From the NCBI GenBank assembly GCA_021838945.1, contig JAKCCH010000001.1, positions 7,974-71,973 of the forward strand: a stretch of 64,000 bases of DNA, read 5' to 3'. This document shows, one piece after another, positions 1 to 64,000 of this stretch. The DNA comes from Actinomycetes bacterium. Lineage in GTDB: Bacteria > Actinomycetota > Acidimicrobiia > Acidimicrobiales > Bog-793. Below the pieces are notes generated by a model, which saw nothing but the letters and a program-made list of their open reading frames with translations, had not been told where the DNA came from and did no database searches. Positions within the stretch are counted from its first letter, which is position 1, and each line of letters opens with the position of its first letter. The translations under genes were made by a program, and so were the position numbers.

Positions 1-80
1 GCATGGTGCGCTCGGCGGTGGCGGAACGAGCGGTCCAGGTGCTCCACCGTGCGTTCGAGCTGGGGTCGGCTCACTCGTAG

Positions 81-1130
<1,050 letters not shown>

Positions 1131-1131
1131 C

Positions 1132-2004
1132 ATGGAGATGGAGAACGGTCGGATCCAGCTCGGGCGCTTCGGCATCTGGTGGAGCGGCTCGTGGCGGAGC
1201 GAGACGACGCCGCTCGCCGCAGTCGCCTACGAGATGGAGCGCCTCGGGTATCGCTCGTTCTGGCTGTCCGGCGGCTTCGACGCCGGCCTCCATCGTCGCT
1301 TCAGAGAGCTGATCGATGCCACCGAACGGGTGGTCGTCGCTTCGGGCATCCTGTCGGTTTGGCCGAACGAGCCCACCAGCGTGGGCGAGGAGGTCGCCGG
1401 GCTCGGAGACCGGTTCCTTCTCGGCATCGGTGCGAGCCACGCGCCGGTCGTCGAGGCGAAGGGCGGGCATTACGAGAGGCCCCTCGAGAAGGTGTCAGAG
1501 TTCCTCGACGGGCTGGACTCGGCACCCGTGCCCGTCCCGGCCGGCCGCCGGATATTGGCAGCGCTCGGCCGGAAGATGCTCCGCCTGGCAGGCGAGCGCT
1601 CGATCGGCGCCCATCCCTACTTCGTACCGGTCGAGCACACGCTGCGAGCGCGGGAGGTGCTCGGGCCGGATCCGGTGATCGCCACTGAGGTGGCCGTGGT
1701 GCTCGAGGCGGATCCCGGGGCCGCACGAGCAGCCGCTCGTTCCTACACGTCCGGCTACTTGCGGCTGCCCAATTACGCGAACAACTTGATCGACCTCGGG
1801 TGGGCCGTCGACGACCTGCAAAGCAGCGGTAGCGACCGCCTGGTGGACGCCCTCATCCCCTGGGGCACACCCGAGTCGGTTGCGGCGCGGCTGCGAGAGC
1901 ACCTCGACGCCGGCGCTGATCACGTCTGCATCCAGGTGGTACGCGACCACAGCGGCGGCTTCCCGCTCGACGAGTACCGCGAGCTGGCCTCTGCGATCCT
2001 CTGA
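1132..2004 (+). CDS. LLM-class (luciferase-like) F420-dependent oxidoreductase family protein
   Basis: An in-frame ATG at 1132, 2 nt after the asd stop, gives 290 aa (MEMENGRIQLGRFGIWW...). The sequence looks luciferase-like monooxygenase throughout. The track start at 886 overlaps asd and is rejected. Confidence 0.75.
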   Translation: MEMENGRIQLGRFGIWWSGSWRSETTPLAAVAYEMERLGYRSFWLSGGFDAGLHRRFRELIDATERVVVASGILSVWPNEPTSVGEEVAGLGDRFLLGIGASHAPVVEAKGGHYERPLEKVSEFLDGLDSAPVPVPAGRRILAALGRKMLRLAGERSIGAHPYFVPVEHTLRAREVLGPDPVIATEVAVVLEADPGAARAAARSYTSGYLRLPNYANNLIDLGWAVDDLQSSGSDRLVDALIPWGTPESVAARLREHLDAGADHVCIQVVRDHSGGFPLDEYRELASAIL

Positions 2005-2079
2005 CGTCAGTTCGAAGCCCTCTGTTCCGGGGCGCAGCCGCGCTCCGGGCCGCTGCCCTCTTCGTGGGGAGCGCTGTCA

Positions 2080-2329
2080 CCGACCCTCGGGCGGCACCTC
2101 CATGGCGAGGGCGGTCCCGGCCCCCGCTCCGGCCGGCGAGTCGGCGAGAACCGGCTCCACGACCGGTGAGCCGGGCTCGATCGGGCCGGCCGCGCTCTTC
2201 AGGTGCGAAGTTCGAGAAGAAGCTCAGCGTCCTGCGAAGCTCCTGCCTGTATCCGAAGCCCTGGAGCTCAGACTCCTCCGCCCCGGTGCCTGCCTGTCCA
2301 CTTCCCTGGACTGACACGGCTTCTGCCAT
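2080..2329 (-). pseudogene. remnant of an APC-family amino-acid permease (N-terminus only)
   Basis: The minus-strand translation MAEAVSVQGSGQAGTGAEESELQGFGYRQELRRTLSFFSNFA resembles the conserved permease N-terminus. Similarity and frame are then lost, apart from a possible TALAMEV piece in another frame. The remnant is cut off where the LLM gene ends. Confidence 0.35.
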
Positions 2330-2421
2330 CGTGACCTCCCGGTGCCCCAATGACGTTCCACGTCGACGCCGCTTTCGACGCCGGCATCGTACTCAGCCGG
2401 GAGAGGAAATTGAATGGCCGA

Positions 2422-3459
2422 TCAGCTCGATCGGCTCCGGCGGAGCAGCCTGCCAACCTCGCGTCCCTCCGGACCGTCGATGACGACGCGGGCGGCGGAG
2501 AGGGCCGCTTCTGCCACCGGCGCTCGCCGCCGGAAGTCCATCGGCTGGAGCCCCATCTCGTCGAGGACCTCCGTCGTCGGCTCGAAGACGAGAACGGGGA
2601 CTCCGAAGGCGCCGAGCTCTCGTACCTCGTGGAGCAGGGCGCGGCGCGCTGGAAGCCGAGTGGCGAGGCGAAGCCTGTCGACCGAGAGGACCGGCCCGCC
2701 GCGAAGGCGCGCAGCCGACATCGGCGAGCTCACGACGATGGCGTCGAGTCGCTCGCCCGCGAGGAGGTCGGCGTTCGTCGGGGAGTGGACCCCACCGTCG
2801 ACATACCTGCGGCCATCGATGAGCACCGGCCGGAACAGCGCCGGGATGGCGCAGGAGGCCTGCACCGCCTGCGACACCGATGCGGTCGGAGAAGGGTCCC
2901 GGCCGAACACCACGCGGCGACCGCTCGACAGGTCGAGGGCGCAGATCCACAGGTGTCGGCCCCCCGTCGCCGGCCAGCCTCCCTCGCCGAACCACGCGTC
3001 GAAGCCTCGGAACCAGTCCGCCGTGTCGCGGCGACCCTCCGGCAGGAGCGCGGTGACGGCGAGGGCCGTGGCACGAGCGCTGAGTCGGCGCGAGAGGACG
3101 CGGCCGAGCAGCTCGGGGGATGAAGGCCCGATGCGCGTGCTCGCCGGCGGCGCGGCAACTGATCGGCTGAGAGGAGTAGGCGGCGCCCCTTCGAGCAGCG
3201 CCCGCCCCGCCGGCGTGAGGGGACGGCCCGTCGCCCGGGCGTAGAGGTCGGTCGCCGACACCCCGGCACGAAGAGACGCTGCCGCCACCGAGCCGGCCGA
3301 CGTGCCGACGATGTGCTTCGCATCGCGCGGGTCGAAGCCCGTGACCTCTTCGAGCGCCGCGAGGACGCCCGAGTGGAACGCCTGGCCGACGACGCCACCT
3401 GCCCCGAGGACGAGCCCGATCCGTGTCACGGCCCGATTCTCGCGGCTCGAACGGTGCAC
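2422..3459 (-). CDS. patatin-like phospholipase
   Basis: The ORF carries GxGxxG (GAGGVVG), a GxSxG nucleophile elbow (GTSAG) and a DGG catalytic-Asp motif. The start is GTG at 3459 or GTG at 3429 (VTRIGLVLGAGG). It lies 30-60 nt downstream of the preceding co-directional gene. Confidence 0.85.
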   Translation of the reverse strand: MHRSSRENRAVTRIGLVLGAGGVVGQAFHSGVLAALEEVTGFDPRDAKHIVGTSAGSVAAASLRAGVSATDLYARATGRPLTPAGRALLEGAPPTPLSRSVAAPPASTRIGPSSPELLGRVLSRRLSARATALAVTALLPEGRRDTADWFRGFDAWFGEGGWPATGGRHLWICALDLSSGRRVVFGRDPSPTASVSQAVQASCAIPALFRPVLIDGRRYVDGGVHSPTNADLLAGERLDAIVVSSPMSAARLRGGPVLSVDRLRLATRLPARRALLHEVRELGAFGVPVLVFEPTTEVLDEMGLQPMDFRRRAPVAEAALSAARVVIDGPEGREVGRLLRRSRSS

Positions 3460-3489
3460 CCGTGAACGCCGGCGCCGCTCATCAGGCGC

Positions 3490-4500
3490 TCAGAGCGGGT
3501 GGTAGCCGGGTACGGCCTCGTGCGGCGTGTCGAGGTACACCTTCGCCTCCGGCGGCCCTGAGAAACGACCGTGGCTCCACCGGATCTCCACGTGCCCGCT
3601 CACGATCCGCTCCTCGCCCGAGGCACGGACCTCGTAGGCGGCTGCCCAACCGACACGGGGTTGCCCGCCGGCCTGCGCTTCGACTCCGAAGTCGAGCAGC
3701 CGGTACTGCTGTCGCCAGTCCCACGGCGTCCCGATCCGCAGCCGCATTGAGCCCCGGCTGCTCGCGCCGAGGATGAAATAGGGTGCCGACCCGATCCGCA
3801 GGAGGCGCCGGAGCATCGCCTCGGCGTTGTCCGCGCTGAGGCGCGACTGCCATGCCTTGGCCGTCTCGGCGGACACGACGGCGCACATCTCCTTGTAGAA
3901 GGGTTCGGCTGCGGCCGGCCAACCGGGCTGGAGGAATTGCTCGAGGCGGCGCCTCTCGTCGCCCGCCAGCGTCATGGCGAACATGGGGAGACCGACGCCG
4001 GCATCGTCCGCACCCGCCTCGACGCAGGCTGAATAGAGCGCTTGATACTCGCCGGGCGCGACTCGAACGAACCAGTCCCTCGTGTCGGCGACCCCCGTCG
4101 TCGAGAGCAGGCCGTCCACGAGCCGGGCGGGACTCACGTTGTGGAGGATCTTCGACAGGTACTTGCAGCTGACGAGGTACACGTGGTCGATCCTCAGGTC
4201 GGCGGGGATCACCTCGTCGCCGGGAGGGCGCCGGCCACCCGTCCACTCGACGAGCCGCGGCACGCGGCCTGACAGCGCCTCCGGTGCCTCGAGGAAGGCC
4301 CTTCCGTTGCCGAAGCCTGCTCGGAAGTCGTCCTCGAACTGCCCGCCCGTGAACAGGTCACGCAGCTTCGACCATTGCGGCGGGGCGAGGTTTTGGAAGG
4401 ACGGCGGGGGCTCGAGCGACCAGAGCACGATCTCGAGGTCGCCTCCCGTCGTGCCGAGCGCGGTGGCGAGCTCGGTGACGAACGTGCGATCGGAGGGCAA
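3490..4500 (-). CDS. hypothetical protein; candidate type II restriction endonuclease partner of the adjacent methyltransferase
   Basis: The proposed start is TTG at 4500, 8 nt after the MTase stop, giving about 336 aa. The segment IPADLRIDHVYLVSCKY has a PD...S-x-K pattern like the SxK variant known in Cfr10I/NgoMIV-type enzymes. The track start at 4806 overlaps the MTase and its N-terminus is Arg/Gly-rich junk. Confidence 0.5.
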   Translation of the reverse strand: MPSDRTFVTELATALGTTGGDLEIVLWSLEPPPSFQNLAPPQWSKLRDLFTGGQFEDDFRAGFGNGRAFLEAPEALSGRVPRLVEWTGGRRPPGDEVIPADLRIDHVYLVSCKYLSKILHNVSPARLVDGLLSTTGVADTRDWFVRVAPGEYQALYSACVEAGADDAGVGLPMFAMTLAGDERRRLEQFLQPGWPAAAEPFYKEMCAVVSAETAKAWQSRLSADNAEAMLRRLLRIGSAPYFILGASSRGSMRLRIGTPWDWRQQYRLLDFGVEAQAGGQPRVGWAAAYEVRASGEERIVSGHVEIRWSHGRFSGPPEAKVYLDTPHEAVPGYHPL

Positions 4501-4508
4501 GGCTGGGC

Positions 4509-6011
4509 TCAGGCAGGAGCCGCAGCGCTGCGCCCGCCCGAAGCGTAGGAGCGCAATCTCGCCCGCTGAGCCGGGTCGAGCAGCTCGACGACGTCGAAGA
4601 CGGGACGGCCCACTCCGAGGACGGCCGACAGCGCCCGATGACCGGTGGTGCCGCGGACCGGAGCGTCCGTCGTCAACAGCACGAGCGGGAGCTCCGGTCG
4701 CACCGAATGGAGGACGGCGGCTTTCCCGATCGCCTTCCACAGAGCGTCCGCCCTCCGCAATCCTCCTCGAGTCGCCGTGAACGCACCGGACACGTCGAAG
4801 GCCCATGTGGCACCGGTCACGTCCCGTCCGGTGAACGAGAGCTCGAGGCCTGTCCCCGGAAGCCGCACCTCGGAGCGGACCTCACGGAAGCCCACCTCTT
4901 CGAGGAGCGCCCTGGCTGCCTCCGTGGCCAGCACTCCGTCCTGCACGGCTTTCCCGAACAGCCCCCCTCCGGACTGCGCCTCAGCCGCCGGCATGCGCCC
5001 CAGCCGCGTCGCTTCTCGCTTCAGGCGGTCGCGGGCGAGCTCGCAGTAGGCGCCGTCGGAGTCGTAGCCGATGTAATGACGGCCGGTACGCAGGGCCGCC
5101 ACCCCGGTCGTGCCCGAGCCGACGAAGGGGTCGAGCACGACGTCGCCCTCGTAGGTGAACAGGCCTATGAGGCGCTGCGGCAGCTCGACCGGGAAGGGCG
5201 CCGGATGGTTCACCCGCCGAGCGCTCTCCGGCGGGATCTCCCACAGGTCGGTGGTCGCCTCGAGGAACTCGTCGCGGGAGATCGTCGGTGTACAAGGAAG
5301 GCCACGGGAGAGCCGTTCGCTTGGCGTGAGCGCGCGCTCGAATCGACCCTTGCTCGCGATGACGACCCGCTCCGTGACGTCGCGCAGCACCGGGTTGCCC
5401 GGCCGCTGGAACGTTCCCCACGCACAGGAGCCACCGGCCGCCCGTCCCTTCCACCAGACGACCTCGCCGCGCATCAAGAGCCCGAGGTCCTGGAGGATCG
5501 TGGTCACGTCACCGGCGAGAGACCGGTACGGGCGCCGCCCGAGGTTCGCGACGTTGACTGCGATCCGGCCCCCGGGCTCGAGCACGCGCTTGCATTCCGC
5601 GAACACCGCGGCGAGCAACGAGAGGTACTCGAAGTAGCTGCCGGGGACGCCGTTGTGCCCGAGGGTCTCCTCGTACTCCTTGCCGGCGAAGTAGGGGGGC
5701 GAGGTCACGACCAGTGCCACCGACTTGGACGCGACGCGCTGCATGTCCCGGGAATCGCCCCGGTAGATGACGTCGAGGCGATCGGAGGCACCGATGTCCG
5801 TGTCGGCAGACACTTCCGGGTGGACGAACCGGTCGTAGAACGCGGTGGCGTCGTGGCTCTCCCGCCGCGACGACCCGAAGCGGGCGGTGGCGGTCGCACG
5901 ACGAACTCGCGGCCGCCGGCTCTCGGCCTGCGCCTCGAGCGACACGACAGGCTCTGCGGCGGCATCGACGGCACCGAGCGCGCCGAGCTCGCGAGGAGCA
6001 TGCGGAGTCAT
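4509..6011 (-). CDS. beta-class amino DNA methyltransferase (N4-cytosine or N6-adenine) with C-terminal extension
   Basis: Motif IV (VVTSPPYF) precedes motif I (LDPFVGSGTTGVAA), which is the beta permutation. I prefer the ATG at 6011 (MTPHAP...), giving 500 aa. About 165 aa after the MTase core have no assignable family. Confidence 0.85.
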   Translation of the reverse strand: MTPHAPRELGALGAVDAAAEPVVSLEAQAESRRPRVRRATATARFGSSRRESHDATAFYDRFVHPEVSADTDIGASDRLDVIYRGDSRDMQRVASKSVALVVTSPPYFAGKEYEETLGHNGVPGSYFEYLSLLAAVFAECKRVLEPGGRIAVNVANLGRRPYRSLAGDVTTILQDLGLLMRGEVVWWKGRAAGGSCAWGTFQRPGNPVLRDVTERVVIASKGRFERALTPSERLSRGLPCTPTISRDEFLEATTDLWEIPPESARRVNHPAPFPVELPQRLIGLFTYEGDVVLDPFVGSGTTGVAALRTGRHYIGYDSDGAYCELARDRLKREATRLGRMPAAEAQSGGGLFGKAVQDGVLATEAARALLEEVGFREVRSEVRLPGTGLELSFTGRDVTGATWAFDVSGAFTATRGGLRRADALWKAIGKAAVLHSVRPELPLVLLTTDAPVRGTTGHRALSAVLGVGRPVFDVVELLDPAQRARLRSYASGGRSAAAPA

Positions 6012-6243
6012 GTGACGACGATACCGAGGGGGTGTCACAGCCGCGGGGATGGTCGCGTAGCCACGGGACGCGTCAACAAAAGTGACGCCGAACAGCACTT
6101 TCAGCAGAAAAGTCAGGATCCTTCGGAAAAATTACGCCCTACGCCTAGGCAGGGGGTCCCGGAAGGGTTATCTTACGAAACGGCGTAGCCCAGATGACGG
6201 TTACGTGACAATCCCCATTCACGACCCGGAGAGGGGGCCGCAC

Positions 6244-8160
6244 ATGCGGGCACTGAGTAAGGGCGCACGCGCCGCCGTCGTAGTGGCAGGAGGCGCACTC
6301 ATCCTCGCCGCCTGTGGCTCGAGCGCTGGCTCGGGCAAGAGTGGAGGAGGTGGCCCCAGCAACGGTGGCGTCACCACGGTGGCCGGTGCCTACGGCCAGT
6401 TGCCGCCACAGAAGGGCACGCCGAAGATGGGCGGCACCGTCTCGATCGCCGAGTCGCCCGGCGCCGGCCCGAACTGGATCTTCCCGGTGACCCCGGCCGC
6501 CAACTCCTCGGTTTACACCGCCTACCAGTTCCAGAACTACATGTGGCGCCCGATGTGGTGGGGCCCGAAGGGCGACCAGCCCGCGATCGACCTCTCGCAG
6601 AGCATCGCGAAGGCGCCGGTGTTCACGAACAACAACAAGACCGTCACGATCACGCTGAACCCGAACTGGAAGTGGTCCGACGGCAAGCCGGTCACCTCGG
6701 CTGATGCGGCCTTCGACATCTGGTTGACGAAGGCCGCTGTGAAGATCAGCCCGGCGAACTACGGGAACTACACCCCCGGCCTCTACCCGGACTTCATCAC
6801 GAAGATCTCCACTCCGAGCCCGACGAAGCTCATCTTGACGCTCAACAAGACGTACAACCAGAACTTCGACTTCCTGAACCAGCTCGGTCTCATCGTCCCG
6901 CTCCCGTCGCACGCCTGGGCGAAGACGAGCGCGAACGGTGCGGTCATGTCGCAGGCGAAGTGGAGCCAGCTGAGCAACGCCGAGGCGATCTACAAGTTCC
7001 TCGCCGCCCAGTCGAAGGACCTCTCGACGTACGGGTCCAACCCGCTGTGGCAGACCGTGGACGGTCCCTACAAGATCAAGTCGTTCGACCCGTCGAATGA
7101 CGGCAACACGCTCGTGGCGAACGAGAACTACTCCGGGCCGGTGAAGCCGCACATCACGACCCTCCAGGAAGTCCCGTTCACGTCGACCGAAGCGGAGTTC
7201 AACCAGCTCCGGTCCGGCAACCTCGACGTCGGCTTCGTCGACTTCACGGACCTGAAGCAGGTCCCGACGCTGAAGGCCGACGGGTACAACGTGTGGGGCT
7301 ACCCGGACTTCGGGTGGTCGTACGTCGACTACAACTTCAAGGACCAGACGGGGCACTTCGCTCAGATCATCGGCCAGCTCTACATCCGCCAGGCGCTCGC
7401 TCACCTGCAGGACGAGCAGGCCGTCATCCAGTCGCCCGGTGCCTTCGACGGCGCCGCCGGCCAGGCCTACGGTCCCGTCCCGGCGATCCCGAAGAGCCCG
7501 TTCGCACCGAGCAACGCTCTCACCAACCCGTATCCGTTCAGCATCTCGTCCGCGAAGTCCCTGCTCCAGTCGCACGGCTGGAAGGTCGTGCCGAACGGCA
7601 CGACGACGTGCCAGAAGGCAGGTAGCGGCTCGAACGAGTGCGGCGCCGGCATCCCGGCGGGAACGCCGCTGTCGTGGAACCTCTTCTACTCGAACCAGCC
7701 GGCCGTGATCCAGGCGCAGGACCAGGCGTGGGCATCCAACGCCAAGCAGGTCGGGATCACCATGAGCCTCGTGTCGAAGACGTTCAACTACATCATCTCG
7801 AACTACTCCGACCCGTCGAGCCCGAAGAACGACAACCAGTGGGCGATGGAGGACTTCGGTGGCTTCACCAACAGCCTCTACCCGACCACGAACGAGGTCT
7901 TCAACTCGACTGGCTCCTTCGACGAGGGCGGCTTCAGCAACCCGCAGGTCGACAAGGCCATCACGGCATCGGTCAGCTCGCTCAGCAACTCGGCCGTGCA
8001 GCACGAGGCAGGGCTGATCACCTCGCTGCAGCCTGGCTTGTTCCAGCCGAACGCCGACCTGATCTTCGCCTGGAAGAAGTCGCTCTCCGGGCCCGCGGCC
8101 TCCTTCGAGGACGCCTCGCAGTACCAGTACAGCCCCGAGTACTGGTACTACACGAAGTAA
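6244..8160 (+). CDS. ABC transporter substrate-binding lipoprotein, family 5 (peptide/nickel, DppA/OppA-like)
   Basis: ATG at 6244 gives MRALSKGARAAVVVAGGALILAACGSS, a signal peptide plus lipobox. The 638-aa size and operon context with DppBCDF-like genes fit this family. Confidence 0.85.
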   Translation: MRALSKGARAAVVVAGGALILAACGSSAGSGKSGGGGPSNGGVTTVAGAYGQLPPQKGTPKMGGTVSIAESPGAGPNWIFPVTPAANSSVYTAYQFQNYMWRPMWWGPKGDQPAIDLSQSIAKAPVFTNNNKTVTITLNPNWKWSDGKPVTSADAAFDIWLTKAAVKISPANYGNYTPGLYPDFITKISTPSPTKLILTLNKTYNQNFDFLNQLGLIVPLPSHAWAKTSANGAVMSQAKWSQLSNAEAIYKFLAAQSKDLSTYGSNPLWQTVDGPYKIKSFDPSNDGNTLVANENYSGPVKPHITTLQEVPFTSTEAEFNQLRSGNLDVGFVDFTDLKQVPTLKADGYNVWGYPDFGWSYVDYNFKDQTGHFAQIIGQLYIRQALAHLQDEQAVIQSPGAFDGAAGQAYGPVPAIPKSPFAPSNALTNPYPFSISSAKSLLQSHGWKVVPNGTTTCQKAGSGSNECGAGIPAGTPLSWNLFYSNQPAVIQAQDQAWASNAKQVGITMSLVSKTFNYIISNYSDPSSPKNDNQWAMEDFGGFTNSLYPTTNEVFNSTGSFDEGGFSNPQVDKAITASVSSLSNSAVQHEAGLITSLQPGLFQPNADLIFAWKKSLSGPAASFEDASQYQYSPEYWYYTK

Positions 8161-8176
8161 GGGCTAAGCCCTGACA

Positions 8177-8235
8177 CAGCAGGAGGGATGCGAAGCCCGG
8201 CGGTCACCACCCCGGGCCTAGCATCCCTCCTGCTG
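8177..8235 (+). other. intercistronic stem-loop between the SBP and permease genes
   Basis: A perfect 15-bp inverted repeat pairs cagcaggagggatgc (8177-8191) with gcatccctcctgctg (8221-8235). It encloses a second 6-bp stem (gcccgg 8195-8200 with ccgggc 8212-8217). There is no U-tract. Confidence 0.6.
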
Positions 8236-8263
8236 GGTTCGTCCCCCACGGAGCCTTGACGAG

Positions 8264-9211
8264 ATGACCGCATATCTCATCCGACGGTTCGTCACCTCGC
8301 TCATCGTCATCCTCGGCATCGCGTTCATCACCTTCCTCGCCGTCCACATCATCGCCCCCTCCCCGGGGCGAGCCGTGCTCGGCGATCGCGCGAGCCAGGC
8401 TGCCGTCAACGCGTTCAACAAGCAGGCGGGTTACGACCAGCCCGTCTGGGTCCAGTTCCTCAAGTACATGTGGGCGCTCTTGCACGGGAACCTCGGTTTC
8501 TCCTACAAGAGCAACCAGACCGTCGACTCGCTCATCATCGAGAACGCTCCGCACAGCATGTGGCTGTCGGGCATCTCGCTCCTGCTGAGCATCCTCATCG
8601 CCATCCCGCTCGGGATCTTCCAGGCCGTGAAGCGGAACTCGGTCGCCGACCAGTCGATCACCGCCTTTGCCTTCACCTGCTACTCGATGCCGCAGAACTT
8701 TCTCGGCCTCCTGCTCATCGGGTTCCTCGCGATCTCGTTCCACCTGTTCCCGTCCGAGGCGAGCCAGAGCGAGAAGATCATCCCGTACATCACCGCCGTC
8801 CGGGCCAACTTCCTTCCGATCCTCACGCTCACCCTCACGGCCGTCGCCGCCTACTCGAGGTACATGCGCTCGTCCGGCCTCGATGCGCTCGCGCAGGACT
8901 ACATCCGGCTCGCTCGGGCAAAAGGCCTGTCGGAGGCCCGCGTCCTGCGGCGCCACCTCTTCAGGAACGCCAGCCTTCCCATGATCACCCTCATCGGCCT
9001 CTCGATCCCAGCCCTCCTCGGCGGCAACCTGGTCGTCGAGAACCTGTTCAACTCGCACGGGCTCGGGTTGCTCTTCATCAACGAGCTCGGGAACGAGGAC
9101 TTCAACACCGTCATCGCGCTCACCCTGCTCGGCGGCGTCGCGACGGTCGTCGGGAACCTGATCGCGGACGTCGCGTTGACGGTCGCCGACCCACGGATCA
9201 GGATCTCGTGA
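8264..9211 (+). CDS. ABC transporter permease (DppB/OppB-like)
   Basis: 315-aa polytopic membrane protein in the operon, with a binding-protein-dependent transport inner-membrane signature region (YIRLARAKGLSEARVLRRH). Confidence 0.85.
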   Translation: MTAYLIRRFVTSLIVILGIAFITFLAVHIIAPSPGRAVLGDRASQAAVNAFNKQAGYDQPVWVQFLKYMWALLHGNLGFSYKSNQTVDSLIIENAPHSMWLSGISLLLSILIAIPLGIFQAVKRNSVADQSITAFAFTCYSMPQNFLGLLLIGFLAISFHLFPSEASQSEKIIPYITAVRANFLPILTLTLTAVAAYSRYMRSSGLDALAQDYIRLARAKGLSEARVLRRHLFRNASLPMITLIGLSIPALLGGNLVVENLFNSHGLGLLFINELGNEDFNTVIALTLLGGVATVVGNLIADVALTVADPRIRIS

Positions 9212-9221
9212 GGAGGTCGCC

Positions 9222-10151
9222 GTGTCGATCGTGATCGGCGAGGTCGCCGAAGAGCTACGCCCAGCCGAGCCGATCCCCGAGGGGGGTCACGTCCAGGGTC
9301 CGCGTGCCGGGTGGCGGCTCGCCCTCTCCTCCTTCGTCGAGAACAAGCTCGCCGTCGTCGGATCCGGGATCGTCATCTTCTTCGTGCTGTTCTGCTTCGT
9401 CGGACCCTTCATCTACCGGACCAACCAGGTCGACACGAACCTCCTCAACTCCTTCCAGGCGCCGAGCAGCCAACACTGGCTGGGAACGGACAGCTACGGG
9501 TTCGACGAGCTCGGGCGGATCATGAAGGGTGGCCAGGCGGCACTCGAGATCGGCTTCCTGTCGTCCGCCATCGCAACCGTGCTCGGCACGCTCGTCGGCG
9601 CGGTGGCGGGGCTGGTCGGAGGGGTCATCGACGGGATCCTGATGCGGTTCGTCGACATCCTGCTCTCGCTGCCCCTGCTGTTCGTCATCCTCATCATCAG
9701 CAACCGCTACAACGGCGCCACAGTGCTCAGCCTGTCGATCATCATCGGCGCCTTCTCCTGGCTCGTATCGGCACGGCTCGTACGTGGTGAGGTCCTCTCC
9801 TTACGTGTACGCGACTTCGTGCTCGCGTCTCGGACCATGGGGGCGAACAAGCGGCATCTCATCTACAAGCACCTGATCCCGAACGCGCTCGGCGTCGTGA
9901 TCGTGAACATCACGTTCCAGGTCGCCGACGCCATCAACCTGCTCGCACTGCTCGGGTTCCTCGGATACGGCCTCAACTACCCGAACGTGAGCTGGGGCGA
10001 CATGCTGTCGAACGCCCTCAACTACCTGTCCGACGGATACTGGTGGGTGGTGTATCCGGTCGGGATCTGCCTGGTGCTCGTCGTCATGGCGTTCAACTTC
10101 ATCGGCGACGCCCTTCGCGACACCGTCGACGTCCGCCTCCGGCGGCGTTGA
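9222..10151 (+). CDS. ABC transporter permease (DppC/OppC-like)
   Basis: GTG at 9222 gives 309 aa. It has an OppC-type N-terminal region, multiple TM segments and the segment VLASRTMGANKRHLIYKHLIPN. Confidence 0.85.
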   Translation: MSIVIGEVAEELRPAEPIPEGGHVQGPRAGWRLALSSFVENKLAVVGSGIVIFFVLFCFVGPFIYRTNQVDTNLLNSFQAPSSQHWLGTDSYGFDELGRIMKGGQAALEIGFLSSAIATVLGTLVGAVAGLVGGVIDGILMRFVDILLSLPLLFVILIISNRYNGATVLSLSIIIGAFSWLVSARLVRGEVLSLRVRDFVLASRTMGANKRHLIYKHLIPNALGVVIVNITFQVADAINLLALLGFLGYGLNYPNVSWGDMLSNALNYLSDGYWWVVYPVGICLVLVVMAFNFIGDALRDTVDVRLRRR

Positions 10152-10182
10152 GGCACCGGATCGACGCGAGGGAGCTCTGACG

Positions 10183-12345
10183 TTGCCGCCTGTCCTCGAC
10201 ATCGACCACCTGTCCACCCACATCCAGCTTCGCAAGTCCGTCGTACAAGCCGTCGGCGACATCAGCCTCACGATCGAGCCTGGCGAGACGCTCGGCCTCG
10301 TCGGTGAGTCCGGCTGCGGCAAGTCGATGACAGGCCTCTCGATCATGCGGCTGCTCCCGAACGGTGGCCACATCGTGGAGGGCTCCATCACGGTCGACGG
10401 CGTCGATGTCGTGAAGCTCTCGGAGCGGGAGATGCGCGACGTCCGGGGCAACGACGTGGCGATGATCTTCCAGGACTCGCTCACGTCGCTCAACCCGACG
10501 ATGACGATCGGCAAGCAGATCGCGGAGCAGGTCCGGCGGCACCGCAGCGTGACGAGGAAGGTCGCCACCGAACGCGCCGCCGAGGTGCTCGGCATCGTCG
10601 GCTTCCCGCGCCCGCGCGAGCGCCTCGCGAACTACCCGCATCAGCTCTCGGGCGGTCAGCGCCAGCGCGTGATGATCGCCATCGCCCTCAGCTGCGACCC
10701 GAAGCTGCTCATCGCCGACGAGCCGACCACGGCGCTCGACGTCACCATCCAGGCGCAGATCCTCGGCCTGCTCGACGACCTGAAGGAGCGCCTCGGGATG
10801 GCAGTGCTCCTCGTCACCCACGACATGGGCGTCGTGGCTGGTCGCGCCGACCGCGTCAACGTCATGTACGCCGGCCGCATGGTCGAGACCGCTCCGACGA
10901 AGGAGCTCTTCGCACGCATGCACCATCCCTACACGCAGGCTCTGCTCGGATCGATACCGCTCCTCACCCAGGAGCGCCACGAGCGACTCTTCAGCATCCC
11001 CGGCATCCCACCGGACCTGACGGAGCCGCCGAAGGGATGCCGTTTCGCGCCGCGTTGCACGCGGGCGACCGACCAGTGCCGCGAGGTGGAGCCGGCCCTC
11101 GAGCCGGCCAGCACCGATCATTGGTTCAGCTGCTGGCATCCCGTCGACGGCCCGATCGCCCGGGTGGTCGTGGCGAGCCCCACGGCCGCAGACGCGAACG
11201 GTTCCGGCACCGGGGTGACCGCAACGAGCGTTGGCGGCGGCGCGGCCCCCGCTCCGCTCGCGCCTGCCGCCATCGTGCCCGAGCGCCAGTGGGAGGCTGG
11301 TGCCGACGACGCCAACCTCCTCATGATCGACCAGGTCGTCCGGGAGTACCCGGTGACTGCAGGGATCCTCCAGCGCCGGGTCGCATCCGTGAAGGCGGTT
11401 AGCGACGTGAGCTTCACCGTCGGTCGGGCCGAGACGTTCGGGTTGGTGGGCGAATCAGGTTGCGGCAAGACGACGCTCGGCAAGGTCATCGTCGGTCTCG
11501 AGAAGGCCGACTCAGGCAACGTCACGCTGCGCGGGACCGACATCACCAAGCTCGGCGAACGTGAGCTTCGACGATTCCGCCGCGACCTGCAGATGATGTT
11601 CCAGGACCCGATCGCCTCACTCGATCCGCGGATGCGGGTCGGTGCCGTGCTGCGCGAGCCGATGCAGGTGCAGGGCATCGGCACGCACAAACAGCAGGAG
11701 GAAGTGATCGCCGAGCTGCTCAGCGAGGTCGGACTGCCCATGAACGCGGTCGAGCGCTTCCCGCACGAGTTCTCGGGAGGTCAGCGCCAGCGGATCGGAC
11801 TCGCCCGTGCGCTGACGCTCAACCCGCAGGTGATCGTGGCGGACGAGCCGGTGAGCGCGCTCGACGTCTCGATCCGATCACAGGTCCTCAACCTCATGAA
11901 GCGGCTCCAGCAGACCCACGGCCTCACCTATGTCGTGATCTCCCACGACCTCGCCGTCGTGAAGTACCTGTCCGACCGGATCGGGGTCATGTACCTGGGC
12001 AAGCTCGTCGAGATGGGCTCCGGCGACGACATCTACCACCATGCCGTGCACCACTACACGGCCGGACTGATCGCGACCGTGCCCGAGCCGGACCCGTCCC
12101 GGGAGAGGGCGAAGTCGGAGATCGGGATCCGGGGCGAGCTGCCGAGCCCGGTCGATCCGCCCTCGGGCTGTCGGTTCCGGACGAGGTGCCCCGCCGCTCA
12201 GGACGTGTGTGCCGAGGTAGAGCCGCCGTTGCGGCTGTTCCACCCCGGTCACTACGCCGCCTGCCACGTCCCGCTGCAAGAGCCCATGCCAGAGGACGGG
12301 AACGAGCCCGCTGTTTCGGCGGTGAGCGCGCCCTCGGGGCTGTAG
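10183..12345 (+). CDS. fused double ATPase of the peptide ABC transporter (DppD-DppF fusion)
   Basis: There are two Walker A motifs (GESGCGKS and GESGCGKT), two LSGGQRQR signatures and two oligopeptide C-terminal Cys-containing tails. An Ala/Gly/Pro-rich linker joins the halves at about 11140-11330. Confidence 0.9.
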
Positions 12346-12349
12346 AGAG

Positions 12350-14167
12350 TTACTGCCGTCCGGCGGCCGCCAGCAGGTCGGTGCTCTCGATCTGCCCGTA
12401 CCGGACAATCGGTTCGAACAGGTCGATGACAGTGCGGTCCGGGTCCGTGATGCCACGAACCGGTCTCGCCTCGAGCCGCCTCGAGCAGAAACGCCTCGCC
12501 ACTACCGCCTTCCGGGCATTGCCCTCGTTCTCGAGCTGCCATGCAGCCTCCTCGCACAGCAACGCTCCTTCGAGCGTGTCCGCCATGAGGTAGGAGAAGC
12601 GGCGCAACTGGAGGAGCGCCAGGTCCTCGGGAACGGATTGCAGGTACGCGACGGCCTCGACGAGCTCGTCCCTGCAGGCGCGGACCGTGCCGATCGGCGC
12701 CGCGAGCACGCCGTTGGCGGATGCGCTTGCCTCGAGCGCCCGGTCGATCCGGCGGAGCACCGCCTGCTCCGCACCGGACGACCGCATCGCACGGCGCACG
12801 TCGATAGCGCAGATGTTCTCGGTCCCCTCCCAGATCGTGTGGCACTGGGCGTCGCGCAGCTGCCGCGCGATCGGCCAGTCGTTCATGTAGCCGTTCCCGC
12901 CGAAGATCTCGAGTGCCTGGATGGTGTCCTCGAGACCGACGCGACAGGAGCGGATCTTGGACAGAGGGATGGCGATCCGTCGAAGGAGGGCACCTTCCTC
13001 GGGCGACTCGGAGCCACGCGTGGCTGCGGCGCACTCGAAGGAGAGGGTGAGCCCCGCCTCGAGGTCGACGAGGAGGTCGACGAGCGTCTCGCGAACGAGC
13101 GGGTAGGCATCGATCCGCTTCCCGAACTGCTCCCGATGGGCTGCGTAGATGACGGCGTCGAGCCATGACCGGCGATGGATCCCGAGGCTCATCAATGCCA
13201 CACCGAACCGGCTCCCGTTCACCATCTCCATCATCCGGTTGATGCCCTTGCCGTCACGGGCCGCATCGAGTGGCGGAGCCGTGCCGTCCGAAGGAGGCAC
13301 GCTCCCGGCGAGCCACGCCTTCGCCCCTTCGAGCGTGACCTCACCGGTCGGCACGCCGACGGTGCCGAGCTTGGGCTTGAGCCTCTTGATGCGAAAGCCG
13401 TTCGGGGAGCCGTCGTCGAGGTGGCGGGGCACGATGAACGTCGCCAGGCCACGGCTTCCCGGCGGGGCTCCGTCCGGCCTCGCCAGCACGATGAAGACGT
13501 CGGCATCGACGTTCGAGCAGAAGTGCTTGTCACCGAACAAGCGCCATTCGGATCCGTCCTGCATGGCGCGGGTCGTGTTGGCGCCGACGTCGCTCCCGCC
13601 CTGGCGCTCGGTGAGGAACATCCCGCCCTCCCAGGAGTCATCCGGGTCGAGGGAGGTGAGCTTGCGCACGAGATCGGCGCGGACGTCGTCCGGTGCGTAC
13701 CGCTCGACGATGTCGGCCGCGCCACTGGTCATGCCGAGGGCGCAGTAGACCGCCGTCTCCGCCTGCGACACGAGGTAGGAGACGGCGGCGGTGACCACCG
13801 CCGGAACGGGCCGGCCGGCGTGCGCCGGCATCCCGCCGGCAAAGCCTGCCCGGACGAGATCGGCCTTGTTCTCGAGCCACGTCTCGTGGTGCACGACCGT
13901 ACCGACGTCCTCGCCCCAGGCGTTGTAACGCTCGAGGACCGGGCCGTGCCTGTCCGTGACCTCGGCGCGGGGAGCGATGCGTGTGCCGACGAGGCTCCCG
14001 TACTCCGAGACGACCTTCTCTGCGAGGTCTCGGTCTTCGGGCTCGGGCAGGGTCTTGTCGAGCAGAAGGCGGAGGTTCGGGTCGAGGGAGTACCAGTCGA
14101 GGCCGATCGCCTGGTCGAATTCCGCGTAGTCGGGCAGCATCTCGTCCTCCTCTGACGAGAGGATCAT
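12350..14167 (-). CDS. acyl-CoA dehydrogenase family protein (AidB-like, long form)
   Basis: 605-aa ORF with ACAD middle and C-terminal domain-like sequence (GGSDVGANTT, IWEGTENI). Confidence 0.75.
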   Translation of the reverse strand: MILSSEEDEMLPDYAEFDQAIGLDWYSLDPNLRLLLDKTLPEPEDRDLAEKVVSEYGSLVGTRIAPRAEVTDRHGPVLERYNAWGEDVGTVVHHETWLENKADLVRAGFAGGMPAHAGRPVPAVVTAAVSYLVSQAETAVYCALGMTSGAADIVERYAPDDVRADLVRKLTSLDPDDSWEGGMFLTERQGGSDVGANTTRAMQDGSEWRLFGDKHFCSNVDADVFIVLARPDGAPPGSRGLATFIVPRHLDDGSPNGFRIKRLKPKLGTVGVPTGEVTLEGAKAWLAGSVPPSDGTAPPLDAARDGKGINRMMEMVNGSRFGVALMSLGIHRRSWLDAVIYAAHREQFGKRIDAYPLVRETLVDLLVDLEAGLTLSFECAAATRGSESPEEGALLRRIAIPLSKIRSCRVGLEDTIQALEIFGGNGYMNDWPIARQLRDAQCHTIWEGTENICAIDVRRAMRSSGAEQAVLRRIDRALEASASANGVLAAPIGTVRACRDELVEAVAYLQSVPEDLALLQLRRFSYLMADTLEGALLCEEAAWQLENEGNARKAVVARRFCSRRLEARPVRGITDPDRTVIDLFEPIVRYGQIESTDLLAAAGRQ

Positions 14168-14219
14168 CGCGCCGTCGCGGCTCCCGCACCGAATGCGGAC
14201 TTCGTGCTAATCACTGGGC

Positions 14220-14720
14220 ATGTTCGGAATCGACGGCCTCGATGCCACCTTCGACCACGTGGCGCATGCCACTCGCTCCATCGCGAGCTCGTTGCCGGTG
14301 TTCCGGGACCTGCTCGGCGGGCGTTTCGCCGGCGGCGGGGAGAACCCGATGACCGGGTTCCGCGCGATCCAGCTCATCTACGGTGGAGGCGGGAGGGTGG
14401 AGCTGATCGAGGAGCTGGAGGGCTCGGGCTTCTTGCGGAGCTTCTTTGCGAAGCACCCTGACGGCGGGCTCCATCACCTCACCTACAAGGTCCCCGACAT
14501 GCAGGTCGCGCTCGAGCGCGTGCGAGCGACAGGCATCGAGCCCTTCGGAGTCTTCCTCGGCCATCCGCACTGGCAGGAGATGTTCCTCCATCCGAAGGTC
14601 ACAGGCGGCACCCTGATCCAGCTCGCCTGCTCGGACTTCGAGTTCGACTACGACACGCTGCCGCCGGTGACGGTGGAGGAATTCCTCGCTGACTCCACAT
14701 CCTTCGGGACCTGGGGCTGA
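14220..14720 (+). CDS. VOC (glyoxalase/dioxygenase/epimerase) family protein
   Basis: 166 aa. It shows the FDHVAHA...HHLTYKV metal-ligand pattern typical of VOC and methylmalonyl-CoA-epimerase-like folds. Confidence 0.65.
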   Translation: MFGIDGLDATFDHVAHATRSIASSLPVFRDLLGGRFAGGGENPMTGFRAIQLIYGGGGRVELIEELEGSGFLRSFFAKHPDGGLHHLTYKVPDMQVALERVRATGIEPFGVFLGHPHWQEMFLHPKVTGGTLIQLACSDFEFDYDTLPPVTVEEFLADSTSFGTWG

Positions 14721-14786
14721 GCGATCGGCGTGCTCGTGACATGCTGGGCGGAGCGAGCATGTTGACCCTCGACGGAGGCACGAACG

Positions 14787-16127
14787 ATGGACGACACGAC
14801 GACACCTGAGCCGATGAGCGCCGACCAGATCGTCGACTGGTCACGCCGCTACACCCTGTTCGACTGGGCGGTGCAGAACCGGATCGCGCCAATCCCTGTC
14901 GCGAGAGCGGAGGGCGTTTACTTCTACGATCCTGACGGCAAGCGCTACCTGGACTTCAATTCCCAGCTCATGAGCGTCAACGTCGGCCACGGTGACCGGC
15001 GGATCGTGGACGCCATCGCCCGGCAGGCGGCGCAGGTCGCGTATGTCAACTCGGCCGTGATGGCTACAGAGGTACGGGCGCGCCTCGGGCACAAGCTGGC
15101 GGAGCTCTTCCCAGGGGACATCGAGAAGAGCTTCTTCACGCTCGGCGGGGCCGAGGCGAACGAGAACGCCATCCGCATCGCGAAGGCAGTGACCGGCCGT
15201 CACAAGGTCCTCGCCCGCTACCGCTCCTACCACGGCGCCACCGCCGGAGCGATCAGCCTCACCGGCGACCCCCGCCGATGGGCGAACGAGCCGGGCATCC
15301 CCGGCGTCGTACACGTCCTCGACTGGTACCACGGGACGATGCGGGATGAGGACTCCGCCGAGGTGGCACTCGCCGCGCTCGAGGAGACGATCGAGCTCGA
15401 GGGTCCCTCGACGATCGCCGCATACATCCTCGAGCCGGTCACCGGAACGAACGGGATCCTGATCCCCCCGGACGGATACCTGCAAGGGGTGCGTGAGCTG
15501 TGCGACCGCCACGGCATTTTCATGATCGCGGACGAGGTGATGAGCGGGTTCGGGCGCACGGGGCGCTGGTTCGCCGTCGAGCACTGGAGCGTCGTGCCCG
15601 ATCTCATCACGTGCGCAAAGGGGCTGACGTCGAGCTACCTGCCGCTCGGTGCGGTCGGGCTCCGGCCGGGAGTCGCCGCTTGGTTCGACGAGCACTCGTT
15701 CCAGGGCGGCCTCACCTACAACTCGCACCCAGTCGCGCTCGCCGCAGCTCTTGCAACGATCCAGGTCTACGAGGAGGACGGGCTCATCGAGCGGTCGGCA
15801 AAGCTCGGAGAAGTCATGCGCCGGCACCACGAGCGCCTCGCCGACCGGCACCCGTCGGTTCTGTCGCACCGGAACATCGGCCTCTTCGGCTGCCTCGAGC
15901 TCGTCCGCAACCGCTCCACCGGCGAGCCCATGGCCGGGTTCAACACGACGAGCCCGGAGATGGGTGCCTTGTCACGATTCCTGCTCGACAACGGAATGTT
16001 CGTGTTCGTGCACTGGAACCAGCTCATGACGAACCCGCCGCTCACGATCAGCGAGGAGGAGCTGGCGGAGGGTTTCGAGGTGATCGACCGAGCGCTCGAG
16101 ATCACCGACAAGGCGGTCGTCGGTTAG
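14787..16127 (+). CDS. class III (omega) aminotransferase
   Basis: 446 aa with DEVMSGFGRTGRWFA and TCAKGLTSSY (PLP-lysine region), both typical of class III PLP enzymes. Confidence 0.85.
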   Translation: MDDTTTPEPMSADQIVDWSRRYTLFDWAVQNRIAPIPVARAEGVYFYDPDGKRYLDFNSQLMSVNVGHGDRRIVDAIARQAAQVAYVNSAVMATEVRARLGHKLAELFPGDIEKSFFTLGGAEANENAIRIAKAVTGRHKVLARYRSYHGATAGAISLTGDPRRWANEPGIPGVVHVLDWYHGTMRDEDSAEVALAALEETIELEGPSTIAAYILEPVTGTNGILIPPDGYLQGVRELCDRHGIFMIADEVMSGFGRTGRWFAVEHWSVVPDLITCAKGLTSSYLPLGAVGLRPGVAAWFDEHSFQGGLTYNSHPVALAAALATIQVYEEDGLIERSAKLGEVMRRHHERLADRHPSVLSHRNIGLFGCLELVRNRSTGEPMAGFNTTSPEMGALSRFLLDNGMFVFVHWNQLMTNPPLTISEEELAEGFEVIDRALEITDKAVVG

Positions 16128-16157
16128 CACAGGCAGCGCCCCGATGCCGGCTACGGA

Positions 16158-16664
16158 CTAGACGGCGACCGCGTGGGTGCCGAGCCAGGCGCTGTTGAAG
16201 GCGAACTCCCCCTCGACGCTCCGGCGGACGTCCCCCTGGGCCGCCCAGGCAGCCACGCGGCTCCCGATGAGCGGGATCTTCACGTCGACGTGGACGGAGA
16301 CGTCATGCGTGGTCTCACGTCCATGAGGGTGGAGCGACATCGCACCGTAGATGTGCACAGGTGCGCCCTTCACCTCGACGTCGAACGTGCCGGCCCAAGA
16401 ACCGTCGGCCCCTCGCTCCCACTCGTCGGTCTGCAACATCGTGTTCGTCGGTCTCAGGACACGCTTGGCGAAGCTCGGCAATTCGACGTCCACCACCCTC
16501 GTCGAGATGATCCACAACCTGCCACGACGCCGCTCGAGGTCGAGGACCTCGACCTCGTGATGTCCCATGGACTCGTACTTAGCGACGGTGGCGTCGCGGT
16601 CCTCGAGCATGGCGATCACGGAACCGATCGGGGCGTTGTACGCGAACGACTCGTGGAGCTCCAT
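16158..16664 (-). CDS. SRPBCC-fold protein (DUF2505-like)
   Basis: 168-aa ORF beginning MELHESFAYNAPIGSVIAMLEDRDATVAKYESMG, which I recognise as DUF2505-type. Confidence 0.55.
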   Translation of the reverse strand: MELHESFAYNAPIGSVIAMLEDRDATVAKYESMGHHEVEVLDLERRRGRLWIISTRVVDVELPSFAKRVLRPTNTMLQTDEWERGADGSWAGTFDVEVKGAPVHIYGAMSLHPHGRETTHDVSVHVDVKIPLIGSRVAAWAAQGDVRRSVEGEFAFNSAWLGTHAVAV

Positions 16665-16777
16665 GTCGAACCTCCTTTCCCGGTCGCTCGATCAGACGAT
16701 CCGCTCTCTCTCGAGCATGGATCCGAGAAGAGGCCGGGGCTAGGGCCGAACGGCCTTGCTCCCTCGGCACCGGGCGC

Positions 16778-17392
16778 TCAACTCGGCAAGGGGTCCTTCA
16801 GCGCGACGCCGTTGTCGGAGACGTCGTCGGTCCAACGGGATCCGTCGTAGTAGCGGTACTGGTGCTTGCCGGAAGGATCGGGATACCAGTTCGGTTGCAC
16901 GGAGCCCGGCGCCTGCGGCGGCGGCGATGCGGGCGGAGGGGCTGAGCCCCACGGCGTCTGCTCCGGCTGCGCGGGGCCCGGCTGCTCGTAGCTGGGCTGG
17001 CCGTAGTTCCCCTGGCCGTAGTTCCCCTGGCCGTAGTTCCCCTGGCCGTAGTTCCCCTGGCCTTGGGTCGGCCCCTGATACGGCGGCGGCATGCCCGGAG
17101 GGGCACCCCCGGGGTAGCCGCCGTACTGGTTCCCGAATGCCCCCGACTGCTGGATGCGGCGCCGGGTACCCCTGCGGGCGAAGAACAGCAGGATGACACC
17201 GAGCAGGATCGAGATGAAGCAGACGACCCCCCAGAGGGCAGACGGCCAGCCCCACGGCGTGCGGCCCCACTGCCTCCTGAACTTCTCCGAGGACCGGTAG
17301 CCGAAGTAGGCGAAGAGCACCGCCAGGATGACGTCGACCACGAGTGCCGTTGTGTTCCCCGAGCCGGTCGATGTCGCTGCGAGCAGGTGCAT
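16778..17392 (-). CDS. membrane protein with Gly/Tyr/Gln-rich repeat and C-terminal DUF2510-like motif
   Basis: It has two TM segments, a (GNYGQ)x4 repeat and a C-terminal NWYPDPSGKHQYRYYDGSRWTD motif. Confidence 0.65.
   Translation of the reverse strand: MHLLAATSTGSGNTTALVVDVILAVLFAYFGYRSSEKFRRQWGRTPWGWPSALWGVVCFISILLGVILLFFARRGTRRRIQQSGAFGNQYGGYPGGAPPGMPPPYQGPTQGQGNYGQGNYGQGNYGQGNYGQPSYEQPGPAQPEQTPWGSAPPPASPPPQAPGSVQPNWYPDPSGKHQYRYYDGSRWTDDVSDNGVALKDPLPS
17001..17060. repeat. perfect 15-bp tandem repeat x4 (ccgtagttcccctgg)
   Basis: Four identical contiguous units occupy 17001-17015, 17016-17030, 17031-17045 and 17046-17060. They encode GNYGQ x4 on the minus strand. Confidence 0.95.
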
Positions 17393-17555
17393 CGACCCAA
17401 GGCTAGGCCGCCCATCAGACTGCTGTCAGCTACAGGCGCGCCGAGGCGGAGCGAGTCGCAGCTGCCTGGTAGCGGTCGCCACGGTCGTTTACGAAGGCCT
17501 TGCGCATCCTTCGCACGTGTAGACGTTCCAACCGGTGCTCACAGCTCTGACGGCC

Positions 17556-17948
17556 TCACGAAGCTCCGAGGTACTCGCTCATCACTTGATCGAGCACCGC
17601 CTGATCCTTGGCGAAGCGGCGCTGCCGCGTCGTCCGGCCGTTCGGCGCGTGGCGGTCGACGTGGCGGTCCACCGCGGCGAGCACCTCCTTCGCCACGACC
17701 TCGAGATCGTCCCGGTCGGCCTCCACGTGAACGGCGAACTGGCCGGGCGAGGAGCTCCACCCGCACACCTTGACCCGGTGGGAGATCTCGTCGCCCACGC
17801 GGGACTGCTCCTCTCTCGAGGGCGGCGGATCGAGCTCGGCGACGAAACGCACGGCAAAATCGTTCGACCTCTGCGGGTCCACGGTCATCCGGGTGATCAT
17901 GATCGGCCCTGACGATGCGGACGATCCTGGCATCGGCCTGTCAGTCAT
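17556..17948 (-). CDS. hypothetical protein
   Basis: 130-aa ORF in an otherwise empty interval. Its composition is not Arg/Pro-skewed, and I recognise no family. Confidence 0.4.
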   Translation of the reverse strand: MTDRPMPGSSASSGPIMITRMTVDPQRSNDFAVRFVAELDPPPSREEQSRVGDEISHRVKVCGWSSSPGQFAVHVEADRDDLEVVAKEVLAAVDRHVDRHAPNGRTTRQRRFAKDQAVLDQVMSEYLGAS

Positions 17949-18100
17949 AGCCTGAGCCTATGGTGCTTCATCCGGCTCGTGAACGCGAGGTAAGCAGCGC
18001 TTCCCCCTTGTTGCCCGAAAGCGCGTAACGCCGGGGCACGCCTGCGCCATCGACATGGTGACCCGCGAAGTGCTGTCGCGGCAGAGATGGGGGCAGGCAC

Positions 18101-21100
18101 ATGAAGCACCGGACGACCCGGCTGGCTGCGGGAGCGTTCGCAGCCTCGCTCGCATTCCTCGGGCTAGCGGCAATGCCGGCCGGGGCGACGACCAGTGCGG
18201 CGCCGCCGAGCGTGGCAGCCGCCGCTGTGTTCCCGATCGTGGCTGGCAGCACCGCGCCGCTCGGGGACATCTCGGTCACCGAGAGCCTTCCGGGCCAGCT
18301 GCAGCTCGGGAGCGTGCTGACGTTCCGATTCTCGGATTCCTCGAGCGCCGCCACGCTGCACTTCACTGCGCCTGGGACCGCCAGCGGTACGAATGGCCTG
18401 GCTGCGAGCGTGGCGCTCTCCAGCAGCAGCGGCTCGCTCGACGACGAGATGCTGGTGACGATCACCGGCTCCAGCGCGTCGAGCACCTTTCCGGGCGTTC
18501 TCACGCTGTCCGGCCTGACAGCTTCGGCCGACTCCGGAGCAGCCCTCGGCAGCGACATCGTGACGGTCTCCGGACCGGTGTTCACCTCGCCAGCGACAGT
18601 GAGTGACGCCAACGTGATCAGCAGCTCCGCGACGAAGGCGACCTACGCCGCCCAGAGCACGCCGACGATCCTGCCGACGGCGAACGTCCAGGATGCAGGC
18701 ATCGTGACGATCACCGAGCCCGTGAAGAGCTACTTCCACGCCGGAGACGTCATCACGCTCAACCTGAGGGACGCGACCGGCAGCGCCAACACGATCGGCC
18801 TCGCGGCCACGCCGTACGCCGCCGGAGGCTCGATGACCGTCGGCGTGACAGGTCTCAACGGCAGCAGCGTTCAGGTGAACGACACCGGCTTCGAGGTCGA
18901 CGTCATCGCCGGCGACCCCTCACAGGGCTCGGCCTCGTCGATCACGATCTCGAACATCGTCCTCGACACGGCCGAGGCGCCGCTCGGCCCCGTCACGCTC
19001 TCGGCCGCCGTCACCGCCGGGCCGGACGTCGGCACCGCCCTCATCGTGCCGGGCCGAGTCACGATCGCGAACGTCGGCGGCACCACCACCACGACCTCGG
19101 CCGGCGCCCCGACCCTCGCCGCCGGCGAGACCGGCCAGACCGCAGGCAACATCAGCATGGCCGTCACCGCCGGGTCGCTCGTCCACAACGACACCATCAC
19201 GTTCTCGCTCTCGACACCCGGGGTGACCTTCAATGCCACGACCCTGCCCGTCGCGACCGTGACGACGGGAGACCTCGTGCTCGACAACGCCACCGCCAGC
19301 CTCGGCACGGGTGACACGAGCGTCAGCTGGACGGTGGCGACCGGCAACCTGGCGGCCTCGACCATCGTCGTGGGACCGATCCTCTACGACGTCGCCAGCT
19401 CGGCCGTCGCGGGCGCCCCGGTCGAGGTAGCCGTGGCCGGCGAGGCCGGTAGCGCCGTCACTGCCGCTCAGGTCACCAATGCCGTGATCGCGAGCACCAC
19501 TGCGCCGGGATCCTTCGCAGCGCCGGTCACGATCCCGTCCACGGGCACGCCGCCGTTCGACGGCGCGAGCATCACCTACACCGAGACCTCCGCCGGGTCC
19601 ACCCCGGTCGGCGCCTCACTCGTCCTCGTCAGCCCGTACGCAAGCCAGATCGCGGCCTACAGGACCACGTTCGCAGAGGTGCCCACGGTGACCACCACGG
19701 GTGGCCTCACGCTCGGCCCCGCAACCGTCAACAGCTCGACGATCCTCGTGCCGACGCCGTCCGGCACGATCACCGCACCACCGCAGACCGTCGCGAGCTT
19801 CCCGGTGACGGCGGCCAGCTCCGGGTCCGCAGGCACAGCCATGATCTCGGGCCTCTCGTTCACTCTCGGCAGTTTCGTGCCTCCCGGTGCATTCATCGTC
19901 ACCGGCGTTGTCGAAGCCTCCGGCGGTGCCAGCGCGCTTGCCTCGAACCAGACCGTCGACCTCGTGAACACCCGCGGCCTCGGGACCTCCTCGGCGACGA
20001 CGCCCCCGGTCGTGACCCTGACCGAGACCCCGCCCTCGATCTCCGGTTCGAGCGCGGCAACCTTCGCGTACATCTCCGACGAGCCCGGGTCAACCTTCTC
20101 CTGCGCCCTCGACACGGTCATCGTGAGCCTCGACTGCCCTGCGTCGATCACGTTGCCGAGCCTCACCGACGGGACGCACACCTTTGCCGTGCAGGCGTTC
20201 AACCAGGCCGGCATCGGGTCTGCGGTCGTGAGCTACACCTGGACCGTGGACACCCTGCCGCCGACGGCATCCCTGGGCGCGCTCGCAAGCCTCACGAGCC
20301 CGGTCGTCGTCGCGTTCTCCAAGCCGGTGGACCATGTCAGCTCCTCGACCGTGCTCCTCGACGTCGTCCCGCCTTCTGGCGCACCTGTGGCGGTGTCGGC
20401 GAGGATGTCCTGCACGCCGGCATCCGGCACGGCCGGGCCATGCCAGGCGACCGACTTCTACACCTCGGTGTCGCTCCAGCCGACCAGCGCGCTCATATCC
20501 GGCCAGCACTACGAGGTCATGCTCGACCCGAGTGGCGCCACGCCCGAGATCGCCGACCAGGCCGGCAACGTGCTCGCCTCGGCGACCCTGGCGTTCCGGG
20601 GAACGCTGCAGGTGTTGCCCGGCGCGCCCGGCACCACCGCGAAGTGGTCCGTGGTGAAGGCTGCGGCTGCCATCGACGGGTCGTACGCGGAGGACGACGT
20701 GGCGGGAGCGGCGATGAGCTACTCGTTCACAGGCACGTCCGTGACGTGGCGGACCGTCGAGGGTCCGAACCAGGGCAAGGCCGCGGTCTACATCGACGGC
20801 GCGCTCAAGCGGACCGTCAACTCCTACTCTTCGTCCTTCAAGTACAAGGTGGCGCAGACGTTCACCGGCCTTGCGAAAGGGCCGCACACGATCCGCGTGG
20901 TCGTCCTCGGCGAGAAGGGTGCCAAGGCGGCAACGGGCGACCAGGTGTCGGTGGACGCCTTCGCAGTCGGCACGAAGGTGACGGACCAGTCGAACGCGAG
21001 CGTCATCCAGCTGTGGTCGCTGCACAAGGGCTCGCCGGCGACGTACGTGCTGGACAAGGAGGCGGGTGCCACGTACTCGTTCCACTTCCGGGGCACTGCG

Positions 21101-21331
21101 GTCGCGTGGTACACCGTCGTCGGGCCGACCATGGGCAAGGCGGCGATCTACCTCGACGGCCACCTCGTGGCCACCGTGAACAACGGCGCCGCCTCGGTGA
21201 AGGCGAACGTCGTCCGGACGGTGAAGGGCCTCTCGGACGCTCTGCACGTCCTCACCATCAAAGTTCTCGGCCAGCACACCAAGGTCTCGTCCGGCACCGG
21301 TGTGGCGGTCGTGCGCTTCAAGGTGACCTGA
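18101..21331 (+). CDS. large secreted all-beta surface protein (1076 aa)
   Basis: ATG at 18101 follows gggggcaggcac. It has a signal peptide (MKHRTTRLAAGAFAASLAFLGLAAMPAGA) and is Thr/Ser/Ala/Val-rich with Ig-like segments such as DGTHTFAVQAFNQAG...YTWTVDTLPP. The C-terminus holds two paralogous modules of about 110 aa. Confidence 0.8.
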   Translation: MKHRTTRLAAGAFAASLAFLGLAAMPAGATTSAAPPSVAAAAVFPIVAGSTAPLGDISVTESLPGQLQLGSVLTFRFSDSSSAATLHFTAPGTASGTNGLAASVALSSSSGSLDDEMLVTITGSSASSTFPGVLTLSGLTASADSGAALGSDIVTVSGPVFTSPATVSDANVISSSATKATYAAQSTPTILPTANVQDAGIVTITEPVKSYFHAGDVITLNLRDATGSANTIGLAATPYAAGGSMTVGVTGLNGSSVQVNDTGFEVDVIAGDPSQGSASSITISNIVLDTAEAPLGPVTLSAAVTAGPDVGTALIVPGRVTIANVGGTTTTTSAGAPTLAAGETGQTAGNISMAVTAGSLVHNDTITFSLSTPGVTFNATTLPVATVTTGDLVLDNATASLGTGDTSVSWTVATGNLAASTIVVGPILYDVASSAVAGAPVEVAVAGEAGSAVTAAQVTNAVIASTTAPGSFAAPVTIPSTGTPPFDGASITYTETSAGSTPVGASLVLVSPYASQIAAYRTTFAEVPTVTTTGGLTLGPATVNSSTILVPTPSGTITAPPQTVASFPVTAASSGSAGTAMISGLSFTLGSFVPPGAFIVTGVVEASGGASALASNQTVDLVNTRGLGTSSATTPPVVTLTETPPSISGSSAATFAYISDEPGSTFSCALDTVIVSLDCPASITLPSLTDGTHTFAVQAFNQAGIGSAVVSYTWTVDTLPPTASLGALASLTSPVVVAFSKPVDHVSSSTVLLDVVPPSGAPVAVSARMSCTPASGTAGPCQATDFYTSVSLQPTSALISGQHYEVMLDPSGATPEIADQAGNVLASATLAFRGTLQVLPGAPGTTAKWSVVKAAAAIDGSYAEDDVAGAAMSYSFTGTSVTWRTVEGPNQGKAAVYIDGALKRTVNSYSSSFKYKVAQTFTGLAKGPHTIRVVVLGEKGAKAATGDQVSVDAFAVGTKVTDQSNASVIQLWSLHKGSPATYVLDKEAGATYSFHFRGTAVAWYTVVGPTMGKAAIYLDGHLVATVNNGAASVKANVVRTVKGLSDALHVLTIKVLGQHTKVSSGTGVAVVRFKVT

Positions 21332-21354
21332 GCAAAGGGGCAGCGGCGACCCGC

Positions 21355-21675
21355 TCAGGCGTTCGCGACCTCGTAGGACCACAGCTCCGAGTGCACGGCG
21401 AGCGGACCGCCGTGCGGGCTGTGGGGACTCGGTGCCGCCGCGCCGGCGTGGCCGTGCGCGAAGGCGGGAGACGACACCCAGGCGTTGAAGGAGCCCTCGT
21501 CACGCCACCGAGTCACGACGAGCCACTGCGTCCTGCCGTCTGTCGGTCTCAACAGCTCGAAACCCTCGAACCCGTCCTGCCCGTCCACCGCCCCGGCCCG
21601 CGCCGCGAACCGCCGCGCCAGCTCGTCACCCCCCTCCTCGGGCACCGTGATGGCATTGATCTTGACGACGCTCAC
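21355..21675 (-). CDS. mhuD: heme-degrading monooxygenase, MhuD/IsdG (ABM) family
   Basis: GTG at 21675 gives VSVVKINAITVPEEGGDELARRFAARAGAVDGQDGFEGFELLRP...VVTRW...FNAW. This closely parallels the MhuD N-terminal pattern. The track start at 21843 would overlap the upstream GT gene. Confidence 0.65.
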   Translation of the reverse strand: MSVVKINAITVPEEGGDELARRFAARAGAVDGQDGFEGFELLRPTDGRTQWLVVTRWRDEGSFNAWVSSPAFAHGHAGAAAPSPHSPHGGPLAVHSELWSYEVANA

Positions 21676-21712
21676 GACCCGGATCGTAGAGGGTACGGAG
21701 GCGGCGCCGACC

Positions 21713-23005
21713 TCAGATGCGGGCCTGCCCCGCGACGAGCGAGGCCGCGAGGTGCACGCCGTCCCGGCGGCGGATCTCGTCGCCGATACTGGTGAGCCGC
21801 GCCCTCGGCCAATCGGCCGACAGCAGCTGGTCGATCGCCTCACGCAGCTCGTCGTCTTCGAACTCGTAGGTGGGGAGCCGCCGGCCGAGACCGGTCTCCT
21901 CTACGCGCTCGGCGTTGTCGTACTGGTCCCAGAAGAGCGGCAGCGACACCTGGGGCACGCCGAAGTGGAAGCACTCGGTCGTGGTGTTGTTGCCGCCGTG
22001 CGTGATGGCGAGGTCGACGAGCGGGAGCACCTTCGTCTGGGGCACCTGCGCCGCTCCCCACATGTTGTCGGCGAGCTCGTACTCGTCTGCAAGGGGTCCC
22101 TTGCTGACCACGTAGCGTTGCCGCGTCTCCGCCAGCACCCTGACGAGGCGCTGCATCAGCTCGACGTCGGCGGAGCCGAGCGAACCGAGGGACAGGTAGA
22201 CGATGGCCCGGTCGTCTGTTCGATGCACGAGCCAGTCCGGGAGGTCGGCTTCCGCGTCGACCTCGCGTACCGATGAGTCGAGCCGGTGCCAGGTCGCCGG
22301 GAGTGGTCGACGCCGCTCGTAGTCGGCGACCTCGGGATAGACGTAGAGGTTCAGGTCGGTCGACTCGTGGACGAACTCGAGGTCCGCGAGCGGAGGAGCT
22401 CCACACTCGATGACCCATTCGTTGAAACCCGCCCAGGTGTCACGATGAACCCGGTCGTACTCGGCGCGAAAGGCCGCCCAGCCCTCGTCGTCAGCCGCCG
22501 GGTAGCCGGAGAACTTCGGCGGCAGCGATGGATCCGGGATCTCGAGCGGGTTGCAGGAGACGATGCGCACGTAGGGCACGCCTGCAGTGAGCAGAGCGGG
22601 GAAGGCACAGACGTTGTCCTCGACGATGACGTCGGGCCGATGCCGATCGATGATGGCAAGGAGCTGGTCGTGGCAGTACCGGGCGCCCTCGAGGAGTGCC
22701 TCCCATGTCGGCAGGATGAAGCCCTCGAGCTGCTCGATCGTGGGGCGCCTGAAGACCGGCGCGGTGTCCCGGATGAAGTCTGCCCAGAACTTGCCCGCCT
22801 CGGCCTCCTCCTCGGCAGGCGGTGCCAGGTCGACCAAGTCCTCCTCGAACCCGAGTCTCTCGAGACGTCCCTTCCACGAGGCCTCTGCTGCGAAGACGAC
22901 GTGGTGACCGCGCCGGCGGAGGACCTCGGCGATGCCGATGCAGTTGTTCGTCGGCCCATAGGCGCTCTCGGGCATGAAGAGGAACGTCGCGCTCACGGAC
23001 CGCAT
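21713..23005 (-). CDS. GT1-family glycosyltransferase (MGT/UDP-glycosyltransferase-like)
   Basis: 430 aa with the C-terminal nucleotide-sugar motif THGGNNTTTECFHFGVPQVSLPLFWDQ. Confidence 0.8.
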   Translation of the reverse strand: MRSVSATFLFMPESAYGPTNNCIGIAEVLRRRGHHVVFAAEASWKGRLERLGFEEDLVDLAPPAEEEAEAGKFWADFIRDTAPVFRRPTIEQLEGFILPTWEALLEGARYCHDQLLAIIDRHRPDVIVEDNVCAFPALLTAGVPYVRIVSCNPLEIPDPSLPPKFSGYPAADDEGWAAFRAEYDRVHRDTWAGFNEWVIECGAPPLADLEFVHESTDLNLYVYPEVADYERRRPLPATWHRLDSSVREVDAEADLPDWLVHRTDDRAIVYLSLGSLGSADVELMQRLVRVLAETRQRYVVSKGPLADEYELADNMWGAAQVPQTKVLPLVDLAITHGGNNTTTECFHFGVPQVSLPLFWDQYDNAERVEETGLGRRLPTYEFEDDELREAIDQLLSADWPRARLTSIGDEIRRRDGVHLAASLVAGQARI

Positions 23006-23062
23006 CGTAGGAGTGCGGTGCCGGCCCTTCAGGCGCCGGCTCGGCCGTCAGCGGCTCGGGCA

Positions 23063-23899
23063 TCAGCGGCTGAGGCGGTATGCCACCGACGTGCCGAAAC
23101 GCTCCGCCACGAGGCCCTTGATCCCCGTCGGGAAGGCGGCCTTCGCCCTGAGGTGGTCGGCGACCAGCTCCCGCTGGGCATCGAGAGACCCATCGAACGC
23201 TGCCTGGCACAGCTCCGGTCGCGCGTTGGCGAGAGCGAGGATCGCACCCGCGCACCCGACGCCACCGGCGAGCGCGACCAGCGCGGACGAGCCGGTGTAG
23301 AGGGGTCGGTGGAACACCGAAAGAGTGGAGAACAGCCGGTCGGCACCCGCGGTCGAGTCCTTCAGCCCGTCGATCGGCAGGCTCGGCAACGCGTCGACCG
23401 GGATCCCCGGCGCGGACACGCTCGGGAAGTGGTAGCCGAGGACGGGGATGCCGGCGGCGGCCTTGACGACCGCGCCGTAATAGCCGGCGAGGTCCTCGCT
23501 TCCTGGTGGTGACAGTGCCAGCACGGCGTCTGCTCCGTCGTCGCGTGCACGCGCCGTGAGCTCGGCTGCCGTGCTCGCATCGTGCGCTCCGGTCCCTGCG
23601 ATGACCGGAACACCGGGTCCGGGTCCGACTCGCTCACGCACCGCTCGCAGGAGCGCCGTCCTCTCCTCGGGAGACAACGCCACCGCTTCACCGGTCGACC
23701 CGGCCACGACGAGGGCACGGACGCCGAGGCCGGCGAGCTGCGCGGCAAGGTCAGCCGTCGCCGCCGCGTCCAACGATCCGTCCTCGCCGAACAGCGTGAC
23801 GAGAGCGACGCCGACGCCGCGAAAGACGGGAGCTCGCCCGCTCTCCACTTCGAGGCCGTGGTCGCCGGTCGCAGCCATCCGGTCACTCTCGCCACTCAA
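23063..23899 (-). CDS. dihydrodipicolinate synthase/N-acetylneuraminate lyase family protein
   Basis: It carries the GSTGE motif and the Schiff-base lysine context IDGLKDST, and has a class I aldolase layout. Confidence 0.7.
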   Translation of the reverse strand: MSGESDRMAATGDHGLEVESGRAPVFRGVGVALVTLFGEDGSLDAAATADLAAQLAGLGVRALVVAGSTGEAVALSPEERTALLRAVRERVGPGPGVPVIAGTGAHDASTAAELTARARDDGADAVLALSPPGSEDLAGYYGAVVKAAAGIPVLGYHFPSVSAPGIPVDALPSLPIDGLKDSTAGADRLFSTLSVFHRPLYTGSSALVALAGGVGCAGAILALANARPELCQAAFDGSLDAQRELVADHLRAKAAFPTGIKGLVAERFGTSVAYRLSR

Positions 23900-23964
23900 C
23901 GCCGATGCTCCGGTGCAGCTGTCTCGGCCGTGAGGGTGGTGTCGCTCATGGCCGGTGCCTCAGT

Positions 23965-25101
23965 TCATGGCTCATCTTGACAAGACCGTAGTTGGGCCGG
24001 TTCGGGGACGCCGGGTGCGTTTCGGGCGAGAACCGGCCTCCGGCGAGAGAGCCATTCGAGCGCTCCGACGGCGGACCAGCCGGCAGCGATCATGAGCCAG
24101 TACGTCACGAGTCGCCACATGAGCACGGCCGACACGGCAGCGACGTGCCCCATCCCGTACGCGACGAGCACGACGGACAAGCTCCCCTCGATGACCCCGA
24201 GACCGCCGGGCACGACCGGGACGGAGCCGACGACCTGGGCGGCGCCATAGGCGAGGAGCACGCCGTGCCATGGGATCCCGGAGTGGACGGCACGCATGCT
24301 CGCGACGAGGCAGACGAAGTCACAGGTCCAGAACCCCGCACCGAGGGCAGCGACCTCGACCGTCGCCCGCCTGCTGAGCGGGATCTCTCGCATCTGCTGA
24401 AGCGCGACCTCGATGCTCCCGGCCGGCGACCCTGTCGTCCGCCGGCCTGTCGCACGGTGCGCGATGCGGACAACCACCGAGGCAAGCCGGAGCAACAGGT
24501 CCCGGCGTACGAGCACCGCTCCGGCCGCGAGGATGATCACGAGCGCCCCGAAAGCTGCCTCGGTGCCGACGCCGCCGGTCCCAGTCGCGAGCGCGACCAC
24601 CACTCCCCCGAGCAACAGGGCTGACATCCCGATCGCCTGGCTCATGAGGACGATAAAGAGCGTCCAGGCGGAGCCGGCGCTCGTCGCGCCCCAAGCCCGG
24701 TACTGCCGGTAGCGGTAGGCGCCGGACACCACGGGCTCGCCCGGCACGGAGTTGGCGATGCCGAGGTTCGCCATGGACAGGAGATAGAGGAGGCCAGTGC
24801 TCGGACGCACGCCGGTTGCCGACAGGGCGCGGCGCTGGAGCAACGCCAACATGAGAACCGCACCGATCTCTGCGAGCACCGCCACGAGCACCCAGAACGG
24901 CTGGACGTCACGGAGGCGCTGCAACGCGCCCGTCAACTCGCCTCGCTTGCCGACGAGCAGGACGATCACGAGGGCGAGAACGGCCAGACCCAACCCATAG
25001 CGCGCGACGGCCCACCACCCGCGCGACCGTCTTGGCAGATGCTCGCCCGCCTCGGGCAGGTCGCTCGAGGCCACCGCCGGAGCCGGTGGCCATGCGCTCA
25101 T
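23965..25101 (-). CDS. polytopic membrane protein, lysylphosphatidylglycerol-synthase TM-region/flippase-like (UPF0104) family
   Basis: It has about 8 TM segments and a family-like N-terminal region (LLVGKRGELTGALQRLRDVQPFWVLVAVLAE). The ATG at 25101 (MSAWPP) is preferred because the track start at 25185 would overlap the divergent sulfatase start. Confidence 0.55.
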   Translation of the reverse strand: MSAWPPAPAVASSDLPEAGEHLPRRSRGWWAVARYGLGLAVLALVIVLLVGKRGELTGALQRLRDVQPFWVLVAVLAEIGAVLMLALLQRRALSATGVRPSTGLLYLLSMANLGIANSVPGEPVVSGAYRYRQYRAWGATSAGSAWTLFIVLMSQAIGMSALLLGGVVVALATGTGGVGTEAAFGALVIILAAGAVLVRRDLLLRLASVVVRIAHRATGRRTTGSPAGSIEVALQQMREIPLSRRATVEVAALGAGFWTCDFVCLVASMRAVHSGIPWHGVLLAYGAAQVVGSVPVVPGGLGVIEGSLSVVLVAYGMGHVAAVSAVLMWRLVTYWLMIAAGWSAVGALEWLSRRRPVLARNAPGVPEPAQLRSCQDEP

Positions 25102-25147
25102 CCTTCCGACCGTAGCCAACCCCAATACGAGCGCGCTCTGACCGGGC

Positions 25148-27457
25148 ATGATCGCGTCCATGCCCCACGCCTTCGGCGGTCGCATCGGCCGCGACTGGAG
25201 AGAGTCCGAGCCCTGGTGGCCACCAGAGCCGCGCCCACCCGAGGGTGCACCGAACGTGGTGATGATCGTGCTCGACGACGTCGGATACGCCCAGCTCGGC
25301 TGCTACGGATCGGACATCGCAACCCCGGTCATGGACGGTCTCGCCGCCCGGGGGGTCATGCTCGCCAACTTCCACACGACGTCTTTGTGCTCGCCGACGC
25401 GGGCCTGCCTCATCACCGGTCGCAACCATCACCGCAACGCCATGGGGCGCGTGGCCGACCTCGCCGTCGGGTTCCCCGGCTACTGGGGCAAGCCGCCTCG
25501 CGAGAACGGCTTTTTGTCCGAGATCCTGCGCGCGACCGGCTATGCCACCTACGCCGTCGGGAAGTGGCACCTCACGCCCGAGGAGGAGATCAACATGGGC
25601 TCCTCACGATCCTCCTGGCCGCTCGGCCGCGGCTTCGACCGGTGGTACGGCTTCCACGGAGGCGAGACGCACCAGTTCATCCCGGCCCTCTACCACGACA
25701 ACCACGCCGCACGTCCGCCGCGCCGTTTCGAGGACGGATACCACCTCACCGAAGACCTCACCGACCGTGCGATCGAGTTCCTCGGCGACCTGCGCGCAGT
25801 CGACCCCGACAAGCCGTTCTTCCTCTACTACGCGACCGGGGCCTGCCACGCGCCGCATCAACCGCCACCGCACTGGCTCGCGCAGTACCGCGGTCGGTAC
25901 GACGTCGGATGGGACGCCTGGCGGGAGGCCGTCTACGAGCGTCAGCTCACGGGCGGGGTGCTGCCAGAGGGGACTCGCCTTTCTGCCCGGCCCGACTGGG
26001 TCCCTGCATGGGACTCGCTCACCGACGAGGCCAGAGCGGTAGCGGCGAGGTTCATGGAGTGCTTCGCCGGCTTCTTGTCCCATACCGACGAGCAGATCGG
26101 TCGGCTGTTCGAGTTCGTGGAGGATCTCGGCGAGTCCGAGCGCACGCTCGTGGTGCTCGTGTCCGACAACGGGGCGAGCGCCGAGGGCGGAGCGAGCGGG
26201 ACGATCAACGACGTCCGCCTCTTCAACATGGACTTCGTCACGGTCGACGAGATGTACCGGCGGATCGAGGAGATAGGCGGCCCCCTCAGCCACAACAACT
26301 ACCCGTGGGGGTGGACGATGGCAGGAAACACGCCGTTTCGCCGCTGGAAGCGAGAGGTCCACGAAGGCGGGATCGCCGACCCGTGCATCGTGTCGTGGCC
26401 GGCCGGCGGGCTCGCAGAGGGGGCGGTTCGCCACCAGTTCGCCCACGCCATCGATGTCCTCCCGACGGTGCTCGAGCTCGCGGGCGTGCCGCTCCCTGAG
26501 GTCGTCGACTCGGTCGAGCAATCGCGCGTGGACGGGATCAGCTTCGCGAAGCTGCTGCGTCCCGGCACGGCGAAGACTCAGGAGGCACACGTGACGCAGT
26601 ACTTCGAGATGTTCGGGTCGCGCGCGATCTACCACGCTGGCTGGAAGGCCGTGACGTTTCACCCGATCGCACCGCTGTACGACGACCAGAACCCCAACGC
26701 GCCGTTCGAGGAGGACGTCTGGGAGCTGTACCACGTGGCGTCGGACCTGTCCGAGACCGAGGACGTGGCTGCACTTCACCCGGACAAGGTGAGCGAGCTC
26801 GAGGCCGTGTGGTGGGAGGAGGCGACCCGCAACGACGTGTTGCCCCTCGACAACCGCGTCCTCTGGGCGATCCTGCACCCGCGCCCGGATCGCCGGCTGG
26901 AACGCGACCGGTACCGCTACTTCCAGGGCGGTGCCCAGGTGCCGGAGCATGTGGCGGTCAACGTTCGCAACCGGTCGCACGCGCTGACGGTCGACGTCGA
27001 CGTCCCGACCGATCCGGACGAGCGCGACGGCGTCCTGCTGGCACTCGGCTCGGCTCTCGGCGGCTGGAGCCTGCACGTGATCGACGGGCGCCTGCGCTAC
27101 GTGCACAACCTGTACGGAGCGGAACGGCACGTGGTCGAGAGCGGCGTCGTCCTCGAACCGGGACTGCGCCGCCTCGAGTACGAGTTCACGAAGGACTCGG
27201 GACCCGGTGGCGAAGGAGTCCTACGGTGCGACGGGGCCGAGATCGGTCGTGGCGACATCCCGAGGTTCACGCCATCGGGGTTCAACAACCTCGGGGTCGG
27301 GCTGACCTGCGGGTACGAGTGGGGTCCGGCCATCGGCGATGACTACGAGGCGCCCTTCCCCTTCGGTGGCCGCATCGTGCGCGCCGTCGTCGAGGCGCGT
27401 GGGCCGATCGTCCGCGACCCGCTGGCGGAGCTGGAGGCGATCCTGTCGGAGCAGTGA
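25148..27457 (+). CDS. arylsulfatase (formylglycine-dependent)
   Basis: The sulfatase signature LCSPTRACLITGRNHH (C-x-P-x-R) follows DDVGYAQLGCYG. The protein is 769 aa. Confidence 0.9.
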   Translation: MIASMPHAFGGRIGRDWRESEPWWPPEPRPPEGAPNVVMIVLDDVGYAQLGCYGSDIATPVMDGLAARGVMLANFHTTSLCSPTRACLITGRNHHRNAMGRVADLAVGFPGYWGKPPRENGFLSEILRATGYATYAVGKWHLTPEEEINMGSSRSSWPLGRGFDRWYGFHGGETHQFIPALYHDNHAARPPRRFEDGYHLTEDLTDRAIEFLGDLRAVDPDKPFFLYYATGACHAPHQPPPHWLAQYRGRYDVGWDAWREAVYERQLTGGVLPEGTRLSARPDWVPAWDSLTDEARAVAARFMECFAGFLSHTDEQIGRLFEFVEDLGESERTLVVLVSDNGASAEGGASGTINDVRLFNMDFVTVDEMYRRIEEIGGPLSHNNYPWGWTMAGNTPFRRWKREVHEGGIADPCIVSWPAGGLAEGAVRHQFAHAIDVLPTVLELAGVPLPEVVDSVEQSRVDGISFAKLLRPGTAKTQEAHVTQYFEMFGSRAIYHAGWKAVTFHPIAPLYDDQNPNAPFEEDVWELYHVASDLSETEDVAALHPDKVSELEAVWWEEATRNDVLPLDNRVLWAILHPRPDRRLERDRYRYFQGGAQVPEHVAVNVRNRSHALTVDVDVPTDPDERDGVLLALGSALGGWSLHVIDGRLRYVHNLYGAERHVVESGVVLEPGLRRLEYEFTKDSGPGGEGVLRCDGAEIGRGDIPRFTPSGFNNLGVGLTCGYEWGPAIGDDYEAPFPFGGRIVRAVVEARGPIVRDPLAELEAILSEQ

Positions 27458-27490
27458 CCGCCGGATCCCGAGGGATACGGTGGCAAGGCG

Positions 27491-29002
27491 ATGGACCGCT
27501 TCGACATCGTGATCCGAGGCGCGCGGGTCATCGACCCGGAGTCGGGGCTCGACGACGTCCGGCACGTCGGTGTCAACGGCGACGTGATCGCCGCGGTCAC
27601 GACGGACCCTCTCGAGGGACGCGTCGTCATCGAGGCGGGCGGGCGAGTCGTCGCTCCGGGCTTCATCGACATGCACAGCCACGCACAGACCCTCGGCGGC
27701 AGGCGTCTGCAGGCCTGTGACGGGGTCACGACCGCCCTCGACCTCGAGGCCGGCAGGAGCCCGACCGCCGGCGCGCACGCACGCGAGCAGGATGGCTCAC
27801 CCATCCATTACGGCTGGTCGGCATCGTGGGCACTTGCTCGCCACCGGGTCCTCGGTCGTCACGAGCCGGACGGCAGCGTCGGTGACGCCCTCCGGCTGCT
27901 CGGAGACATCTCGTGGCGCGGCACCCTCAGCCCTCGTCAGCTCGACGCGATGCTCGACCTGCTGAGGTATGACCTGGCCGACGGTGCGATCGGCATCGGA
28001 CTCCTGCTCGGGTACGCCCCGGAGATCCCGCCGGAGGAGTACCTCGCCGTCGCCCGGCTGGCAGCGAGCTCGGGCGTGCCGACCTTCACCCACTGCCGTG
28101 AGCTCGTGGAGGTCGCTCCGGCGGGCTTGGCCGACGGCGCCGAGGAGATCGTGCGGGCGGCCGCCGAGACCGGCGCACACATGCACTACTGCCACGTCAA
28201 CAGCTCGGCGAGCCGACACGTCGACCGGGTTCTCGGCCTCGTCGACCGGTGCCAGCGCGAGGGCGGGCGGGTGAGCACCGAGGCATACCCGTACGGATAT
28301 GCCTCGACGGTGATCGGGGCTGCGTTCCTTTCGGCCGAAGGACTGCGAGGACGGGGCCTCCGACCGAGTGCGCTGACGTACCTGCCGACGGGTGAGCGGA
28401 TCGCGGACGAGGGCCGGCTCGAGCAGCTTCGCCGAGACGATCCCGCCGGGCTCGTGATCCTGGACTTCCTCGACGAGGCGGACCCCGCGCAACGTGCCGT
28501 GCTGCTGCGCACCGTCGGCCGGGCGGATGTCATCACGGCGAGTGACGCCATGCCGCTTCTTCCCGTTGCGCCGGGCTTTGCCGAGGACACGTGGCCGATC
28601 GGTGCCGGGGCGGTGACGCATCCGAGGACGGCGGGGTGTTTCGCCCGGATGTTGCGGCTCGCGCGGGAGGAAGGGTGGGCGCTCGCCGAGGTCGTCCGTC
28701 GCTGCACCCTGATGCCCGTTCAGATGTTGGAGGGCGTCTGCCCGGCCATGCGGCACAAGGGGAGGGTGCAGGTCGGGTTCGATGCGGACCTCGTCGTGTT
28801 CGACCCCGCGAGCGTGACCGATCAAGCGTCACCTGCGAATTCGACCAGGGTCTCGTCGGGGATCACCGACGTGTTCGTGATGGGGACGCGCGTCGTGTCG
28901 GACAGCGAGCTCGACACGGCGGCACGGCCGGGGCGCGGGCTGCGAGGCAGCGGGCCGCCGGAGGGTCTCGCGCCCGCGGATCGGCGTAGCCTCTGGCGGT
29001 GA
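27491..29002 (+). CDS. amidohydrolase (N-acyl-D-amino-acid deacylase-like)
   Basis: The N-terminus is DIVIRGARVIDPESG with a metal motif PGFIDMHSHAQ. The protein is 503 aa. Confidence 0.7.
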   Translation: MDRFDIVIRGARVIDPESGLDDVRHVGVNGDVIAAVTTDPLEGRVVIEAGGRVVAPGFIDMHSHAQTLGGRRLQACDGVTTALDLEAGRSPTAGAHAREQDGSPIHYGWSASWALARHRVLGRHEPDGSVGDALRLLGDISWRGTLSPRQLDAMLDLLRYDLADGAIGIGLLLGYAPEIPPEEYLAVARLAASSGVPTFTHCRELVEVAPAGLADGAEEIVRAAAETGAHMHYCHVNSSASRHVDRVLGLVDRCQREGGRVSTEAYPYGYASTVIGAAFLSAEGLRGRGLRPSALTYLPTGERIADEGRLEQLRRDDPAGLVILDFLDEADPAQRAVLLRTVGRADVITASDAMPLLPVAPGFAEDTWPIGAGAVTHPRTAGCFARMLRLAREEGWALAEVVRRCTLMPVQMLEGVCPAMRHKGRVQVGFDADLVVFDPASVTDQASPANSTRVSSGITDVFVMGTRVVSDSELDTAARPGRGLRGSGPPEGLAPADRRSLWR

Positions 29003-29412
29003 CCGCGCAGATCCCGCTCGTCGACTACCTCGTCCTCGACCCGGAACCGCATCTGATCGCGCACGAGTGCGACGGCTGCGCCGCCCGCTACTTCGACCGC
29101 CGCAACGCCTGCGCCTCCTGCGGGGGGACGGCCTTCCACGACGAGGACGTCACCACGGTCGGCGAAGTGCGCGCCTTCACCATCGTGTCGCTCGCGGCGC
29201 CTGGCATCCCAGTCCCCTTCGTGGCCGCCGTCGTCGACTGCGGTGGGACGAGCGTGCGCGCCAACCTCGTGAACGTCCCGCCTGACCCCGCCCACGTCCA
29301 CACCGGCATGAAGGTCCGCCTGGCGACCCAGGTCGTGGGCACGGACTCGTCCGGGGTGGAGGCGCTGGGCTTCGGATTCGAGCCACTGGAAGGAGCCACC
29401 GATGGCCAGTGA
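28999..29412 (+). CDS. Zn-ribbon/OB-fold protein (DUF35 family)
   Basis: A GTGA overlap links it to the upstream stop. It has a C4 ribbon (CDGCAARYFDRRNACASCGG) and is paired with a thiolase, as is typical for this family. Confidence 0.75.
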   Translation: MTAQIPLVDYLVLDPEPHLIAHECDGCAARYFDRRNACASCGGTAFHDEDVTTVGEVRAFTIVSLAAPGIPVPFVAAVVDCGGTSVRANLVNVPPDPAHVHTGMKVRLATQVVGTDSSGVEALGFGFEPLEGATDGQ

Positions 29413-30607
29413 GGACATCTGGATCCTCGGGATCCACATGACCAAGTTCGGGAAGCACCCCGACAAGGACACCGTCGACCTCGCCACCGAGGCCGCCCTC
29501 GGTGCCCTCGCTGACGGTGGCGTCACGATGCGCGACGTCGGAGTGCTCGCCGCCGGCAACCTCATGGGCCGAGGCGCCGGGATCGGTCAGCTGATCCAGA
29601 AACAGGTCGGCCAGACCGGCATCCCCGTCTACAACGTCGCGAACGCCTGCGCCACAGGCGCCACCGCGCTCCGCACCGCCATCATGGCCATCAAGGCAGG
29701 CGAGTGCGACATGGGGCTCGCCGTCGGCGTCGAGAAGCTCGCCGGCGCCGGCCTGCTCACCGGCGGCTCACGGGCGACCGAGAAGGACACCTGGGAGCGA
29801 AGCGGGCGGTACGGCGAGGTGGCGGCACTCGACGGGCGCGTCGGCACCGAGACGATGCCAGGCGTGTTCGCGCAGATCGGCATGGAGTACGCCCATCGCT
29901 ACGGCGGGATCGACTTCGAGCTCTTCGCACAGATCGCCGAGAAGAACCATGCGCACTCGACGCTGAACCCGCTCGCGAGCTACCAGAAGCGCTTCACGCT
30001 CGAGGAGATCATGAACGACGTCATGATCTCCTTCCCGAACACGCGGCCGATGTGCTCGGCGAACTGCGACGGGGCGGCGGCGGCCGTCGTCGTCGACGAC
30101 TCGAAGCTGAAGACGCTCTCAGGTTCCCAGCAGCGGAGGGCCGTCAAGGTCAGCGCCTCGATCCTCACGACGGACCCGTGGGAGGAAGCCTGCCAGGTGC
30201 TGCCGAACGTCAACACGCTGACGCGAAATGCAGCGGCGCAGGCATACGAGGCGTCGGGCATCGGGCCGGAAGACCTCGATCTCGTCGAGCTGCACGACTG
30301 CTTCGCCACGGCCGAGCTCGTGCACTACGACAACCTGATGCTCTGCGAGCCGGGCGGAGCGGCCGATCTGTTCCGCTCGGGGGCGACGTGGCGGGACGGC
30401 CGGATTCCCGTGAACGTTTCGGGCGGCCTCGAGTCGAAGGGGCATCCGATCGCCGCCACCGGGATCGCCAACGTCTGGGAGATCTGCCATCACCTGCGCG
30501 GAGAGGCAGGCGACCGCCAGATCGAAGGCGCGAAGGTCGGTCTGGCCCACGTCATCGGCCTCGGGTCTGCCTGCGGCGTGCACGTCCTCGAGCGCGCGGC
30601 CGCCTGA
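29402..30607 (+). CDS. thiolase-fold protein (SCP-x/lipid-transfer type)
   Basis: 401 aa with the active-site Cys context YNVANACATGATAL. It overlaps the DUF35 gene by 11 nt. Confidence 0.85.
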   Translation: MASEDIWILGIHMTKFGKHPDKDTVDLATEAALGALADGGVTMRDVGVLAAGNLMGRGAGIGQLIQKQVGQTGIPVYNVANACATGATALRTAIMAIKAGECDMGLAVGVEKLAGAGLLTGGSRATEKDTWERSGRYGEVAALDGRVGTETMPGVFAQIGMEYAHRYGGIDFELFAQIAEKNHAHSTLNPLASYQKRFTLEEIMNDVMISFPNTRPMCSANCDGAAAAVVVDDSKLKTLSGSQQRRAVKVSASILTTDPWEEACQVLPNVNTLTRNAAAQAYEASGIGPEDLDLVELHDCFATAELVHYDNLMLCEPGGAADLFRSGATWRDGRIPVNVSGGLESKGHPIAATGIANVWEICHHLRGEAGDRQIEGAKVGLAHVIGLGSACGVHVLERAAA

Positions 30608-30653
30608 TCCCCAATCGGAGCGCCCAGATGGTGCCGGGAACCCCCGCGCCGCA

Positions 30654-33600
30654 TCAGCCGGGCGCGATGCCGACCACCTTCGAGCCCGGCCGGGAGAAGG
30701 AACCGATCCGCTTCGCCGATCCGAACCCGTAGACGACGCCGTTCGCCGAGACGAGCCAGTAACCCGTGCCGTGCGGCCCTTCAGCCATCCCGGTGACCGG
30801 AGACTTCGGAGCTGTGCGCTCCTCGCCATAGGACTTCGCCGTCCCGAAACGGTAGACCTTGCCCGTCGACGTCGCGATCCAGTACCCGGTCCCCTCGGCA
30901 TCCGGCACGAGTGCCACGGCCTTGCCGGAGAGCTGCGCCGGCGACTTGAACGACTTCACGTTCCCGAAGTGGTAGACGGCACCGTTCGAGGCGAGGAGCC
31001 AGTACCCGGCGCCGGAGGGAGCCTCCGCAACGCTCACGATGGGGTACTTCGGCGCCTTCTTCAGATCGCCATGCGACTTCGCCGTCCCGTAGGCGTACAC
31101 GATGCCCTTCGACGTGACGAGCAGATAGCCGTCACCCTTCGGGGCAGCCGCGATCCCGACGACGGCCGAGCTGAGCTTGGTCGGGTGGCCGCGGGCCTTG
31201 GCCGCGCCGAACGCGTAGACCTGCCCGGTCGAAGTCGCCACGAAGTAGCCGTGGCTCAAGAGCGAGCCGGAAGCCGGCGCCAGAGCGGCGATGCCGACCA
31301 CCGTCCCCGAGGGCCGCGGCGAACCATACGGCAATGCCGACCCGAAGCTGGCCACCTTGCCCTTCGCCGTGACCAGCCAGTAGCCGGGACCGGTGTTGGG
31401 CACGACTTTCAGCGAGAGCGCGGTCGTGACGGTGCTCGCGGGTGTGTCGGAGTCGGAGACCTTGACGCTGAAGCCGTAGGTCCCGGTGTGAGTCGGCACT
31501 CCTGAGATGAGGCCGGCCGACGAGAACGAGAGCCCCGGAGGCAGGTGGCCGCTCGTGAGCGACCAGTGGTACGGCGCGACTCCACCGGTCGCCTGCAGCG
31601 TTCTCGAATAGTGCAGCCCGATCGTTGCGTTCGGCAACGTCGAGGTCGTCACCGCCAGCGGTCCGGCGTAGGTGAAGCGATCGGCGGACGACGTCACAGA
31701 AGACCCGTCCGGGCTCGTCACGGTCACGTCCACGGTTCCCGAACCCGGCGGTGCCGTCGTCTCGATCTGCGTGTTCGACTGCACCACGAAGCTGATCGCC
31801 GCCGTCTTTCCGAACAGCACGCTTGTGGCGTAGTCGAACCCGGTCCCGTCTATCTCGATGAGCGAGCCACCGGCCGAAGTGCCGGCGTGGACTGACAGAC
31901 CCGTCACCGTCGGTGGCGAGATGTAGGTGAACTGGTCCGATGTGCCCGTCGCACTCGTCCCACCCGCACCGGTCACCGTCACGTCCACGGTGCCGCTCCC
32001 CGCCGGTGCCACGACGTTGAGAGTCGTCGAGGACACGAAGCTCACCGACGTAGCCGCGGTCGATCCGAACGCGACCGTCGAGGTCGGCGAGAAGCCCGTG
32101 CCCTCGACCGAGACCGTCGTGCCGCCCTTGGCTGGCCCGGTCGATGCGGAGAGCCCGGTCACCGTCGGTGGCTGCGGGTTCGGCTCCGACTGACACGTCA
32201 TCACGAGCGTCAGCCCGTCCTGTGGCGGTGGCACGTCGAAGGGAGACGTGACGACGTCGCTGACCGAAGGCTGGCCGGGCGCGTAGCAACCCGTCTTCGA
32301 GGCTTCGATCTCGTACCAACCGGGGACCACGTTCCACGCGAACTGCCCTCCGGCGTTGGAGATCTCCGGGTTCGTCGAGGGCTGCGTGACGACCGATCCC
32401 GATGGGATCGCCTGGTACGGCCCTGCTGCGCCACCGGACGCCGACCCGAGGATCGTGACCGTCGCCCCCACGATCGGGTTCCCCTTGTCGTCGAGCACCG
32501 TTCCGGACGGGTCGATGTACATGTTCCAGAGCTTCTGGAGGAGGTTGAGCGACGCGCCGAGAGCGAGGTCCATGATGTCGGTCGGCACCTGTGCGACAGC
32601 ACAGGCACCCCCGATGATGCCGCCCGGCTGGGCCGAGGAGCACCACATCGAGAAGGCCGTGAGGGCGATCCCGCCGACCGGCCCGAGAGCGAAGTCGAGG
32701 AAGCTGCTCTCGAGGGAGCTGTCGGCCATGACCTCCGCGAGCGTGTCACTCAGGCTCCCGAAACCGCCCGCGAAGTCCTCTTCCTCGGCGATGTCGCTCG
32801 CGAAGACGTCGCCGTTCATGAGCGACATGAGGTTGTCGCCGATGGACAAGCTGTTGCCGATCCAGTCCGTGCTGCCGTTCCATTGCAGCACCGCCGTCCA
32901 GTTGCCGCTGTTGTCCGGCGGGGTGTTGCCCTGCGTCACCGCATACGTCGCGGAGCTCGAGAGCGACGAGAGGACGGCGCTCGGGTCCGGCATGGTGCCG
33001 CCGAGCCCCTCCGACAGCGGTGGCGCGTTCGAGATCGACTGCGCCGGAGGCGCATCGCAGAAGGAGAGTCCCGAGGTCGGACACGACGTCGGCGTGCCGG
33101 TGCTCGGCGGGGTCGGTATCTGCTGAGGGGTCGACGGAGTCGGCGCCGTCGCCGAGTAGGCGAACTGGTCGGCACTCGAGGTGGTGCTCGTGCCCCCGCT
33201 CGTCTCGACGGTGACGTCGACGGTGCCGGCGCTCGAGGCCGGCGGCACGTAGGCGATGATCTCCTGATCGTTGACGACGCTGAAGATCGAGCGTGTCGAC
33301 CCGAAGAACACCTGCTGGGCGGTCGTGAATCCTGTGCCGCTGATGAGAACTGTCCCTCCGCCGGACACATTGCCGCTAGCAGGTGCCACTCCGGTGACGG
33401 AGAGGTAGGTGAACGTCGCGAGCGAGCTCGGGGACGTCGTTCCCGACGGCGTCGTCACGGTCACCGACACCTGGCCGGAACCGGGCGGGCTTACGGCTGT
33501 CACCTCGGAGTCGGACACGACCGTTACATCGGCGGCGGCGGCGCTTCCGAAGTGGACGGCGGTGGCCCCGGTGAAGCCGTGGCCGAAGATCGTCACCTTC

Positions 33601-36600
33601 GTGCCGCCGGACGTCGGCCCGGCGTAGGGCAGCACTGCCGAGAGCGGGGCGCAGTACACGAACGGCGCCACGGTGACGTTGCCGTGCACGGGCGCAAGCG
33701 GCGGGATGGAGCCGGTGTAGCTGCCGGAACCGGGCGGGCTCTCCGTGAGAGGGACGTCGCGCACGATCGTCGTCCCGGTCTGGGTGTCGGTGCCCTGGAG
33801 GACGGCATCGGCCATCCCTCCCGGGCAACCGGTCACCGTGACTGTGGACGCCGACCCCCAGAAGATGGTCGGCACTCCGCTCGTCTGTCCGTTCACGCTT
33901 ACGCCGGACGGGATCGTCGCCTCCGGCGCCATGTCGACGACGATGCCGGTCGCACTCGACCCGGCACTGACCGTCACAGGACCGTACGCGGCCGCCTGGA
34001 GCGCCGAGGAGCTGCCGGGACCGCCCATAGGTGGTGGGGTCGCCTGGAGCTCGTAGGTCCCAGCAGGCACGGCGATGGAGAACTGGCCGGTGGAGCCCGT
34101 CGTCCCCCCGGACACGCACTGACCACCACTCGTCGGGCACGCCTCGACCATGACGCCGCTCACGGCGGACGTCGAGCCGGCGTTCGTCGTCTCGGCGGTA
34201 CCGGAGATGGCGTCCCCGGACAGGTTCGGAGCGGTGAGCGAGACCGGCACGAGGTCCGAGGACGTCCACAACTCGGCCGGCTCACTCGAGATGACCGGCG
34301 GGTTGGTCACACCGGTGAGGGTGACGACCACCGAGTCGCCGGCGTTCACCGTCGTGTGGGTGGTAACCGTCACTGCGGACCCGTCCGCCGCGATGGACGC
34401 CGGATCGCACGACGAAGAGCGGTTCCTCGTGGTGTCGTCGACGGTCGCGCACCACGAACCACCGTTGTTGCCGAACGCGGTTCCCGCCGGGGCGAGAAGG
34501 GTCACGGTGCCCGATCCGTTGGCGAGCGCTCCGGTGGAAGACGCGGTGAACCCGACCGAGTACGTGACACCTGACTGGCCGACGGCGCCGGAGGAAGTCT
34601 CGAGGCTCCCGGACGCCGGCGTGCCGGCAGCCACGAAGGGGACCGCGTTGCTCACCGCAGGAGTCGTGTCCGAGCTTGTGGCTACCGACATCGAGTCCCC
34701 GGATCCGGACGGCGGGTTGGTGACGCCTGCCATCTCGACGACGAGGGAGTCGCCGGCGTTGATCGTGAACCCGGACGGCACGATGAAGACCGCCGCTGCG
34801 CCCCCGGCGAACAGGCTCAGGTTGTCGACGCAGCTCACCGAGTGCGTGTTGGTCGTATCCGTGACGGTGTAGTCGCAGTTGTTCCCCGAGAGGCGGGTAC
34901 CGGGGGCGCCGAGCAGCTCGACGACTCCTTCGCCGTTCGCCATCTCACCTGTCCCCGATGCGGTGAACTTCAGCGTGTAGCTCACGTTGGCGGCTCCCGC
35001 TGCGGTGGAGGAGACCGCGAGGGCCGGCGTCGAGACGGAGCCCGGCGTTGCCAGCGCCACCGAGGCCGAGGCAGCGACCGGGTCCGACGACGTCGACACC
35101 CCGATCGAATCCGGCGTCGTGGTCGGGTTGGTGGTTCCCGTCACCACGACTTGGACGCTGTCGCCCGGATTGATCGTGAAGCCCTCGTTCGTGGTGATGA
35201 CGACGGTCGAGCCGCCGTCGAGGACCTGCGGGCTCGACGCGCAGTTCTGGCTGTGCTGGGTCGTGACGTCGGTGACCGTGTAGTCGCAGCCGGTTCCGGG
35301 CCACTGCATACCGGCGGACCCCTGGAGCTCGATCCAAGCCTGCTGCCCGAGAGCGCCGGTCGAAGAGGCGGTGAAGCCGAGAGACGCAGTGACGTCCCCG
35401 GCACCGGCCGAGGCGTCGGAGAGGGTGGCGGAGACGCTCGACGGGGCGACGGGGGCCGTCAGCGACGCGCTCACCGCTACGGGTGCGGAGTCAGCCGTCG
35501 TCCAGAGCTCGAACGAGGCCGAGCCGGGCGTCGAGCCGGTGATGTCCGACGGCGGGTTGCCCATCCCGACGATCGCGACCTCGACCACGTCCCCTGCGGC
35601 GATGTCGAGGCCGTTCGGGGGAGAGAAGCTCACGATCTCCCCGGATGCGTTCACCGACAGGTTCCGGACGCAGTTGGCGGAGTGGAGGTTCGTCAGGTCG
35701 GTCACGGTGTACCCGCAGTTGTTGCCGGGGAACGTGACGCCTCCGCTGCCCACGATGGAGACGAGGTCGTTCGGACCGTCGAGAGCGCCAGTGGCGGACG
35801 CTGTGAAGCCGAAGGTGCCGGTCACCCAGCCGGCGCCCGCAGCCGTGGTCGAAAGAGACACCGATGGGCTCGACACAGACGAGCCGCTCGAGAGCGTGAC
35901 CGGCGACGAGGCGACGGGGACCGTGTCGGTCGAGGTCCACACGCTGACAGCAGCCGACGAGGCATCCGGATTGGTCATTCCCGGCAGCGTCACCTGCACC
36001 TGATCGCCCGGACGGATGGCGAAGGCGTTCGTGGAGACGGTGAGCTCGTCGCCGACCCAGGAGTCCGACAATCCCGAGACGCAGCTCGTGCTGTGCAACG
36101 TGGACAGGTCCGTCACCGTCACCTCGCAGCGGTTCCCCGCGAGGCCGGTTCCCGGCGGTGTCTCGATGACGATCCCGCCATTCGGTTGGATCCCACCGGT
36201 GGAGGAGGCCGTGAACGTGACCGTCCAGGTGGTGTCCGCCCTCCCGGCGATCGGGTCCGACACTGCGAGGCCGAGACCTGACACCGACTGCGCAGAGCTG
36301 AGGCTCAGCGCCGGGGACGCGACAAGGCCGGGGTCAGCGCCCGTGCCGATGGTCACGCCTTCGCTGCTGCTCCCCCCGGTGCTCTGGACGTACGGCGCGT
36401 TGATCTCGAGCTGGTCGCCGGCCGCGCTCGCGAACCCGTTCGTGCCGAACGTGAGGATTTCGCCATGCGGGCCCATGAGGCTCGCATGCGCGCTGTCGTT
36501 GCAAAGCTGCCAGGAGGCTCCGCTCGTGACGTCGGTCATCGTGTAGTCGCACATGTTCCCGTCGCCGAAGACCAGGCCGGACGAGAGCTCGATCGTCACC

Positions 36601-39600
36601 GGATTGCCCGCGGCTGCAGCCGTGGTCTCCGTCCAGGAGATCGTGGCGTTCGTCATCAGTGCTCCCTGCGCCACGCTGGCGAGCGAGAGGACCGGCGACG
36701 AGTCGGCGGCCGGTGATGCCCCACCCGTCAAGGAAACGCTGTTGGTGAGCGCGAACACGGTGTCGGAAGCCGTCATCACCTGGAACTGCTGCGACGTGGT
36801 CTTCGGGTTGACGGCATTCCTGGCCAGGATCTCGATCTGGTCCCCGGCGTTGATCGGGAACGGTTCCGTGATGACGAGGACGTTGTTGTCCACGCCGACG
36901 CCTAGACAAGTCGTGCTGTTGCTGGTCGTGATGTCATCCCACGTGTAGTCGCAGCCGTTGTTGGACCAGGACGTCCCCGGCACCCCGACGATCGTCACCG
37001 AGCTCGGGGTGTTTCCCGCAACGGCACCTTGGCTGGAGGCGGTGAAGTCGATCGTGTCGGTGACGCTGCTAGCGCCTGCCGCCGCTGACGAGAGAGAGGC
37101 AGAGGCCGCCGAAGGGGACACCGGGGCTGCGAGAGTGACCGCCGGAGCCGCTGCGGGAACCAGATCCGAGTTCGTCGAGACCGACAGGTCCTCGGTCGCC
37201 AGTGTGGTGTTGACCGCTCCGGTGATCGCGACGGAGACCGTGTTGCCTGCACTGATCGCGAACTGCGGCATCGCGATGTCGACGGTCGAGGGCGACGGGA
37301 AATTGAGGATGAGGCACTTGGAGGCGGTCTTCGTCGTCACATCGGTGACCGTGTAGTTGCACCCGTTGCCCGGGAACGACGTACCAGGCGATGCCCGGAG
37401 CTCGATCGCGCCGTCGCCCTGCGACGCATAGCTGCCTAACCCCGTCGTGGCGACGAACGTCGCCGTGTCGACGATGCCTGCAGCACCCTCCACCGGCGTC
37501 GACACGCTGAGCGACGGGCTCGTCACGGATGTACCGGTGGAAAGAGAGATCGAGCTCGACGTGCTTCGCACCGTGTCGGAGGAGGTCCAGACGGTGAGCT
37601 TCTGTGTCGAACCCGGAGGGTTCCACCCACCGATGATGGAGAGGGACACCGTGTCCCCGGCGTAGACGGTGAAGCCACTCGGCAGGGGGATGTCGACCGA
37701 GCTCCCGCCTTGGCCGATCGAGACGGCTCCGAGACAGCCGCTCGACGTGGTCGTGGTGACGTCCTCGATCTCGTAGAAGCAGTTATTCCCTCCCGGGAAG
37801 TTGGTACCCGGAACACCCTGTACCTCGATCGCTCCTGAGCCGCCTTCGAGAGCTCCGTCCGAAGAGACTTTGAACGTGACGGATTCAGTGACCCCGCTGG
37901 CCGCGCCGACGGCCGGGGTGACGGTGGCCGAGGAGAGCGAGACTGCCGAAGCCGCAGCGATCGTGACCGCCGAGGTCGTCACCGGGACGAGGTCGGACGA
38001 CGTCGACATCGTGACCGCAAGGCTCCCGGCCCCGGGATTGGTGACGTTCGTGACCGTGAGGATGACTTGATCGCCGGCACGGATGGCCAGCGGGACGGTC
38101 ACCGTGACACTGGACACCCCGTTCGAGATGCCCGGCGAGCATCCGCTCAGGCGCTGCGTGGTGACGTCGTCGAACTGGTAGTCGCAGCGGTTTCCCGGGA
38201 AGGCCGTCGGGTAGGTGCCCGCAAGCATGACGGTGCCATCGCCCGATGCGAGGCTCCCGATCGACGAGGTCGTGAACTCGAGGGTCATCGTGACCCCGGA
38301 TGCCCCCGCCGCCTTGCTCGAGAGCGTCAGCGCCGGCGAGGCAGGGGTCACCGACGTCGGCGCTGCGAGCGCCACCGACGTCGAGGCCGGCACGGTGTCC
38401 GAATCCGTGGAGACCGACAGGGTCATCGCCGCCACGGTCGGGTCGAGCACGCCGGACACCGTGAGCTGCACCTGGACACCCGCTGCGATGGACAGGTTGT
38501 TCGGAAGCGACACGGTCACGGCCGAGGAACCGCTCGGGCCACCGGCCGAGTCGAGGTTGGCACACCCGGTGCTGCCCGTCGACTGATCGGTGACGGAGTA
38601 CCCGCAATTGGCAGAGCCGGGGAAGGCGGTTCCCGAAGGACCCATGAGCGTGATCGCGCCGAAGCTCGGCTGGAGCGCACCGTTGGACGAAGCCGTGAAG
38701 GCGATCGTGTCCGTGACCTCGCTCGCGCCCTGCGCCGTGGTCGACACGACCAGGCTCAAGCCACTGACGCTCTGCGGCGCAGCCAGGGTGACGGCCGGTG
38801 AGGTGGCAAAGATGCCGTCCGAGACGGTCGCGACCGAGATGCTCGTGCTCGCGAGATCGGGGTTGGACACGTTCGTCGCCGTCACGGACACGGTGTCGCC
38901 CGGATTGATCGCCACGCCGGAATAGACGGTCATGATCGACCCGTCTCCCGCGAAGCTTGCGGAGTTGCAGTTCCCCGAGCTCTGCCCGGTGGTGAGATCG
39001 TCCACGGTGTCGCACTGACCGCCGGCGTTGAACACGGTCCCGACCGGCGCGACGAGAGTCACTCCGCCGCCGCTCGGCAGCCCGCCATCAGAGGACGCCG
39101 TGAAGCCGACCGTGTAGGTGGTTCCGGTCGCTCCCTCAGCCGTGGTGGAGAGTGCGCTCGACACGTTGCTCACCGAGCTCGTGATCCCAGGGGTACCGCT
39201 CAGCACGACCGTCTGGGTCTTCGCGGCCAGTGAGTCCGAGGAGTCGTTGAGGCTGAACTGCTCGCTGCCTGCCGACGCGTTTGTCACTCCGGACACCACG
39301 ACGTTGAGGTTGTCCCCTCCCGAGGTGCTGACCGACGGTGGCAAGGTGAAGCTCGCCGTGTTGCCGCCGTTGCCGACCGTCAAGGACCCGACGCAGTCAC
39401 CCGACTTCCCCGAGGTCACATCCTTCACCTCGTACTGACAGGCGGTCGACGGGAAAGTCGTGCCGCTCGGCGCCGAGATCGAGAACGTGCCTTCGCCGCC
39501 GACGAGCCCGCCGTTCGGCGAGCTGTCCAAGCCGAAGCTGTACGTCACGCCCGAAGCCTGACCGACGAGGCTCGACAAGCTCGCGGTGGCGTTCGCGACC

Positions 39601-40127
39601 GCCTGTGGTGGCGCGATGGTGAGCGCAGCCGACGGCGCGGCAGTCGTGTCAGACGAAGTCGAGACCTGCACCACGTCCGATCCGGCCGGCGGGTTCGTGA
39701 CACCGACCGCCGTGACGGTGACGGCGTCTCCGGCGCCGATGGCGAGAGCGCTCGGGAGGGTGAGGGTCGCTTCGCTCCCGCCGTTGGCGACGATGACGGT
39801 CGGGCAGTCAGCCGAGCTCGTCTCCGAGTTCGTCGTCGTGTCGTCGATGGTGTACGCGCAGCCCGTCGACGGGAACGACGTCCCAACGGCCGCGGACAGG
39901 GTGACCGTCCCGGACCCGCCGGCAAGCGAGCCCGAGGACGACGTCGTGAACGACACTGCATAGGTGACGCCGGTCGCCTGACCCGCAAGGCTCGTGAGGG
40001 CGGGCGTCACGACCGTGACGGTCGACGCTGCGGCGGTCGTCGATGGCAGGACCGCGATCAGGCCGGCGACGGCCAATGCCGCCCCGGCGCGATACAGGTG
40101 ACGTCGTACAGGACCAGACCCTCGCAT
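30654..40127 (-). CDS. giant secreted multidomain surface protein (3157 aa)
   Basis: An uninterrupted 9.47-kb ORF starts at ATG 40127 after agggggttaggac. Its signal peptide is MRGSGPVRRHLYRAGAALAVAGLIAVLPSTTAAA. The domain order is 14 Cys-pair modules, carboxypeptidase-regulatory-like segments, 4 IPT/TIG-like domains, an He_PIG-like Ig domain and C-terminal GYW...FG repeats. I see no LPXTG motif and no C-terminal TM anchor. Confidence 0.9.
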   Translation of the reverse strand: MRGSGPVRRHLYRAGAALAVAGLIAVLPSTTAAASTVTVVTPALTSLAGQATGVTYAVSFTTSSSGSLAGGSGTVTLSAAVGTSFPSTGCAYTIDDTTTNSETSSADCPTVIVANGGSEATLTLPSALAIGAGDAVTVTAVGVTNPPAGSDVVQVSTSSDTTAAPSAALTIAPPQAVANATASLSSLVGQASGVTYSFGLDSSPNGGLVGGEGTFSISAPSGTTFPSTACQYEVKDVTSGKSGDCVGSLTVGNGGNTASFTLPPSVSTSGGDNLNVVVSGVTNASAGSEQFSLNDSSDSLAAKTQTVVLSGTPGITSSVSNVSSALSTTAEGATGTTYTVGFTASSDGGLPSGGGVTLVAPVGTVFNAGGQCDTVDDLTTGQSSGNCNSASFAGDGSIMTVYSGVAINPGDTVSVTATNVSNPDLASTSISVATVSDGIFATSPAVTLAAPQSVSGLSLVVSTTAQGASEVTDTIAFTASSNGALQPSFGAITLMGPSGTAFPGSANCGYSVTDQSTGSTGCANLDSAGGPSGSSAVTVSLPNNLSIAAGVQVQLTVSGVLDPTVAAMTLSVSTDSDTVPASTSVALAAPTSVTPASPALTLSSKAAGASGVTMTLEFTTSSIGSLASGDGTVMLAGTYPTAFPGNRCDYQFDDVTTQRLSGCSPGISNGVSSVTVTVPLAIRAGDQVILTVTNVTNPGAGSLAVTMSTSSDLVPVTTSAVTIAAASAVSLSSATVTPAVGAASGVTESVTFKVSSDGALEGGSGAIEVQGVPGTNFPGGNNCFYEIEDVTTTTSSGCLGAVSIGQGGSSVDIPLPSGFTVYAGDTVSLSIIGGWNPPGSTQKLTVWTSSDTVRSTSSSISLSTGTSVTSPSLSVSTPVEGAAGIVDTATFVATTGLGSYASQGDGAIELRASPGTSFPGNGCNYTVTDVTTKTASKCLILNFPSPSTVDIAMPQFAISAGNTVSVAITGAVNTTLATEDLSVSTNSDLVPAAAPAVTLAAPVSPSAASASLSSAAAGASSVTDTIDFTASSQGAVAGNTPSSVTIVGVPGTSWSNNGCDYTWDDITTSNSTTCLGVGVDNNVLVITEPFPINAGDQIEILARNAVNPKTTSQQFQVMTASDTVFALTNSVSLTGGASPAADSSPVLSLASVAQGALMTNATISWTETTAAAAGNPVTIELSSGLVFGDGNMCDYTMTDVTSGASWQLCNDSAHASLMGPHGEILTFGTNGFASAAGDQLEINAPYVQSTGGSSSEGVTIGTGADPGLVASPALSLSSAQSVSGLGLAVSDPIAGRADTTWTVTFTASSTGGIQPNGGIVIETPPGTGLAGNRCEVTVTDLSTLHSTSCVSGLSDSWVGDELTVSTNAFAIRPGDQVQVTLPGMTNPDASSAAVSVWTSTDTVPVASSPVTLSSGSSVSSPSVSLSTTAAGAGWVTGTFGFTASATGALDGPNDLVSIVGSGGVTFPGNNCGYTVTDLTNLHSANCVRNLSVNASGEIVSFSPPNGLDIAAGDVVEVAIVGMGNPPSDITGSTPGSASFELWTTADSAPVAVSASLTAPVAPSSVSATLSDASAGAGDVTASLGFTASSTGALGQQAWIELQGSAGMQWPGTGCDYTVTDVTTQHSQNCASSPQVLDGGSTVVITTNEGFTINPGDSVQVVVTGTTNPTTTPDSIGVSTSSDPVAASASVALATPGSVSTPALAVSSTAAGAANVSYTLKFTASGTGEMANGEGVVELLGAPGTRLSGNNCDYTVTDTTNTHSVSCVDNLSLFAGGAAAVFIVPSGFTINAGDSLVVEMAGVTNPPSGSGDSMSVATSSDTTPAVSNAVPFVAAGTPASGSLETSSGAVGQSGVTYSVGFTASSTGALANGSGTVTLLAPAGTAFGNNGGSWCATVDDTTRNRSSSCDPASIAADGSAVTVTTHTTVNAGDSVVVTLTGVTNPPVISSEPAELWTSSDLVPVSLTAPNLSGDAISGTAETTNAGSTSAVSGVMVEACPTSGGQCVSGGTTGSTGQFSIAVPAGTYELQATPPPMGGPGSSSALQAAAYGPVTVSAGSSATGIVVDMAPEATIPSGVSVNGQTSGVPTIFWGSASTVTVTGCPGGMADAVLQGTDTQTGTTIVRDVPLTESPPGSGSYTGSIPPLAPVHGNVTVAPFVYCAPLSAVLPYAGPTSGGTKVTIFGHGFTGATAVHFGSAAAADVTVVSDSEVTAVSPPGSGQVSVTVTTPSGTTSPSSLATFTYLSVTGVAPASGNVSGGGTVLISGTGFTTAQQVFFGSTRSIFSVVNDQEIIAYVPPASSAGTVDVTVETSGGTSTTSSADQFAYSATAPTPSTPQQIPTPPSTGTPTSCPTSGLSFCDAPPAQSISNAPPLSEGLGGTMPDPSAVLSSLSSSATYAVTQGNTPPDNSGNWTAVLQWNGSTDWIGNSLSIGDNLMSLMNGDVFASDIAEEEDFAGGFGSLSDTLAEVMADSSLESSFLDFALGPVGGIALTAFSMWCSSAQPGGIIGGACAVAQVPTDIMDLALGASLNLLQKLWNMYIDPSGTVLDDKGNPIVGATVTILGSASGGAAGPYQAIPSGSVVTQPSTNPEISNAGGQFAWNVVPGWYEIEASKTGCYAPGQPSVSDVVTSPFDVPPPQDGLTLVMTCQSEPNPQPPTVTGLSASTGPAKGGTTVSVEGTGFSPTSTVAFGSTAATSVSFVSSTTLNVVAPAGSGTVDVTVTGAGGTSATGTSDQFTYISPPTVTGLSVHAGTSAGGSLIEIDGTGFDYATSVLFGKTAAISFVVQSNTQIETTAPPGSGTVDVTVTSPDGSSVTSSADRFTYAGPLAVTTSTLPNATIGLHYSRTLQATGGVAPYHWSLTSGHLPPGLSFSSAGLISGVPTHTGTYGFSVKVSDSDTPASTVTTALSLKVVPNTGPGYWLVTAKGKVASFGSALPYGSPRPSGTVVGIAALAPASGSLLSHGYFVATSTGQVYAFGAAKARGHPTKLSSAVVGIAAAPKGDGYLLVTSKGIVYAYGTAKSHGDLKKAPKYPIVSVAEAPSGAGYWLLASNGAVYHFGNVKSFKSPAQLSGKAVALVPDAEGTGYWIATSTGKVYRFGTAKSYGEERTAPKSPVTGMAEGPHGTGYWLVSANGVVYGFGSAKRIGSFSRPGSKVVGIAPG
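30657..31388 (-). repeat. six C-terminal repeats of about 40 aa (GYW[LI]V..G.V..FG.A...G), beta-propeller-like
   Basis: The six units are GYWLVTAKGKVASFGSALPYGSP, GYFVATSTGQVYAFGAAKARGHP, GYLLVTSKGIVYAYGTAKSHGDL, GYWLLASNGAVYHFGNVKSFKSP, GYWIATSTGKVYRFGTAKSYGEE and GYWLVSANGVVYGFGSAKRIGSF. Confidence 0.7.
34215..40022 (-). repeat. 14 tandem protein modules of about 135-140 aa with a conserved Cys pair (diverged at DNA level)
   Basis: The recurrent pattern is ...G(A/V)T(Y)...F(T)ASS.G.L..G.G.V.L....GT.FP....C.Y.V.D.T.....C....V....A.......I.AGD.V.V...GV.NP. Cys-pair examples are CAYTIDDTTTNSETSSADC, CDYTVTDVTTQHSQNC and CDYTVTDTTNTHSVSC. Confidence 0.8.
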
Positions 40128-40233
40128 GTCCTAACCCCCTGCCTGAGCACGATCACTCGTGACCGAATCGGACTAGCGCAAAGCTGCCGCGCGATTCCAG
40201 AAGGCAAGACGCGCGCCCTTGACGTGCCGCCCC

Positions 40234-41961
40234 TCAGCTTGGAGAGACGGGGGAGGCAAGCGCGGCGGCGATCTCACGGATCGAGGCCAGCCGAGCCGAC
40301 ACGCTCTCCCGCACGTCGGCATCGAGGTCCTGCCGCGACTCGAACGCGCTGTTCGCCTCCTCGAGCGCCGCCCGGGCGAGCGCCAACACCTGGCTTCTGC
40401 CGGCTGCGAAGGCGACGGCTTCGACCTGCTCGTCCTCTTCGCGCAGTTCTGTCGCGAGGCGCTCCGTCTCGCGAGCCGCTGCGCGAGCGAAGACGTCCAT
40501 GCCGACCATGGCGGCTGCGGGATGCCCGAGCGCGACCGCAAGGTCGATAAGCGAGCGCGGCCGGTCTGCAAGGACATAGGCGAGTGACGCGACGACCATG
40601 AGCGACCCGAGGGCGGCGCGTCGGTCCCGGGCCGAGAGATGCTGGCGGTTCGCCGCCAGCAGGATCCCGGCAGGGGCGATCCCGTAGGTCCCCTGGAACA
40701 GGTGACGGCCGAACTGGTCCCGCCGCACCGAGCAACCTCGCAGGCAGATCGCTCCCTGGAGCACGGCAAGCAGAGTGGCCGTCATCTGCGAGCTCCGCGC
40801 CGACGCCTCCTGTGCCCGCCCCAGGTTGGCGAGCCCGCCTGCGGCGAAGGCGGCGGAACACAGGAGCGCCTGCGACATCGGGAGGGCCCCGTCCGTCGTA
40901 CGGGTGGGCATGAGCGCTGCCCAGGCTCCGAAGAAGAAGGCCGGAGGTGCCGGATTGAAACGGTCGACGGTCGCAGCGGGGTCCGCCGGTACCTCGATCA
41001 CCTCGTCGTTCACGAGAAGGGAGAAGGCACGTCCGGGCCGTGTGCCAAGCGATGCCCCTCGGAGCACCTCGACCGTCATGCGGCCGCGCAGAGCTCGCTC
41101 TTCGAGCAAGTCGGCCAGCGCCCGCGCCTGATGCCCCGTGAGCAGGGTTGTCCCGTCGCCCTCTGCCACCGCGACGTCGACGTAACCGTCGAGGTCTGGG
41201 TGGTCGTTGTGTCGTTGCTGCCAGAGGCGGACCGCTGAGTCGAGGAAGACGGCGTGCTGCCGGGCCTGTTGGGCGAGGCTGTCCCGCCACCCGGCACGGA
41301 CTTTGTTCAGGGCGGAGTCGGGGTCGTCCGCCTCGAGCAGGATGGCGACGGGCTTCAGCTGATCGACGATCGTGCTGGCTCCCATCGCCACGTCGTGCTG
41401 GCCGGCGAGGAAGGCGCGGACCCGCTTCGCGGCGAGCTCCGCTTCGTGGATCTCGAGCGCACGCTGGAGACGGCGGCGCTCGCCACGGCGCACAGCCATG
41501 CCACCGATGACGGCTCCGACGTGTGGCACCCCCTGAACCGGGTCGGGGCCCTGACCGGTCACCGAGCGGGCGACGCTGGCGACGGCCCCCGCAAGCAGGG
41601 GCACGACCAGACCACGAGGCCCGTGCGCGACGCCGGCCTCGAAGTCCATCGCCACGAGCCCCGTGAGAGCAGTGGTGAGGTCCGCTTTCGCGGGCCCGGC
41701 CCAGAGGGCGATGTCGGCAAGGTCGATCGCGAGGCGCCTGGCGAGGGAGAGCCTCGATCGGCGAATCGCGCGCCACTCGAGCACGTCGAGGGTGCCGGCA
41801 GCAGCGAGGACAACCGCGCGCAACCGCATTGCGGAGTGTTTCCGGATCGCGGCCAGCTGCAGGCCGCGGGCGAGGGCCCGGTAAGCGGCATGGATCCGTG
41901 CCGAGTCGCGAGGGGCGAGAGCACCCGGCCCGGACCAGTTGGACCAAACGCTGCGTCTCAT
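40234..41961 (-). CDS. polytopic membrane protein with central degenerate histidine-kinase-like (DHp-like) segment and C-terminal coiled coil
   Basis: ATG at 41961 (MRRSVWSNW) forms an ATGA overlap with the stop of the upstream receiver gene, giving 575 aa. Hydrophobic segments sit on both sides of a soluble core of about 200 aa. That core contains AAKRVRAFLAGQHDVAMGAS, which resembles a HisKA_3 H-box; the His codon is at 41395-41397. I see no N or G boxes. The track start at 42114 is rejected. Confidence 0.6.
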   Translation of the reverse strand: MRRSVWSNWSGPGALAPRDSARIHAAYRALARGLQLAAIRKHSAMRLRAVVLAAAGTLDVLEWRAIRRSRLSLARRLAIDLADIALWAGPAKADLTTALTGLVAMDFEAGVAHGPRGLVVPLLAGAVASVARSVTGQGPDPVQGVPHVGAVIGGMAVRRGERRRLQRALEIHEAELAAKRVRAFLAGQHDVAMGASTIVDQLKPVAILLEADDPDSALNKVRAGWRDSLAQQARQHAVFLDSAVRLWQQRHNDHPDLDGYVDVAVAEGDGTTLLTGHQARALADLLEERALRGRMTVEVLRGASLGTRPGRAFSLLVNDEVIEVPADPAATVDRFNPAPPAFFFGAWAALMPTRTTDGALPMSQALLCSAAFAAGGLANLGRAQEASARSSQMTATLLAVLQGAICLRGCSVRRDQFGRHLFQGTYGIAPAGILLAANRQHLSARDRRAALGSLMVVASLAYVLADRPRSLIDLAVALGHPAAAMVGMDVFARAAARETERLATELREEDEQVEAVAFAAGRSQVLALARAALEEANSAFESRQDLDADVRESVSARLASIREIAAALASPVSPS

Positions 41962-42704
41962 TCGTGCCGCGAACGCTCGATCCGCGCCACTGCGCTCCAG
42001 AACTTCCTCAGCTGGACGATCGAAGGAGCCTCGAGGTGCATCGCCGGGTTTCCCGTCGCGTTCACCGGCCTGAGGCCATGACGCCCTGACGCGAGCAGGC
42101 GGACCCGGCTCCACCAGCGCGACCGTTCGCCGTGAGGATCTGCCTTCTTGCGTGCGCCTGCGTGCAGCACGGACTCGAGGTCCTCGGCCGCCAGCCGGTC
42201 GACTATCTCGTTCACCCGCGTCGCCGGTGTGATGCCGACGCCGGGCGGAAGGCTGCTTCCCGGCGGGCGCTGGAGCCTCCGGTGATCATCCGGGCTGACT
42301 ACGACCGAGACCAGCTCCTGCTCGGTCATGCCTTCGTCGCGGGGGTAGAAGAAGTCTGCACCCGCCTCCCACATGCGGTGTCGCAGCCCTGGATGCAGGT
42401 ACTGGCCCGTCAGCACGACAACGGTCACGGCGACCTGCAGTGAGCGGATCGACCTCACGACCGCCACGCCGGGGAACTGGTCGCCGCTCCGACGCGCGTC
42501 CGATGCGTCGACGACGGCCACGTCGACGCCTGTCCACTCCTCGCGCCACGACAGCGCCTGCGCGTGGTCGACTGCAGCGACGAGGTCGATCTCGGGGGCA
42601 CCGCGGAGCACAGCCGCCGTACCGGCGCGCATGACCGGGTCGTTGTCCACGACGACCACTCGTCGCCGCTCTTCGGGCAGACCCATCTGCACAGGACTGG
42701 TCAT
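41958..42704 (-). CDS. receiver (REC) domain protein with uncharacterised C-terminal domain
   Basis: ATG at 42704 follows aaggggg. The protein has VVVVDNDPVMR, VAVVDASD (phospho-acceptor Asp context) and VVVLTG, but GADFFYPRD sits where the conserved Lys is expected. I recognise no HTH in the C-terminal 110 aa or so. Confidence 0.65.
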   Translation of the reverse strand: MTSPVQMGLPEERRRVVVVDNDPVMRAGTAAVLRGAPEIDLVAAVDHAQALSWREEWTGVDVAVVDASDARRSGDQFPGVAVVRSIRSLQVAVTVVVLTGQYLHPGLRHRMWEAGADFFYPRDEGMTEQELVSVVVSPDDHRRLQRPPGSSLPPGVGITPATRVNEIVDRLAAEDLESVLHAGARKKADPHGERSRWWSRVRLLASGRHGLRPVNATGNPAMHLEAPSIVQLRKFWSAVARIERSRHE

Positions 42705-42939
42705 GAGCGACGCCGCCCCCTTGCCGAGGCTCAGGATAGCGCCGGATCCGACCCAGATGCTGGCGCCACGGATCACTCCACCGAGAAGAAAACCGATGCC
42801 CACCACCGTCCAACGGCAGCTCGGCCGACTCTGCTCCAAAGCCACGCTACCGACGCGGGCTCGCCGTCTTCGACGCCGATGCCTTCGACGCGCTGCGGGT
42901 CTTCGGAGCAGGACGCGTCGAGGTTCGGCGAGACGTCCG

Positions 42940-43700
42940 TCGCGCCGCGCGTCCGGCAAACAGGTAGCCCGGGACGCCCCGGTCGAACTCGAGGAATGCG
43001 ACGACGGTGTCCATTCTCTCGATCCTGGCGGCGAAACGCTCGCGATCGATAAGGCGCAGCCGAGTCGGAGGTGGCTGAGAAGCCGGGCGCAGCTCTGGTG
43101 GCAGCTCGTCGGTGGTCTCCGAGCTCAGCATCGAGTTGCCGTCCTCGACCGTCACGACGTGGCGGACCCCGAACCTCTCGTAGGTACCGGCATAGCGGGA
43201 CAGATCGAGGTCGGGAGGGCTGTCGGGTGGCTTCAGCGGCTCGGCCATGTGCACGCCGGCCAGCTCTTCGAACAACCAGCGGGCGAGGTCGCGCCACAAC
43301 GATCCTCCGCCCGTCGAGTTGGTCAGGAGGGCGATCACCAGTCCCTCGTCGGGGAGGCACTGCAGAAACGACAGCTGCCCGATCGTCCCGCCGCCGTGAC
43401 CGATCACGCGCTTGCCGTCCCACTCCTCCATCAGCCAACCGAGACCCATGCTCGCCGGGGGCGCTGTAAAGGTTGTGGCTGTCGACCTGCGTCTCTTGCA
43501 TGGCCCGGGCCGCCCCGGCCGACAGGACCGAGGTCTCGTCCGGTGCCACCCCCTCATCCAGGTGCATCGGACGTACCTCGCGAGTCCGTCGTCGTCTCCA
43601 CTCCCGTGTCGACGCTGAGGACCCCGGTCGCGAAGTCGAGGAGCTCCTCCCCCCGTTTGCCCTGTTCGGAAGGCGCGCACCCAATGAGTACCGTTCACAT
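42940..43700 (-). pseudogene. serine hydrolase (beta-lactamase-related) gene remnant, 5'-truncated and frameshifted
   Basis: The C-terminal half is readable: ...NLYSAPGEHG in one frame, then MGLGWLMEEWDGKRVIGHGGGTIGQLSFLQCLPDEGLVIALLTNS... in another, with the shift near 43445-43460. The N-terminal half that should carry the SxxK motif is missing where the ABC exporter gene starts at 43701. Confidence 0.6.
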
Positions 43701-45479
43701 GTGAGCAAACCCGGCGGACGATCCTTCGCGTCCGCGTACCGATCGCTCTGGCGTTTGCGCTCCTTCGTCCGTCCCTACAACCGCCAGATGCTGGTGATGC
43801 TGGCCTGTGCCGTCATCGCCGTGGCTGCCAGCACGCTGATCCCGCTCGTCCTCGAAGCGGTCGTGAACGGCCCCATCCACCACCACAACCGCGGCGCGCT
43901 CGTCCCGATGTTTCTCCTCGCCCTTGCTCTCGGCATGGTCGAGGCCGGGCTCATCGCCGCCCGCCGGCGGGTGCAGTCGGTTGCCATCCAGATGGTCGAG
44001 CGCGAGATCCGCAACGACCTGTACGCCCGCCTCCAGCGGTTGCCCGTCGCCTTCCACGACGAATGGCAGACCGGCCAGCTGCTCTCGCGGGCCACGACCG
44101 ACCTCGGGACGATTCGGCGCTTCCTCGGCTTCGGCGCCATCTACTTCGTCGTCGACGGCATGCAGTACGCCGTCGTGATGGCCCTTTTGTTCGCGACCTA
44201 CGTGCCGCTCGGCGCCGTGGCGCTCGTGACGACACTGCCCGTGATCTGGATGGCGAAGCGCTTCGGTGCCGGTTACTCCCACATCTCGCGGCGCGTCCAG
44301 GACCAGCAGGGCGACCTCGCCACGATCACGGAAGAAGCGGCGACCGGCATGCGTGTCGTGAAGGCCTTCGGGCGAGGGCCGCTCATGCAGGACCGCTTCG
44401 GAGTCTCGGCGCGAACCCTGCGGTCTTCGTCTCTCGAGCTCGTGAGGCTGCGCGCTCGTTTCTGGGGGTGGCTCACGCTCGTCCCGAACATCACCATGGC
44501 GGCGGCCGTCCTCGTCGGCGGGATCGCAGTGGCACAGGGCTCGCTCAGCGTCGGAGCGCTCGTCGCCTTCACGACGCTTCTCGTGCTCCTGCAATTCCCG
44601 ATCATCGACCTCGGTTGGATCCTGTCGATGGCGCAGCAGGCCGCCACGGCCGCGGACCGCGTCTGCGAGATCTTCGACGCCACCATGTCCATCGACGACC
44701 GTCCGGGCGCTCTGACGCTCGGCCAGTCGACCGGCCGCCTCGCCTTCGAGCACGTGGGCTTCACCTTCCCTGGGAGTGACCGCGCCGTGTTGCGCGACGT
44801 CAACCTGACGATCGAACCCGGTGAGACGGTGGCGATCGTCGGCCTCACCGGCTCGGGCAAGAGCTCGCTCGCCGCCCTGCCGGCCCGCCTCTACGACGTC
44901 ACCTCCGGCCGGATCACGCTCGACGACATCGACATCCGCGACCTCACTATCGAGTCGCTCCGCCGGCACGTCGCAGTCGTCTTCGAGGATCCGACCCTCT
45001 TCTCGATGAGCGTGCGGGAGAACATCGTCCTCGGGCGCCCGGACGCGACGGGCGACGAGATCGCGGAGGCGCTCGACATCGCGCAGGCGGGGTTCGCCTA
45101 CGACCTGCCGTGGGGCCTCGACACGCGCGTGGGCGAGCAGGGCCTCGCCCTCTCGGGCGGCCAGCGCCAGCGCCTTGCACTCGCCCGGGCTGTGATCTCC
45201 CGACCCTCCGTGCTCGTCCTCGACGACCCGCTCTCCGCCCTCGACGTCAACACCGAGGCGCTCATCGAGGAAGCGCTCGGGCGCGTCCTTCAGAAGACGA
45301 CCGGTCTCATCGTCGTCCACCGTCCCTCAACGGTCGCCCTCGCCGACCGTGTCGCGCTCCTCCAGGACGGCGTCCTCGTCGCCGTCGGCACCCATCACGA
45401 GCTGATGGAGCTGCCGGCGTACGCGTCAGTGCTGTCGGTCGACTTCACCTCGCCGCCCGAGCCGTCGAGGACACCATGA
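43701..45479 (+). CDS. ABC exporter, fused permease-ATPase (heterodimer subunit A)
   Basis: GTG at 43701 gives 592 aa. A six-TM domain is followed by Walker A GLTGSGKSS, the signature [14 protein letters not shown] and Walker B LVLDDPLSALD. Confidence 0.85.
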   Translation: MSKPGGRSFASAYRSLWRLRSFVRPYNRQMLVMLACAVIAVAASTLIPLVLEAVVNGPIHHHNRGALVPMFLLALALGMVEAGLIAARRRVQSVAIQMVEREIRNDLYARLQRLPVAFHDEWQTGQLLSRATTDLGTIRRFLGFGAIYFVVDGMQYAVVMALLFATYVPLGAVALVTTLPVIWMAKRFGAGYSHISRRVQDQQGDLATITEEAATGMRVVKAFGRGPLMQDRFGVSARTLRSSSLELVRLRARFWGWLTLVPNITMAAAVLVGGIAVAQGSLSVGALVAFTTLLVLLQFPIIDLGWILSMAQQAATAADRVCEIFDATMSIDDRPGALTLGQSTGRLAFEHVGFTFPGSDRAVLRDVNLTIEPGETVAIVGLTGSGKSSLAALPARLYDVTSGRITLDDIDIRDLTIESLRRHVAVVFEDPTLFSMSVRENIVLGRPDATGDEIAEALDIAQAGFAYDLPWGLDTRVGEQGLALSGGQRQRLALARAVISRPSVLVLDDPLSALDVNTEALIEEALGRVLQKTTGLIVVHRPSTVALADRVALLQDGVLVAVGTHHELMELPAYASVLSVDFTSPPEPSRTP

Positions 45480-47308
45480 GCTCGACCTCGACGCAAGCGT
45501 GGCGCGGGATCGCGGCCGAGGAGGTCGAGGAGGTCCCCTCCGACTGGACCGGCCTGCTCCGGAGGCGCACCCGACGGCTCATCGGCTCCGTCGCCCGGCC
45601 TCACAAGCGCGCCATCGTCCTCATCACGATCGCCATCGTCGTCTCCAACCTGGCGGCAACCGCCATCCCCTACCTCGTCGGGCTCGGCATCGACCGTGGC
45701 ATCGCCGGAGCCCGCCATCACGACTACGTGCCGATCGCCGTCATCACGGGTCTCATCGCGATCTGCGCCCTCTTGCAGGCACTGCTCTACCGCGTGTTCG
45801 TCTCGGGCTCGGGTCGGGTCGGACAGGAGATCATCCTCCAGCTGCGCGAGCGGGTCTTCGCCCACTTCCAGCGCCTCAGCCTCGCGTTCCACGAGCACTA
45901 CACGACCGGCCGCATGATCGCGAGGCTCACCTCGGACTTCGAGTCGATCAACGACATGTTCAACCTCGGCCTCGACACGCTCGTGAACAGCGTGCTCTCG
46001 GTCGTCGGGGTCGGGACCATCCTGCTCGTGCTCGACCTGCCCCTCGGCCTGGTCTGCCTCTCGGGCTTCGTCCCCCTCTACTTCCTCTCTCGCTGGTACC
46101 AGCGCGAGTCGACGAAGGCGTACCGCGTGACGCGCAACGCCATGGCGCAGGTCATCGTGCAGTTCACCGAGTCGCTCCGCGGGATCCGGGCCGTGCACGC
46201 CTTCAGGCGCGCGCCACGCAACGACGAGATCTTCGGTGAGCTCTCCGAGGGCTACCGGGCGGCGATGAGCCGGTCGTTCCAGCTGCTCGGCATCTACTGG
46301 CCGGGGATCGTGCTCGTCGGGAACATCACGACGGCAGCCGTGCTGCTGTACGGAGGCTGGCGGGTGATCGGCGGCGAGATGGAAGTGGGTGTGCTGACGT
46401 CGTTCGTGTTGTATCTGCGGCGTTTCTTCGAGCCCTTGGCCGAGGTGAGCCAGTTCTACGACTCGTTTCAGGCAGCCGCCGCCGGGTTCGAGAAGCTGGC
46501 CGGAGTCCTCGACGAAGATCCCGGGGTCCCCATGCCCGCCCACGGTGCCCCGCTGCCTGCGGGCGGCCTGAAGGGCGCCGTCACCTTCTCGAACGTTCGC
46601 TTCGCATACCGCGAAGGCGCCAACGTGCTCGCGGGCTTCGACCTCGACATCCCGGCGGGCCAGACCGTCGCGCTCGTCGGGGAGACGGGAGCGGGCAAGA
46701 GCACCGTGGCGCGGCTGCTCGCCCGTTTCTACGATCCGACCGAGGGCAAGGTGACGATAGACGGCATCCCGCTCGAGGCCCTCGACCAGCACAGCCTCCG
46801 GCGTGCCGTCGCAATGGTCACCCAGGAGAGCTTCATCTTCTCCGGCACGATCGCCGACAACATCGCCTTCGGATCGCCTGACGCGAGCGAGGAGCAGATC
46901 ATCTCGGCTGCGCGAGCTGTCGGCGTCGACTCGTTCGTGCACACCCTCGGCGACGGCTACGAGAGCGACGTGGGCAAGTCCGGGTCACGGCTCTCGGCGG
47001 GCCAGCGCCAGCTCGTCGCGCTGGCTCGGGCGTTCCTCGCGGACCCGGCCGTGCTCATCCTCGACGAGGCGAGCTCGTCGCTCGACGCGCCGATGGAGCG
47101 CCTCGTGCAGTCGGCCCTCCGAACCGTGCTCGCCGACCGGACGGCCGTCATCATCGCCCACCGGCTCTCGACGGTCGAGATCGCCGACCGCGTCCTCGTC
47201 CTCGATTCCGGCCACATCGTGGAGGACGGGCCGCCCGGGCGCCTGCTCGCCGAGGGGCGTGGCCACTACGCCTCGCTCCATGCCGCCTGGCGCGACAGCC
47301 TCGTGTGA
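45476..47308 (+). CDS. ABC exporter, fused permease-ATPase (heterodimer subunit B)
   Basis: ATG at 45476 overlaps the upstream stop as ATGA, giving 610 aa. It carries Walker A GETGAGKST, the signature LSAGQRQLVALARA and Walker B LILDEASSSLD. The track start at 45110 is rejected. Confidence 0.85.
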   Translation: MSSTSTQAWRGIAAEEVEEVPSDWTGLLRRRTRRLIGSVARPHKRAIVLITIAIVVSNLAATAIPYLVGLGIDRGIAGARHHDYVPIAVITGLIAICALLQALLYRVFVSGSGRVGQEIILQLRERVFAHFQRLSLAFHEHYTTGRMIARLTSDFESINDMFNLGLDTLVNSVLSVVGVGTILLVLDLPLGLVCLSGFVPLYFLSRWYQRESTKAYRVTRNAMAQVIVQFTESLRGIRAVHAFRRAPRNDEIFGELSEGYRAAMSRSFQLLGIYWPGIVLVGNITTAAVLLYGGWRVIGGEMEVGVLTSFVLYLRRFFEPLAEVSQFYDSFQAAAAGFEKLAGVLDEDPGVPMPAHGAPLPAGGLKGAVTFSNVRFAYREGANVLAGFDLDIPAGQTVALVGETGAGKSTVARLLARFYDPTEGKVTIDGIPLEALDQHSLRRAVAMVTQESFIFSGTIADNIAFGSPDASEEQIISAARAVGVDSFVHTLGDGYESDVGKSGSRLSAGQRQLVALARAFLADPAVLILDEASSSLDAPMERLVQSALRTVLADRTAVIIAHRLSTVEIADRVLVLDSGHIVEDGPPGRLLAEGRGHYASLHAAWRDSLV

Positions 47309-47309
47309 G

Positions 47310-50300
47310 TTACGCGGGCGTCACGCTCGCGGGCACGGATTCGGCACCGAGCCGCCCCAAGCGCTCGAGCCAGGGCGCTGCGCGGAGCCCGGCGAACGTC
47401 TCGGACGCGGCGGCGCGCAGTGGTTCCGCGTCATCGGAACGGCCGGAGACAAATAGCCACTCGGCATGCTCCAACTGGACGACGGCGAGGTCGAAGGCGA
47501 AGCCGAGACGCCGGAGGATCTCCTCTGCTGCCTCGAAGCCGGGCTCGACGGCGTCGTTCTCATCCCTCGCGGCCGCGAGACGGGCGGACAGACGAGCAGT
47601 CTGGGCTCGGAGCCAGGGTGTGACCTCGCCAGGCCGGGCGGCCTGCACGACGGCGAGGAGCTCGTCAACTCGTTCGGCGTCTCCGAGCTCGAGAGCGATG
47701 TCCGCGGCCAGGACGAGTCCACCCTTCACTCTCGTGTTCGTCAATCCGAGCACCTGCAAGGCCCCGAAGGCCTCCATGGCAGAGGCAAGCGCGGTCTCGA
47801 GCTCGCCTCGTGCTCGCCAGAGGACGGCAAGGATGCCCGCACGTGCAGTCCGGTACTCGGCCGCCTCAGCCACGTTCACGCCACCGGCCGCCTCGACGAG
47901 CTCGCCGGCCGCGTCGAGATGGCCCCGGTGGACGTGCACGATGACGCCGTCGAGAACGCTGTTCGCGATGCTGCGGAGGGTGGTGAACTCGTCGGCAGAC
48001 ATCGCCTCGTCGGCCCAGGCGAGCGCCTGATCCCAGCGGCCGAGGCAGACGAGGTTGCCGACCGCGCCCGCGAGGCAGTTGATCTCCCAGAAACGGTCGC
48101 CGACGCGGTGGGCAAGGTCGCGCTGGCGTTCGACGAGCTCGAAGGTGTCTGCGCATCTGTCCCTCGTCTCGAGCGCGACGCCGAGGTTGTTGTAGGCACG
48201 CAGCGCCGCCCCGCTCAAGTCGTGCTCGATGGCCACCTCGAGCGCACGCCGGAGCAGCACTCCCGCCTCGTCCAGCCGGTTGCGCCGGAGCAGGAAGACC
48301 GCCTTCGAGTTGAGCGCCTGGGAGTAGACCTCGGGCAGCTCCAGCAGCTCGCCCAGCTCGAGCGCGTGCTCAAGGTGGGGGGCCGCCTCCTCCGCCCGGT
48401 CGGCGAGCGCGAGCATCCGTCCGAGCTGAGCGGACACTGTGGCAACGTCGGGATCTGGCTCGTCGCTTCCCATCATCTCGGCCGCGCGAAGCATCCGGCC
48501 GACTGCCCGGTCGAGCTGGCCGATCTGGTACTCGACCCCTGCGCTGCGAGCCTCGCAACGGGCCGCCTGATGTGTCTGCCCTGCCTCCTCGAACAGCCTC
48601 ACCGCCTGTCCGTACCGCTCGAGCGCATCCTCGACCCTGCCTCGGAGCTCAGCCATCTGCCCGGCCCGCTCGGTCAGCTCGGCCCGCTCGAGCACCGAGT
48701 CAGACAGGGGAGCAGCCTTGTCGAAGTACCCCTCGGCCTCCTCGCCTGCTGCGAGCGAGGCTGCCCGCTCTCCGGCCCGCACGAGCATGCCGCGGGCGCG
48801 GTCCCGGATCCGGGGGGCGTCGTCGGCGCCTTCGTCGAGCAGGTAGGCGGACAGCAGGTGCGACGCCACGACCTCGATGATCTCCTCCTCGTCCTGCCCC
48901 CAGGCCCGCTCGAGGTACTCGGCTGCATCGAGATGCTTCCTACGCCGGTCGTGGCGGGAGAGCGTCTCGTAGGCGACGGTGCGCATGAGGTCCTGGACGA
49001 AGGCGAACTGGCCACGCTCGGGCGAGCGCGGGTCGAGCTGGATCGAGAAGACCTCCTTCCCCACGAGCGAGGACAACAACGTCTCGAGCACCTCGTCCTC
49101 CCCGCCCGTCAGTGCCACGAGCGCCTGGCGGGTGAAGCTCTTGCCGATCACGGCCGCGTCCTGCACGAGGAGGCGCTCGGCGAGGGGCATCTGGTCGAGG
49201 CGTGAGGCGACGAGCGCGTGGAGGGTCTCGGGCACCTCGAGGGCGGAGATCTCGCCGACCGGCTGGTACACCGGTCCCTCCCGCACGAGGAGACCCTTGT
49301 CGAGGAGCATGCGCACCGTCTCGACGAGGTAGAGCGGCACGCCCTCCGATCGATCGAGGATCTTCGTGCGCAGCTCCGCTGGAAGGCCGGGCACGAACCC
49401 GTCGAGCAGCGCTCCCATCGAGTCGGGGTCGAGGGGCTCGAGGTAGATGGAGGTCACGTTCCTCCGCCGGGTCTCGGTCGTCTCGGTCTCCGGGCGTGCG
49501 AGGGTCATCACGAAGAGCGGGTGGCTGCGGGAGAAGTCGAGCAGGTGGTCGATGAACTCGACAAGCGAGGGGTCGGCCCACTGCATGTCCTCGAAGACCA
49601 TGACGACGGGGTAGCTCTTGGCCAGGCGCTCGAAGAAGAGGCGCCAGGCGGAGAAGAGCTCGGTCTTGTCGGTCGAGGTCCGGTCCTCGAGCCCGATGAG
49701 CTGGGCGAGACGCGGCTCGACGAAACGCCGCTCCTCCTCGTCCTCGACGTGCTCGACGACCGTCTCGTGCAGCTTGCCGAGGGCTGACGCCCGCTCCTCG
49801 CCCTCGAGGATGCCGGCCCGGCCACGCACCATCTCGGCAAGTGCCCAGTACGTGACGCCCTCGCCGTAGGAGAGGCAGCGCCCCCGGTGCCACCAGGAGA
49901 TGGCACTCAGCCCGTCGATGTACTTGAAAAGCTCCCAGCTGAGGCGGGACTTGCCGATGCCTGCGATACCCGAGACCTGGATGAGGTGGGCCTTTCGGTC
50001 CTCGGCCGTGGCATGGAAGAGGTCCTTCACGAAGCGGAGCTCCCGGTCCCGCCCGACAAAGGGGGGCTCGAGGCCGGTCGACTTCATGAGTCCGCCGACG
50101 CCGGCGACGACCCGGACCGCCTCGAAGAGTTGGACCGGTTCCTCCTTCCCCTTCAGGGTATGGGTGCCGGCGTCCTTGTAGGAGATCGCAGCCTCCGTCA
50201 TCCGGCGTGTGGCGTCCGACACGAGGACCGTGCCCGGCGCGGCGGCCGACTGGATGCGAGACGCGGTGTTGACGAGGTCGCCGGCCACCATGCCCTGTCC

Positions 50301-50894
50301 CTTGGCGGACAGGTTGACCGCCGCCTCGCCGGTCGCCACGCCGGCGCGGAGCGAGAGGCCTTCCTTGTGGATCTCCTCGCCGAGCATCGAAATGGCCTGT
50401 GTCAGATCGAGTGCCGTACGGACTGCACGCTCCGCGTCGTCCTCCTGCGCGACTGGAGCCCCCCAGAGCGCCATGACGGCATCCCCGATGAACTTCTCCA
50501 CCACCCCGCCGTACCGCTCGACGAGTGCTGTGCAGGTGTCGAAGTACTTCGAGAGCAGCTCGCGCACGTCCTCTGGGTCGGCCGGCTCGGAGAGGCTCGT
50601 GAACCCCACGAGGTCGGCGAAGAGGACCGTGACAAGGCGCCGCTCCGCGACCGGCGCCGCACTTGGGGTACCGCCCATCGCAGCCTCGTTCGCAGCTCCC
50701 GGCACACCGGAGCTGGGCGCACCACTCGTCGCCCGCACACCGTTGGCGACAGGCATCCCGCACTCCGGGCAGAACCTGGCGACGGCATCGAGCAGCTCAC
50801 CGCAGGACAGGCACTTCCGGGCGAGCGTGGTGCCACAGCCGTGGCAGAACTTCGCGCTCTCCTTGTTCGAGGTACCGCAGCTGGAGCAGATCAC
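47310..50894 (-). CDS. double zinc-ribbon / class III adenylate-guanylate cyclase / AAA(STAND-like) ATPase / TPR regulator
   Basis: GTG at 50894 starts the ORF. There are four CxxC pairs in the first 47 aa and a cyclase homology domain (LVTVLFADLVGFTSLSE...KFIGDAVMALWG). A P-loop (VSGIAGIGKSRL) and a long TPR-like C-terminus follow. The protein is 1194 aa with no terminal HTH. Confidence 0.85.
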   Translation of the reverse strand: MICSSCGTSNKESAKFCHGCGTTLARKCLSCGELLDAVARFCPECGMPVANGVRATSGAPSSGVPGAANEAAMGGTPSAAPVAERRLVTVLFADLVGFTSLSEPADPEDVRELLSKYFDTCTALVERYGGVVEKFIGDAVMALWGAPVAQEDDAERAVRTALDLTQAISMLGEEIHKEGLSLRAGVATGEAAVNLSAKGQGMVAGDLVNTASRIQSAAAPGTVLVSDATRRMTEAAISYKDAGTHTLKGKEEPVQLFEAVRVVAGVGGLMKSTGLEPPFVGRDRELRFVKDLFHATAEDRKAHLIQVSGIAGIGKSRLSWELFKYIDGLSAISWWHRGRCLSYGEGVTYWALAEMVRGRAGILEGEERASALGKLHETVVEHVEDEEERRFVEPRLAQLIGLEDRTSTDKTELFSAWRLFFERLAKSYPVVMVFEDMQWADPSLVEFIDHLLDFSRSHPLFVMTLARPETETTETRRRNVTSIYLEPLDPDSMGALLDGFVPGLPAELRTKILDRSEGVPLYLVETVRMLLDKGLLVREGPVYQPVGEISALEVPETLHALVASRLDQMPLAERLLVQDAAVIGKSFTRQALVALTGGEDEVLETLLSSLVGKEVFSIQLDPRSPERGQFAFVQDLMRTVAYETLSRHDRRRKHLDAAEYLERAWGQDEEEIIEVVASHLLSAYLLDEGADDAPRIRDRARGMLVRAGERAASLAAGEEAEGYFDKAAPLSDSVLERAELTERAGQMAELRGRVEDALERYGQAVRLFEEAGQTHQAARCEARSAGVEYQIGQLDRAVGRMLRAAEMMGSDEPDPDVATVSAQLGRMLALADRAEEAAPHLEHALELGELLELPEVYSQALNSKAVFLLRRNRLDEAGVLLRRALEVAIEHDLSGAALRAYNNLGVALETRDRCADTFELVERQRDLAHRVGDRFWEINCLAGAVGNLVCLGRWDQALAWADEAMSADEFTTLRSIANSVLDGVIVHVHRGHLDAAGELVEAAGGVNVAEAAEYRTARAGILAVLWRARGELETALASAMEAFGALQVLGLTNTRVKGGLVLAADIALELGDAERVDELLAVVQAARPGEVTPWLRAQTARLSARLAAARDENDAVEPGFEAAEEILRRLGFAFDLAVVQLEHAEWLFVSGRSDDAEPLRAAASETFAGLRAAPWLERLGRLGAESVPASVTPA

Positions 50895-51047
50895 GTCACG
50901 TCACGTCCAGGTCCCTGAGTCCCCTCTCACAAGGGACGAGTTCCGGATCGAAGGGTAGCCGAGCGCCCCGCGACCGGGCCGGCTCGGATTGAGGCGTCTC
51001 CTCTACAGCGCCCCCGCGGACTGGTCGAGGTCGTCGCCATCGCTGCC

Positions 51048-53381
51048 TCAGTAGTGCAAAGGCGAGGTACCGCACTGCAGATAGGGGCCGGTGAGAAGCG
51101 GCGAGACAGGCGCAGGGGTCGCTCCCACCACCTTGTAGACGGTGAAGTGGGGACCCTCGTAGACCTGGTCGAGAAAGCGTGTCCGGCTCATCTGGGCGTA
51201 GTTCGTCTTCCCTGTCGGGCCTGGGTAACCGAGCACGACGACACCCCTCGCGATCACCACATAGCTGATGTGGTGCTGACGCAGGAACGCTTCGTTCGAG
51301 CGCGGGTGCTCGAAGAACCGGCGGGCCGAAAGCATGAGGTGGACGACGTAGCCCACCTTCCGGGGACGAAGGAACGGGGCCATACCCTCGGTCAGCGCGA
51401 ACCTGCCGGTGGCCGCAGCGAAGGCGCCCTCGGTCCGCTGGTTGGCGAGGAACCTCGCCCCACAGGAGGTGTCCTGGCGCACCCAGTCGAAGAACTCGAC
51501 TCGTGAAGCGCTCACCCGCTCGGAGACGGACCATCCAACGCTCGCTGGCAGCACCCAGATGCTCATGGACACGACCAGGGCGGCGGGGAGCAGACCCACT
51601 CGGAGCAAGCGCAGGCGGCTGACGGTGGCCATGAGCGCTTCGATGACCGCCAGCGCGACGACCAGGAGACCGAGGGAGGTGAACTCCGGCAACCGGCGTG
51701 TGCCGAAGGTGGCGGGGACGAAGACCCTGTAGTGCAGGTCGAATCCGACAGCGATGGCGATCATCGAGGCAGCCAGGCCGAATCCGACGAAGCCGCTCAC
51801 CCGGATCGGTCCGCTCCCGAACAGGAGGACCACGACCGCGACGAGCAGCGCCACGGCGAAGACCACCCCGATCGTCGATATGCGCAGAGCGTGAACGCCG
51901 ATCATCAGCATCGAGGTGACGACCTTTGTGAGCGAGTACCAGTGTCCAGTTGCGGGCAGATGTGGAAGGAAGCTGCCTTCGAACAGATAGGCAGTGGAGT
52001 CGAAGGGCACGTGAACCGAGGAGTAAAGAGCCTGGTCGCTGGCGCCAGCAAGGCCGAACGAGCCTCCGCCGACCAGCCGGATGACGACAAAGAGCAGGCC
52101 GAGCAGGCCGGCCATGATCGCGCCCTGGCGGAGCACGATGGGCGGCGGCATCGGCCCGCCGCCGTCGCCCCCCGCGCGATCGGTGTCATGACCCGGCGGG
52201 TCGGGAGACCCGTCGCTCAAGACCGTCCCGCCTCGCTCGCCCGGCTCGCGGCGGCTCGGGGGGGTGACGCCTCCCGTGGCGCTCGCCGCCCGCGTCTGGG
52301 CGTGGACAGTGGCCCCGGTGATGGCCGCGGCACCCCCGTCCTCTTCACCGCCGCTGCCTGCTCGGATGTCGGCCCCCGCGAACGCGAGCGCACGACCGAC
52401 GCGGCCTGCATCCGTGCGTCTCGCCCCGGCGGCCGCGAGGAATCTCGGCCTCAGGGGAGGAAGCAGGTGACGCAGCATCTCGGCGGCGGCGGCGAAACAA
52501 AGCGCCACTACCGCCGCGACGACCGGAATTAGGTGAGTCCCACTTCCGGCCGCCAGCACCAAGCCGGTCGCGATCGCCGGGCCGAAGTCCCGCCTGCGGA
52601 ACGCGTAGATGCCGAGGGCTATCGCGCAGAAGGCCACGGCCTGCCCGAAGTCCTCGGCGCGGTACTCCCAGAACAGCGTCGTGATGCCGACCCCGGGGAT
52701 GATCCGCCAGTTGCCGAGCATCACGAGGGGAAGGAGCGCGCTCGTGCGCGGAAGACCGAGCTCCCATGCGGTCGCCCAGAGGCCGAGGGCGGTCCCCGCT
52801 GTGGCGAGCAGGTCGAGCACGCCTGGGCCTGTGGCGACGTTGTGGCCGATCATGGCCACCACCGCAGTGAAGGCGTCGAGCAGCACCTTGTCCGTCGCCG
52901 GCGGCCAGGATCGCCCGTACTCGAGGGTCGCCGACGGAATTCCGTGGGCGTTCGCTATCTGGAGCCCGTTCAGGTAGTAGACGTCGCGAGACGCCCCCAC
53001 ATAGTGGAGGTAGGGAAGGTGGATCCCCGCCACGGCGATGACCACGGCGGCGCCGATCACGAGCGCGAGGGTGTGCCCGCTACCGGTGATCTCGTCGCGC
53101 AAGCCACGGACCTGTTCCCGAAGTGGCAGACGGCGTGCGGCGGCGAACCAGAGGAGGGTCGTCATCACGACCCAGCCCACGAGGTAGGTGGTCGGCCAGA
53201 GGACATGAGCTGACGCGAGTGCGAAAGCGAGTCCACCCGAGGCGACGTAGCCGATCGCGAAGAAGGCGGCTGCGCGGGTGACGGTCGAGACCTGACCCGG
53301 CCTGAACGCGACGAACGTCCCGGCTAGGCCCGGGAGAAGGATGATCAGCCCCATGATGATCAACAGCCACTGGCTGTGCAT
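51048..53381 (-). CDS. large polytopic membrane protein, possible GT-C-type glycosyltransferase
   Basis: 777 aa with more than 12 predicted TM segments and a C-terminal soluble domain. RBS gggag lies 9 nt before the ATG at 53381. A Gly/Ala/Arg/Pro-rich insert of about 110 aa is encoded at about 52140-52470. Confidence 0.6.
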   Translation of the reverse strand: MHSQWLLIIMGLIILLPGLAGTFVAFRPGQVSTVTRAAAFFAIGYVASGGLAFALASAHVLWPTTYLVGWVVMTTLLWFAAARRLPLREQVRGLRDEITGSGHTLALVIGAAVVIAVAGIHLPYLHYVGASRDVYYLNGLQIANAHGIPSATLEYGRSWPPATDKVLLDAFTAVVAMIGHNVATGPGVLDLLATAGTALGLWATAWELGLPRTSALLPLVMLGNWRIIPGVGITTLFWEYRAEDFGQAVAFCAIALGIYAFRRRDFGPAIATGLVLAAGSGTHLIPVVAAVVALCFAAAAEMLRHLLPPLRPRFLAAAGARRTDAGRVGRALAFAGADIRAGSGGEEDGGAAAITGATVHAQTRAASATGGVTPPSRREPGERGGTVLSDGSPDPPGHDTDRAGGDGGGPMPPPIVLRQGAIMAGLLGLLFVVIRLVGGGSFGLAGASDQALYSSVHVPFDSTAYLFEGSFLPHLPATGHWYSLTKVVTSMLMIGVHALRISTIGVVFAVALLVAVVVLLFGSGPIRVSGFVGFGLAASMIAIAVGFDLHYRVFVPATFGTRRLPEFTSLGLLVVALAVIEALMATVSRLRLLRVGLLPAALVVSMSIWVLPASVGWSVSERVSASRVEFFDWVRQDTSCGARFLANQRTEGAFAAATGRFALTEGMAPFLRPRKVGYVVHLMLSARRFFEHPRSNEAFLRQHHISYVVIARGVVVLGYPGPTGKTNYAQMSRTRFLDQVYEGPHFTVYKVVGATPAPVSPLLTGPYLQCGTSPLHY

Positions 53382-53527
53382 TCGCTGGTCTCCCTGCGCT
53401 ACCTGGTAAACGTCTCGCCCACTGCCAGTAGCCCCCCGCTGCCCCTCCCGCTCACGCGCCCGGGCTCGGAGAAGGTATGTCAGCCGGGCGGCCGGAGATG
53501 CGAGGCAAGTTCACCGCCTGCTGAACC

Positions 53528-53867
53528 TACACCGGCACCTTGAAGCGCCGAGGGACCGGCATCGGGCGGCGCACCCCGGCCGAGGTCTATGCGAGAAGGG
53601 AGAAGGCGGCCCCCTCCCCCTCGTTCGTGCAGGTAGGCGAGCGGCGGCTCCGCTTCGACAGGGTCAACAGGGCCAGGCCGGTGACCCTCCGCCACCGGAG
53701 ACGCCTCCAACGTCGGTATCGGAAAGGACTATGCGGGCTGGCCGGTCGCCATGCTCATCGATGGCCTTCGGATCGAGATCGTCGGGCTCGACGGCGCACC
53801 GCTACCAACGGATCCCCTGAAACAAGCGGTCTACGATGTCCTGAGACACCGGTCTCCGATGTCTTGA
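53528..53867 (+). pseudogene. IS481-family transposase C-terminal remnant
   Basis: The translation ...GIGRRTPAEVYARREKAAP...RLRFDRVNRARPVTLRH shifts frame near 53695 to NVGIGKDYAGWPVAMLIDGLRIEIVGLDGAPL...VYDVLRHRSPMS*. This matches the typical tail of IS481-type rve transposases. The catalytic core is absent. Confidence 0.6.
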
Positions 53868-54002
53868 GACATCACAGAGCGAGTGGGTTTTGCGGGTGAG
53901 GTCTTCACATAACCAGATGACCTGCTGACGCGCTCACCTGCGAGAGTTGACCGCGCAGGTTCGTCGGGCTCGGACCACACCTCGTCCACAGGGCCGTCGA
54001 GC

Positions 54003-54404
54003 TCAGCCCTGGCGGCGCGTGCGGGGGTCGGCCTCGAGCGCATCGATCCCGAGCTCCTCGAGGCGGCGCAGCAGCTCGTGGGCGCGACGGTCGTTTCGGA
54101 TCCAGGCCGTGTAGTCCTCGCTCTGCTCCCTCGTGAGGTAGCGGCCGACCGTCTTTTGAGCGACCTTCCTCGTCCATTGGAAGTACGGCCCATGCCGCCG
54201 CGGCGGGTCCTTCATGCACGCACACCCCGCCCGCCCGCAGACCGTCGAGCGCTCGGCGATCGAACCCGGGAGCACGAGGCCGGTCCGGGCAATGGAGGCG
54301 AGCTCGTCGGCGATCCGGCGGGCCTCGGCGCGATGGGCCGGGTCGAGGCGCACGGGAGAAGCCTCCCATCGGGGATCCACCATTTCGGTCATGTCGTACT
54401 GCAT
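54003..54404 (-). CDS. DUF6788-like small protein (mobile-element associated)
   Basis: ATG at 54404 (MQYDMTEMVD) gives 133 aa. The core CGRAGCACMKDPPRRHGPYFQWTRKVAQKTVGRYLTREQ matches my recollection of the DUF6788 pattern. Confidence 0.5.
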   Translation of the reverse strand: MQYDMTEMVDPRWEASPVRLDPAHRAEARRIADELASIARTGLVLPGSIAERSTVCGRAGCACMKDPPRRHGPYFQWTRKVAQKTVGRYLTREQSEDYTAWIRNDRRAHELLRRLEELGIDALEADPRTRRQG

Positions 54405-54416
54405 ACATACACGTCG

Positions 54417-55334
54417 ATGGCCTGCACACCCGAGGTGGCGGCTGCGGTGTCGTCGTGGCGTCCCCGCCTCGTCGGCGCGCCTGAAGCCGACTTCGCCCGC
54501 CGTGTCGTGCTCGCCTGTGAGCCTTCGAGCCTGCCCGCGCACGTGCGCTCTTGTGGGCGACCTCCCGCCTTGGTGCCTTCGCCGTGTCGGTCGGTCTCCC
54601 CCTCCAGGTGGCCGAGCTGCTCCGGCCGGCGGTGATCGAGCGCTTCGTCATGGTCGGGCTCAGAGGCGCGAGCGGGTCGCGCCGGCGCACGGTGCGAGCG
54701 AACCTGCGCTTTGTCGGGCGGCGGGTGGCCCCGAGGCAGTTCCCGCCCGATCCGGTCCCGGTCAGCCGGGACGAGGTCGTGCCGGCCCTACACCGAGGCC
54801 GAGATCGCCTCGTACCTCGCGCTGGCATCGGCCCAGCCGACGAAGGCGCGCCGGATGCGCGCCACCGGCCTTGTCTGTCTCGGGGCGGGGGCCGGCCTCG
54901 TCGGCGCGGACCTCCGGCAGGTGCGCGGGTCAGACCTCGGGGTCGTCTCGGGCATCTGCTGCGTGCGCGTCCGGGGCCTGCGGCCACGAGTCGTCCCGGT
55001 GCTGCGGCCCTACCGCGAGGCGCTCGTCGCATCGGCCCACTTCGCCGGAGAGGGCTTTGTGATCGGCGGCGTGCGTCCCGAGCGCCACAACGTCACCCAC
55101 CGCCTCGTCGACTCGCTGTCGGGCGGCGACGACCTCAAACGGCTGTCGCTCCCTCGCCTCCGGGCGAGCTACCTCTCGGTGCTCGTCAGCGCGGCGGGGC
55201 TGCCCGAGCTGCTCGCGGCCGCAGGCCTGGCCGGCTCGAAGGCGCTCTTCGACCTCGTCTCCTACCTCGGGCCGCCCGGAGAGGGCCGTGTCGTCGCCGT
55301 CGTCGGGGAGCTTTGTGGGACGAAGCCTTCTTGA
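54417..55334 (+). pseudogene. tyrosine-recombinase-like mobile-element protein, two frameshifts
   Basis: Frame 0 reads MACTPEVAAAVSSWRPRLVGAPEADFARRVV. Frame 2, from about 54520, reads FEPARARALLWATSRLGAFAVSVGLPLQVAELLRPAVIERF...PVPVSRDE. Frame 0 resumes from about 54775 with RPYTEAEIASYLALASAQPTKARRMRATGLVCLGAGAGL.... Confidence 0.5.
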
Positions 55335-56080
55335 GCTCGAGGGGATCCTCGACGCCTCGGGGCTCGCCGAGATGGTCGAGCCCGCCATGCCGAGCGGCGG
55401 CAGGCCCCGTCAGCTGCCGGTGCGAACGCTCGTGCTCGGGTTCTTGTTGGCCACAGCAGACGACCGCCCGGCACACCTCACCCGCGTGCACGCGGCGCTC
55501 GTGTCGCTCCCCGACGCCGAGAAGGCACGCCTCAAGATCGCCGTCTCGCGGCGAGGGCGCCCCCACGAGCTCACCTACCGCCAGGTCGAACACACCGGCC
55601 GCAGCCTGAGGGCGGTCTTCGACGCCGAGCGCCTCGACGGGAAGCCCGGGCAGCTCCTCACCCAGGTGACCGAGGCGCTCGTGGAGGCGAGCATCCCCGA
55701 GGCGCTCGGCGCCGAAGGCGACCTCGCAGTCGACTGGACCGACGTCGAGTCCTTCGCACGGCCAGGACGGGGCGGGCGGCCTTCCTCGGACCGCGACGCC
55801 TCCTTCGGGCACCGCCGAGGGGACGCTCCGGGCCAGGGCCACGAGGTGTTCTTGGCTACTACCTCCAGCTCGCGACGATGGTGTGCCCGCTCGGCGGGCC
55901 ACCGGCACCCGAGCTCGTCCGCCGCCTCCTCGTGACGTCGTGCGACGTCGACCCACCCTCGTCGTTCGTCGAGGTGCTCTCACGTCTGTACGCCTCAGGG
56001 GTGACGCCGGGAGACGTGCTGGCCGACTGCGGCTACTCACACCGACGGCCCGAGCACTGGGCTGCCGCTTCGATCCGCTC
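55315..56080 (+). pseudogene. transposase-like protein (family not assigned), frameshifted and 3'-truncated
   Basis: GTG at 55315 gives VGRSLLELEGILDASGLAEMVEPAMPSGGRPRQLPVRTLVLGFLLATADDRPAHLTRVH.... A 1-nt deletion near 55850 is implied, because HEVFL reads on as GYYLQLATMVCP in the next frame. Similarity ends near 56080. Confidence 0.5.
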
Positions 56081-56765
56081 AGGTGGGTCCGTCGCTCTCG
56101 TAGCGCAGCGCTGCCAGGTCGCCCGGCCGTGGCCGCCTGCGGTCGATTACCTGCTTCACCACCGTGAAAGCACCAGGCCCTACACGACCGACCACGGGAA
56201 GCTCCCGCAGGTCGATCCGCTCGCTCGCCTGTATCGCTTCCGAGGCAACGTGGGCGCAGATCACCAGTCCGACGACGAGGGTTGCTTCCCCCACCCTAAG
56301 GGTGCGGAGCAGCCGGCACTCGAGGGAGACGGCGGAATCAGCCACCCCGGGCGGCCGCACATACCAGGACGGCGTCCGCTCCACCTCAGCCCACGCGAAC
56401 TCGTCTTCGTCCCCTGGGAGCTCGGCGGAGGTGATGAGCATCATCTCGAGCTGCGAGTCCTCAACGCTGTTGACGACGAACTCTCCGCTCTCGAGCACGT
56501 TGCGCAAGGTGTCCTTCATCCCGGTCGACACGAACATGACGGTCGGCGGGTCCGACGAGACGGGGGAAAAGTAGCTGTGGGGAGCGAGGTTCGTGCAGCC
56601 AGATCGGGAGATCGTCGAGATCCAGGCGATCGGTCGAGGCACGACGACCGAGCTCAGCAACCGCTCGGCGTTCTCGGAAGAGAGAGTCGAGAGGTCGATC
56701 CTGCGACTCGAGCGGCGTGCCCTGGGCCGCCCCGGTGGAGCGTCGCTCCCACGCGGCGGGCTCAC
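56079..56765 (-). CDS. flavin reductase-like FMN-binding protein
   Basis: 228 aa with LLSSVVVPRPIAWISTISRSGCTNLAPHSYFSPVSSDPPTVMF, typical of the flavin reductase domain. It sits 3 nt downstream of the aminotransferase gene. Confidence 0.75.
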   Translation of the reverse strand: MSPPRGSDAPPGRPRARRSSRRIDLSTLSSENAERLLSSVVVPRPIAWISTISRSGCTNLAPHSYFSPVSSDPPTVMFVSTGMKDTLRNVLESGEFVVNSVEDSQLEMMLITSAELPGDEDEFAWAEVERTPSWYVRPPGVADSAVSLECRLLRTLRVGEATLVVGLVICAHVASEAIQASERIDLRELPVVGRVGPGAFTVVKQVIDRRRPRPGDLAALRYESDGPT

Positions 56766-56768
56766 CCC

Positions 56769-58226
56769 TCAGCCGCCTGCAGCTGCCAGCGTCACCTCGG
56801 TGCGCCGTGTGGCCTCGCGCTCTCTGATCTCACCAGCGATACGTGCTCCCCGTGCGGTGCGGCCGTCCTCGAAGAAGCGGCACACGGCGTCCGCATAGAT
56901 GCCGCTTCGCGCCTCTGCGACTGCGGCCGGCATCTCGGAGCGGAGCTTCTCGTATGCCCACAGGTCAGCACGCGACAGGTTGATGCGGATCGACGTTGAC
57001 GCGCCGACGTCGCCGAGCCCGTCCCCTGCGTAGACGGCGACATGACGCTTGAACAGCGCGACGCAGAGCTCCTGACCGGTGATGCCGGTGCCGGAGACGT
57101 CGAGAACCATAGAGAAGCCGTACTCGGGCGTCACCGGGATGCTGATGTCCAGCCCGGCTGCCCGCCACTGCTCGACCGACTCCACGACATAGGCGAGATT
57201 GCGGCGCATGATCCCTTCGGAACGCTTCAGGTACTCCTCGTCCTTGAGGGCCGCGAGCGCTCCGTGCTGTCCGAGCAGGTTCGTGTGAATCTTGGTGATC
57301 TCCATCTTCACCATGGCCGCCGCCTTGAGTAGGTCCGGGTGTCCTGCCAGAAAGCCGAGCCGGACCGCCGCCATGCCGTAGCCCTTCGAGACCCCACTCG
57401 TGAGGATCACGTGCGACACGTCCGTCTCGTCGTGCAAGACGCTCAAGGGGTACTGCTGGACGCCGGGATTCAACCGGTGCGTGTTGTGGGTGATGTTGTT
57501 GAAGATGAGGAGGTCGTGGTCGCGGGCGAGCTCGGCGAGCGCGATCAGCTCTTCCTTGCGCTGGATCGTGCCGTAGGGGTTGATCGGGTCACAGATCACG
57601 ATCATCTTGGTACGCAGGGTCAGGCGTTCGCGGACCTCCTCCACGTTGAGCCGGAACTCGTTGTGCGGACCCAGGGGAATGCGCACGGGGACGGCTTCAG
57701 CCACGTGGCATGCGGGAGCGAAATGGAAGTAGACGGGGTCCGGCATGATCACCTCGTCTCCTGGGCTGAGATACGAGAGGTAGGTGAAGCCGATGCCGCC
57801 TTGTGCCCCCTCGACACCGATGACCTCGAAGTCCTCGGAACGCTCACGGCCGAACTTCTTCACGGCTGCGAGATCCCGGAGCTCGCTCAGCAGGTCCGGA
57901 GGGTATGGACCGATGTTCTCCGCCGTGCAGGCGTCCCGCATCGCCTGCACGGCGCTGTCGGGCGGCCCGATGTACGAGCACATCCAGCCGAGGTCTGACC
58001 ACTCGGCCGGATCGAGGTCGATCCTTCCGCCCTTGTAGACGTCGGTGTGGTTCCAGCCGAGAACGTCGATCGCCTCCCGGTAGGTGAAGTAGTTGCCCAT
58101 CCCCTGCGGGTCGTAGAAGAGAGGCTTGGCCCTCGAGGAGATGAGGCGCTTCATCCTCATGCTGAGCAAGTGGCCGTCGGTCTCGTAATCCCGGCCCCAC
58201 GACATGATGAAGCGGCTCTTAGCCAT
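56769..58226 (-). CDS. class I/II PLP-dependent aminotransferase
   Basis: 485 aa with ICDPINPYG and the PLP-lysine motif SGVSKGYGMAAVRLGF. RBS gagggagga precedes the ATG at 58226. Confidence 0.8.
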   Translation of the reverse strand: MAKSRFIMSWGRDYETDGHLLSMRMKRLISSRAKPLFYDPQGMGNYFTYREAIDVLGWNHTDVYKGGRIDLDPAEWSDLGWMCSYIGPPDSAVQAMRDACTAENIGPYPPDLLSELRDLAAVKKFGRERSEDFEVIGVEGAQGGIGFTYLSYLSPGDEVIMPDPVYFHFAPACHVAEAVPVRIPLGPHNEFRLNVEEVRERLTLRTKMIVICDPINPYGTIQRKEELIALAELARDHDLLIFNNITHNTHRLNPGVQQYPLSVLHDETDVSHVILTSGVSKGYGMAAVRLGFLAGHPDLLKAAAMVKMEITKIHTNLLGQHGALAALKDEEYLKRSEGIMRRNLAYVVESVEQWRAAGLDISIPVTPEYGFSMVLDVSGTGITGQELCVALFKRHVAVYAGDGLGDVGASTSIRINLSRADLWAYEKLRSEMPAAVAEARSGIYADAVCRFFEDGRTARGARIAGEIREREATRRTEVTLAAAGG

Positions 58227-58435
58227 CTCAGCGTCCTCCCTCTCTTGTAGTTAGCACCGCCGCCGGGGTGCCACGCCCGGACGCGGGCGCGAATAACGTG
58301 AGCAACAAGGGACCTACGCCCGCGGTGCGGTTCCGGTTCGCGCTGATGGGGGATCGGGGGGCGCATGTACCATCTGCGCTTCCCGTTGCTCCCTGTGCGA
58401 GGGTTGCCGAGCAACACTTGTAGGCCGTGCCGACA

Positions 58436-58465
58436 ATGGTAAGCGTTCTTCTACAACGCGCACAA
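58436..58465 (-). promoter_or_regulatory. candidate promoter P3 with embedded operator (aminotransferase/flavin reductase operon)
   Basis: The minus strand reads TTGTGC, then the 18-nt spacer gcGTTGTagaAGAACgct, then TACCAT. The spacer is the exact reverse complement form of the GTTCT-N3-ACAAC site in P2. Confidence 0.45.
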
Positions 58466-58550
58466 GTGGTCGTCGTCAACTAACACTCGCGCGGGCCTCC
58501 ACCGCCACCTCGCTGCGAAGCGTGCCTGGCGCCTTGCAGCCGGGAGGTGC

Positions 58551-59126
58551 CTACTTGTGCAGGGTCACCCAGACGGCGCGGGCGGGCTCGGAGGAGTCGT
58601 TCCAGTACCGATGAGGGAGGCCCGAGTCGAGAGCTATCGAGTCTCCAGCGTGAAGGACGAACTGATGGAAGTTGATCTGCACGTTGAGATTCCCCTCCAG
58701 TACCACCCCGTACTCCCTCCCGGGATGCCGGATGAGCGCGCCGTCCTCCGCGGTCGACGCATGAGGCTCGTACACGTACTCGCAGAAGTCGAGGCCGTCC
58801 TCCGGCGCGGGCAGCAACAGCTGAGCCCGCACCCCGCTTCGAAGGTGGATCTCTTGGCGCTCGTAGCGGGACCTGATGTACCGATGGTTCGTGCCCGGGC
58901 GGAGGGAGTTTGTCTCCCCCTGCTCGTGAGGCTCGGCTGTGAACTCCTCGCCAAAGATGGACTCCATCGTCACGCCCAGATGGGGCACGATCGCGATGAG
59001 CAGGCTGACCGACGGTTCGACGATACCTCGCTCCACCTGGGAGATGTGACCGGCGGAGCAGCCCACCTGGCGTGCGAGCTCACGCACACCGAGGCCCCTC
59101 GCCTCGCGGGCCGAACGGAGCCTCAT
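58551..59126 (-). CDS. XRE-family HTH transcriptional regulator with C-terminal cupin domain
   Basis: ATG at 59126 (MRLRSAREARGLGVRELARQVGCSAGHISQVERG) gives 191 aa. It has a cupin-like C-terminus (GREYGVVLEGNL...HAGDSIALDSGLPHRYWN). The track N-terminal extension is rejected. Confidence 0.8.
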   Translation of the reverse strand: MRLRSAREARGLGVRELARQVGCSAGHISQVERGIVEPSVSLLIAIVPHLGVTMESIFGEEFTAEPHEQGETNSLRPGTNHRYIRSRYERQEIHLRSGVRAQLLLPAPEDGLDFCEYVYEPHASTAEDGALIRHPGREYGVVLEGNLNVQINFHQFVLHAGDSIALDSGLPHRYWNDSSEPARAVWVTLHK

Positions 59127-59347
59127 CCCGAGCGTGTGCAAGGTCAGCGACGCTGCGGGCCCGCTGCGGCGGTCGCTCGCCCCGCTCGCGGGCCTGATGG
59201 CCGAGGTTCCGGAACGGCGTCCTGCCACGGCAGGCACTCTAGTCCCAGGTCCCCCAACAAGATTCGGTCCGCCTCCTGCGATTCGGAGCAGATCGACCTG
59301 CTCTCTGCCTCGCCGGGGGATGGCTTCGAATGTGGCTGTTCTATTCC

Positions 59348-59377
59348 TTGACAGGTTGTTCTGTGCAAGAATACAGT
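59348..59377 (+). promoter_or_regulatory. candidate promoter P1 with embedded operator (tautomerase/ABC operon)
   Basis: TTGACA (59348-53) is followed by the 18-nt spacer ggtTGTTCTGTGcaagaa and then TACAGT (59372-77). A second TGTTCT copy lies at 59337-59342. RBS aaaggag precedes the ATG at 59398. Confidence 0.5.
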
Positions 59378-59397
59378 TCGCCGGAAAGGAGTCCGAC

Positions 59398-59583
59398 ATG
59401 CCAGTGGTGAACATACACGAGTCCGCTGGACGCACCACCGCGCAGCGCAGCGAGCTCGTGAAGGCGATAACCGATGCGTTTGTCGCGGCCTACGGCGTAC
59501 CGGCCGAGTCCGTGACGGTCTTCTTCAGCGCCTACACCGAGGAGCAGTGGGGCAAGAGCGGGCGGCTCAAGAGTCAGACCTAA
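59398..59583 (+). CDS. 4-oxalocrotonate tautomerase family enzyme
   Basis: 61 aa starting MPVVNIH, where Pro follows Met as in the catalytic Pro1 hallmark. The size and beta-alpha-beta pattern (SELVKAITDAFVAAYGVPAESVTVFF) fit this family. Confidence 0.8.
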   Translation: MPVVNIHESAGRTTAQRSELVKAITDAFVAAYGVPAESVTVFFSAYTEEQWGKSGRLKSQT

Positions 59584-59645
59584 GTGCGGTTGATTGGGCA
59601 GCTCCGGCAGATCGCCGGATGCGCTACGAAGGGAGAGGAGGAGAC

Positions 59646-60563
59646 GTGCAGCACGGTATCCAAAGACGGCGCTCACCGATGTGGCTCGGCTGTTCGGCCT
59701 TGCTGATAGCGCTTGCGTGCGGGCTCGCCGCTTGTAGCAGCGGCGGCGGCGCGAGCGGAACGACCGCACCTTCGAGTGGGAGCGGCGGCAGCACCGCCAA
59801 GTGTCATCTCCCCGGAAACTACTGCAAGACGGGCCTCACCGTCGCGGTGACCGAGGGCTATCCGCCCTATTCGTACCAGTCGCCCTCGGGCGCCCTGACT
59901 GGTCTCGAGCCGACCTTGGACAAGGCGGTGGCGAAGATCCTCGACGTCAAAATCACGTTCGTTCCCGAATCTTTCGAGGACGAGCTTCTCGGGTTGAAAG
60001 CCGCCAAGTACAGTTGGGTGCCGTCGCTCAATGTGACGGCTGCCCGTGAGAAGCTCTACGGCTTCGTGAGCTACGTCCAGGACGGCTCCACCTTCGGGAC
60101 GCTCAAGTCGTCGCCGTCGCTCACCTCGAACCCGATGAGCCTGTGCGGCTCGACGATCTCGGACGAGGTCGGTGACGTCGCACTTGCCCAGGTCGACACC
60201 TGGTCACAGCAGTGTACGAAGACCGGCAAGAAGGCGATCACAGTCCTCACGTTTCCGACTGAGAACGCGGCCTTCCTTGCCGTCGAGAGCGGGAAGGCCC
60301 AGTACACGGATACCTACCTCTCCGTCTTCGGCTACTTCCTCGCCACCAAGGGGGGCGGCAACTGGAAGCTCACCGGGCCGAAGTACGGGCTCACCCTCGT
60401 CGGCGACGCGTTTAACAAGCCGGCCACCTTGGCCCCCTACGTCGAGAAGGCGTACAACCAACTCATAGCGGACGGTCAGTACGCGAAGATCATCAAGGAG
60501 AGCGACTTCACCTCGGCGAACGAGGTGACGAAGGCTCAGCTGAACCCACCGCCGGGCAGCTGA
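59646..60563 (+). CDS. amino-acid ABC transporter substrate-binding lipoprotein (family 3)
   Basis: GTG at 59646 follows ggagaggagga. The signal and lipobox read RRRSPMWLGCSALLIALACGLAACSSGG. The protein is about 305 aa. Confidence 0.75.
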   Translation: MQHGIQRRRSPMWLGCSALLIALACGLAACSSGGGASGTTAPSSGSGGSTAKCHLPGNYCKTGLTVAVTEGYPPYSYQSPSGALTGLEPTLDKAVAKILDVKITFVPESFEDELLGLKAAKYSWVPSLNVTAAREKLYGFVSYVQDGSTFGTLKSSPSLTSNPMSLCGSTISDEVGDVALAQVDTWSQQCTKTGKKAITVLTFPTENAAFLAVESGKAQYTDTYLSVFGYFLATKGGGNWKLTGPKYGLTLVGDAFNKPATLAPYVEKAYNQLIADGQYAKIIKESDFTSANEVTKAQLNPPPGS

Positions 60564-60664
60564 ACTCAGCTCTCAGTTAGTCGACTCCGACGGCCGGTCC
60601 GTCAGTCATACGATGAACCGGTTCGGGCGCGCCGCTGAACCCACGGCCACGGAGGATCACACAA

Positions 60665-61660
60665 GTGATACGTGATCTTGTGACACGCTCTGAACAGGCC
60701 GCCACCGACCGCCCGGGCGAGGAAGCTTGGACGTTGCCGATCCGGCCGAGGCGCCGGATCGGCTACTGGCTCGTCGCCCTCGTCACGTGCCTCTGCATCG
60801 CGCTCCTCATCGCCTCGCTGGCGACGAACAAGGCAATGCAGTGGGGCGTCGTCGGCACCTACCTGTTCAACAGTCAGATCCTCCACGGCGCCACGATCAC
60901 CTGCGAGCTCACGGTCTTCTCCATGATCCTCGCCGAGCTGATCGCCGTCCCGATCGCCCTCTTTCGGCTCTCCGGCAACGCGTTCCTCCGTGTCGTCGGC
61001 TACCTGTACGTCTGGATGTTCAGGTCCATACCGCTTCTTGTACTGCTGATCGTGTGGTTCAACATCGGCCTCTTCTATCCGCGCATCGGGTTCGGCATCC
61101 CGTACGGCCCCGTCTTCGTCAGCGCCTCGACGAAGCAGCTCGTCACGGCGCTGGACGCCGCGGTCGCGGCCCTCGGTCTGAACGAGGCGGCATACTCCTC
61201 CGAGATCCTCCGGACGTCCATCCGCGCCGTCGCAGCAGGCCAGCGCGACGCCGCCAAGGCGCTTGGCATGAGGTCAACAGTCATGTTCCGACGGATCATC
61301 CTTCCGCAAGCGGTGAAGATAGCGATCCCACCGCTCGGCAACGACACGATCGGCATGGTGAAGAGCACAGCGCTTGTCGCGTTCATCGCGGTGCCCGACC
61401 TGCTTTACTCCTCCCAGACGATCTACGAGTCGAACTACGAGGTGGTGCCGCTGCTCATCGTGGCGTCGATCTGGTACATCGTGATCGTCACCGTACTCAC
61501 GATCATCCAGTCGCTTCTCGAGCGCTGGATGGACCGCTCGATGCGTAGCGCTGCTCGCCCGAACGTGGCGAAGCTGGCCGCGGGCTCACTGCATTCTCGC
61601 GAGGCTTTCGGTGCCTGGCGCACGGTGCCGGGCCTCGGCGAGAGCGAGACCGACACATGA
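60665..61660 (+). CDS. amino-acid ABC transporter permease (His/Glu/Gln/Arg/opine family)
   Basis: GTG at 60665 follows ggagga, giving 331 aa. The EAA-loop region reads LNEAAYSSEILRTSIRAVAAGQRDAAKALGM. Confidence 0.85.
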   Translation: MIRDLVTRSEQAATDRPGEEAWTLPIRPRRRIGYWLVALVTCLCIALLIASLATNKAMQWGVVGTYLFNSQILHGATITCELTVFSMILAELIAVPIALFRLSGNAFLRVVGYLYVWMFRSIPLLVLLIVWFNIGLFYPRIGFGIPYGPVFVSASTKQLVTALDAAVAALGLNEAAYSSEILRTSIRAVAAGQRDAAKALGMRSTVMFRRIILPQAVKIAIPPLGNDTIGMVKSTALVAFIAVPDLLYSSQTIYESNYEVVPLLIVASIWYIVIVTVLTIIQSLLERWMDRSMRSAARPNVAKLAAGSLHSREAFGAWRTVPGLGESETDT

Positions 61661-61688
61661 CGCGCAACCGATGGTGCGAGGCACTCGG

Positions 61689-62483
<795 letters not shown>

Positions 62484-62535
62484 CGGATAGGTGCGCGCGG
62501 GGTGCCGAGCCGTTGCCGGCCCGAACCGCTGCAGA

Positions 62536-62565
62536 TTGACTTGGTGTTCTGTGACAACATACACT
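62536..62565 (+). promoter_or_regulatory. candidate promoter P2 with embedded operator (crotonase/amidohydrolase operon)
   Basis: TTGACT (62536-41) is followed by the 18-nt spacer tggTGTTCTGTGACAACA and then TACACT (62560-65), 72 nt upstream of the GTG at 62637. Confidence 0.5.
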
Positions 62566-62636
62566 AGCCCGGCAAGAGATGAGCGGGCTGATCGGCAGGT
62601 CGGCTGGCGGCCATCCCGGACAGAGGGTGACTACTT

Positions 62637-63419
62637 GTGATTTGGAACCACATCTCGCTCGCGGCGGCTGAAGATGTGGCGCTCGTGACGCTGCGCCGAC
62701 CGGAGGTGCGCAATGCGCTGAGTGGCATGGCAATGATCGAGGAGCTGATCTGCGCGCTCGAGGAGGTGGAAGCGAGCGGCGCGGGCGCCCTCGTGCTCAC
62801 TGGGGAGGGCAAGGCGTTCAGCGCCGGAGGCAACGTGAAGGACATGGCAGCCCGAGAGGGGTTGTTCGCTCCGATGAGCGCCGGTCAGGTGCTCGATGTC
62901 TATCGCTCTGGAGTGCAACGGTTGCTGAGCAAGCTGTATCGCTGCGAGGTCGTCACCATCGCTGCGGTGAACGGTGCTGCCGTCGGGGCGGGGCTTGACC
63001 TCGCGCTGGCCTGCGACCTCCGGTACTGCGCGCCGGACGCTGTGTTCTCTGCCCCGTTCGTGAGTATTGGGCTGGTCCCAGGCGACGGCGGGATCCCTCT
63101 TCTCGCTGAAGCGGTCGGACGCCAGCGCGCTGCCGAACTCCTCTTCACCGGACGCCGCTGGGACGCCGGGGAGGCGCGGCGGTACGGGGTTGTCCTCGAC
63201 GTCGTCCACGCCGACGAGCTGCTCGAGCACGCGATGGCCGTGGCGAGAGACGTCGCAGCCAAGCCCCGCCAGGCGCTCCACCTCACGAAGCGACTGCTGC
63301 GCTTGGCGGTGACCGAGCAGCCGGCCGCCGTCAGCGAGCTGAGCGCAGCGTTCCAGGCAATCGCCCAGACAGGGCAGGAGCATCAGGCCGCTGCGGAAAG
63401 GCTGCCGCGCCGTGGTTGA
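62637..63419 (+). CDS. enoyl-CoA hydratase/isomerase (crotonase) family protein
   Basis: GTG at 62637 gives 260 aa. It has VALVTLRRPEVRNAL, GEGKAFSAGGNVKDM and AAVNGAAVGAGLDLALACDL oxyanion-hole segments. Confidence 0.85.
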   Translation: MIWNHISLAAAEDVALVTLRRPEVRNALSGMAMIEELICALEEVEASGAGALVLTGEGKAFSAGGNVKDMAAREGLFAPMSAGQVLDVYRSGVQRLLSKLYRCEVVTIAAVNGAAVGAGLDLALACDLRYCAPDAVFSAPFVSIGLVPGDGGIPLLAEAVGRQRAAELLFTGRRWDAGEARRYGVVLDVVHADELLEHAMAVARDVAAKPRQALHLTKRLLRLAVTEQPAAVSELSAAFQAIAQTGQEHQAAAERLPRRG

Positions 63420-64000
63420 CAAAGGCACGGCGAGAGCGGCCGCGAGCAACAGAGCGAAGTGCGTCGTTCCGCTCGCTGGCGCGATCGACACTCACGTCCA
63501 CTCCTCACCGGATGTGACGCCTCGAGTGCTCGACGATCTCGGTGTGGTGGCGGCAGCGGCGAGGGCAGGGTTGCGCGGGATCGTGCTGAAGAGCCATCAC
63601 TTCGCGACGGCGCCTCGCGCGGTGCTGGCGCAGACACAGGCGGCCGAGCTGTCGGTGTTTGGCGGGATCGTGCTCAACCGTTCTTCGTGCGGAGGGTTCA
63701 ACCCGGATGCGGTGAGGGTGAATCTTGCTGTCGGTGGCCGGATCGTCTGGATGCCGACGATCTCCGCTCGCAACCATCTCAACTACGTGGCCGCGACGAA
63801 CAACCCAGGTCACGTCGGCGCTATCGGGGCGGGACTGAGGGAGACCGGTCTCAGTCCGCTCATGAGAGATGGACGCGTCGACCCGGTTGTCGGCGAGATC
63901 CTCGGAGTCGTTGCTGAGAACGACGCTGTCCTCGCAACCGGACATCTATCGAGCGAGGAGATCTGCGCAGTCGTCGGCGAGGCTCGCCGCCGCGGCGTCC
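63412..64000 (+). CDS. amidohydrolase-fold (metal-dependent hydrolase-like) protein, partial, runs off the window
   Basis: This frame is not in the ORF track because it has no stop before the window end. GTG at 63412 overlaps the crotonase stop. The translation reads ...LAGAIDTHVHSSPDVTPRVLDDLGVVAAAARAGLRGIVLKSHHFATAPR...GGRIVWMPTISA.... Confidence 0.5.
   Translation, partial: MVDKGTARAAASNRAKCVVPLAGAIDTHVHSSPDVTPRVLDDLGVVAAAARAGLRGIVLKSHHFATAPRAVLAQTQAAELSVFGGIVLNRSSCGGFNPDAVRVNLAVGGRIVWMPTISARNHLNYVAATNNPGHVGAIGAGLRETGLSPLMRDGRVDPVVGEILGVVAENDAVLATGHLSSEEICAVVGEARRRGV

Follow-up and report, generated by a model that had tools for sequence, protein, structure and literature searches.

Fibrillar adhesin-like proteins are extracellular proteins with a stalk of repeated domains, and about half of those detected computationally have no known anchor (PMC8286594). 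Sortase-anchored MSCRAMMs and pilins are recognized by an LPXTG signal with a hydrophobic tail. Most beta-propellers of the RCC1/BLIP-II group are bacterial, and one secreted member binds a protein (PMC9218822).

Here, we analyzed a gene in a window of 64,000 nucleotides, the whole stretch of DNA studied (GenBank assembly GCA_021838945.1, contig JAKCCH010000001.1, positions 7,974 to 71,973). On balance, we favor its product being a giant, fibrous protein on the cell surface of an uncultured Actinomycetota bacterium with high GC. Set beside the fibrillar adhesin-like proteins (PMC8286594), the protein has a predicted extracellular location and a tandem-repeat stalk (14 M modules, four TIG domains and a He_PIG domain); it has neither a known adhesive domain, which in this class is usually terminal, nor a known surface anchor motif or domain, and the LPXTG signal and hydrophobic tail of sortase substrates are likewise absent. 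We propose that a C-terminal propeller tethers the protein non-covalently to the cell wall as a fibre, a reading to which we assign a probability of roughly 55%.

Domain architecture of the 3157-aa protein

Positions 30654..40127 of the minus strand form a single open frame, 3157 codons long before its stop (Table 1). At the N-terminus, basic residues (R2, R8, R9 and R13) precede a hydrophobic core of 14 residues (AGAALAVAGLIAVL) and a canonical predicted cleavage site, AAA/S. The Kyte-Doolittle peak in this region is the strongest in the protein (1.82 over 19 aa, 2.74 over 12 aa); elsewhere, there are two weak peaks of 1.67, both within modules, and none near the C-terminus. The signal peptide proposed in a first-pass annotation of this DNA is borne out by these features. 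This N-terminus, together with domains that are all of extracytoplasmic types, predicts an extracellular location. The sequence RRHLY near the N-terminus weakly resembles a Tat signal.

After the signal peptide, the order is 14 modules, a first prealbumin-like domain (preA), an Ig-like domain (X), two TIG domains, a 214-aa Pro-rich linker plus mid region, a second prealbumin-like domain (preB), two TIG domains, He_PIG and six repeats. Every element listed in the first-pass annotation is present, with the order slightly off. It had placed the two prealbumin-like segments side by side; both exist, but they are not adjacent, because X, two TIG domains and the linker and mid region stand between them. 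X and the mid region were absent from that description. The other counts held: all 14 Cys-pair modules score against an HMM built from the modules, with pairs every ~137 aa, and the four TIG domains (PF01833, above threshold with 116.4 bits over four stretches, E = 5.6e-34 for the whole protein), the He_PIG domain and the six GYW..FG repeats were all recovered. IPT/TIG is the sole public label on family members, and it covers ~10% of the 3157-aa protein.

Table 1. Features of the 3157-aa gene and its product, with positions in the 64,000-nucleotide window
Feature	Residues (aa)	Position	Strand	Basis
Shine-Dalgarno-like AGGGGG, 7 nt 5' of ATG		40135..40140	-	read directly from sequence
Signal peptide (predicted)	1-34	40026..40127	-	basic n-region, AGAALAVAGLIAVL core, AAA/S site; sequence and hydropathy
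14 Ig-like M modules, ~135 aa and one Cys pair each	35-1966	34230..40025	-	HMM, AF2, fold neighbours
preA, first prealbumin/CnaB-like domain, Cys pair C1997/C2004	1970-2060	33948..34220	-	weak PDB match
X, Ig-like domain, Cys pair C2101/C2159	2061-2162	33642..33947	-	recurrence in family
TIG 1 and 2	2163-2326	33150..33641	-	Pfam PF01833, E 4.9e-12 and 7.7e-14
Pro-rich linker and mid region	2327-2540	32508..33149	-	ortholog conservation
preB, prealbumin/carboxypeptidase-regulatory-like domain, starts YIDPSGTVLDDKGNPIVGATVTI	2541-2650	32178..32507	-	PF13620
TIG 3 and 4	2651-2822	31662..32177	-	Pfam PF01833, E 6.3e-18, two stretches
He_PIG Ig-like domain	2823-2905	31413..31661	-	PF05345, E 2.1e-12, 47.7 bits vs cut-off 24
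Six-bladed beta-propeller, candidate wall anchor	2906-3157	30657..31412	-	repeats, AF2, homologs

A C-terminal propeller is a candidate cell-wall anchor

The whole protein, which ends in ...SKVVGIAPG, contains no LPXTG-like motif (LP.T[GAS]). Searches of Pfam and NCBIfam returned no SLH, LysM, PG_binding, GW or other anchor model (SLH and S-layer models at E ≤ 1), and the Kyte-Doolittle profile has no C-terminal hydrophobic or transmembrane (TM) segment, in agreement with the first-pass annotation, which had found no LPXTG, SLH or C-terminal TM motif. Its wider statement that the protein has no recognisable cell-wall anchor stands for catalogued motifs; the GYW..FG repeats, to which it gave no role, are the best candidate for one. 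No standard anchor is seen, we propose, because the propeller would do the fastening.

The propeller is built of six ~41-aa GY(W/F/L)...FG repeats (four GYW, one GYF and one GYL). Its AlphaFold (AF2) model is closed, with six blades and 18 strands (pLDDT 92.9, pTM 0.90), and in this model the C-terminal strand KVVGIAPG completes blade 1 and closes the propeller. A fold search of the PDB yielded propeller folds with generic WD40-like matches only, while a sequence search of the PDB found no solved homolog, even at E 10.

Homologs of the propeller number at least 1389 proteins. Among the 120 best, 84 have a signal-like N-terminus and 47 contain peptidoglycan-related domains. Enzymes account for 45 of these: YkuD (23, a count that overstates independent fusion events because many entries are near-identical), NlpC/P60 (9), transglycosylase-like (4), 3D (4), M23 (2), CHAP (2) and VanY (1); the two others have PG_binding_1 (1) and an AMIN-like domain (1). 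A phage tail-region protein, adjoining a minor tail protein, has two copies of the propeller; our analysis did not confirm the GH25 label in its record. The propeller was not found on plasmids. Its homologs are labeled hypothetical or, wrongly, 'ribosomal protein L24E'.

We read the propeller as an anchor because other proteins join it to peptidoglycan-acting enzymes of seven classes and because a phage tail-region protein carries it. Wall-binding classes are characterized by repeated fusion, in secreted proteins, to catalytic domains that act on peptidoglycan; such fusions were found here in 45/120 homologs (84/120 signal-like). The host envelope type was taken solely from how related records are named. 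A regulatory or protein-binding role could also account for the fusions to wall enzymes.

Alternatively, the propeller may be a ligand-binding head, whether for a glycan of foreign origin, the wall of another cell or a protein partner, on a protein that is held otherwise (by an uncleaved signal-anchor or another protein) or released. We consider this unlikely, if worth keeping in view. Beta-propellers are generic binding scaffolds, and the fold matches were only generic. On a phage tail protein, such a domain would serve to bind the surface of a foreign cell, whereas in 47/120 homologs the partner is a domain that binds the wall of the producer itself or acts on it. C-terminal domains vary across the module family, as adhesive heads often do; yet no other anchor was detectable by motif, Pfam/NCBIfam or hydropathy searches, and a retained signal-anchor fits poorly with a canonical cleavage site directly behind a 14-residue core.

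The same alternative draws on a weak similarity. Against RCC1_2, the propeller scored E = 3.8e-4 (20.6 bits against a cut-off of 22) and one homolog E = 2.7e-6; the propeller profile weakly matched the RCC1-like domain of HERC2 (E = 0.009). These similarities point to the RCC1/BLIP-II group with its secreted protein binder (PMC9218822). BLIP-II was not among the matches of the propeller searches against the PDB.

The central cassette

The region from preA to preB (preA, X, TIG, TIG, mid and preB) is the best-conserved part of the protein and, judged by conservation, the likeliest site of any specific activity. preA has no Pfam match, and its best PDB match, the collagen-binding domain of a collagen adhesin (8bdw), is weak (E = 0.039); it is 69% identical to its counterpart in an ortholog. 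X, 74.5% identical to the ortholog, recurs in 14 of 150 module-family members, each time N-terminal to the TIG pair, and directly adjoins preB in five metagenome proteins (L007-L011). preB, with its YIDPSG motif, matches CarboxypepD_reg (PF13620) at E = 6.2e-7 with 30.1 bits, slightly short of the 32.3 cut-off, and the motif hardly varies among 25 relatives. We rejected IDPSG as an Rhs-like DPxGL cleavage motif: YD repeats are absent, and in the prealbumin-like domain the motif forms the first strand.

The linker and mid region have no Pfam or PDB match. The mid region comprises an acidic, helical-looking stretch, two moderately hydrophobic segments and the pair C2496/C2509. When mid and preB were used together as query, the four proteins found all matched preB alone; therefore, mid has no detectable relatives beyond orthologs.

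A hydrophobic hairpin in the mid region could itself sit in the membrane and tether the protein, leaving both arms outside, the N-terminal one with the modules and the C-terminal one. We regard this as improbable. TM-hairpin-like hydrophobic stretches do occur at the mid position of relatives, where 6/16 cassette relatives and P0289 have 40-65 residues with Kyte-Doolittle values >2 just before the IDPSG domain, but other relatives have a Cys-rich, non-hydrophobic segment there, or none. In the 3157-aa protein, the two hydrophobic stretches flank a short loop with the Cys pair, and the C-terminal 100 aa of mid are 71% identical to the ortholog; however, the region holds Asp, Gln and Lys and stays below the 1.5 cut-off, with a peak estimated by hand at ~1.3, under usual TM thresholds.

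Fourteen Ig-like modules form a predicted stalk

The 14 Cys pairs, from C90/C108 to C1893/C1907, recur at ~137-aa spacing. Pairwise identity between modules is 22-47%, and each scores 112-157 bits against the modules' own HMM. The AF2 model of a module is a 9-strand beta-sandwich (pLDDT 92.6), whose fold neighbours in the PDB are Cna, the EbpB/RrgA/SpaA/BcpA pilins, SdrC and Sgo0707; no sequence relative of the module was found in the PDB. Each module is probably stapled by one disulfide, as suggested by the Cys count per module, which is two or none and almost never one (0 in 316, 1 in 13 and 2 in 509; n = 840 modules).

The module family has 1096 cluster representatives. The array begins directly after the signal peptide in 145/150 family proteins, and the partner domains (TIG, fn3, Big_3_5, He_PIG and CarboxypepD_reg) are all Ig-like or other beta domains, none of them catalytic. 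In other family members, PASTA lies close to the C-terminus, in keeping with that end being wall-proximal. Among the 150 best family proteins, only the ortholog also combines modules with the propeller; hence, the combination is lineage-specific. The module was not found in phages, and a module-profile search of a word-indexed database returned three short fragments only.

By sequence comparison, the module family is without usable Pfam annotation, with only a distant signal to DUF2808 (PF10989), for which no function is known. Relatives in the family score 65-110 bits at the whole-protein level, and 14/38 further members match at E ≤ 1e-5, although in four individually scanned relatives no single stretch passes alone. 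The 3157-aa protein reaches only 14.1 bits (E = 0.05), below the gathering threshold of 25.3, and just 2/14 of its modules reach E ~0.05. The relationship is thus distant, since relatives pass at the whole-protein level and the 3157-aa protein does not. A DUF2808 protein is present in a cyanobacterial exoproteome (PMC10957091).

The fold models support a secreted mosaic fibre of tandem beta-sandwich domains. In our model, a cleavable N-terminal signal peptide would export the protein. Outside the cell, ~22 beta-sandwich domains would fold in series, 14 of them the N-terminal modules with their probable disulfides; the fold is predicted at high confidence, and the disulfide is suggested by the two-or-none Cys pattern. 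The C-terminal propeller would then bind peptidoglycan or a wall-linked polymer non-covalently, in place of an LPXTG or SLH anchor, as its domain fusions suggest. Because the propeller would bind the wall there, the C-terminus would be wall-proximal, and the module array would project outward as a fibre tens of nanometres long.

The first-pass annotation had suggested an adhesin or S-layer-associated fibre. The fibre part agrees with our models; no known adhesive domain was found in Pfam or NCBIfam, the N-terminus being a stalk-type module, and neither SLH nor any known S-layer family matched in these databases at E ≤ 1. The modules could instead lie along or above the wall as a surface coat, a protective or hydrophobic layer like an S-layer or BslA. 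They make up 61% of the protein, which has no distinct tip domain, and the presence of a DUF2808 protein in a cyanobacterial exoproteome (PMC10957091) would suit such a layer. One relative has a weak BslA match (E = 6.3e-5), but BslA is not in the top 50 fold neighbours of the module; with no SLH domain and no sign of self-assembly, we think a coat doubtful at best.

The gene is real, intact and maintained

GC at the third codon position (GC3) is 0.84-0.92 across every 200-codon block of the ORF. Five protein variants from independent assemblies are all 3157 aa long, with 0-16 residue differences and no indels; in the most divergent, 18 codon changes are synonymous and 16 non-synonymous. The ortholog, 59% identical overall, is collinear and keeps all 14 modules (14 HMM-scored); the module copy number, which had been put forward for comparison among related strains, is the same in both proteins. 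Its modules are 44-66% identical to their positional counterparts, compared with 22-47% between neighbours within the 3157-aa protein. A scan of a genome collection revealed one further ortholog, truncated and 65% identical, in an 'Actinomycetes bacterium' MAG, and the N-terminus of the ortholog gave no match as query in a metagenome scan.

The open frame, the uniform GC3 and the same length in independent assemblies confirm the single uninterrupted ORF described earlier, and the earlier worry about a pseudogene is not borne out by the five variants and the ortholog with its 14 modules. High-GC DNA holds many long spurious ORFs, and one relative (L013) is broken by a frameshift, but readings of the ORF as a pseudogene, as a chimera of repeats made in assembly or as a non-coding frame kept open by high GC are already refuted by uniform codon-position GC, identical length in five assemblies, a full-length ortholog, confident fold models for two domains (module and propeller) and module identities of only 22-47%, which make repeat collapse or expansion in assembly unlikely.

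In L013, a natural two-gene split 5' of the IDPSG motif was considered and rejected; the break is a frameshift inside one reading frame, possibly an assembly indel. A thiolase gene neighbours the ORF. No promoter or terminator matches were found near its stop codon, and PADLOC returned no defence matches.

Implications

Apart from the propeller and module families, the protein is of an ordinary type, a giant surface protein built of Ig repeats. The broader interpretation, which we hold tentatively and at slightly less than even odds, is that the GYW..FG propeller is an unrecognised wall anchor or targeting domain specific to Acidimicrobiia-like Actinomycetota (at least 1389 proteins), serving a giant fibre and a phage tail protein as well as wall hydrolases and L,D-transpeptidases; that the 14 modules represent a new family of disulfide-stapled stalks (~1100 clusters); and that the two jointly form a surface-display system of a large uncultured lineage, with no LPXTG or SLH on these proteins.

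The locus offers a concrete and testable candidate for one of the missing classes of anchor, in an actinobacterial lineage that has been little studied and is mostly uncultured. Two large domain families without useful annotation, the stalk module and the propeller, also come into view, and defining both would improve surface-proteome annotation for metagenomes of soil and sediment. Were wall binding confirmed, the propeller would be a tool to target enzymes or labels to such cells.

Comparison with known systems

Like Cna and SdrC of S. aureus, Sgo0707 of S. gordonii and the EbpB/RrgA/SpaA/BcpA pilins, the protein is a predicted secreted single chain of tandem Ig-like beta-sandwiches. The likeness of the module to these adhesins and pilins is at the fold level only (TM 0.42-0.55, 8-15% identity), and the 3157-aa protein differs from them in having no LPXTG/sortase signal or known adhesive domain. 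Unlike in classical adhesins, the stalk begins right behind the signal peptide, with no distinct tip domain. Isopeptide bonds are found in the Gram-positive proteins, whereas a disulfide is predicted here. Their repeats are near-identical and vary in number; those of the 3157-aa protein are old, divergent (22-47%) and fixed at 14.

The propeller resembles those of the RCC1/BLIP-II group in its ~41-aa repeat, its closed fold (in the model) and its weak similarity to RCC1_2 and HERC2. It differs in having six modeled blades rather than seven and in falling below the Pfam cut-off. To our knowledge, RCC1/BLIP-II proteins have not been described as fused to peptidoglycan enzymes.

Compared with SLH, LysM, PASTA, SH3b, PG_binding_1, choline-binding and GW modules, the propeller is unrelated in sequence and fold, and it is a candidate binder. 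What it shares with them is its place as a terminal non-catalytic module, found both on enzymes of the wall (hydrolases or transpeptidases) and on large surface proteins, and in sister proteins of the module family it can be swapped with PASTA.

Reading frame and domain architecture

The giant ORF, which the first-pass annotation had described as single and uninterrupted, is open across all 3157 codons. Because the window has a GC content of 64-73% and many long spurious ORFs, we examined codon-position composition. GC3 was 0.84-0.92 in 16 of 16 blocks of 200 codons, while GC1 (~0.56) and GC2 (~0.61) fit a protein rich in Ser, Thr, Gly, and Ala, which together make up ~51% of its residues. An AGGGGG motif lies 7 nt 5' of the ATG, and 106 nt separate the ORF from the upstream gene on the same strand. 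As proposed, a type I signal peptide seems to be present at the N-terminus (MRGSGPVRRHLYRAGAALAVAGLIAVLPSTTAAA/S), where the protein has its sole strong hydrophobic peak. Two weak peaks (1.67) both fall within modules, and the vicinity of the C-terminus is free of them. LPXTG-like motifs, SLH domains, and a C-terminal transmembrane segment, all reported as absent, were likewise not found in the giant protein.

Every domain listed by the first-pass annotation was recovered: 14 cysteine pairs spaced at ~137 aa, which mark Ig-like modules of ~135 aa; four TIG domains (E 5.6e-34); one He_PIG-like domain (47.7 bits); a CarboxypepD_reg-like segment at a YIDPSG motif (30.1 bits, slightly under cut-off); and six ~41-aa GY(W/F/L)...FG repeats. 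The domain order, however, needed a slight correction. The corrected order is 14 modules, prealbumin-like A (preA), Ig-like domain X, TIG, TIG, a Pro-rich linker with a segment termed mid, prealbumin-like B (preB), TIG, TIG, He_PIG, and the six repeats. Neighboring genes are listed with the other features in the table.

Positions of the features discussed (window coordinates unless a metagenome or phage locus, L0nn, is named)
Feature	Position	Strand	Remarks
Giant ORF	30654..40127	-	
mid	32508-33002, aa 2376-2540	-	helical-looking acidic stretch; two segments of moderate hydrophobicity with one Cys each
preB	32178-32507, aa 2541-2650	-	opens with IDPSGTVxDxxGNPxxGATVT
Gene directly 5' of giant ORF	40234-42114	-	575-626 aa; hydrophobic segments, coiled-coil-like C-terminus; no Pfam or PADLOC match
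Receiver-domain-like ORF	41958-42959	-	precedes the 40234-42114 gene
1194-aa protein	47310-50894	-	double zinc ribbon, adenylate/guanylate cyclase domain, AAA_16 ATPase, TPR repeats
Second large secreted protein	18101-21331	+	1076 aa, signal peptide, S/T/A/G-rich; two C-terminal ~110-aa repeats, weak CE2_N match; no other annotation
Seven-module relative	L013 5476-11218	+	7 modules, X, TIG, TIG, prealbumin-like, TIG, TIG, He_PIG; no propeller
Phage propeller gene	L015 1639-5553 = MK557849.1 42901-46815	+	GX15bay

The C-terminal repeats form a predicted propeller

The six repeats can be written as VVGIA...GYWLV...G.VY.FG. The VVGIA strand is missing from repeat 1 and is supplied by the C-terminal KVVGIAPG in a 'velcro' closure. 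AlphaFold2 (39-row alignment) predicted 18 strands with a pLDDT of 92.9 and a pTM of 0.90, and Foldseek matched the model to generic propellers only (TM 0.5-0.67). The single sequence had no match in the PDB; weak links were found to RCC1_2 (20.6 bits, cut-off 22) and the HERC2 RLD (E 0.009).

The propeller has at least 1389 homologs, mostly proteins of 300-450 aa. Where a homolog is named, its source is usually a MAG of Acidimicrobiales or of another Actinomycetota group; one entry each is labelled Gemmatimonadota and Candidatus Saccharimonadales. A Pfam scan of the best 120 homologs identified YkuD (23), NlpC/P60 (9), CAP (8), transglycosylase-like (4), 3D (4), M23 (2), CHAP (2), VanY (1), PG_binding_1 (1), and AMIN-like (1) domains. 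Peptidoglycan-related partners, from seven enzyme classes, occurred in 47 of these 120, with the propeller either N- or C-terminal to the enzyme domain, and 84 had a signal-like N-terminus. Known wall-binding modules, LysM, SH3b, and SLH among them, are used in the same way. We propose that the propeller is a cell-wall anchor; that it is instead a binding head is possible, though clearly the less probable reading.

Two six-repeat propellers (phmmer E 3.3e-48) also occur in a 1304-aa protein of soil phage GX15bay, encoded immediately 3' of a minor tail protein and ahead of genes annotated as chitinase and esterase. The deposited name of this protein, 'glycoside hydrolase family 25' (GH25), was not reproduced with Pfam, in which the protein had no match at E<=1e-3. 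Separately, the propeller repeat, in the giant protein (aa 3118-3139) and in homologs P0103, P0116, P0032, P0050, and P0037, matched models of ribosomal protein L24e spuriously and below threshold; the JGI label 'ribosomal protein L24E' on some of these secreted proteins is a propagated mis-annotation.

The central cassette

About 20 of the 150 best members of the module family have one common order around X and the IDPSG domain: modules, ~90 aa, X, TIG, TIG, a variable 105-260 aa, IDPSG prealbumin-like, TIG, (TIG), and a variable C-terminus. In module-less metagenome proteins (L007-L011), a prealbumin-like domain, X, and the IDPSG prealbumin-like domain are contiguous. Because X directly adjoins the IDPSG domain there, TIG-TIG-mid is an insertion into an older unit, and the contiguous three domains are a mobile unit by themselves. 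The motif that opens preB is nearly invariant at this position in 25 relatives (P0121-P0290 relatives included). It holds an Asp-Pro bond and may be a structural strand only or a processing site. In the seven-module relative, which adjoins a TrwC relaxase and an integrase, a frameshift just 5' of the IDPSG domain yields two called genes, with the same split in two assemblies.

The mid region had no match in Pfam or the PDB. At the equivalent position, P0289 and 6 of 16 relatives carry a strongly hydrophobic stretch of 40-65 residues, resembling a transmembrane hairpin, which the other relatives lack. In the giant protein, mid always stays below the 1.5 hydrophobicity cut-off (peak ~1.3 by hand estimate), and an internal hydrophobic hairpin is an unlikely anchor.

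The module family

A profile of the 14 modules had no significant match among Pfam and PDB sequences. Against 1.84 billion cluster representatives, it matched 1096 proteins at E<=1e-3 (282 at E<=1e-30), with 3-14 modules per array. AlphaFold2 (14-row alignment) predicted a nine-strand beta-sandwich (pLDDT 92.6, pTM 0.87). A Foldseek search of the PDB matched this model to the collagen-binding domain of Cna, the pilins EbpB, RrgA, PilB, SpaA, and BcpA, Sgo0707, and SdrC (E 1e-4 to 5e-3, TM 0.42-0.55, identity 8-15%), a resemblance of predicted fold class and not of family membership. Relatives scored 65-110 bits against DUF2808 over the whole protein, and of 38 further members 14 matched at E<=1e-5; in four relatives scanned one by one, no individual stretch passed alone. 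Together with the giant protein's own E of only 0.05, these scores make the modules distant kin of DUF2808, an uncharacterised family.

Among 840 modules from 151 proteins, 316 had no cysteine, 13 had one, 509 had two, and 2 had four. Such paired gain or loss is the expected signature of a disulfide, and the two positions (59 and 74) flank a predicted hairpin. The first module began no more than 80 residues from the N-terminus in 145 of 150 members, and no array was preceded by another domain. The array is combined with TIG, fn3, Big_3_5, ASH/HYDIN-type Ig, He_PIG, or CarboxypepD_reg domains and in a few cases with PASTA or other propellers; the members scanned had neither catalytic domains nor known adhesive ones. 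A coat-forming role for the giant protein is improbable.

Public names of members are 'hypothetical protein', 'IPT/TIG domain-containing protein [Actinomycetota bacterium]', and 'beta-lactam-binding protein with PASTA domain'. In P0125, P0149, P0160, and about six other members, the C-terminal ~400 aa comprise three tandem ~130-aa domains (P.R.(C)DTR...GYLTVYPAG...SNLNF...VDVxGYF), without a Pfam match in the two proteins scanned (P0125 and P0143). These may be a further alternative C-terminal module.

Maintenance of the gene

The identical protein and four variants occur across independent assemblies (including NCBI GCA_027411195.1, three ENA assemblies, and one Logan run), all with 3157 aa, 1-16 substitutions in the variants, and zero indels. 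The copy that diverges most does so at 37 nucleotides, which alter 18 codons synonymously and 16 non-synonymously; this indicates purifying selection, albeit of no great strength. A second species-level cluster (P0121, P0281, and P0285) encodes a 3147-aa ortholog, 59% identical, collinear over ~2990 residues, and likewise with exactly 14 modules. Identity to the ortholog is highest in the cassette from preA to preB (69-75%; mid, 71%), compared with 57% in the propeller and 44-66% between positional counterparts among the modules. Since modules within the giant protein are only 22-47% identical to one another, the array is old and stable, in contrast to many adhesins, which have near-identical repeats in variable copy number. 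A MAG titled 'Actinomycetes bacterium' holds a shortened copy of the gene (65% identical). Given the same-length variants and the collinear 14-module ortholog, we rejected a pseudogene or artefact as scarcely credible.

Proposed mechanism and comparison with known systems

We propose that the giant protein is exported by Sec, with probable signal cleavage, and would fold oxidatively into ~22 beta-sandwich domains with putative disulfides. Non-covalent attachment to the wall would then be through the propeller, with the N-terminal array, whose orientation and length are likewise predicted, projecting outward. Giant Ig-repeat proteins are common; this one is worth pursuing for its candidate wall anchor and for two unannotated families, module and propeller. 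It is not a sortase substrate, nor a formal member of DUF2808 or RCC1. Of four features of fibrillar-adhesin-like proteins tested (PMC8286594), two are missing, since it has neither a known adhesive domain nor a known anchor. The giant protein would work much as Gram-positive fibrillar surface proteins do.

Follow-up and report, generated by a model that had tools for sequence, protein, structure and literature searches.

A translationally coupled pseudo-receiver and membrane protein pair of Actinomycetota with the layout of a two-component system and no kinase features

In the AmiC-AmiR and NasS-NasT pairs, as well as in the pair formed by the pseudokinase DivL and DivK, a receiver-fold protein is governed by contact with a partner sensor. 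The outputs of AmiR and NasT are RNA-binding domains of the ANTAR type. Other points of reference are the HisKA_3 kinases paired with NarL/FixJ regulators (DesK-DesR, NarX-NarL, LiaS-LiaR) and the pseudo-receivers (BldM/WhiI, GlnR, ChxR, HP1043, FrzS; PMC12632262), which are recognised as receivers and are without some of the active-site residues. Replacements of the conserved Lys by Arg and of the second acidic residue (DD2) by Asn are common or typical in pseudo-receivers, and a receiver carrying such substitutions, that of the Lys included, may still be phosphorylated (PMC12632262). The atypical regulators characterised so far are nearly all orphans, and according to a 2025 review the on/off switching of bacterial pseudo-receivers "remains a mystery" (PMC12632262). 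Here we describe a conserved two-gene module which resembles a two-component system, and in which a pseudo-receiver is co-translated with an obligate partner, one that clearly is no kinase. We give about an even chance to the reading that this partner is a non-kinase membrane transducer controlling a pseudo-receiver transcription factor by direct contact.

The module is found in a 64-kb stretch of DNA, hereafter the window, and all coordinates are counted from its first letter. It comprises two genes:

41958..42704, minus strand, pseudo-receiver (REC) gene, 248 aa, with 143 homologues at E <= 1e-3
40234..41961, minus strand, membrane partner gene, 575 aa, with no Pfam, NCBIfam or PADLOC match

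The stop codon of the REC gene and the start codon of the partner gene overlap as ATGA (41958-41961). The translational coupling proposed in an earlier sequence-only reading of this DNA is real, and the pairing is kept across related loci. The two genes are neighbours, in either order, in 14 of 15 distinct related loci, with overlaps of 1-4 bp seen in both gene orders, and in the remaining locus the contig stops within the partner gene (L013). In addition, 15 of 25 partner homologues have their contig size in common with a REC homologue. The ATG at 42704 was taken as the start of the REC gene, and the N-termini of its homologues line up near MTSP...RRVVVVDND; one public gene model (P0026; sources NCBI/Logan/ENA) has its start further upstream, for a protein of 281 aa. 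The partner family comprises 385 clusters at 50% identity. This family is widespread in Actinomycetota, and its members include proteins of Actinomadura and Actinoallomurus, two genera of which named species are in culture. For the genome locus search an alignment of 20 sequences was used, as that of all 81 members was too diverse. An apparently split partner in Actinomadura madurae (gene calls of 306 and 268 aa) was rejected as a single frameshifted gene. The literature search yielded nothing specific on the partner family.

The REC protein can be divided into two parts:

42330..42665, minus strand, CheY-like receiver fold, residues 14-125 (AlphaFold2, Foldseek, hhalign and residue counts, n=118)
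41961..42287, minus strand, C-terminal domain, residues 140-248 (AlphaFold2 model, homologue counts and charge)

The AlphaFold2 model of the REC protein (pLDDT 88, pTM 0.86) displays the (beta-alpha)5 arrangement of a CheY fold, as the sequence-only reading had expected of it. The Foldseek neighbours are the receivers of NarL, DesR and RcsB, and the receiver of Mycobacterium tuberculosis NarL (3eul) is matched with an E-value of 9e-8, a TM score of 0.83 and an rmsd of 2.6 A. Pfam PF00072 matches the window protein with an E-value of 3.6e-5 and 24.3 bits, which is under the gathering score of 30.2 bits, and some of the homologues carry a precomputed match to the same family. By the E-values of both the Pfam and the Foldseek match, the similarity exceeds chance. 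The motifs VVVVDND (residues 16-22), VAVVDASD with the acceptor Asp66 (codon 42507-42509), VVLTG with Thr99, and GADFFYPRD had all been picked out correctly beforehand. The acceptor Asp and the Thr are indeed retained: D66, aligned with NarL D59 by hhalign, is present in 118/118 homologues, and T99 in 117/118, the other one having Ser. The invariant Lys is missing, also as claimed; its position is filled by Arg122 (codon 42339-42341), which hhalign pairs with Lys109 of Escherichia coli NarL, and Arg is found there in 117/118 homologues and Lys in none. The acidic pair after beta1 is D20-N21 in the window protein. In the family, DD1 is conserved in 102/103 sequences, while at DD2 74 homologues have Asp and 29, those of the window's clade, have Asn. 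The beta3-alpha3 loop is extended and invariant (D69..D75-Q-F-P-G). Judged by these residues, with Arg for Lys and Asn for DD2, the REC protein qualifies as a pseudo-receiver under current definitions (PMC12632262). The complete conservation of Asp66 and Thr99, and of the larger part of the acidic pocket, counts against the contact reading, in that it points to phosphoryl chemistry still being under selection.

The C-terminal domain consists of four helices and a beta-hairpin. It is basic (pI 11.5 for the last ~110 residues; family net charge +6.5 +/- 2.2) and contains the invariant residues R194, R196, R202, Q231 and G157. The statement that the protein has no recognisable HTH was borne out: there is no GerE or HTH Pfam match at E <= 1, and in the hhalign comparison with full-length NarL the receiver alone aligns. 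Neither Pfam and Foldseek nor hhalign to NarL connected the domain to known DNA-binding folds. Most likely this novel domain binds DNA as the output domain of the protein.

The following parts were delineated in the partner:

41482..41913, minus strand, N-terminal helical membrane bundle, residues 17-160, probably 6 TM (AlphaFold2, family-averaged hydropathy, loop charge, conservation)
41362..41433, minus strand, conserved segment of long helix 1, residues 177-200, AAKRVRAFLAGQHDVAMGASTIVD (conservation, internal duplication)
40957..41289, minus strand, alpha/beta domain, predicted cytoplasmic, residues 225-335 (AlphaFold2, conservation, profile tests)
40492..40950, minus strand, C-terminal helical membrane bundle, residues 338-490, ~6 hydrophobic helices (AlphaFold2, hydropathy, conservation)
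40255..40491, minus strand, long helix 2 and terminal helix, residues 491-569, mildly acidic (AlphaFold2, conservation, duplication, charge)

From the AlphaFold2 model (pLDDT 86, pTM 0.77) and from hydropathy, on which the TM count is based, the partner is probably a 6+6-TM protein. Hydropathy, loop charge and a match to adenylyl cyclase AC9 suggest that helix 17-39 is transmembrane, and counting it as such places the central domain in the cytoplasm. The loops predicted to be external are very short, and an extracytoplasmic sensory domain is absent. Conservation is strongest in the cytoplasmic helices, the alpha/beta domain and the charged residues buried within the membrane in the first bundle (R28, R32, D59 at 100%, R76, D80 and E108); the second bundle is less conserved. 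G187 of long helix 1 is conserved at 98% and D200 at 100%, and the conserved residues of the alpha/beta domain are W247, N252 (92%), (P255 D256) L257, G268-x-G270-T271, Q278 and G293. The C-terminal helices span residues 471-542 and 548-569 with a net charge of -6, in agreement with the acidic coiled coil predicted for this end, which is long, helical and mildly acidic. A likeness of this coiled coil to the tails of bacterial sodium channels (E about 1) was dismissed as compositional.

The partner is internally duplicated. The segment RAFLAGQHDV (182-191) matches VAFAAGRSQV (516-525) with an hhalign probability of 77% and an E-value of 2e-5, the shared motif being AFxxG[Q/R]xxV and the duplicated unit "last TM + long helix". 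The second copy of the motif, AFAAGRSQV, occupies residues 517-525 (nt 40387-40413), and its G521 is 99% conserved. The model shows two long helices, each predicted to continue the last TM of its half; being mutually homologous they should run parallel, unlike the antiparallel DHp hairpin. We propose that the protein was built by duplicating a unit of TM bundle and long cytoplasmic helix, and that the alpha/beta domain was inserted after the first helix.

In none of the tests run does the partner come out as a histidine kinase, and signalling by the pair therefore probably takes some other path than classical His-Asp phosphotransfer. The sequence-only reading had taken it for a degenerate sensor kinase with an H-box at AAKRVRAFLAGQHDVAMGAS (residues 177-196; His189 codon 41395-41397). 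This is not supported: position 189 is His in only 27 (22%) of 123 full-length homologues, against Asn in 64, Ser in 11 and Ala in 6, and lack of conservation of this His is what that reading had itself named as refuting it. No His anywhere in the partner is conserved above 63% in the same 123 sequences. The segment is instead copy one of the duplicated helix motif, and the pattern of conserved small residues around His189 (A178, A183, G187, A192, G194) fits helix packing better than phosphotransfer. It does lie between two TM clusters, where family-averaged hydropathy and the AlphaFold2 model both place it, and the unusual topology and the loss of ATP-binding motifs are upheld by the topology and profile tests. 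More exactly, the claim that Asn box and DxGxG are absent holds in that the conserved N252 and G-x-G-T are not arranged as N and G1 boxes and give no HATPase signal, but such residues do exist. The alpha/beta domain has neither a Bergerat/HATPase nor a cyclase signature. Pfam HisKA and HATPase_c have no match in the window protein itself nor in any of 81 family members at E <= 10, where the Pfam scan gave scattered noise only. With hhalign, the family profile scored a probability of 0.24% against a 28-sequence HisKA_3+HATPase_c (NarX-family) profile, and the partner 0.4% against NarX alone. Profile searches of all PDB sequences with alignments of 20 and 116 sequences returned nothing below E 0.98 and no kinase, there was no kinase among the 50 Foldseek matches listed, and a regex search for a HisKA_3 kinase in the window and in L001-L015 found none.

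Two further features lie downstream of the module:

40188..40216, minus strand, GC-rich inverted repeat GCGCGCGTCTTgccttctggAATCGCGCG, in the 106-bp gap from the partner stop to the start of the next gene
30654..40127, minus strand, gene of a giant repetitive IPT/TIG protein, 3157 aa, on the same strand (Pfam TIG, E 6e-34)

The inverted repeat is a candidate operator. GCGCGCGTCTTgccttctggAATCGCGCG has its sole match in the 64-kb window here, with 0.08 expected. The same element recurs at the corresponding position in L001, L004 and L006; in L003 it falls within the partner gene, at its 3' end. Elements related to it precede the module in L005, L007, L008, L011, L014 and L018. The repeat has been kept beside the module while the surrounding intergenic DNA diverged. 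Yet the repeat is no exclusive mark of the module. When metagenomes were scanned for the perfect palindrome CGCGCGTTTC-N8-GAAACGCGCG, 12 loci came up, two of them (L020 and L025) being T-flanked, terminator-like hairpins; as all 12 are without the module, the strict form is not diagnostic. A generic inverted-repeat score did not separate these sites from the GC-rich background. A divergent XRE-type regulator of the Acidimicrobiales clade could bind the repeat instead. For the window, an RNA element or terminator is not supported (fold z = 0.18, no terminator-like site there, no Rfam match).

The giant protein has an N-terminus which, read by eye, resembles a signal peptide. An orthologue of it with 60% identity follows the module in L006 and a TIG protein of 2977 aa in L004, and this synteny is limited to fairly close relatives (59-67% partner identity). 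Secreted or surface products are encoded beside the module in seven loci and in the window (among them L003, L004, L005, L006, L008 and L014). The neighbours are of the giant TIG type (window, L004, L006), CHAP proteins (L003, L014) or beta-helix proteins (L005, L008). The giant IPT/TIG gene is the probable regulatory target of the module.

We picture the module as follows. The partner would sense something in or at the membrane, and the signal would run through its paired long helices and reach the cytoplasmic side. On this side the partner would bind the REC protein and control its availability or conformation, either by sequestering and releasing it or by tuning an inefficient phosphorylation or dephosphorylation of Asp66. 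The freed or activated REC protein would then act on the GC-rich inverted repeats adjoining the module, and the outcome in the window genome would be control of the downstream giant secreted IPT/TIG surface protein. The analysis shows the folds, the conserved residues, the lack of kinase features, the duplication within the partner, the strict pairing of the genes and the conservation of the repeat; the physical interaction, the direction of control, the binding to DNA and the target gene are what we infer here. Tentatively, and with less conviction than the contact model itself, we suggest that the partner family is a new class of membrane transducers which control receiver-fold regulators without His-Asp phosphotransfer, either via conformational coupling of the duplicated helices or via undescribed phosphoryl chemistry at the alpha/beta domain.

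Single-domain receivers can act on effectors, as CheY does by binding FliM, and with this precedent control could also run the other way. The partner would then be the effector, for example in ion or substrate translocation or in envelope remodelling, and the REC protein its cytoplasmic regulator, phosphorylated by an unlinked kinase or acetyl phosphate. The charges conserved in the first bundle (D59 in all, R32, R76, E108) are typical of translocating proteins, the phospho-acceptor site is intact and the partner has no sensory domain outside the membrane. However, the REC protein has an additional 110-residue domain, strongly basic and highly conserved, which resembles an output domain more than a simple adaptor, conservation of the second membrane bundle is poor, the best-conserved parts of the partner are cytoplasmic, and the inverted repeat conserved beside the module suggests a transcriptional output. 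We regard this arrangement as unlikely.

The receiver phosphatases that are known are helical proteins which act through Gln, Asn or Asp; CheZ, CheX, Rap and the DxxxQ motif of HisKA_3 insert such side chains. The partner might similarly be a signal-controlled phosphatase or sink for the phosphorylated REC protein, inserting N252, Q278, D200 or Q188 into the active site of a receiver that is slowly phosphorylated by small-molecule donors. The partner has conserved Asn, Gln and Asp on its cytoplasmic helices, the REC protein retains Asp66, Thr99 and Arg122, and phosphoryl transfer can survive a substitution at the Lys position (PMC12632262). The idea is based on residue type only, and against it a DxxxQ or ExxN motif in register is absent, Q188 is conserved at just 79% with Arg at the matching position of the duplicated copy, and no phosphatase family was matched in sequence or fold (Pfam, PDB profiles, Foldseek matches listed), which makes it quite improbable. 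Least probable of all is a highly diverged, functional sensor kinase or phosphotransferase phosphorylating Asp66 from a non-canonical residue or nucleotide site, in which the alpha/beta domain (N252, GxGT, Q278) could for example be what is left of a GHKL ATP-binding domain that has lost its lid: the operon logic of a two-component system, a REC fold of the NarL/DesR type (whose usual partners are HisKA_3 kinases), the strong selection on the phospho-site residues and a "conserved-Asn helix - strand - GxGT - helix - three strands" order loosely recalling, by eye, a CA domain speak for it, but the duplicated packing motif in place of an H-box, the lack of a conserved His (63% at most, 22% at position 189), of a conserved adenine-binding Asp (just before GxGT, 53% of members have Glu and 27% Pro) and of any G2 box, F box or lid, and the negative HisKA/HATPase_c (0/81 members; hhalign 0.24%), PDB profile and listed Foldseek results make it very unlikely.

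With contact between transducer and regulator as the preferred reading, the module can be set beside the known systems. Like the HisKA_3 and NarL/FixJ pairs, it has adjacent, overlapping and co-oriented genes, a membrane partner with long cytoplasmic helices and a receiver fold nearest to those of NarL, DesR and RcsB with the acceptor Asp and Thr conserved. In contrast to them, its partner has no conserved His and no HATPase_c (profile probability 0.24%), the conserved helix of the partner is duplicated and located between two TM bundles, and the regulator has Arg for Lys, a longer beta3-alpha3 loop and no LuxR/GerE HTH. The best Foldseek match listed for the whole partner is membrane adenylyl cyclase AC9 (PDB 7pd4/6r3q), and it is weak (E 2e-3, TM 0.37). 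The layout of AC9 is 6TM-helix-domain x2; the partner, as predicted, likewise has two helical membrane bundles each followed by a long cytoplasmic helix, and both show signs of internal duplication, but Pfam Guanylate_cyc is found in 0/81 partner members, hhalign against a class III cyclase domain from the window gives 0.06%, and the partner has a single small alpha/beta domain. The resemblance is architectural and does not show homology; the partner adds to the membrane proteins an uncharacterised family with an adenylyl-cyclase-like duplicated layout.

With the pseudo-receivers the REC protein shares a recognised receiver without some active-site residues and, probably, a role as a transcription factor. 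It differs from them in having a strictly conserved, translationally coupled membrane partner, in keeping Asp, Thr and DD1 essentially invariant and in an output domain that matches no known type. If the partners do form a new class of transducers, they would be a dedicated upstream input device, undescribed for any bacterial pseudo-receiver family, and may govern the expression of cell-surface proteins. The module suggests how uncultured Actinomycetota may regulate giant surface proteins, and with a sizeable family and members in genera that have cultured, named species the question of contact alone or new chemistry is directly testable. As in AmiC-AmiR, NasS-NasT and DivL-DivK, a receiver encoded next to its sensor would be controlled by contact, with no need of His-Asp transfer from the partner; the partners in those systems are soluble ligand-binding or bona fide kinase folds, whereas the present module has a membrane protein with 12 helices whose family is undescribed.

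The receiver-like protein (REC) and its membrane partner are encoded by two overlapping minus-strand genes, with the stop codon of the former and the start codon of the latter sharing ATGA:

42704..41958, minus strand: REC gene, ORF of 248 aa with the motifs VVVVDND, VAVVDASD, VVLTG and GADFFYPRD; Asp66 codon at 42507-42509
41961..40234, minus strand: partner gene, ORF of 575 aa with the motif AAKRVRAFLAGQHDVAMGAS; His189 codon at 41395-41397

All of these motifs had been reported in a sequence-only reading of the locus and were found where it had placed them. The pair, which it had called translationally coupled, does overlap, and its label "pseudo-two-component pair" is a fair one for the module. 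Both products are real proteins: 25 homologues of the partner were retrieved by word index, with identity down to 32%, an exhaustive profile search yielded a partner family of 385 representatives at 50% clustering, nearly all 560-610 aa in length, and REC has 143 homologues.

REC and partner form a conserved two-gene module. Of the 25 homologues of the partner, 15 share contig size with a REC homologue. When 15 fetched loci (14 distinct; L numbers below) were searched with HMMs, the two genes were neighbours wherever flanking sequence allowed, the contig of L013 stopping within the partner gene. The order is REC-then-partner in the window's clade (the window, L001, L003, L004 and L006), with 4-bp overlaps in L001 and L003, and partner-then-REC in a more distant clade of Acidimicrobiia (L005, L007-L011, L014 and L018), with overlaps of 1-4 bp. 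Actinomadura madurae also has the partner-then-REC order. In its assembly GCA_024348985.1 (L017, 6116-7958) the family profile matches the partner gene in three reading frames, and the annotation splits the partner into hypothetical proteins of 306 and 268 aa, which reflects either assembly frameshifts or a pseudogene. The genome matches that carry names are MAGs assigned to Acidimicrobiia, Acidimicrobiales and Actinomycetes, and further named REC homologues come from Actinomadura and Actinoallomurus; cultured carriers include Actinomadura madurae and Actinoallomurus iriomotensis.

The N-terminal half of REC matches PF00072 at residues 16-118 below the gathering score (E 3.6e-5; 24.3 bits vs. 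30.2), and NCBIfam gave weak NarL-, FixJ- and MadR-type matches only. A confident AlphaFold2 model from 32 homologues (pLDDT 88, pTM 0.86) superposes in this domain on receivers of the NarL/DesR/RcsB group, best on Mycobacterium tuberculosis NarL (3eul; TM 0.83, rmsd 2.6 A, E 9e-8), in agreement with the CheY fold presupposed by the earlier reading. Alignment to Escherichia coli NarL with hhalign pairs D20 with D13, D66 with D59 and GADFFYPRD with GADGYLLKD, so that Arg122 falls on NarL Lys109; the noted absence of the invariant Lys holds for the family, with R122 in 117/118 homologues and Lys in none. D66 is present in 118/118 homologues, T99 in 117/118 and DD1 in 102/103. At the DD2 position 74 homologues have Asp and 29 have Asn, the latter being what the window's clade has. 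An extended, near-invariant loop joins beta3 and alpha3 (D69, D75, Q76, F77, P78, G79), and H47, W57 and R108-x-R110-M111 of alpha4 are invariant as well. DD2-to-Asn and Lys-to-Arg are common pseudo-receiver replacements, and replacements of this type may leave phosphoryl transfer intact (PMC12632262, a 2025 review). Since both fit the definition used there, REC is classified from its residues as a pseudo-receiver with the acceptor Asp kept. With Asp66 and Thr99 invariant, REC probably still relies on some phosphoryl chemistry or on Mg2+/phosphate binding.

The C-terminal ~110 residues of REC are modeled as four helices and a hairpin. This domain is strongly basic (pI 11.5; family mean net charge +6.5), and R194, R196, W198, R202 and Q231 are invariant or near-invariant. 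As stated earlier, there is no recognisable HTH: neither a Pfam scan nor hhalign to NarL detected an HTH family, and for that reason DNA binding by this domain is put forward as plausible only.

The reading of the partner as a degenerate sensor kinase with an H-box was not supported. Position 189, where a lack of His conservation had been named as grounds for refuting that reading, is His 27 times, Asn 64 times and Ser 11 times among 123 full-length homologues; the most conserved His is H251 (63%). The window partner matched no Pfam or NCBIfam family, HisKA, HisKA_3 and HATPase_c matched none of 81 diverse family members even at E <= 10, and profile searches of PDB sequences with the family returned nothing. 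Against a 28-sequence HisKA_3+HATPase_c profile built from NarX relatives, hhalign gave the family a probability of 0.24%. Finally, no kinase was among the 50 matches listed when the partner model (pLDDT 86, pTM 0.77) was compared with the PDB by Foldseek, the best but weak one among those listed being membrane adenylyl cyclase AC9 (E 2e-3, TM 0.37). The model comprises the following parts:

17-39, 45-67, 73-88, 95-134 and 141-208 (68 residues): helices ahead of the alpha/beta unit
225-335: small alpha/beta unit
338-348, 362-378, 384-409, 428-437 and 444-464: helices after the alpha/beta unit
471-542 (72 residues) and 548-569: last helices

Family-averaged hydropathy resolves five clear peaks for the first hydrophobic cluster and six for the second, the loops are very short, and loop 85-103 is almost devoid of Lys/Arg while 61-83 is rich in them. 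If the central domain is cytoplasmic, the Arg-rich helix 17-39 must also cross the membrane, which gives a probable 6+6 TM topology, in line with the AC9-like match. Charged residues are conserved in the first bundle (D59 100%, E108 96%, R32 95%, R76 95%, R28 89%, D80 88%), and the second bundle is weakly conserved. When the two halves of the partner were aligned by hhalign, residues ~134-204 fell on ~464-538 (probability 77%, E 2e-5) and RAFLAGQHDV paired with VAFAAGRSQV; the "H-box" is thus the first of two copies of a "last TM + long helix" unit. The small residues A178, A183, G187, A192 and G194 are invariant in it, together with D200 (100%), as is the small residue G521 in the second copy, a pattern that fits helix-helix packing. 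In the alpha/beta domain W247, N252 (92%), L257, G268-x-G270-T271, Q278 (93%) and G293 (97%) are conserved, the residue ahead of the GxGT being Glu in 53% of members and Pro in 27%.

A Ser/Thr-rich tail (..SSSSTTTS) closes ~10% of the homologues, all of one subclade (e.g., P0022, P0023, P0147, P0159, P0165, P0197), and is absent from the window partner. In the representative library, protein P0282 (849 aa) continues from partner residues 171-571 into the type VII secretion domains YukD and EccD, through either a genuine fusion or a read-through of two adjoining genes; it hints at a link to secretion machinery.

The genes surrounding the module, in the window unless a locus is named, are as follows:

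30654-40127, minus strand: giant IPT/TIG gene (3157 aa), 106 bp downstream of the module on the same strand
42847-43698, minus strand: Beta-lactamase-like ORF directly upstream of the REC gene
43473-45479 and ~45476-47308, plus strand: tandem pair of genes running divergently to the module, translations read by eye
47313-50894, minus strand: gene of a Guanylate_cyc protein, ~4.6 kb upstream of the module
L005 3103-4038, L007 7024-8007, L008 6859-7785 and L011 6835-7812, all minus strand: XRE-type HTH_3/HTH_31 gene (310-330 aa), divergent and directly upstream of the module

The giant protein consists of many ~95-residue repeats with four IPT/TIG matches and a C-terminal GYWLV..G.V..FG repeat series, and its N-terminus, read by eye, resembles a signal peptide. 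In L006 an orthologue with 60% identity occupies the equivalent position behind the module, and in L004 the module is followed by another, a 2977-aa TIG protein. A CHAP-domain protein adjoins the module in L003 (downstream) and L014 (upstream), and a NosD/beta-helix protein in L005 and L008. In the partner-then-REC Acidimicrobiales clade (L005, L007, L008, L011) the XRE gene is upstream every time, and its product may be a third component there. None of the loci examined showed a histidine kinase gene close to the module. The Beta-lactamase-like ORF covers only the last ~70 of 329 positions of the Pfam profile; it is probably the remnant, truncated or decayed, of a serine-hydrolase gene. In the tandem plus-strand genes, Walker A and signature motifs of ABC exporters were recognised by eye. 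The 1194-aa Guanylate_cyc protein has a double zinc ribbon at its N-terminus along with a Guanylate_cyc domain of class III, AAA_16 and TPR repeats; no link between it and the module was found.

When the intergenic DNA, which has otherwise diverged, was subjected to phylogenetic footprinting, a GC-rich inverted repeat of roughly the form sCGCGCG-TTTC-N8-GAAW-CGCGCGs emerged as conserved next to the module:

Window 40188-40216, minus strand: gap after the partner stop, upstream of the next gene's start
L001 11731-11758: perfect 12-8-12 repeat, gap 3' of partner, upstream of the next start
L003 11727-11755: within the partner gene, at its 3' end
L004 11741-11767 and L006 7562-7588: gap 3' of partner, upstream of the next start
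L014 14250-14276: inverted repeat

The 64-kb window has a single match to GCGCG-N11-17-GAAWCGCGCG (0.08 expected), and the only loci with one are L001, its near-duplicate L002, L003, L004, L006 and L014. Weaker related elements precede the partner gene, in its promoter region, in L005, L007, L008, L011, L014 and L018. As RNA the window repeat has no unusual stability (z = 0.18), and it gave neither a terminator call nor an Rfam match. A metagenome scan found the perfect palindrome at 12 unrelated loci, none with the module (0/12), two of them (L020, L025) being T-flanked hairpins resembling terminators; the repeat is therefore regarded as a candidate operator only. In the partner-then-REC clade the XRE protein may be an alternative binder. 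The partner-to-giant-gene gaps of the window (40150-40165, minus strand) and L006 (about 7541-7553) also share one 13-nt string, AGTCCGATTCGGT, which falls on one side of the repeat in the window and on the other side in L006.

These data establish a two-component-like, kinase-less module of a pseudo-receiver with a basic output domain and a duplicated polytopic membrane protein. The most economical mechanism, we infer, is one in which the partner would be an input device, sensing within the membrane because its charges are buried and it has no external domain; its conserved cytoplasmic helices and alpha/beta domain would contact the regulator directly, and REC would in turn control the adjoining surface-protein genes. 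Reversed control, with REC acting on a membrane effector, is unlikely, and it is slightly less probable still that the partner is a dedicated phosphatase. A cryptic, non-canonical kinase is the most improbable. The module allows the open question of how pseudo-receivers are regulated to be put to the test, but the steps of the direct-contact scheme are so far inferred.

Compared with known systems, the REC half joins the already known pseudo-receiver class as a new member; the characterised atypical regulators are nearly all orphans (PMC12632262). The partner and its pairing with REC are new, and the partner belongs to an undescribed membrane-protein family. It has no cyclase similarity, and its internal duplication gives it a pseudo-twofold layout that recalls the membrane adenylyl cyclases.
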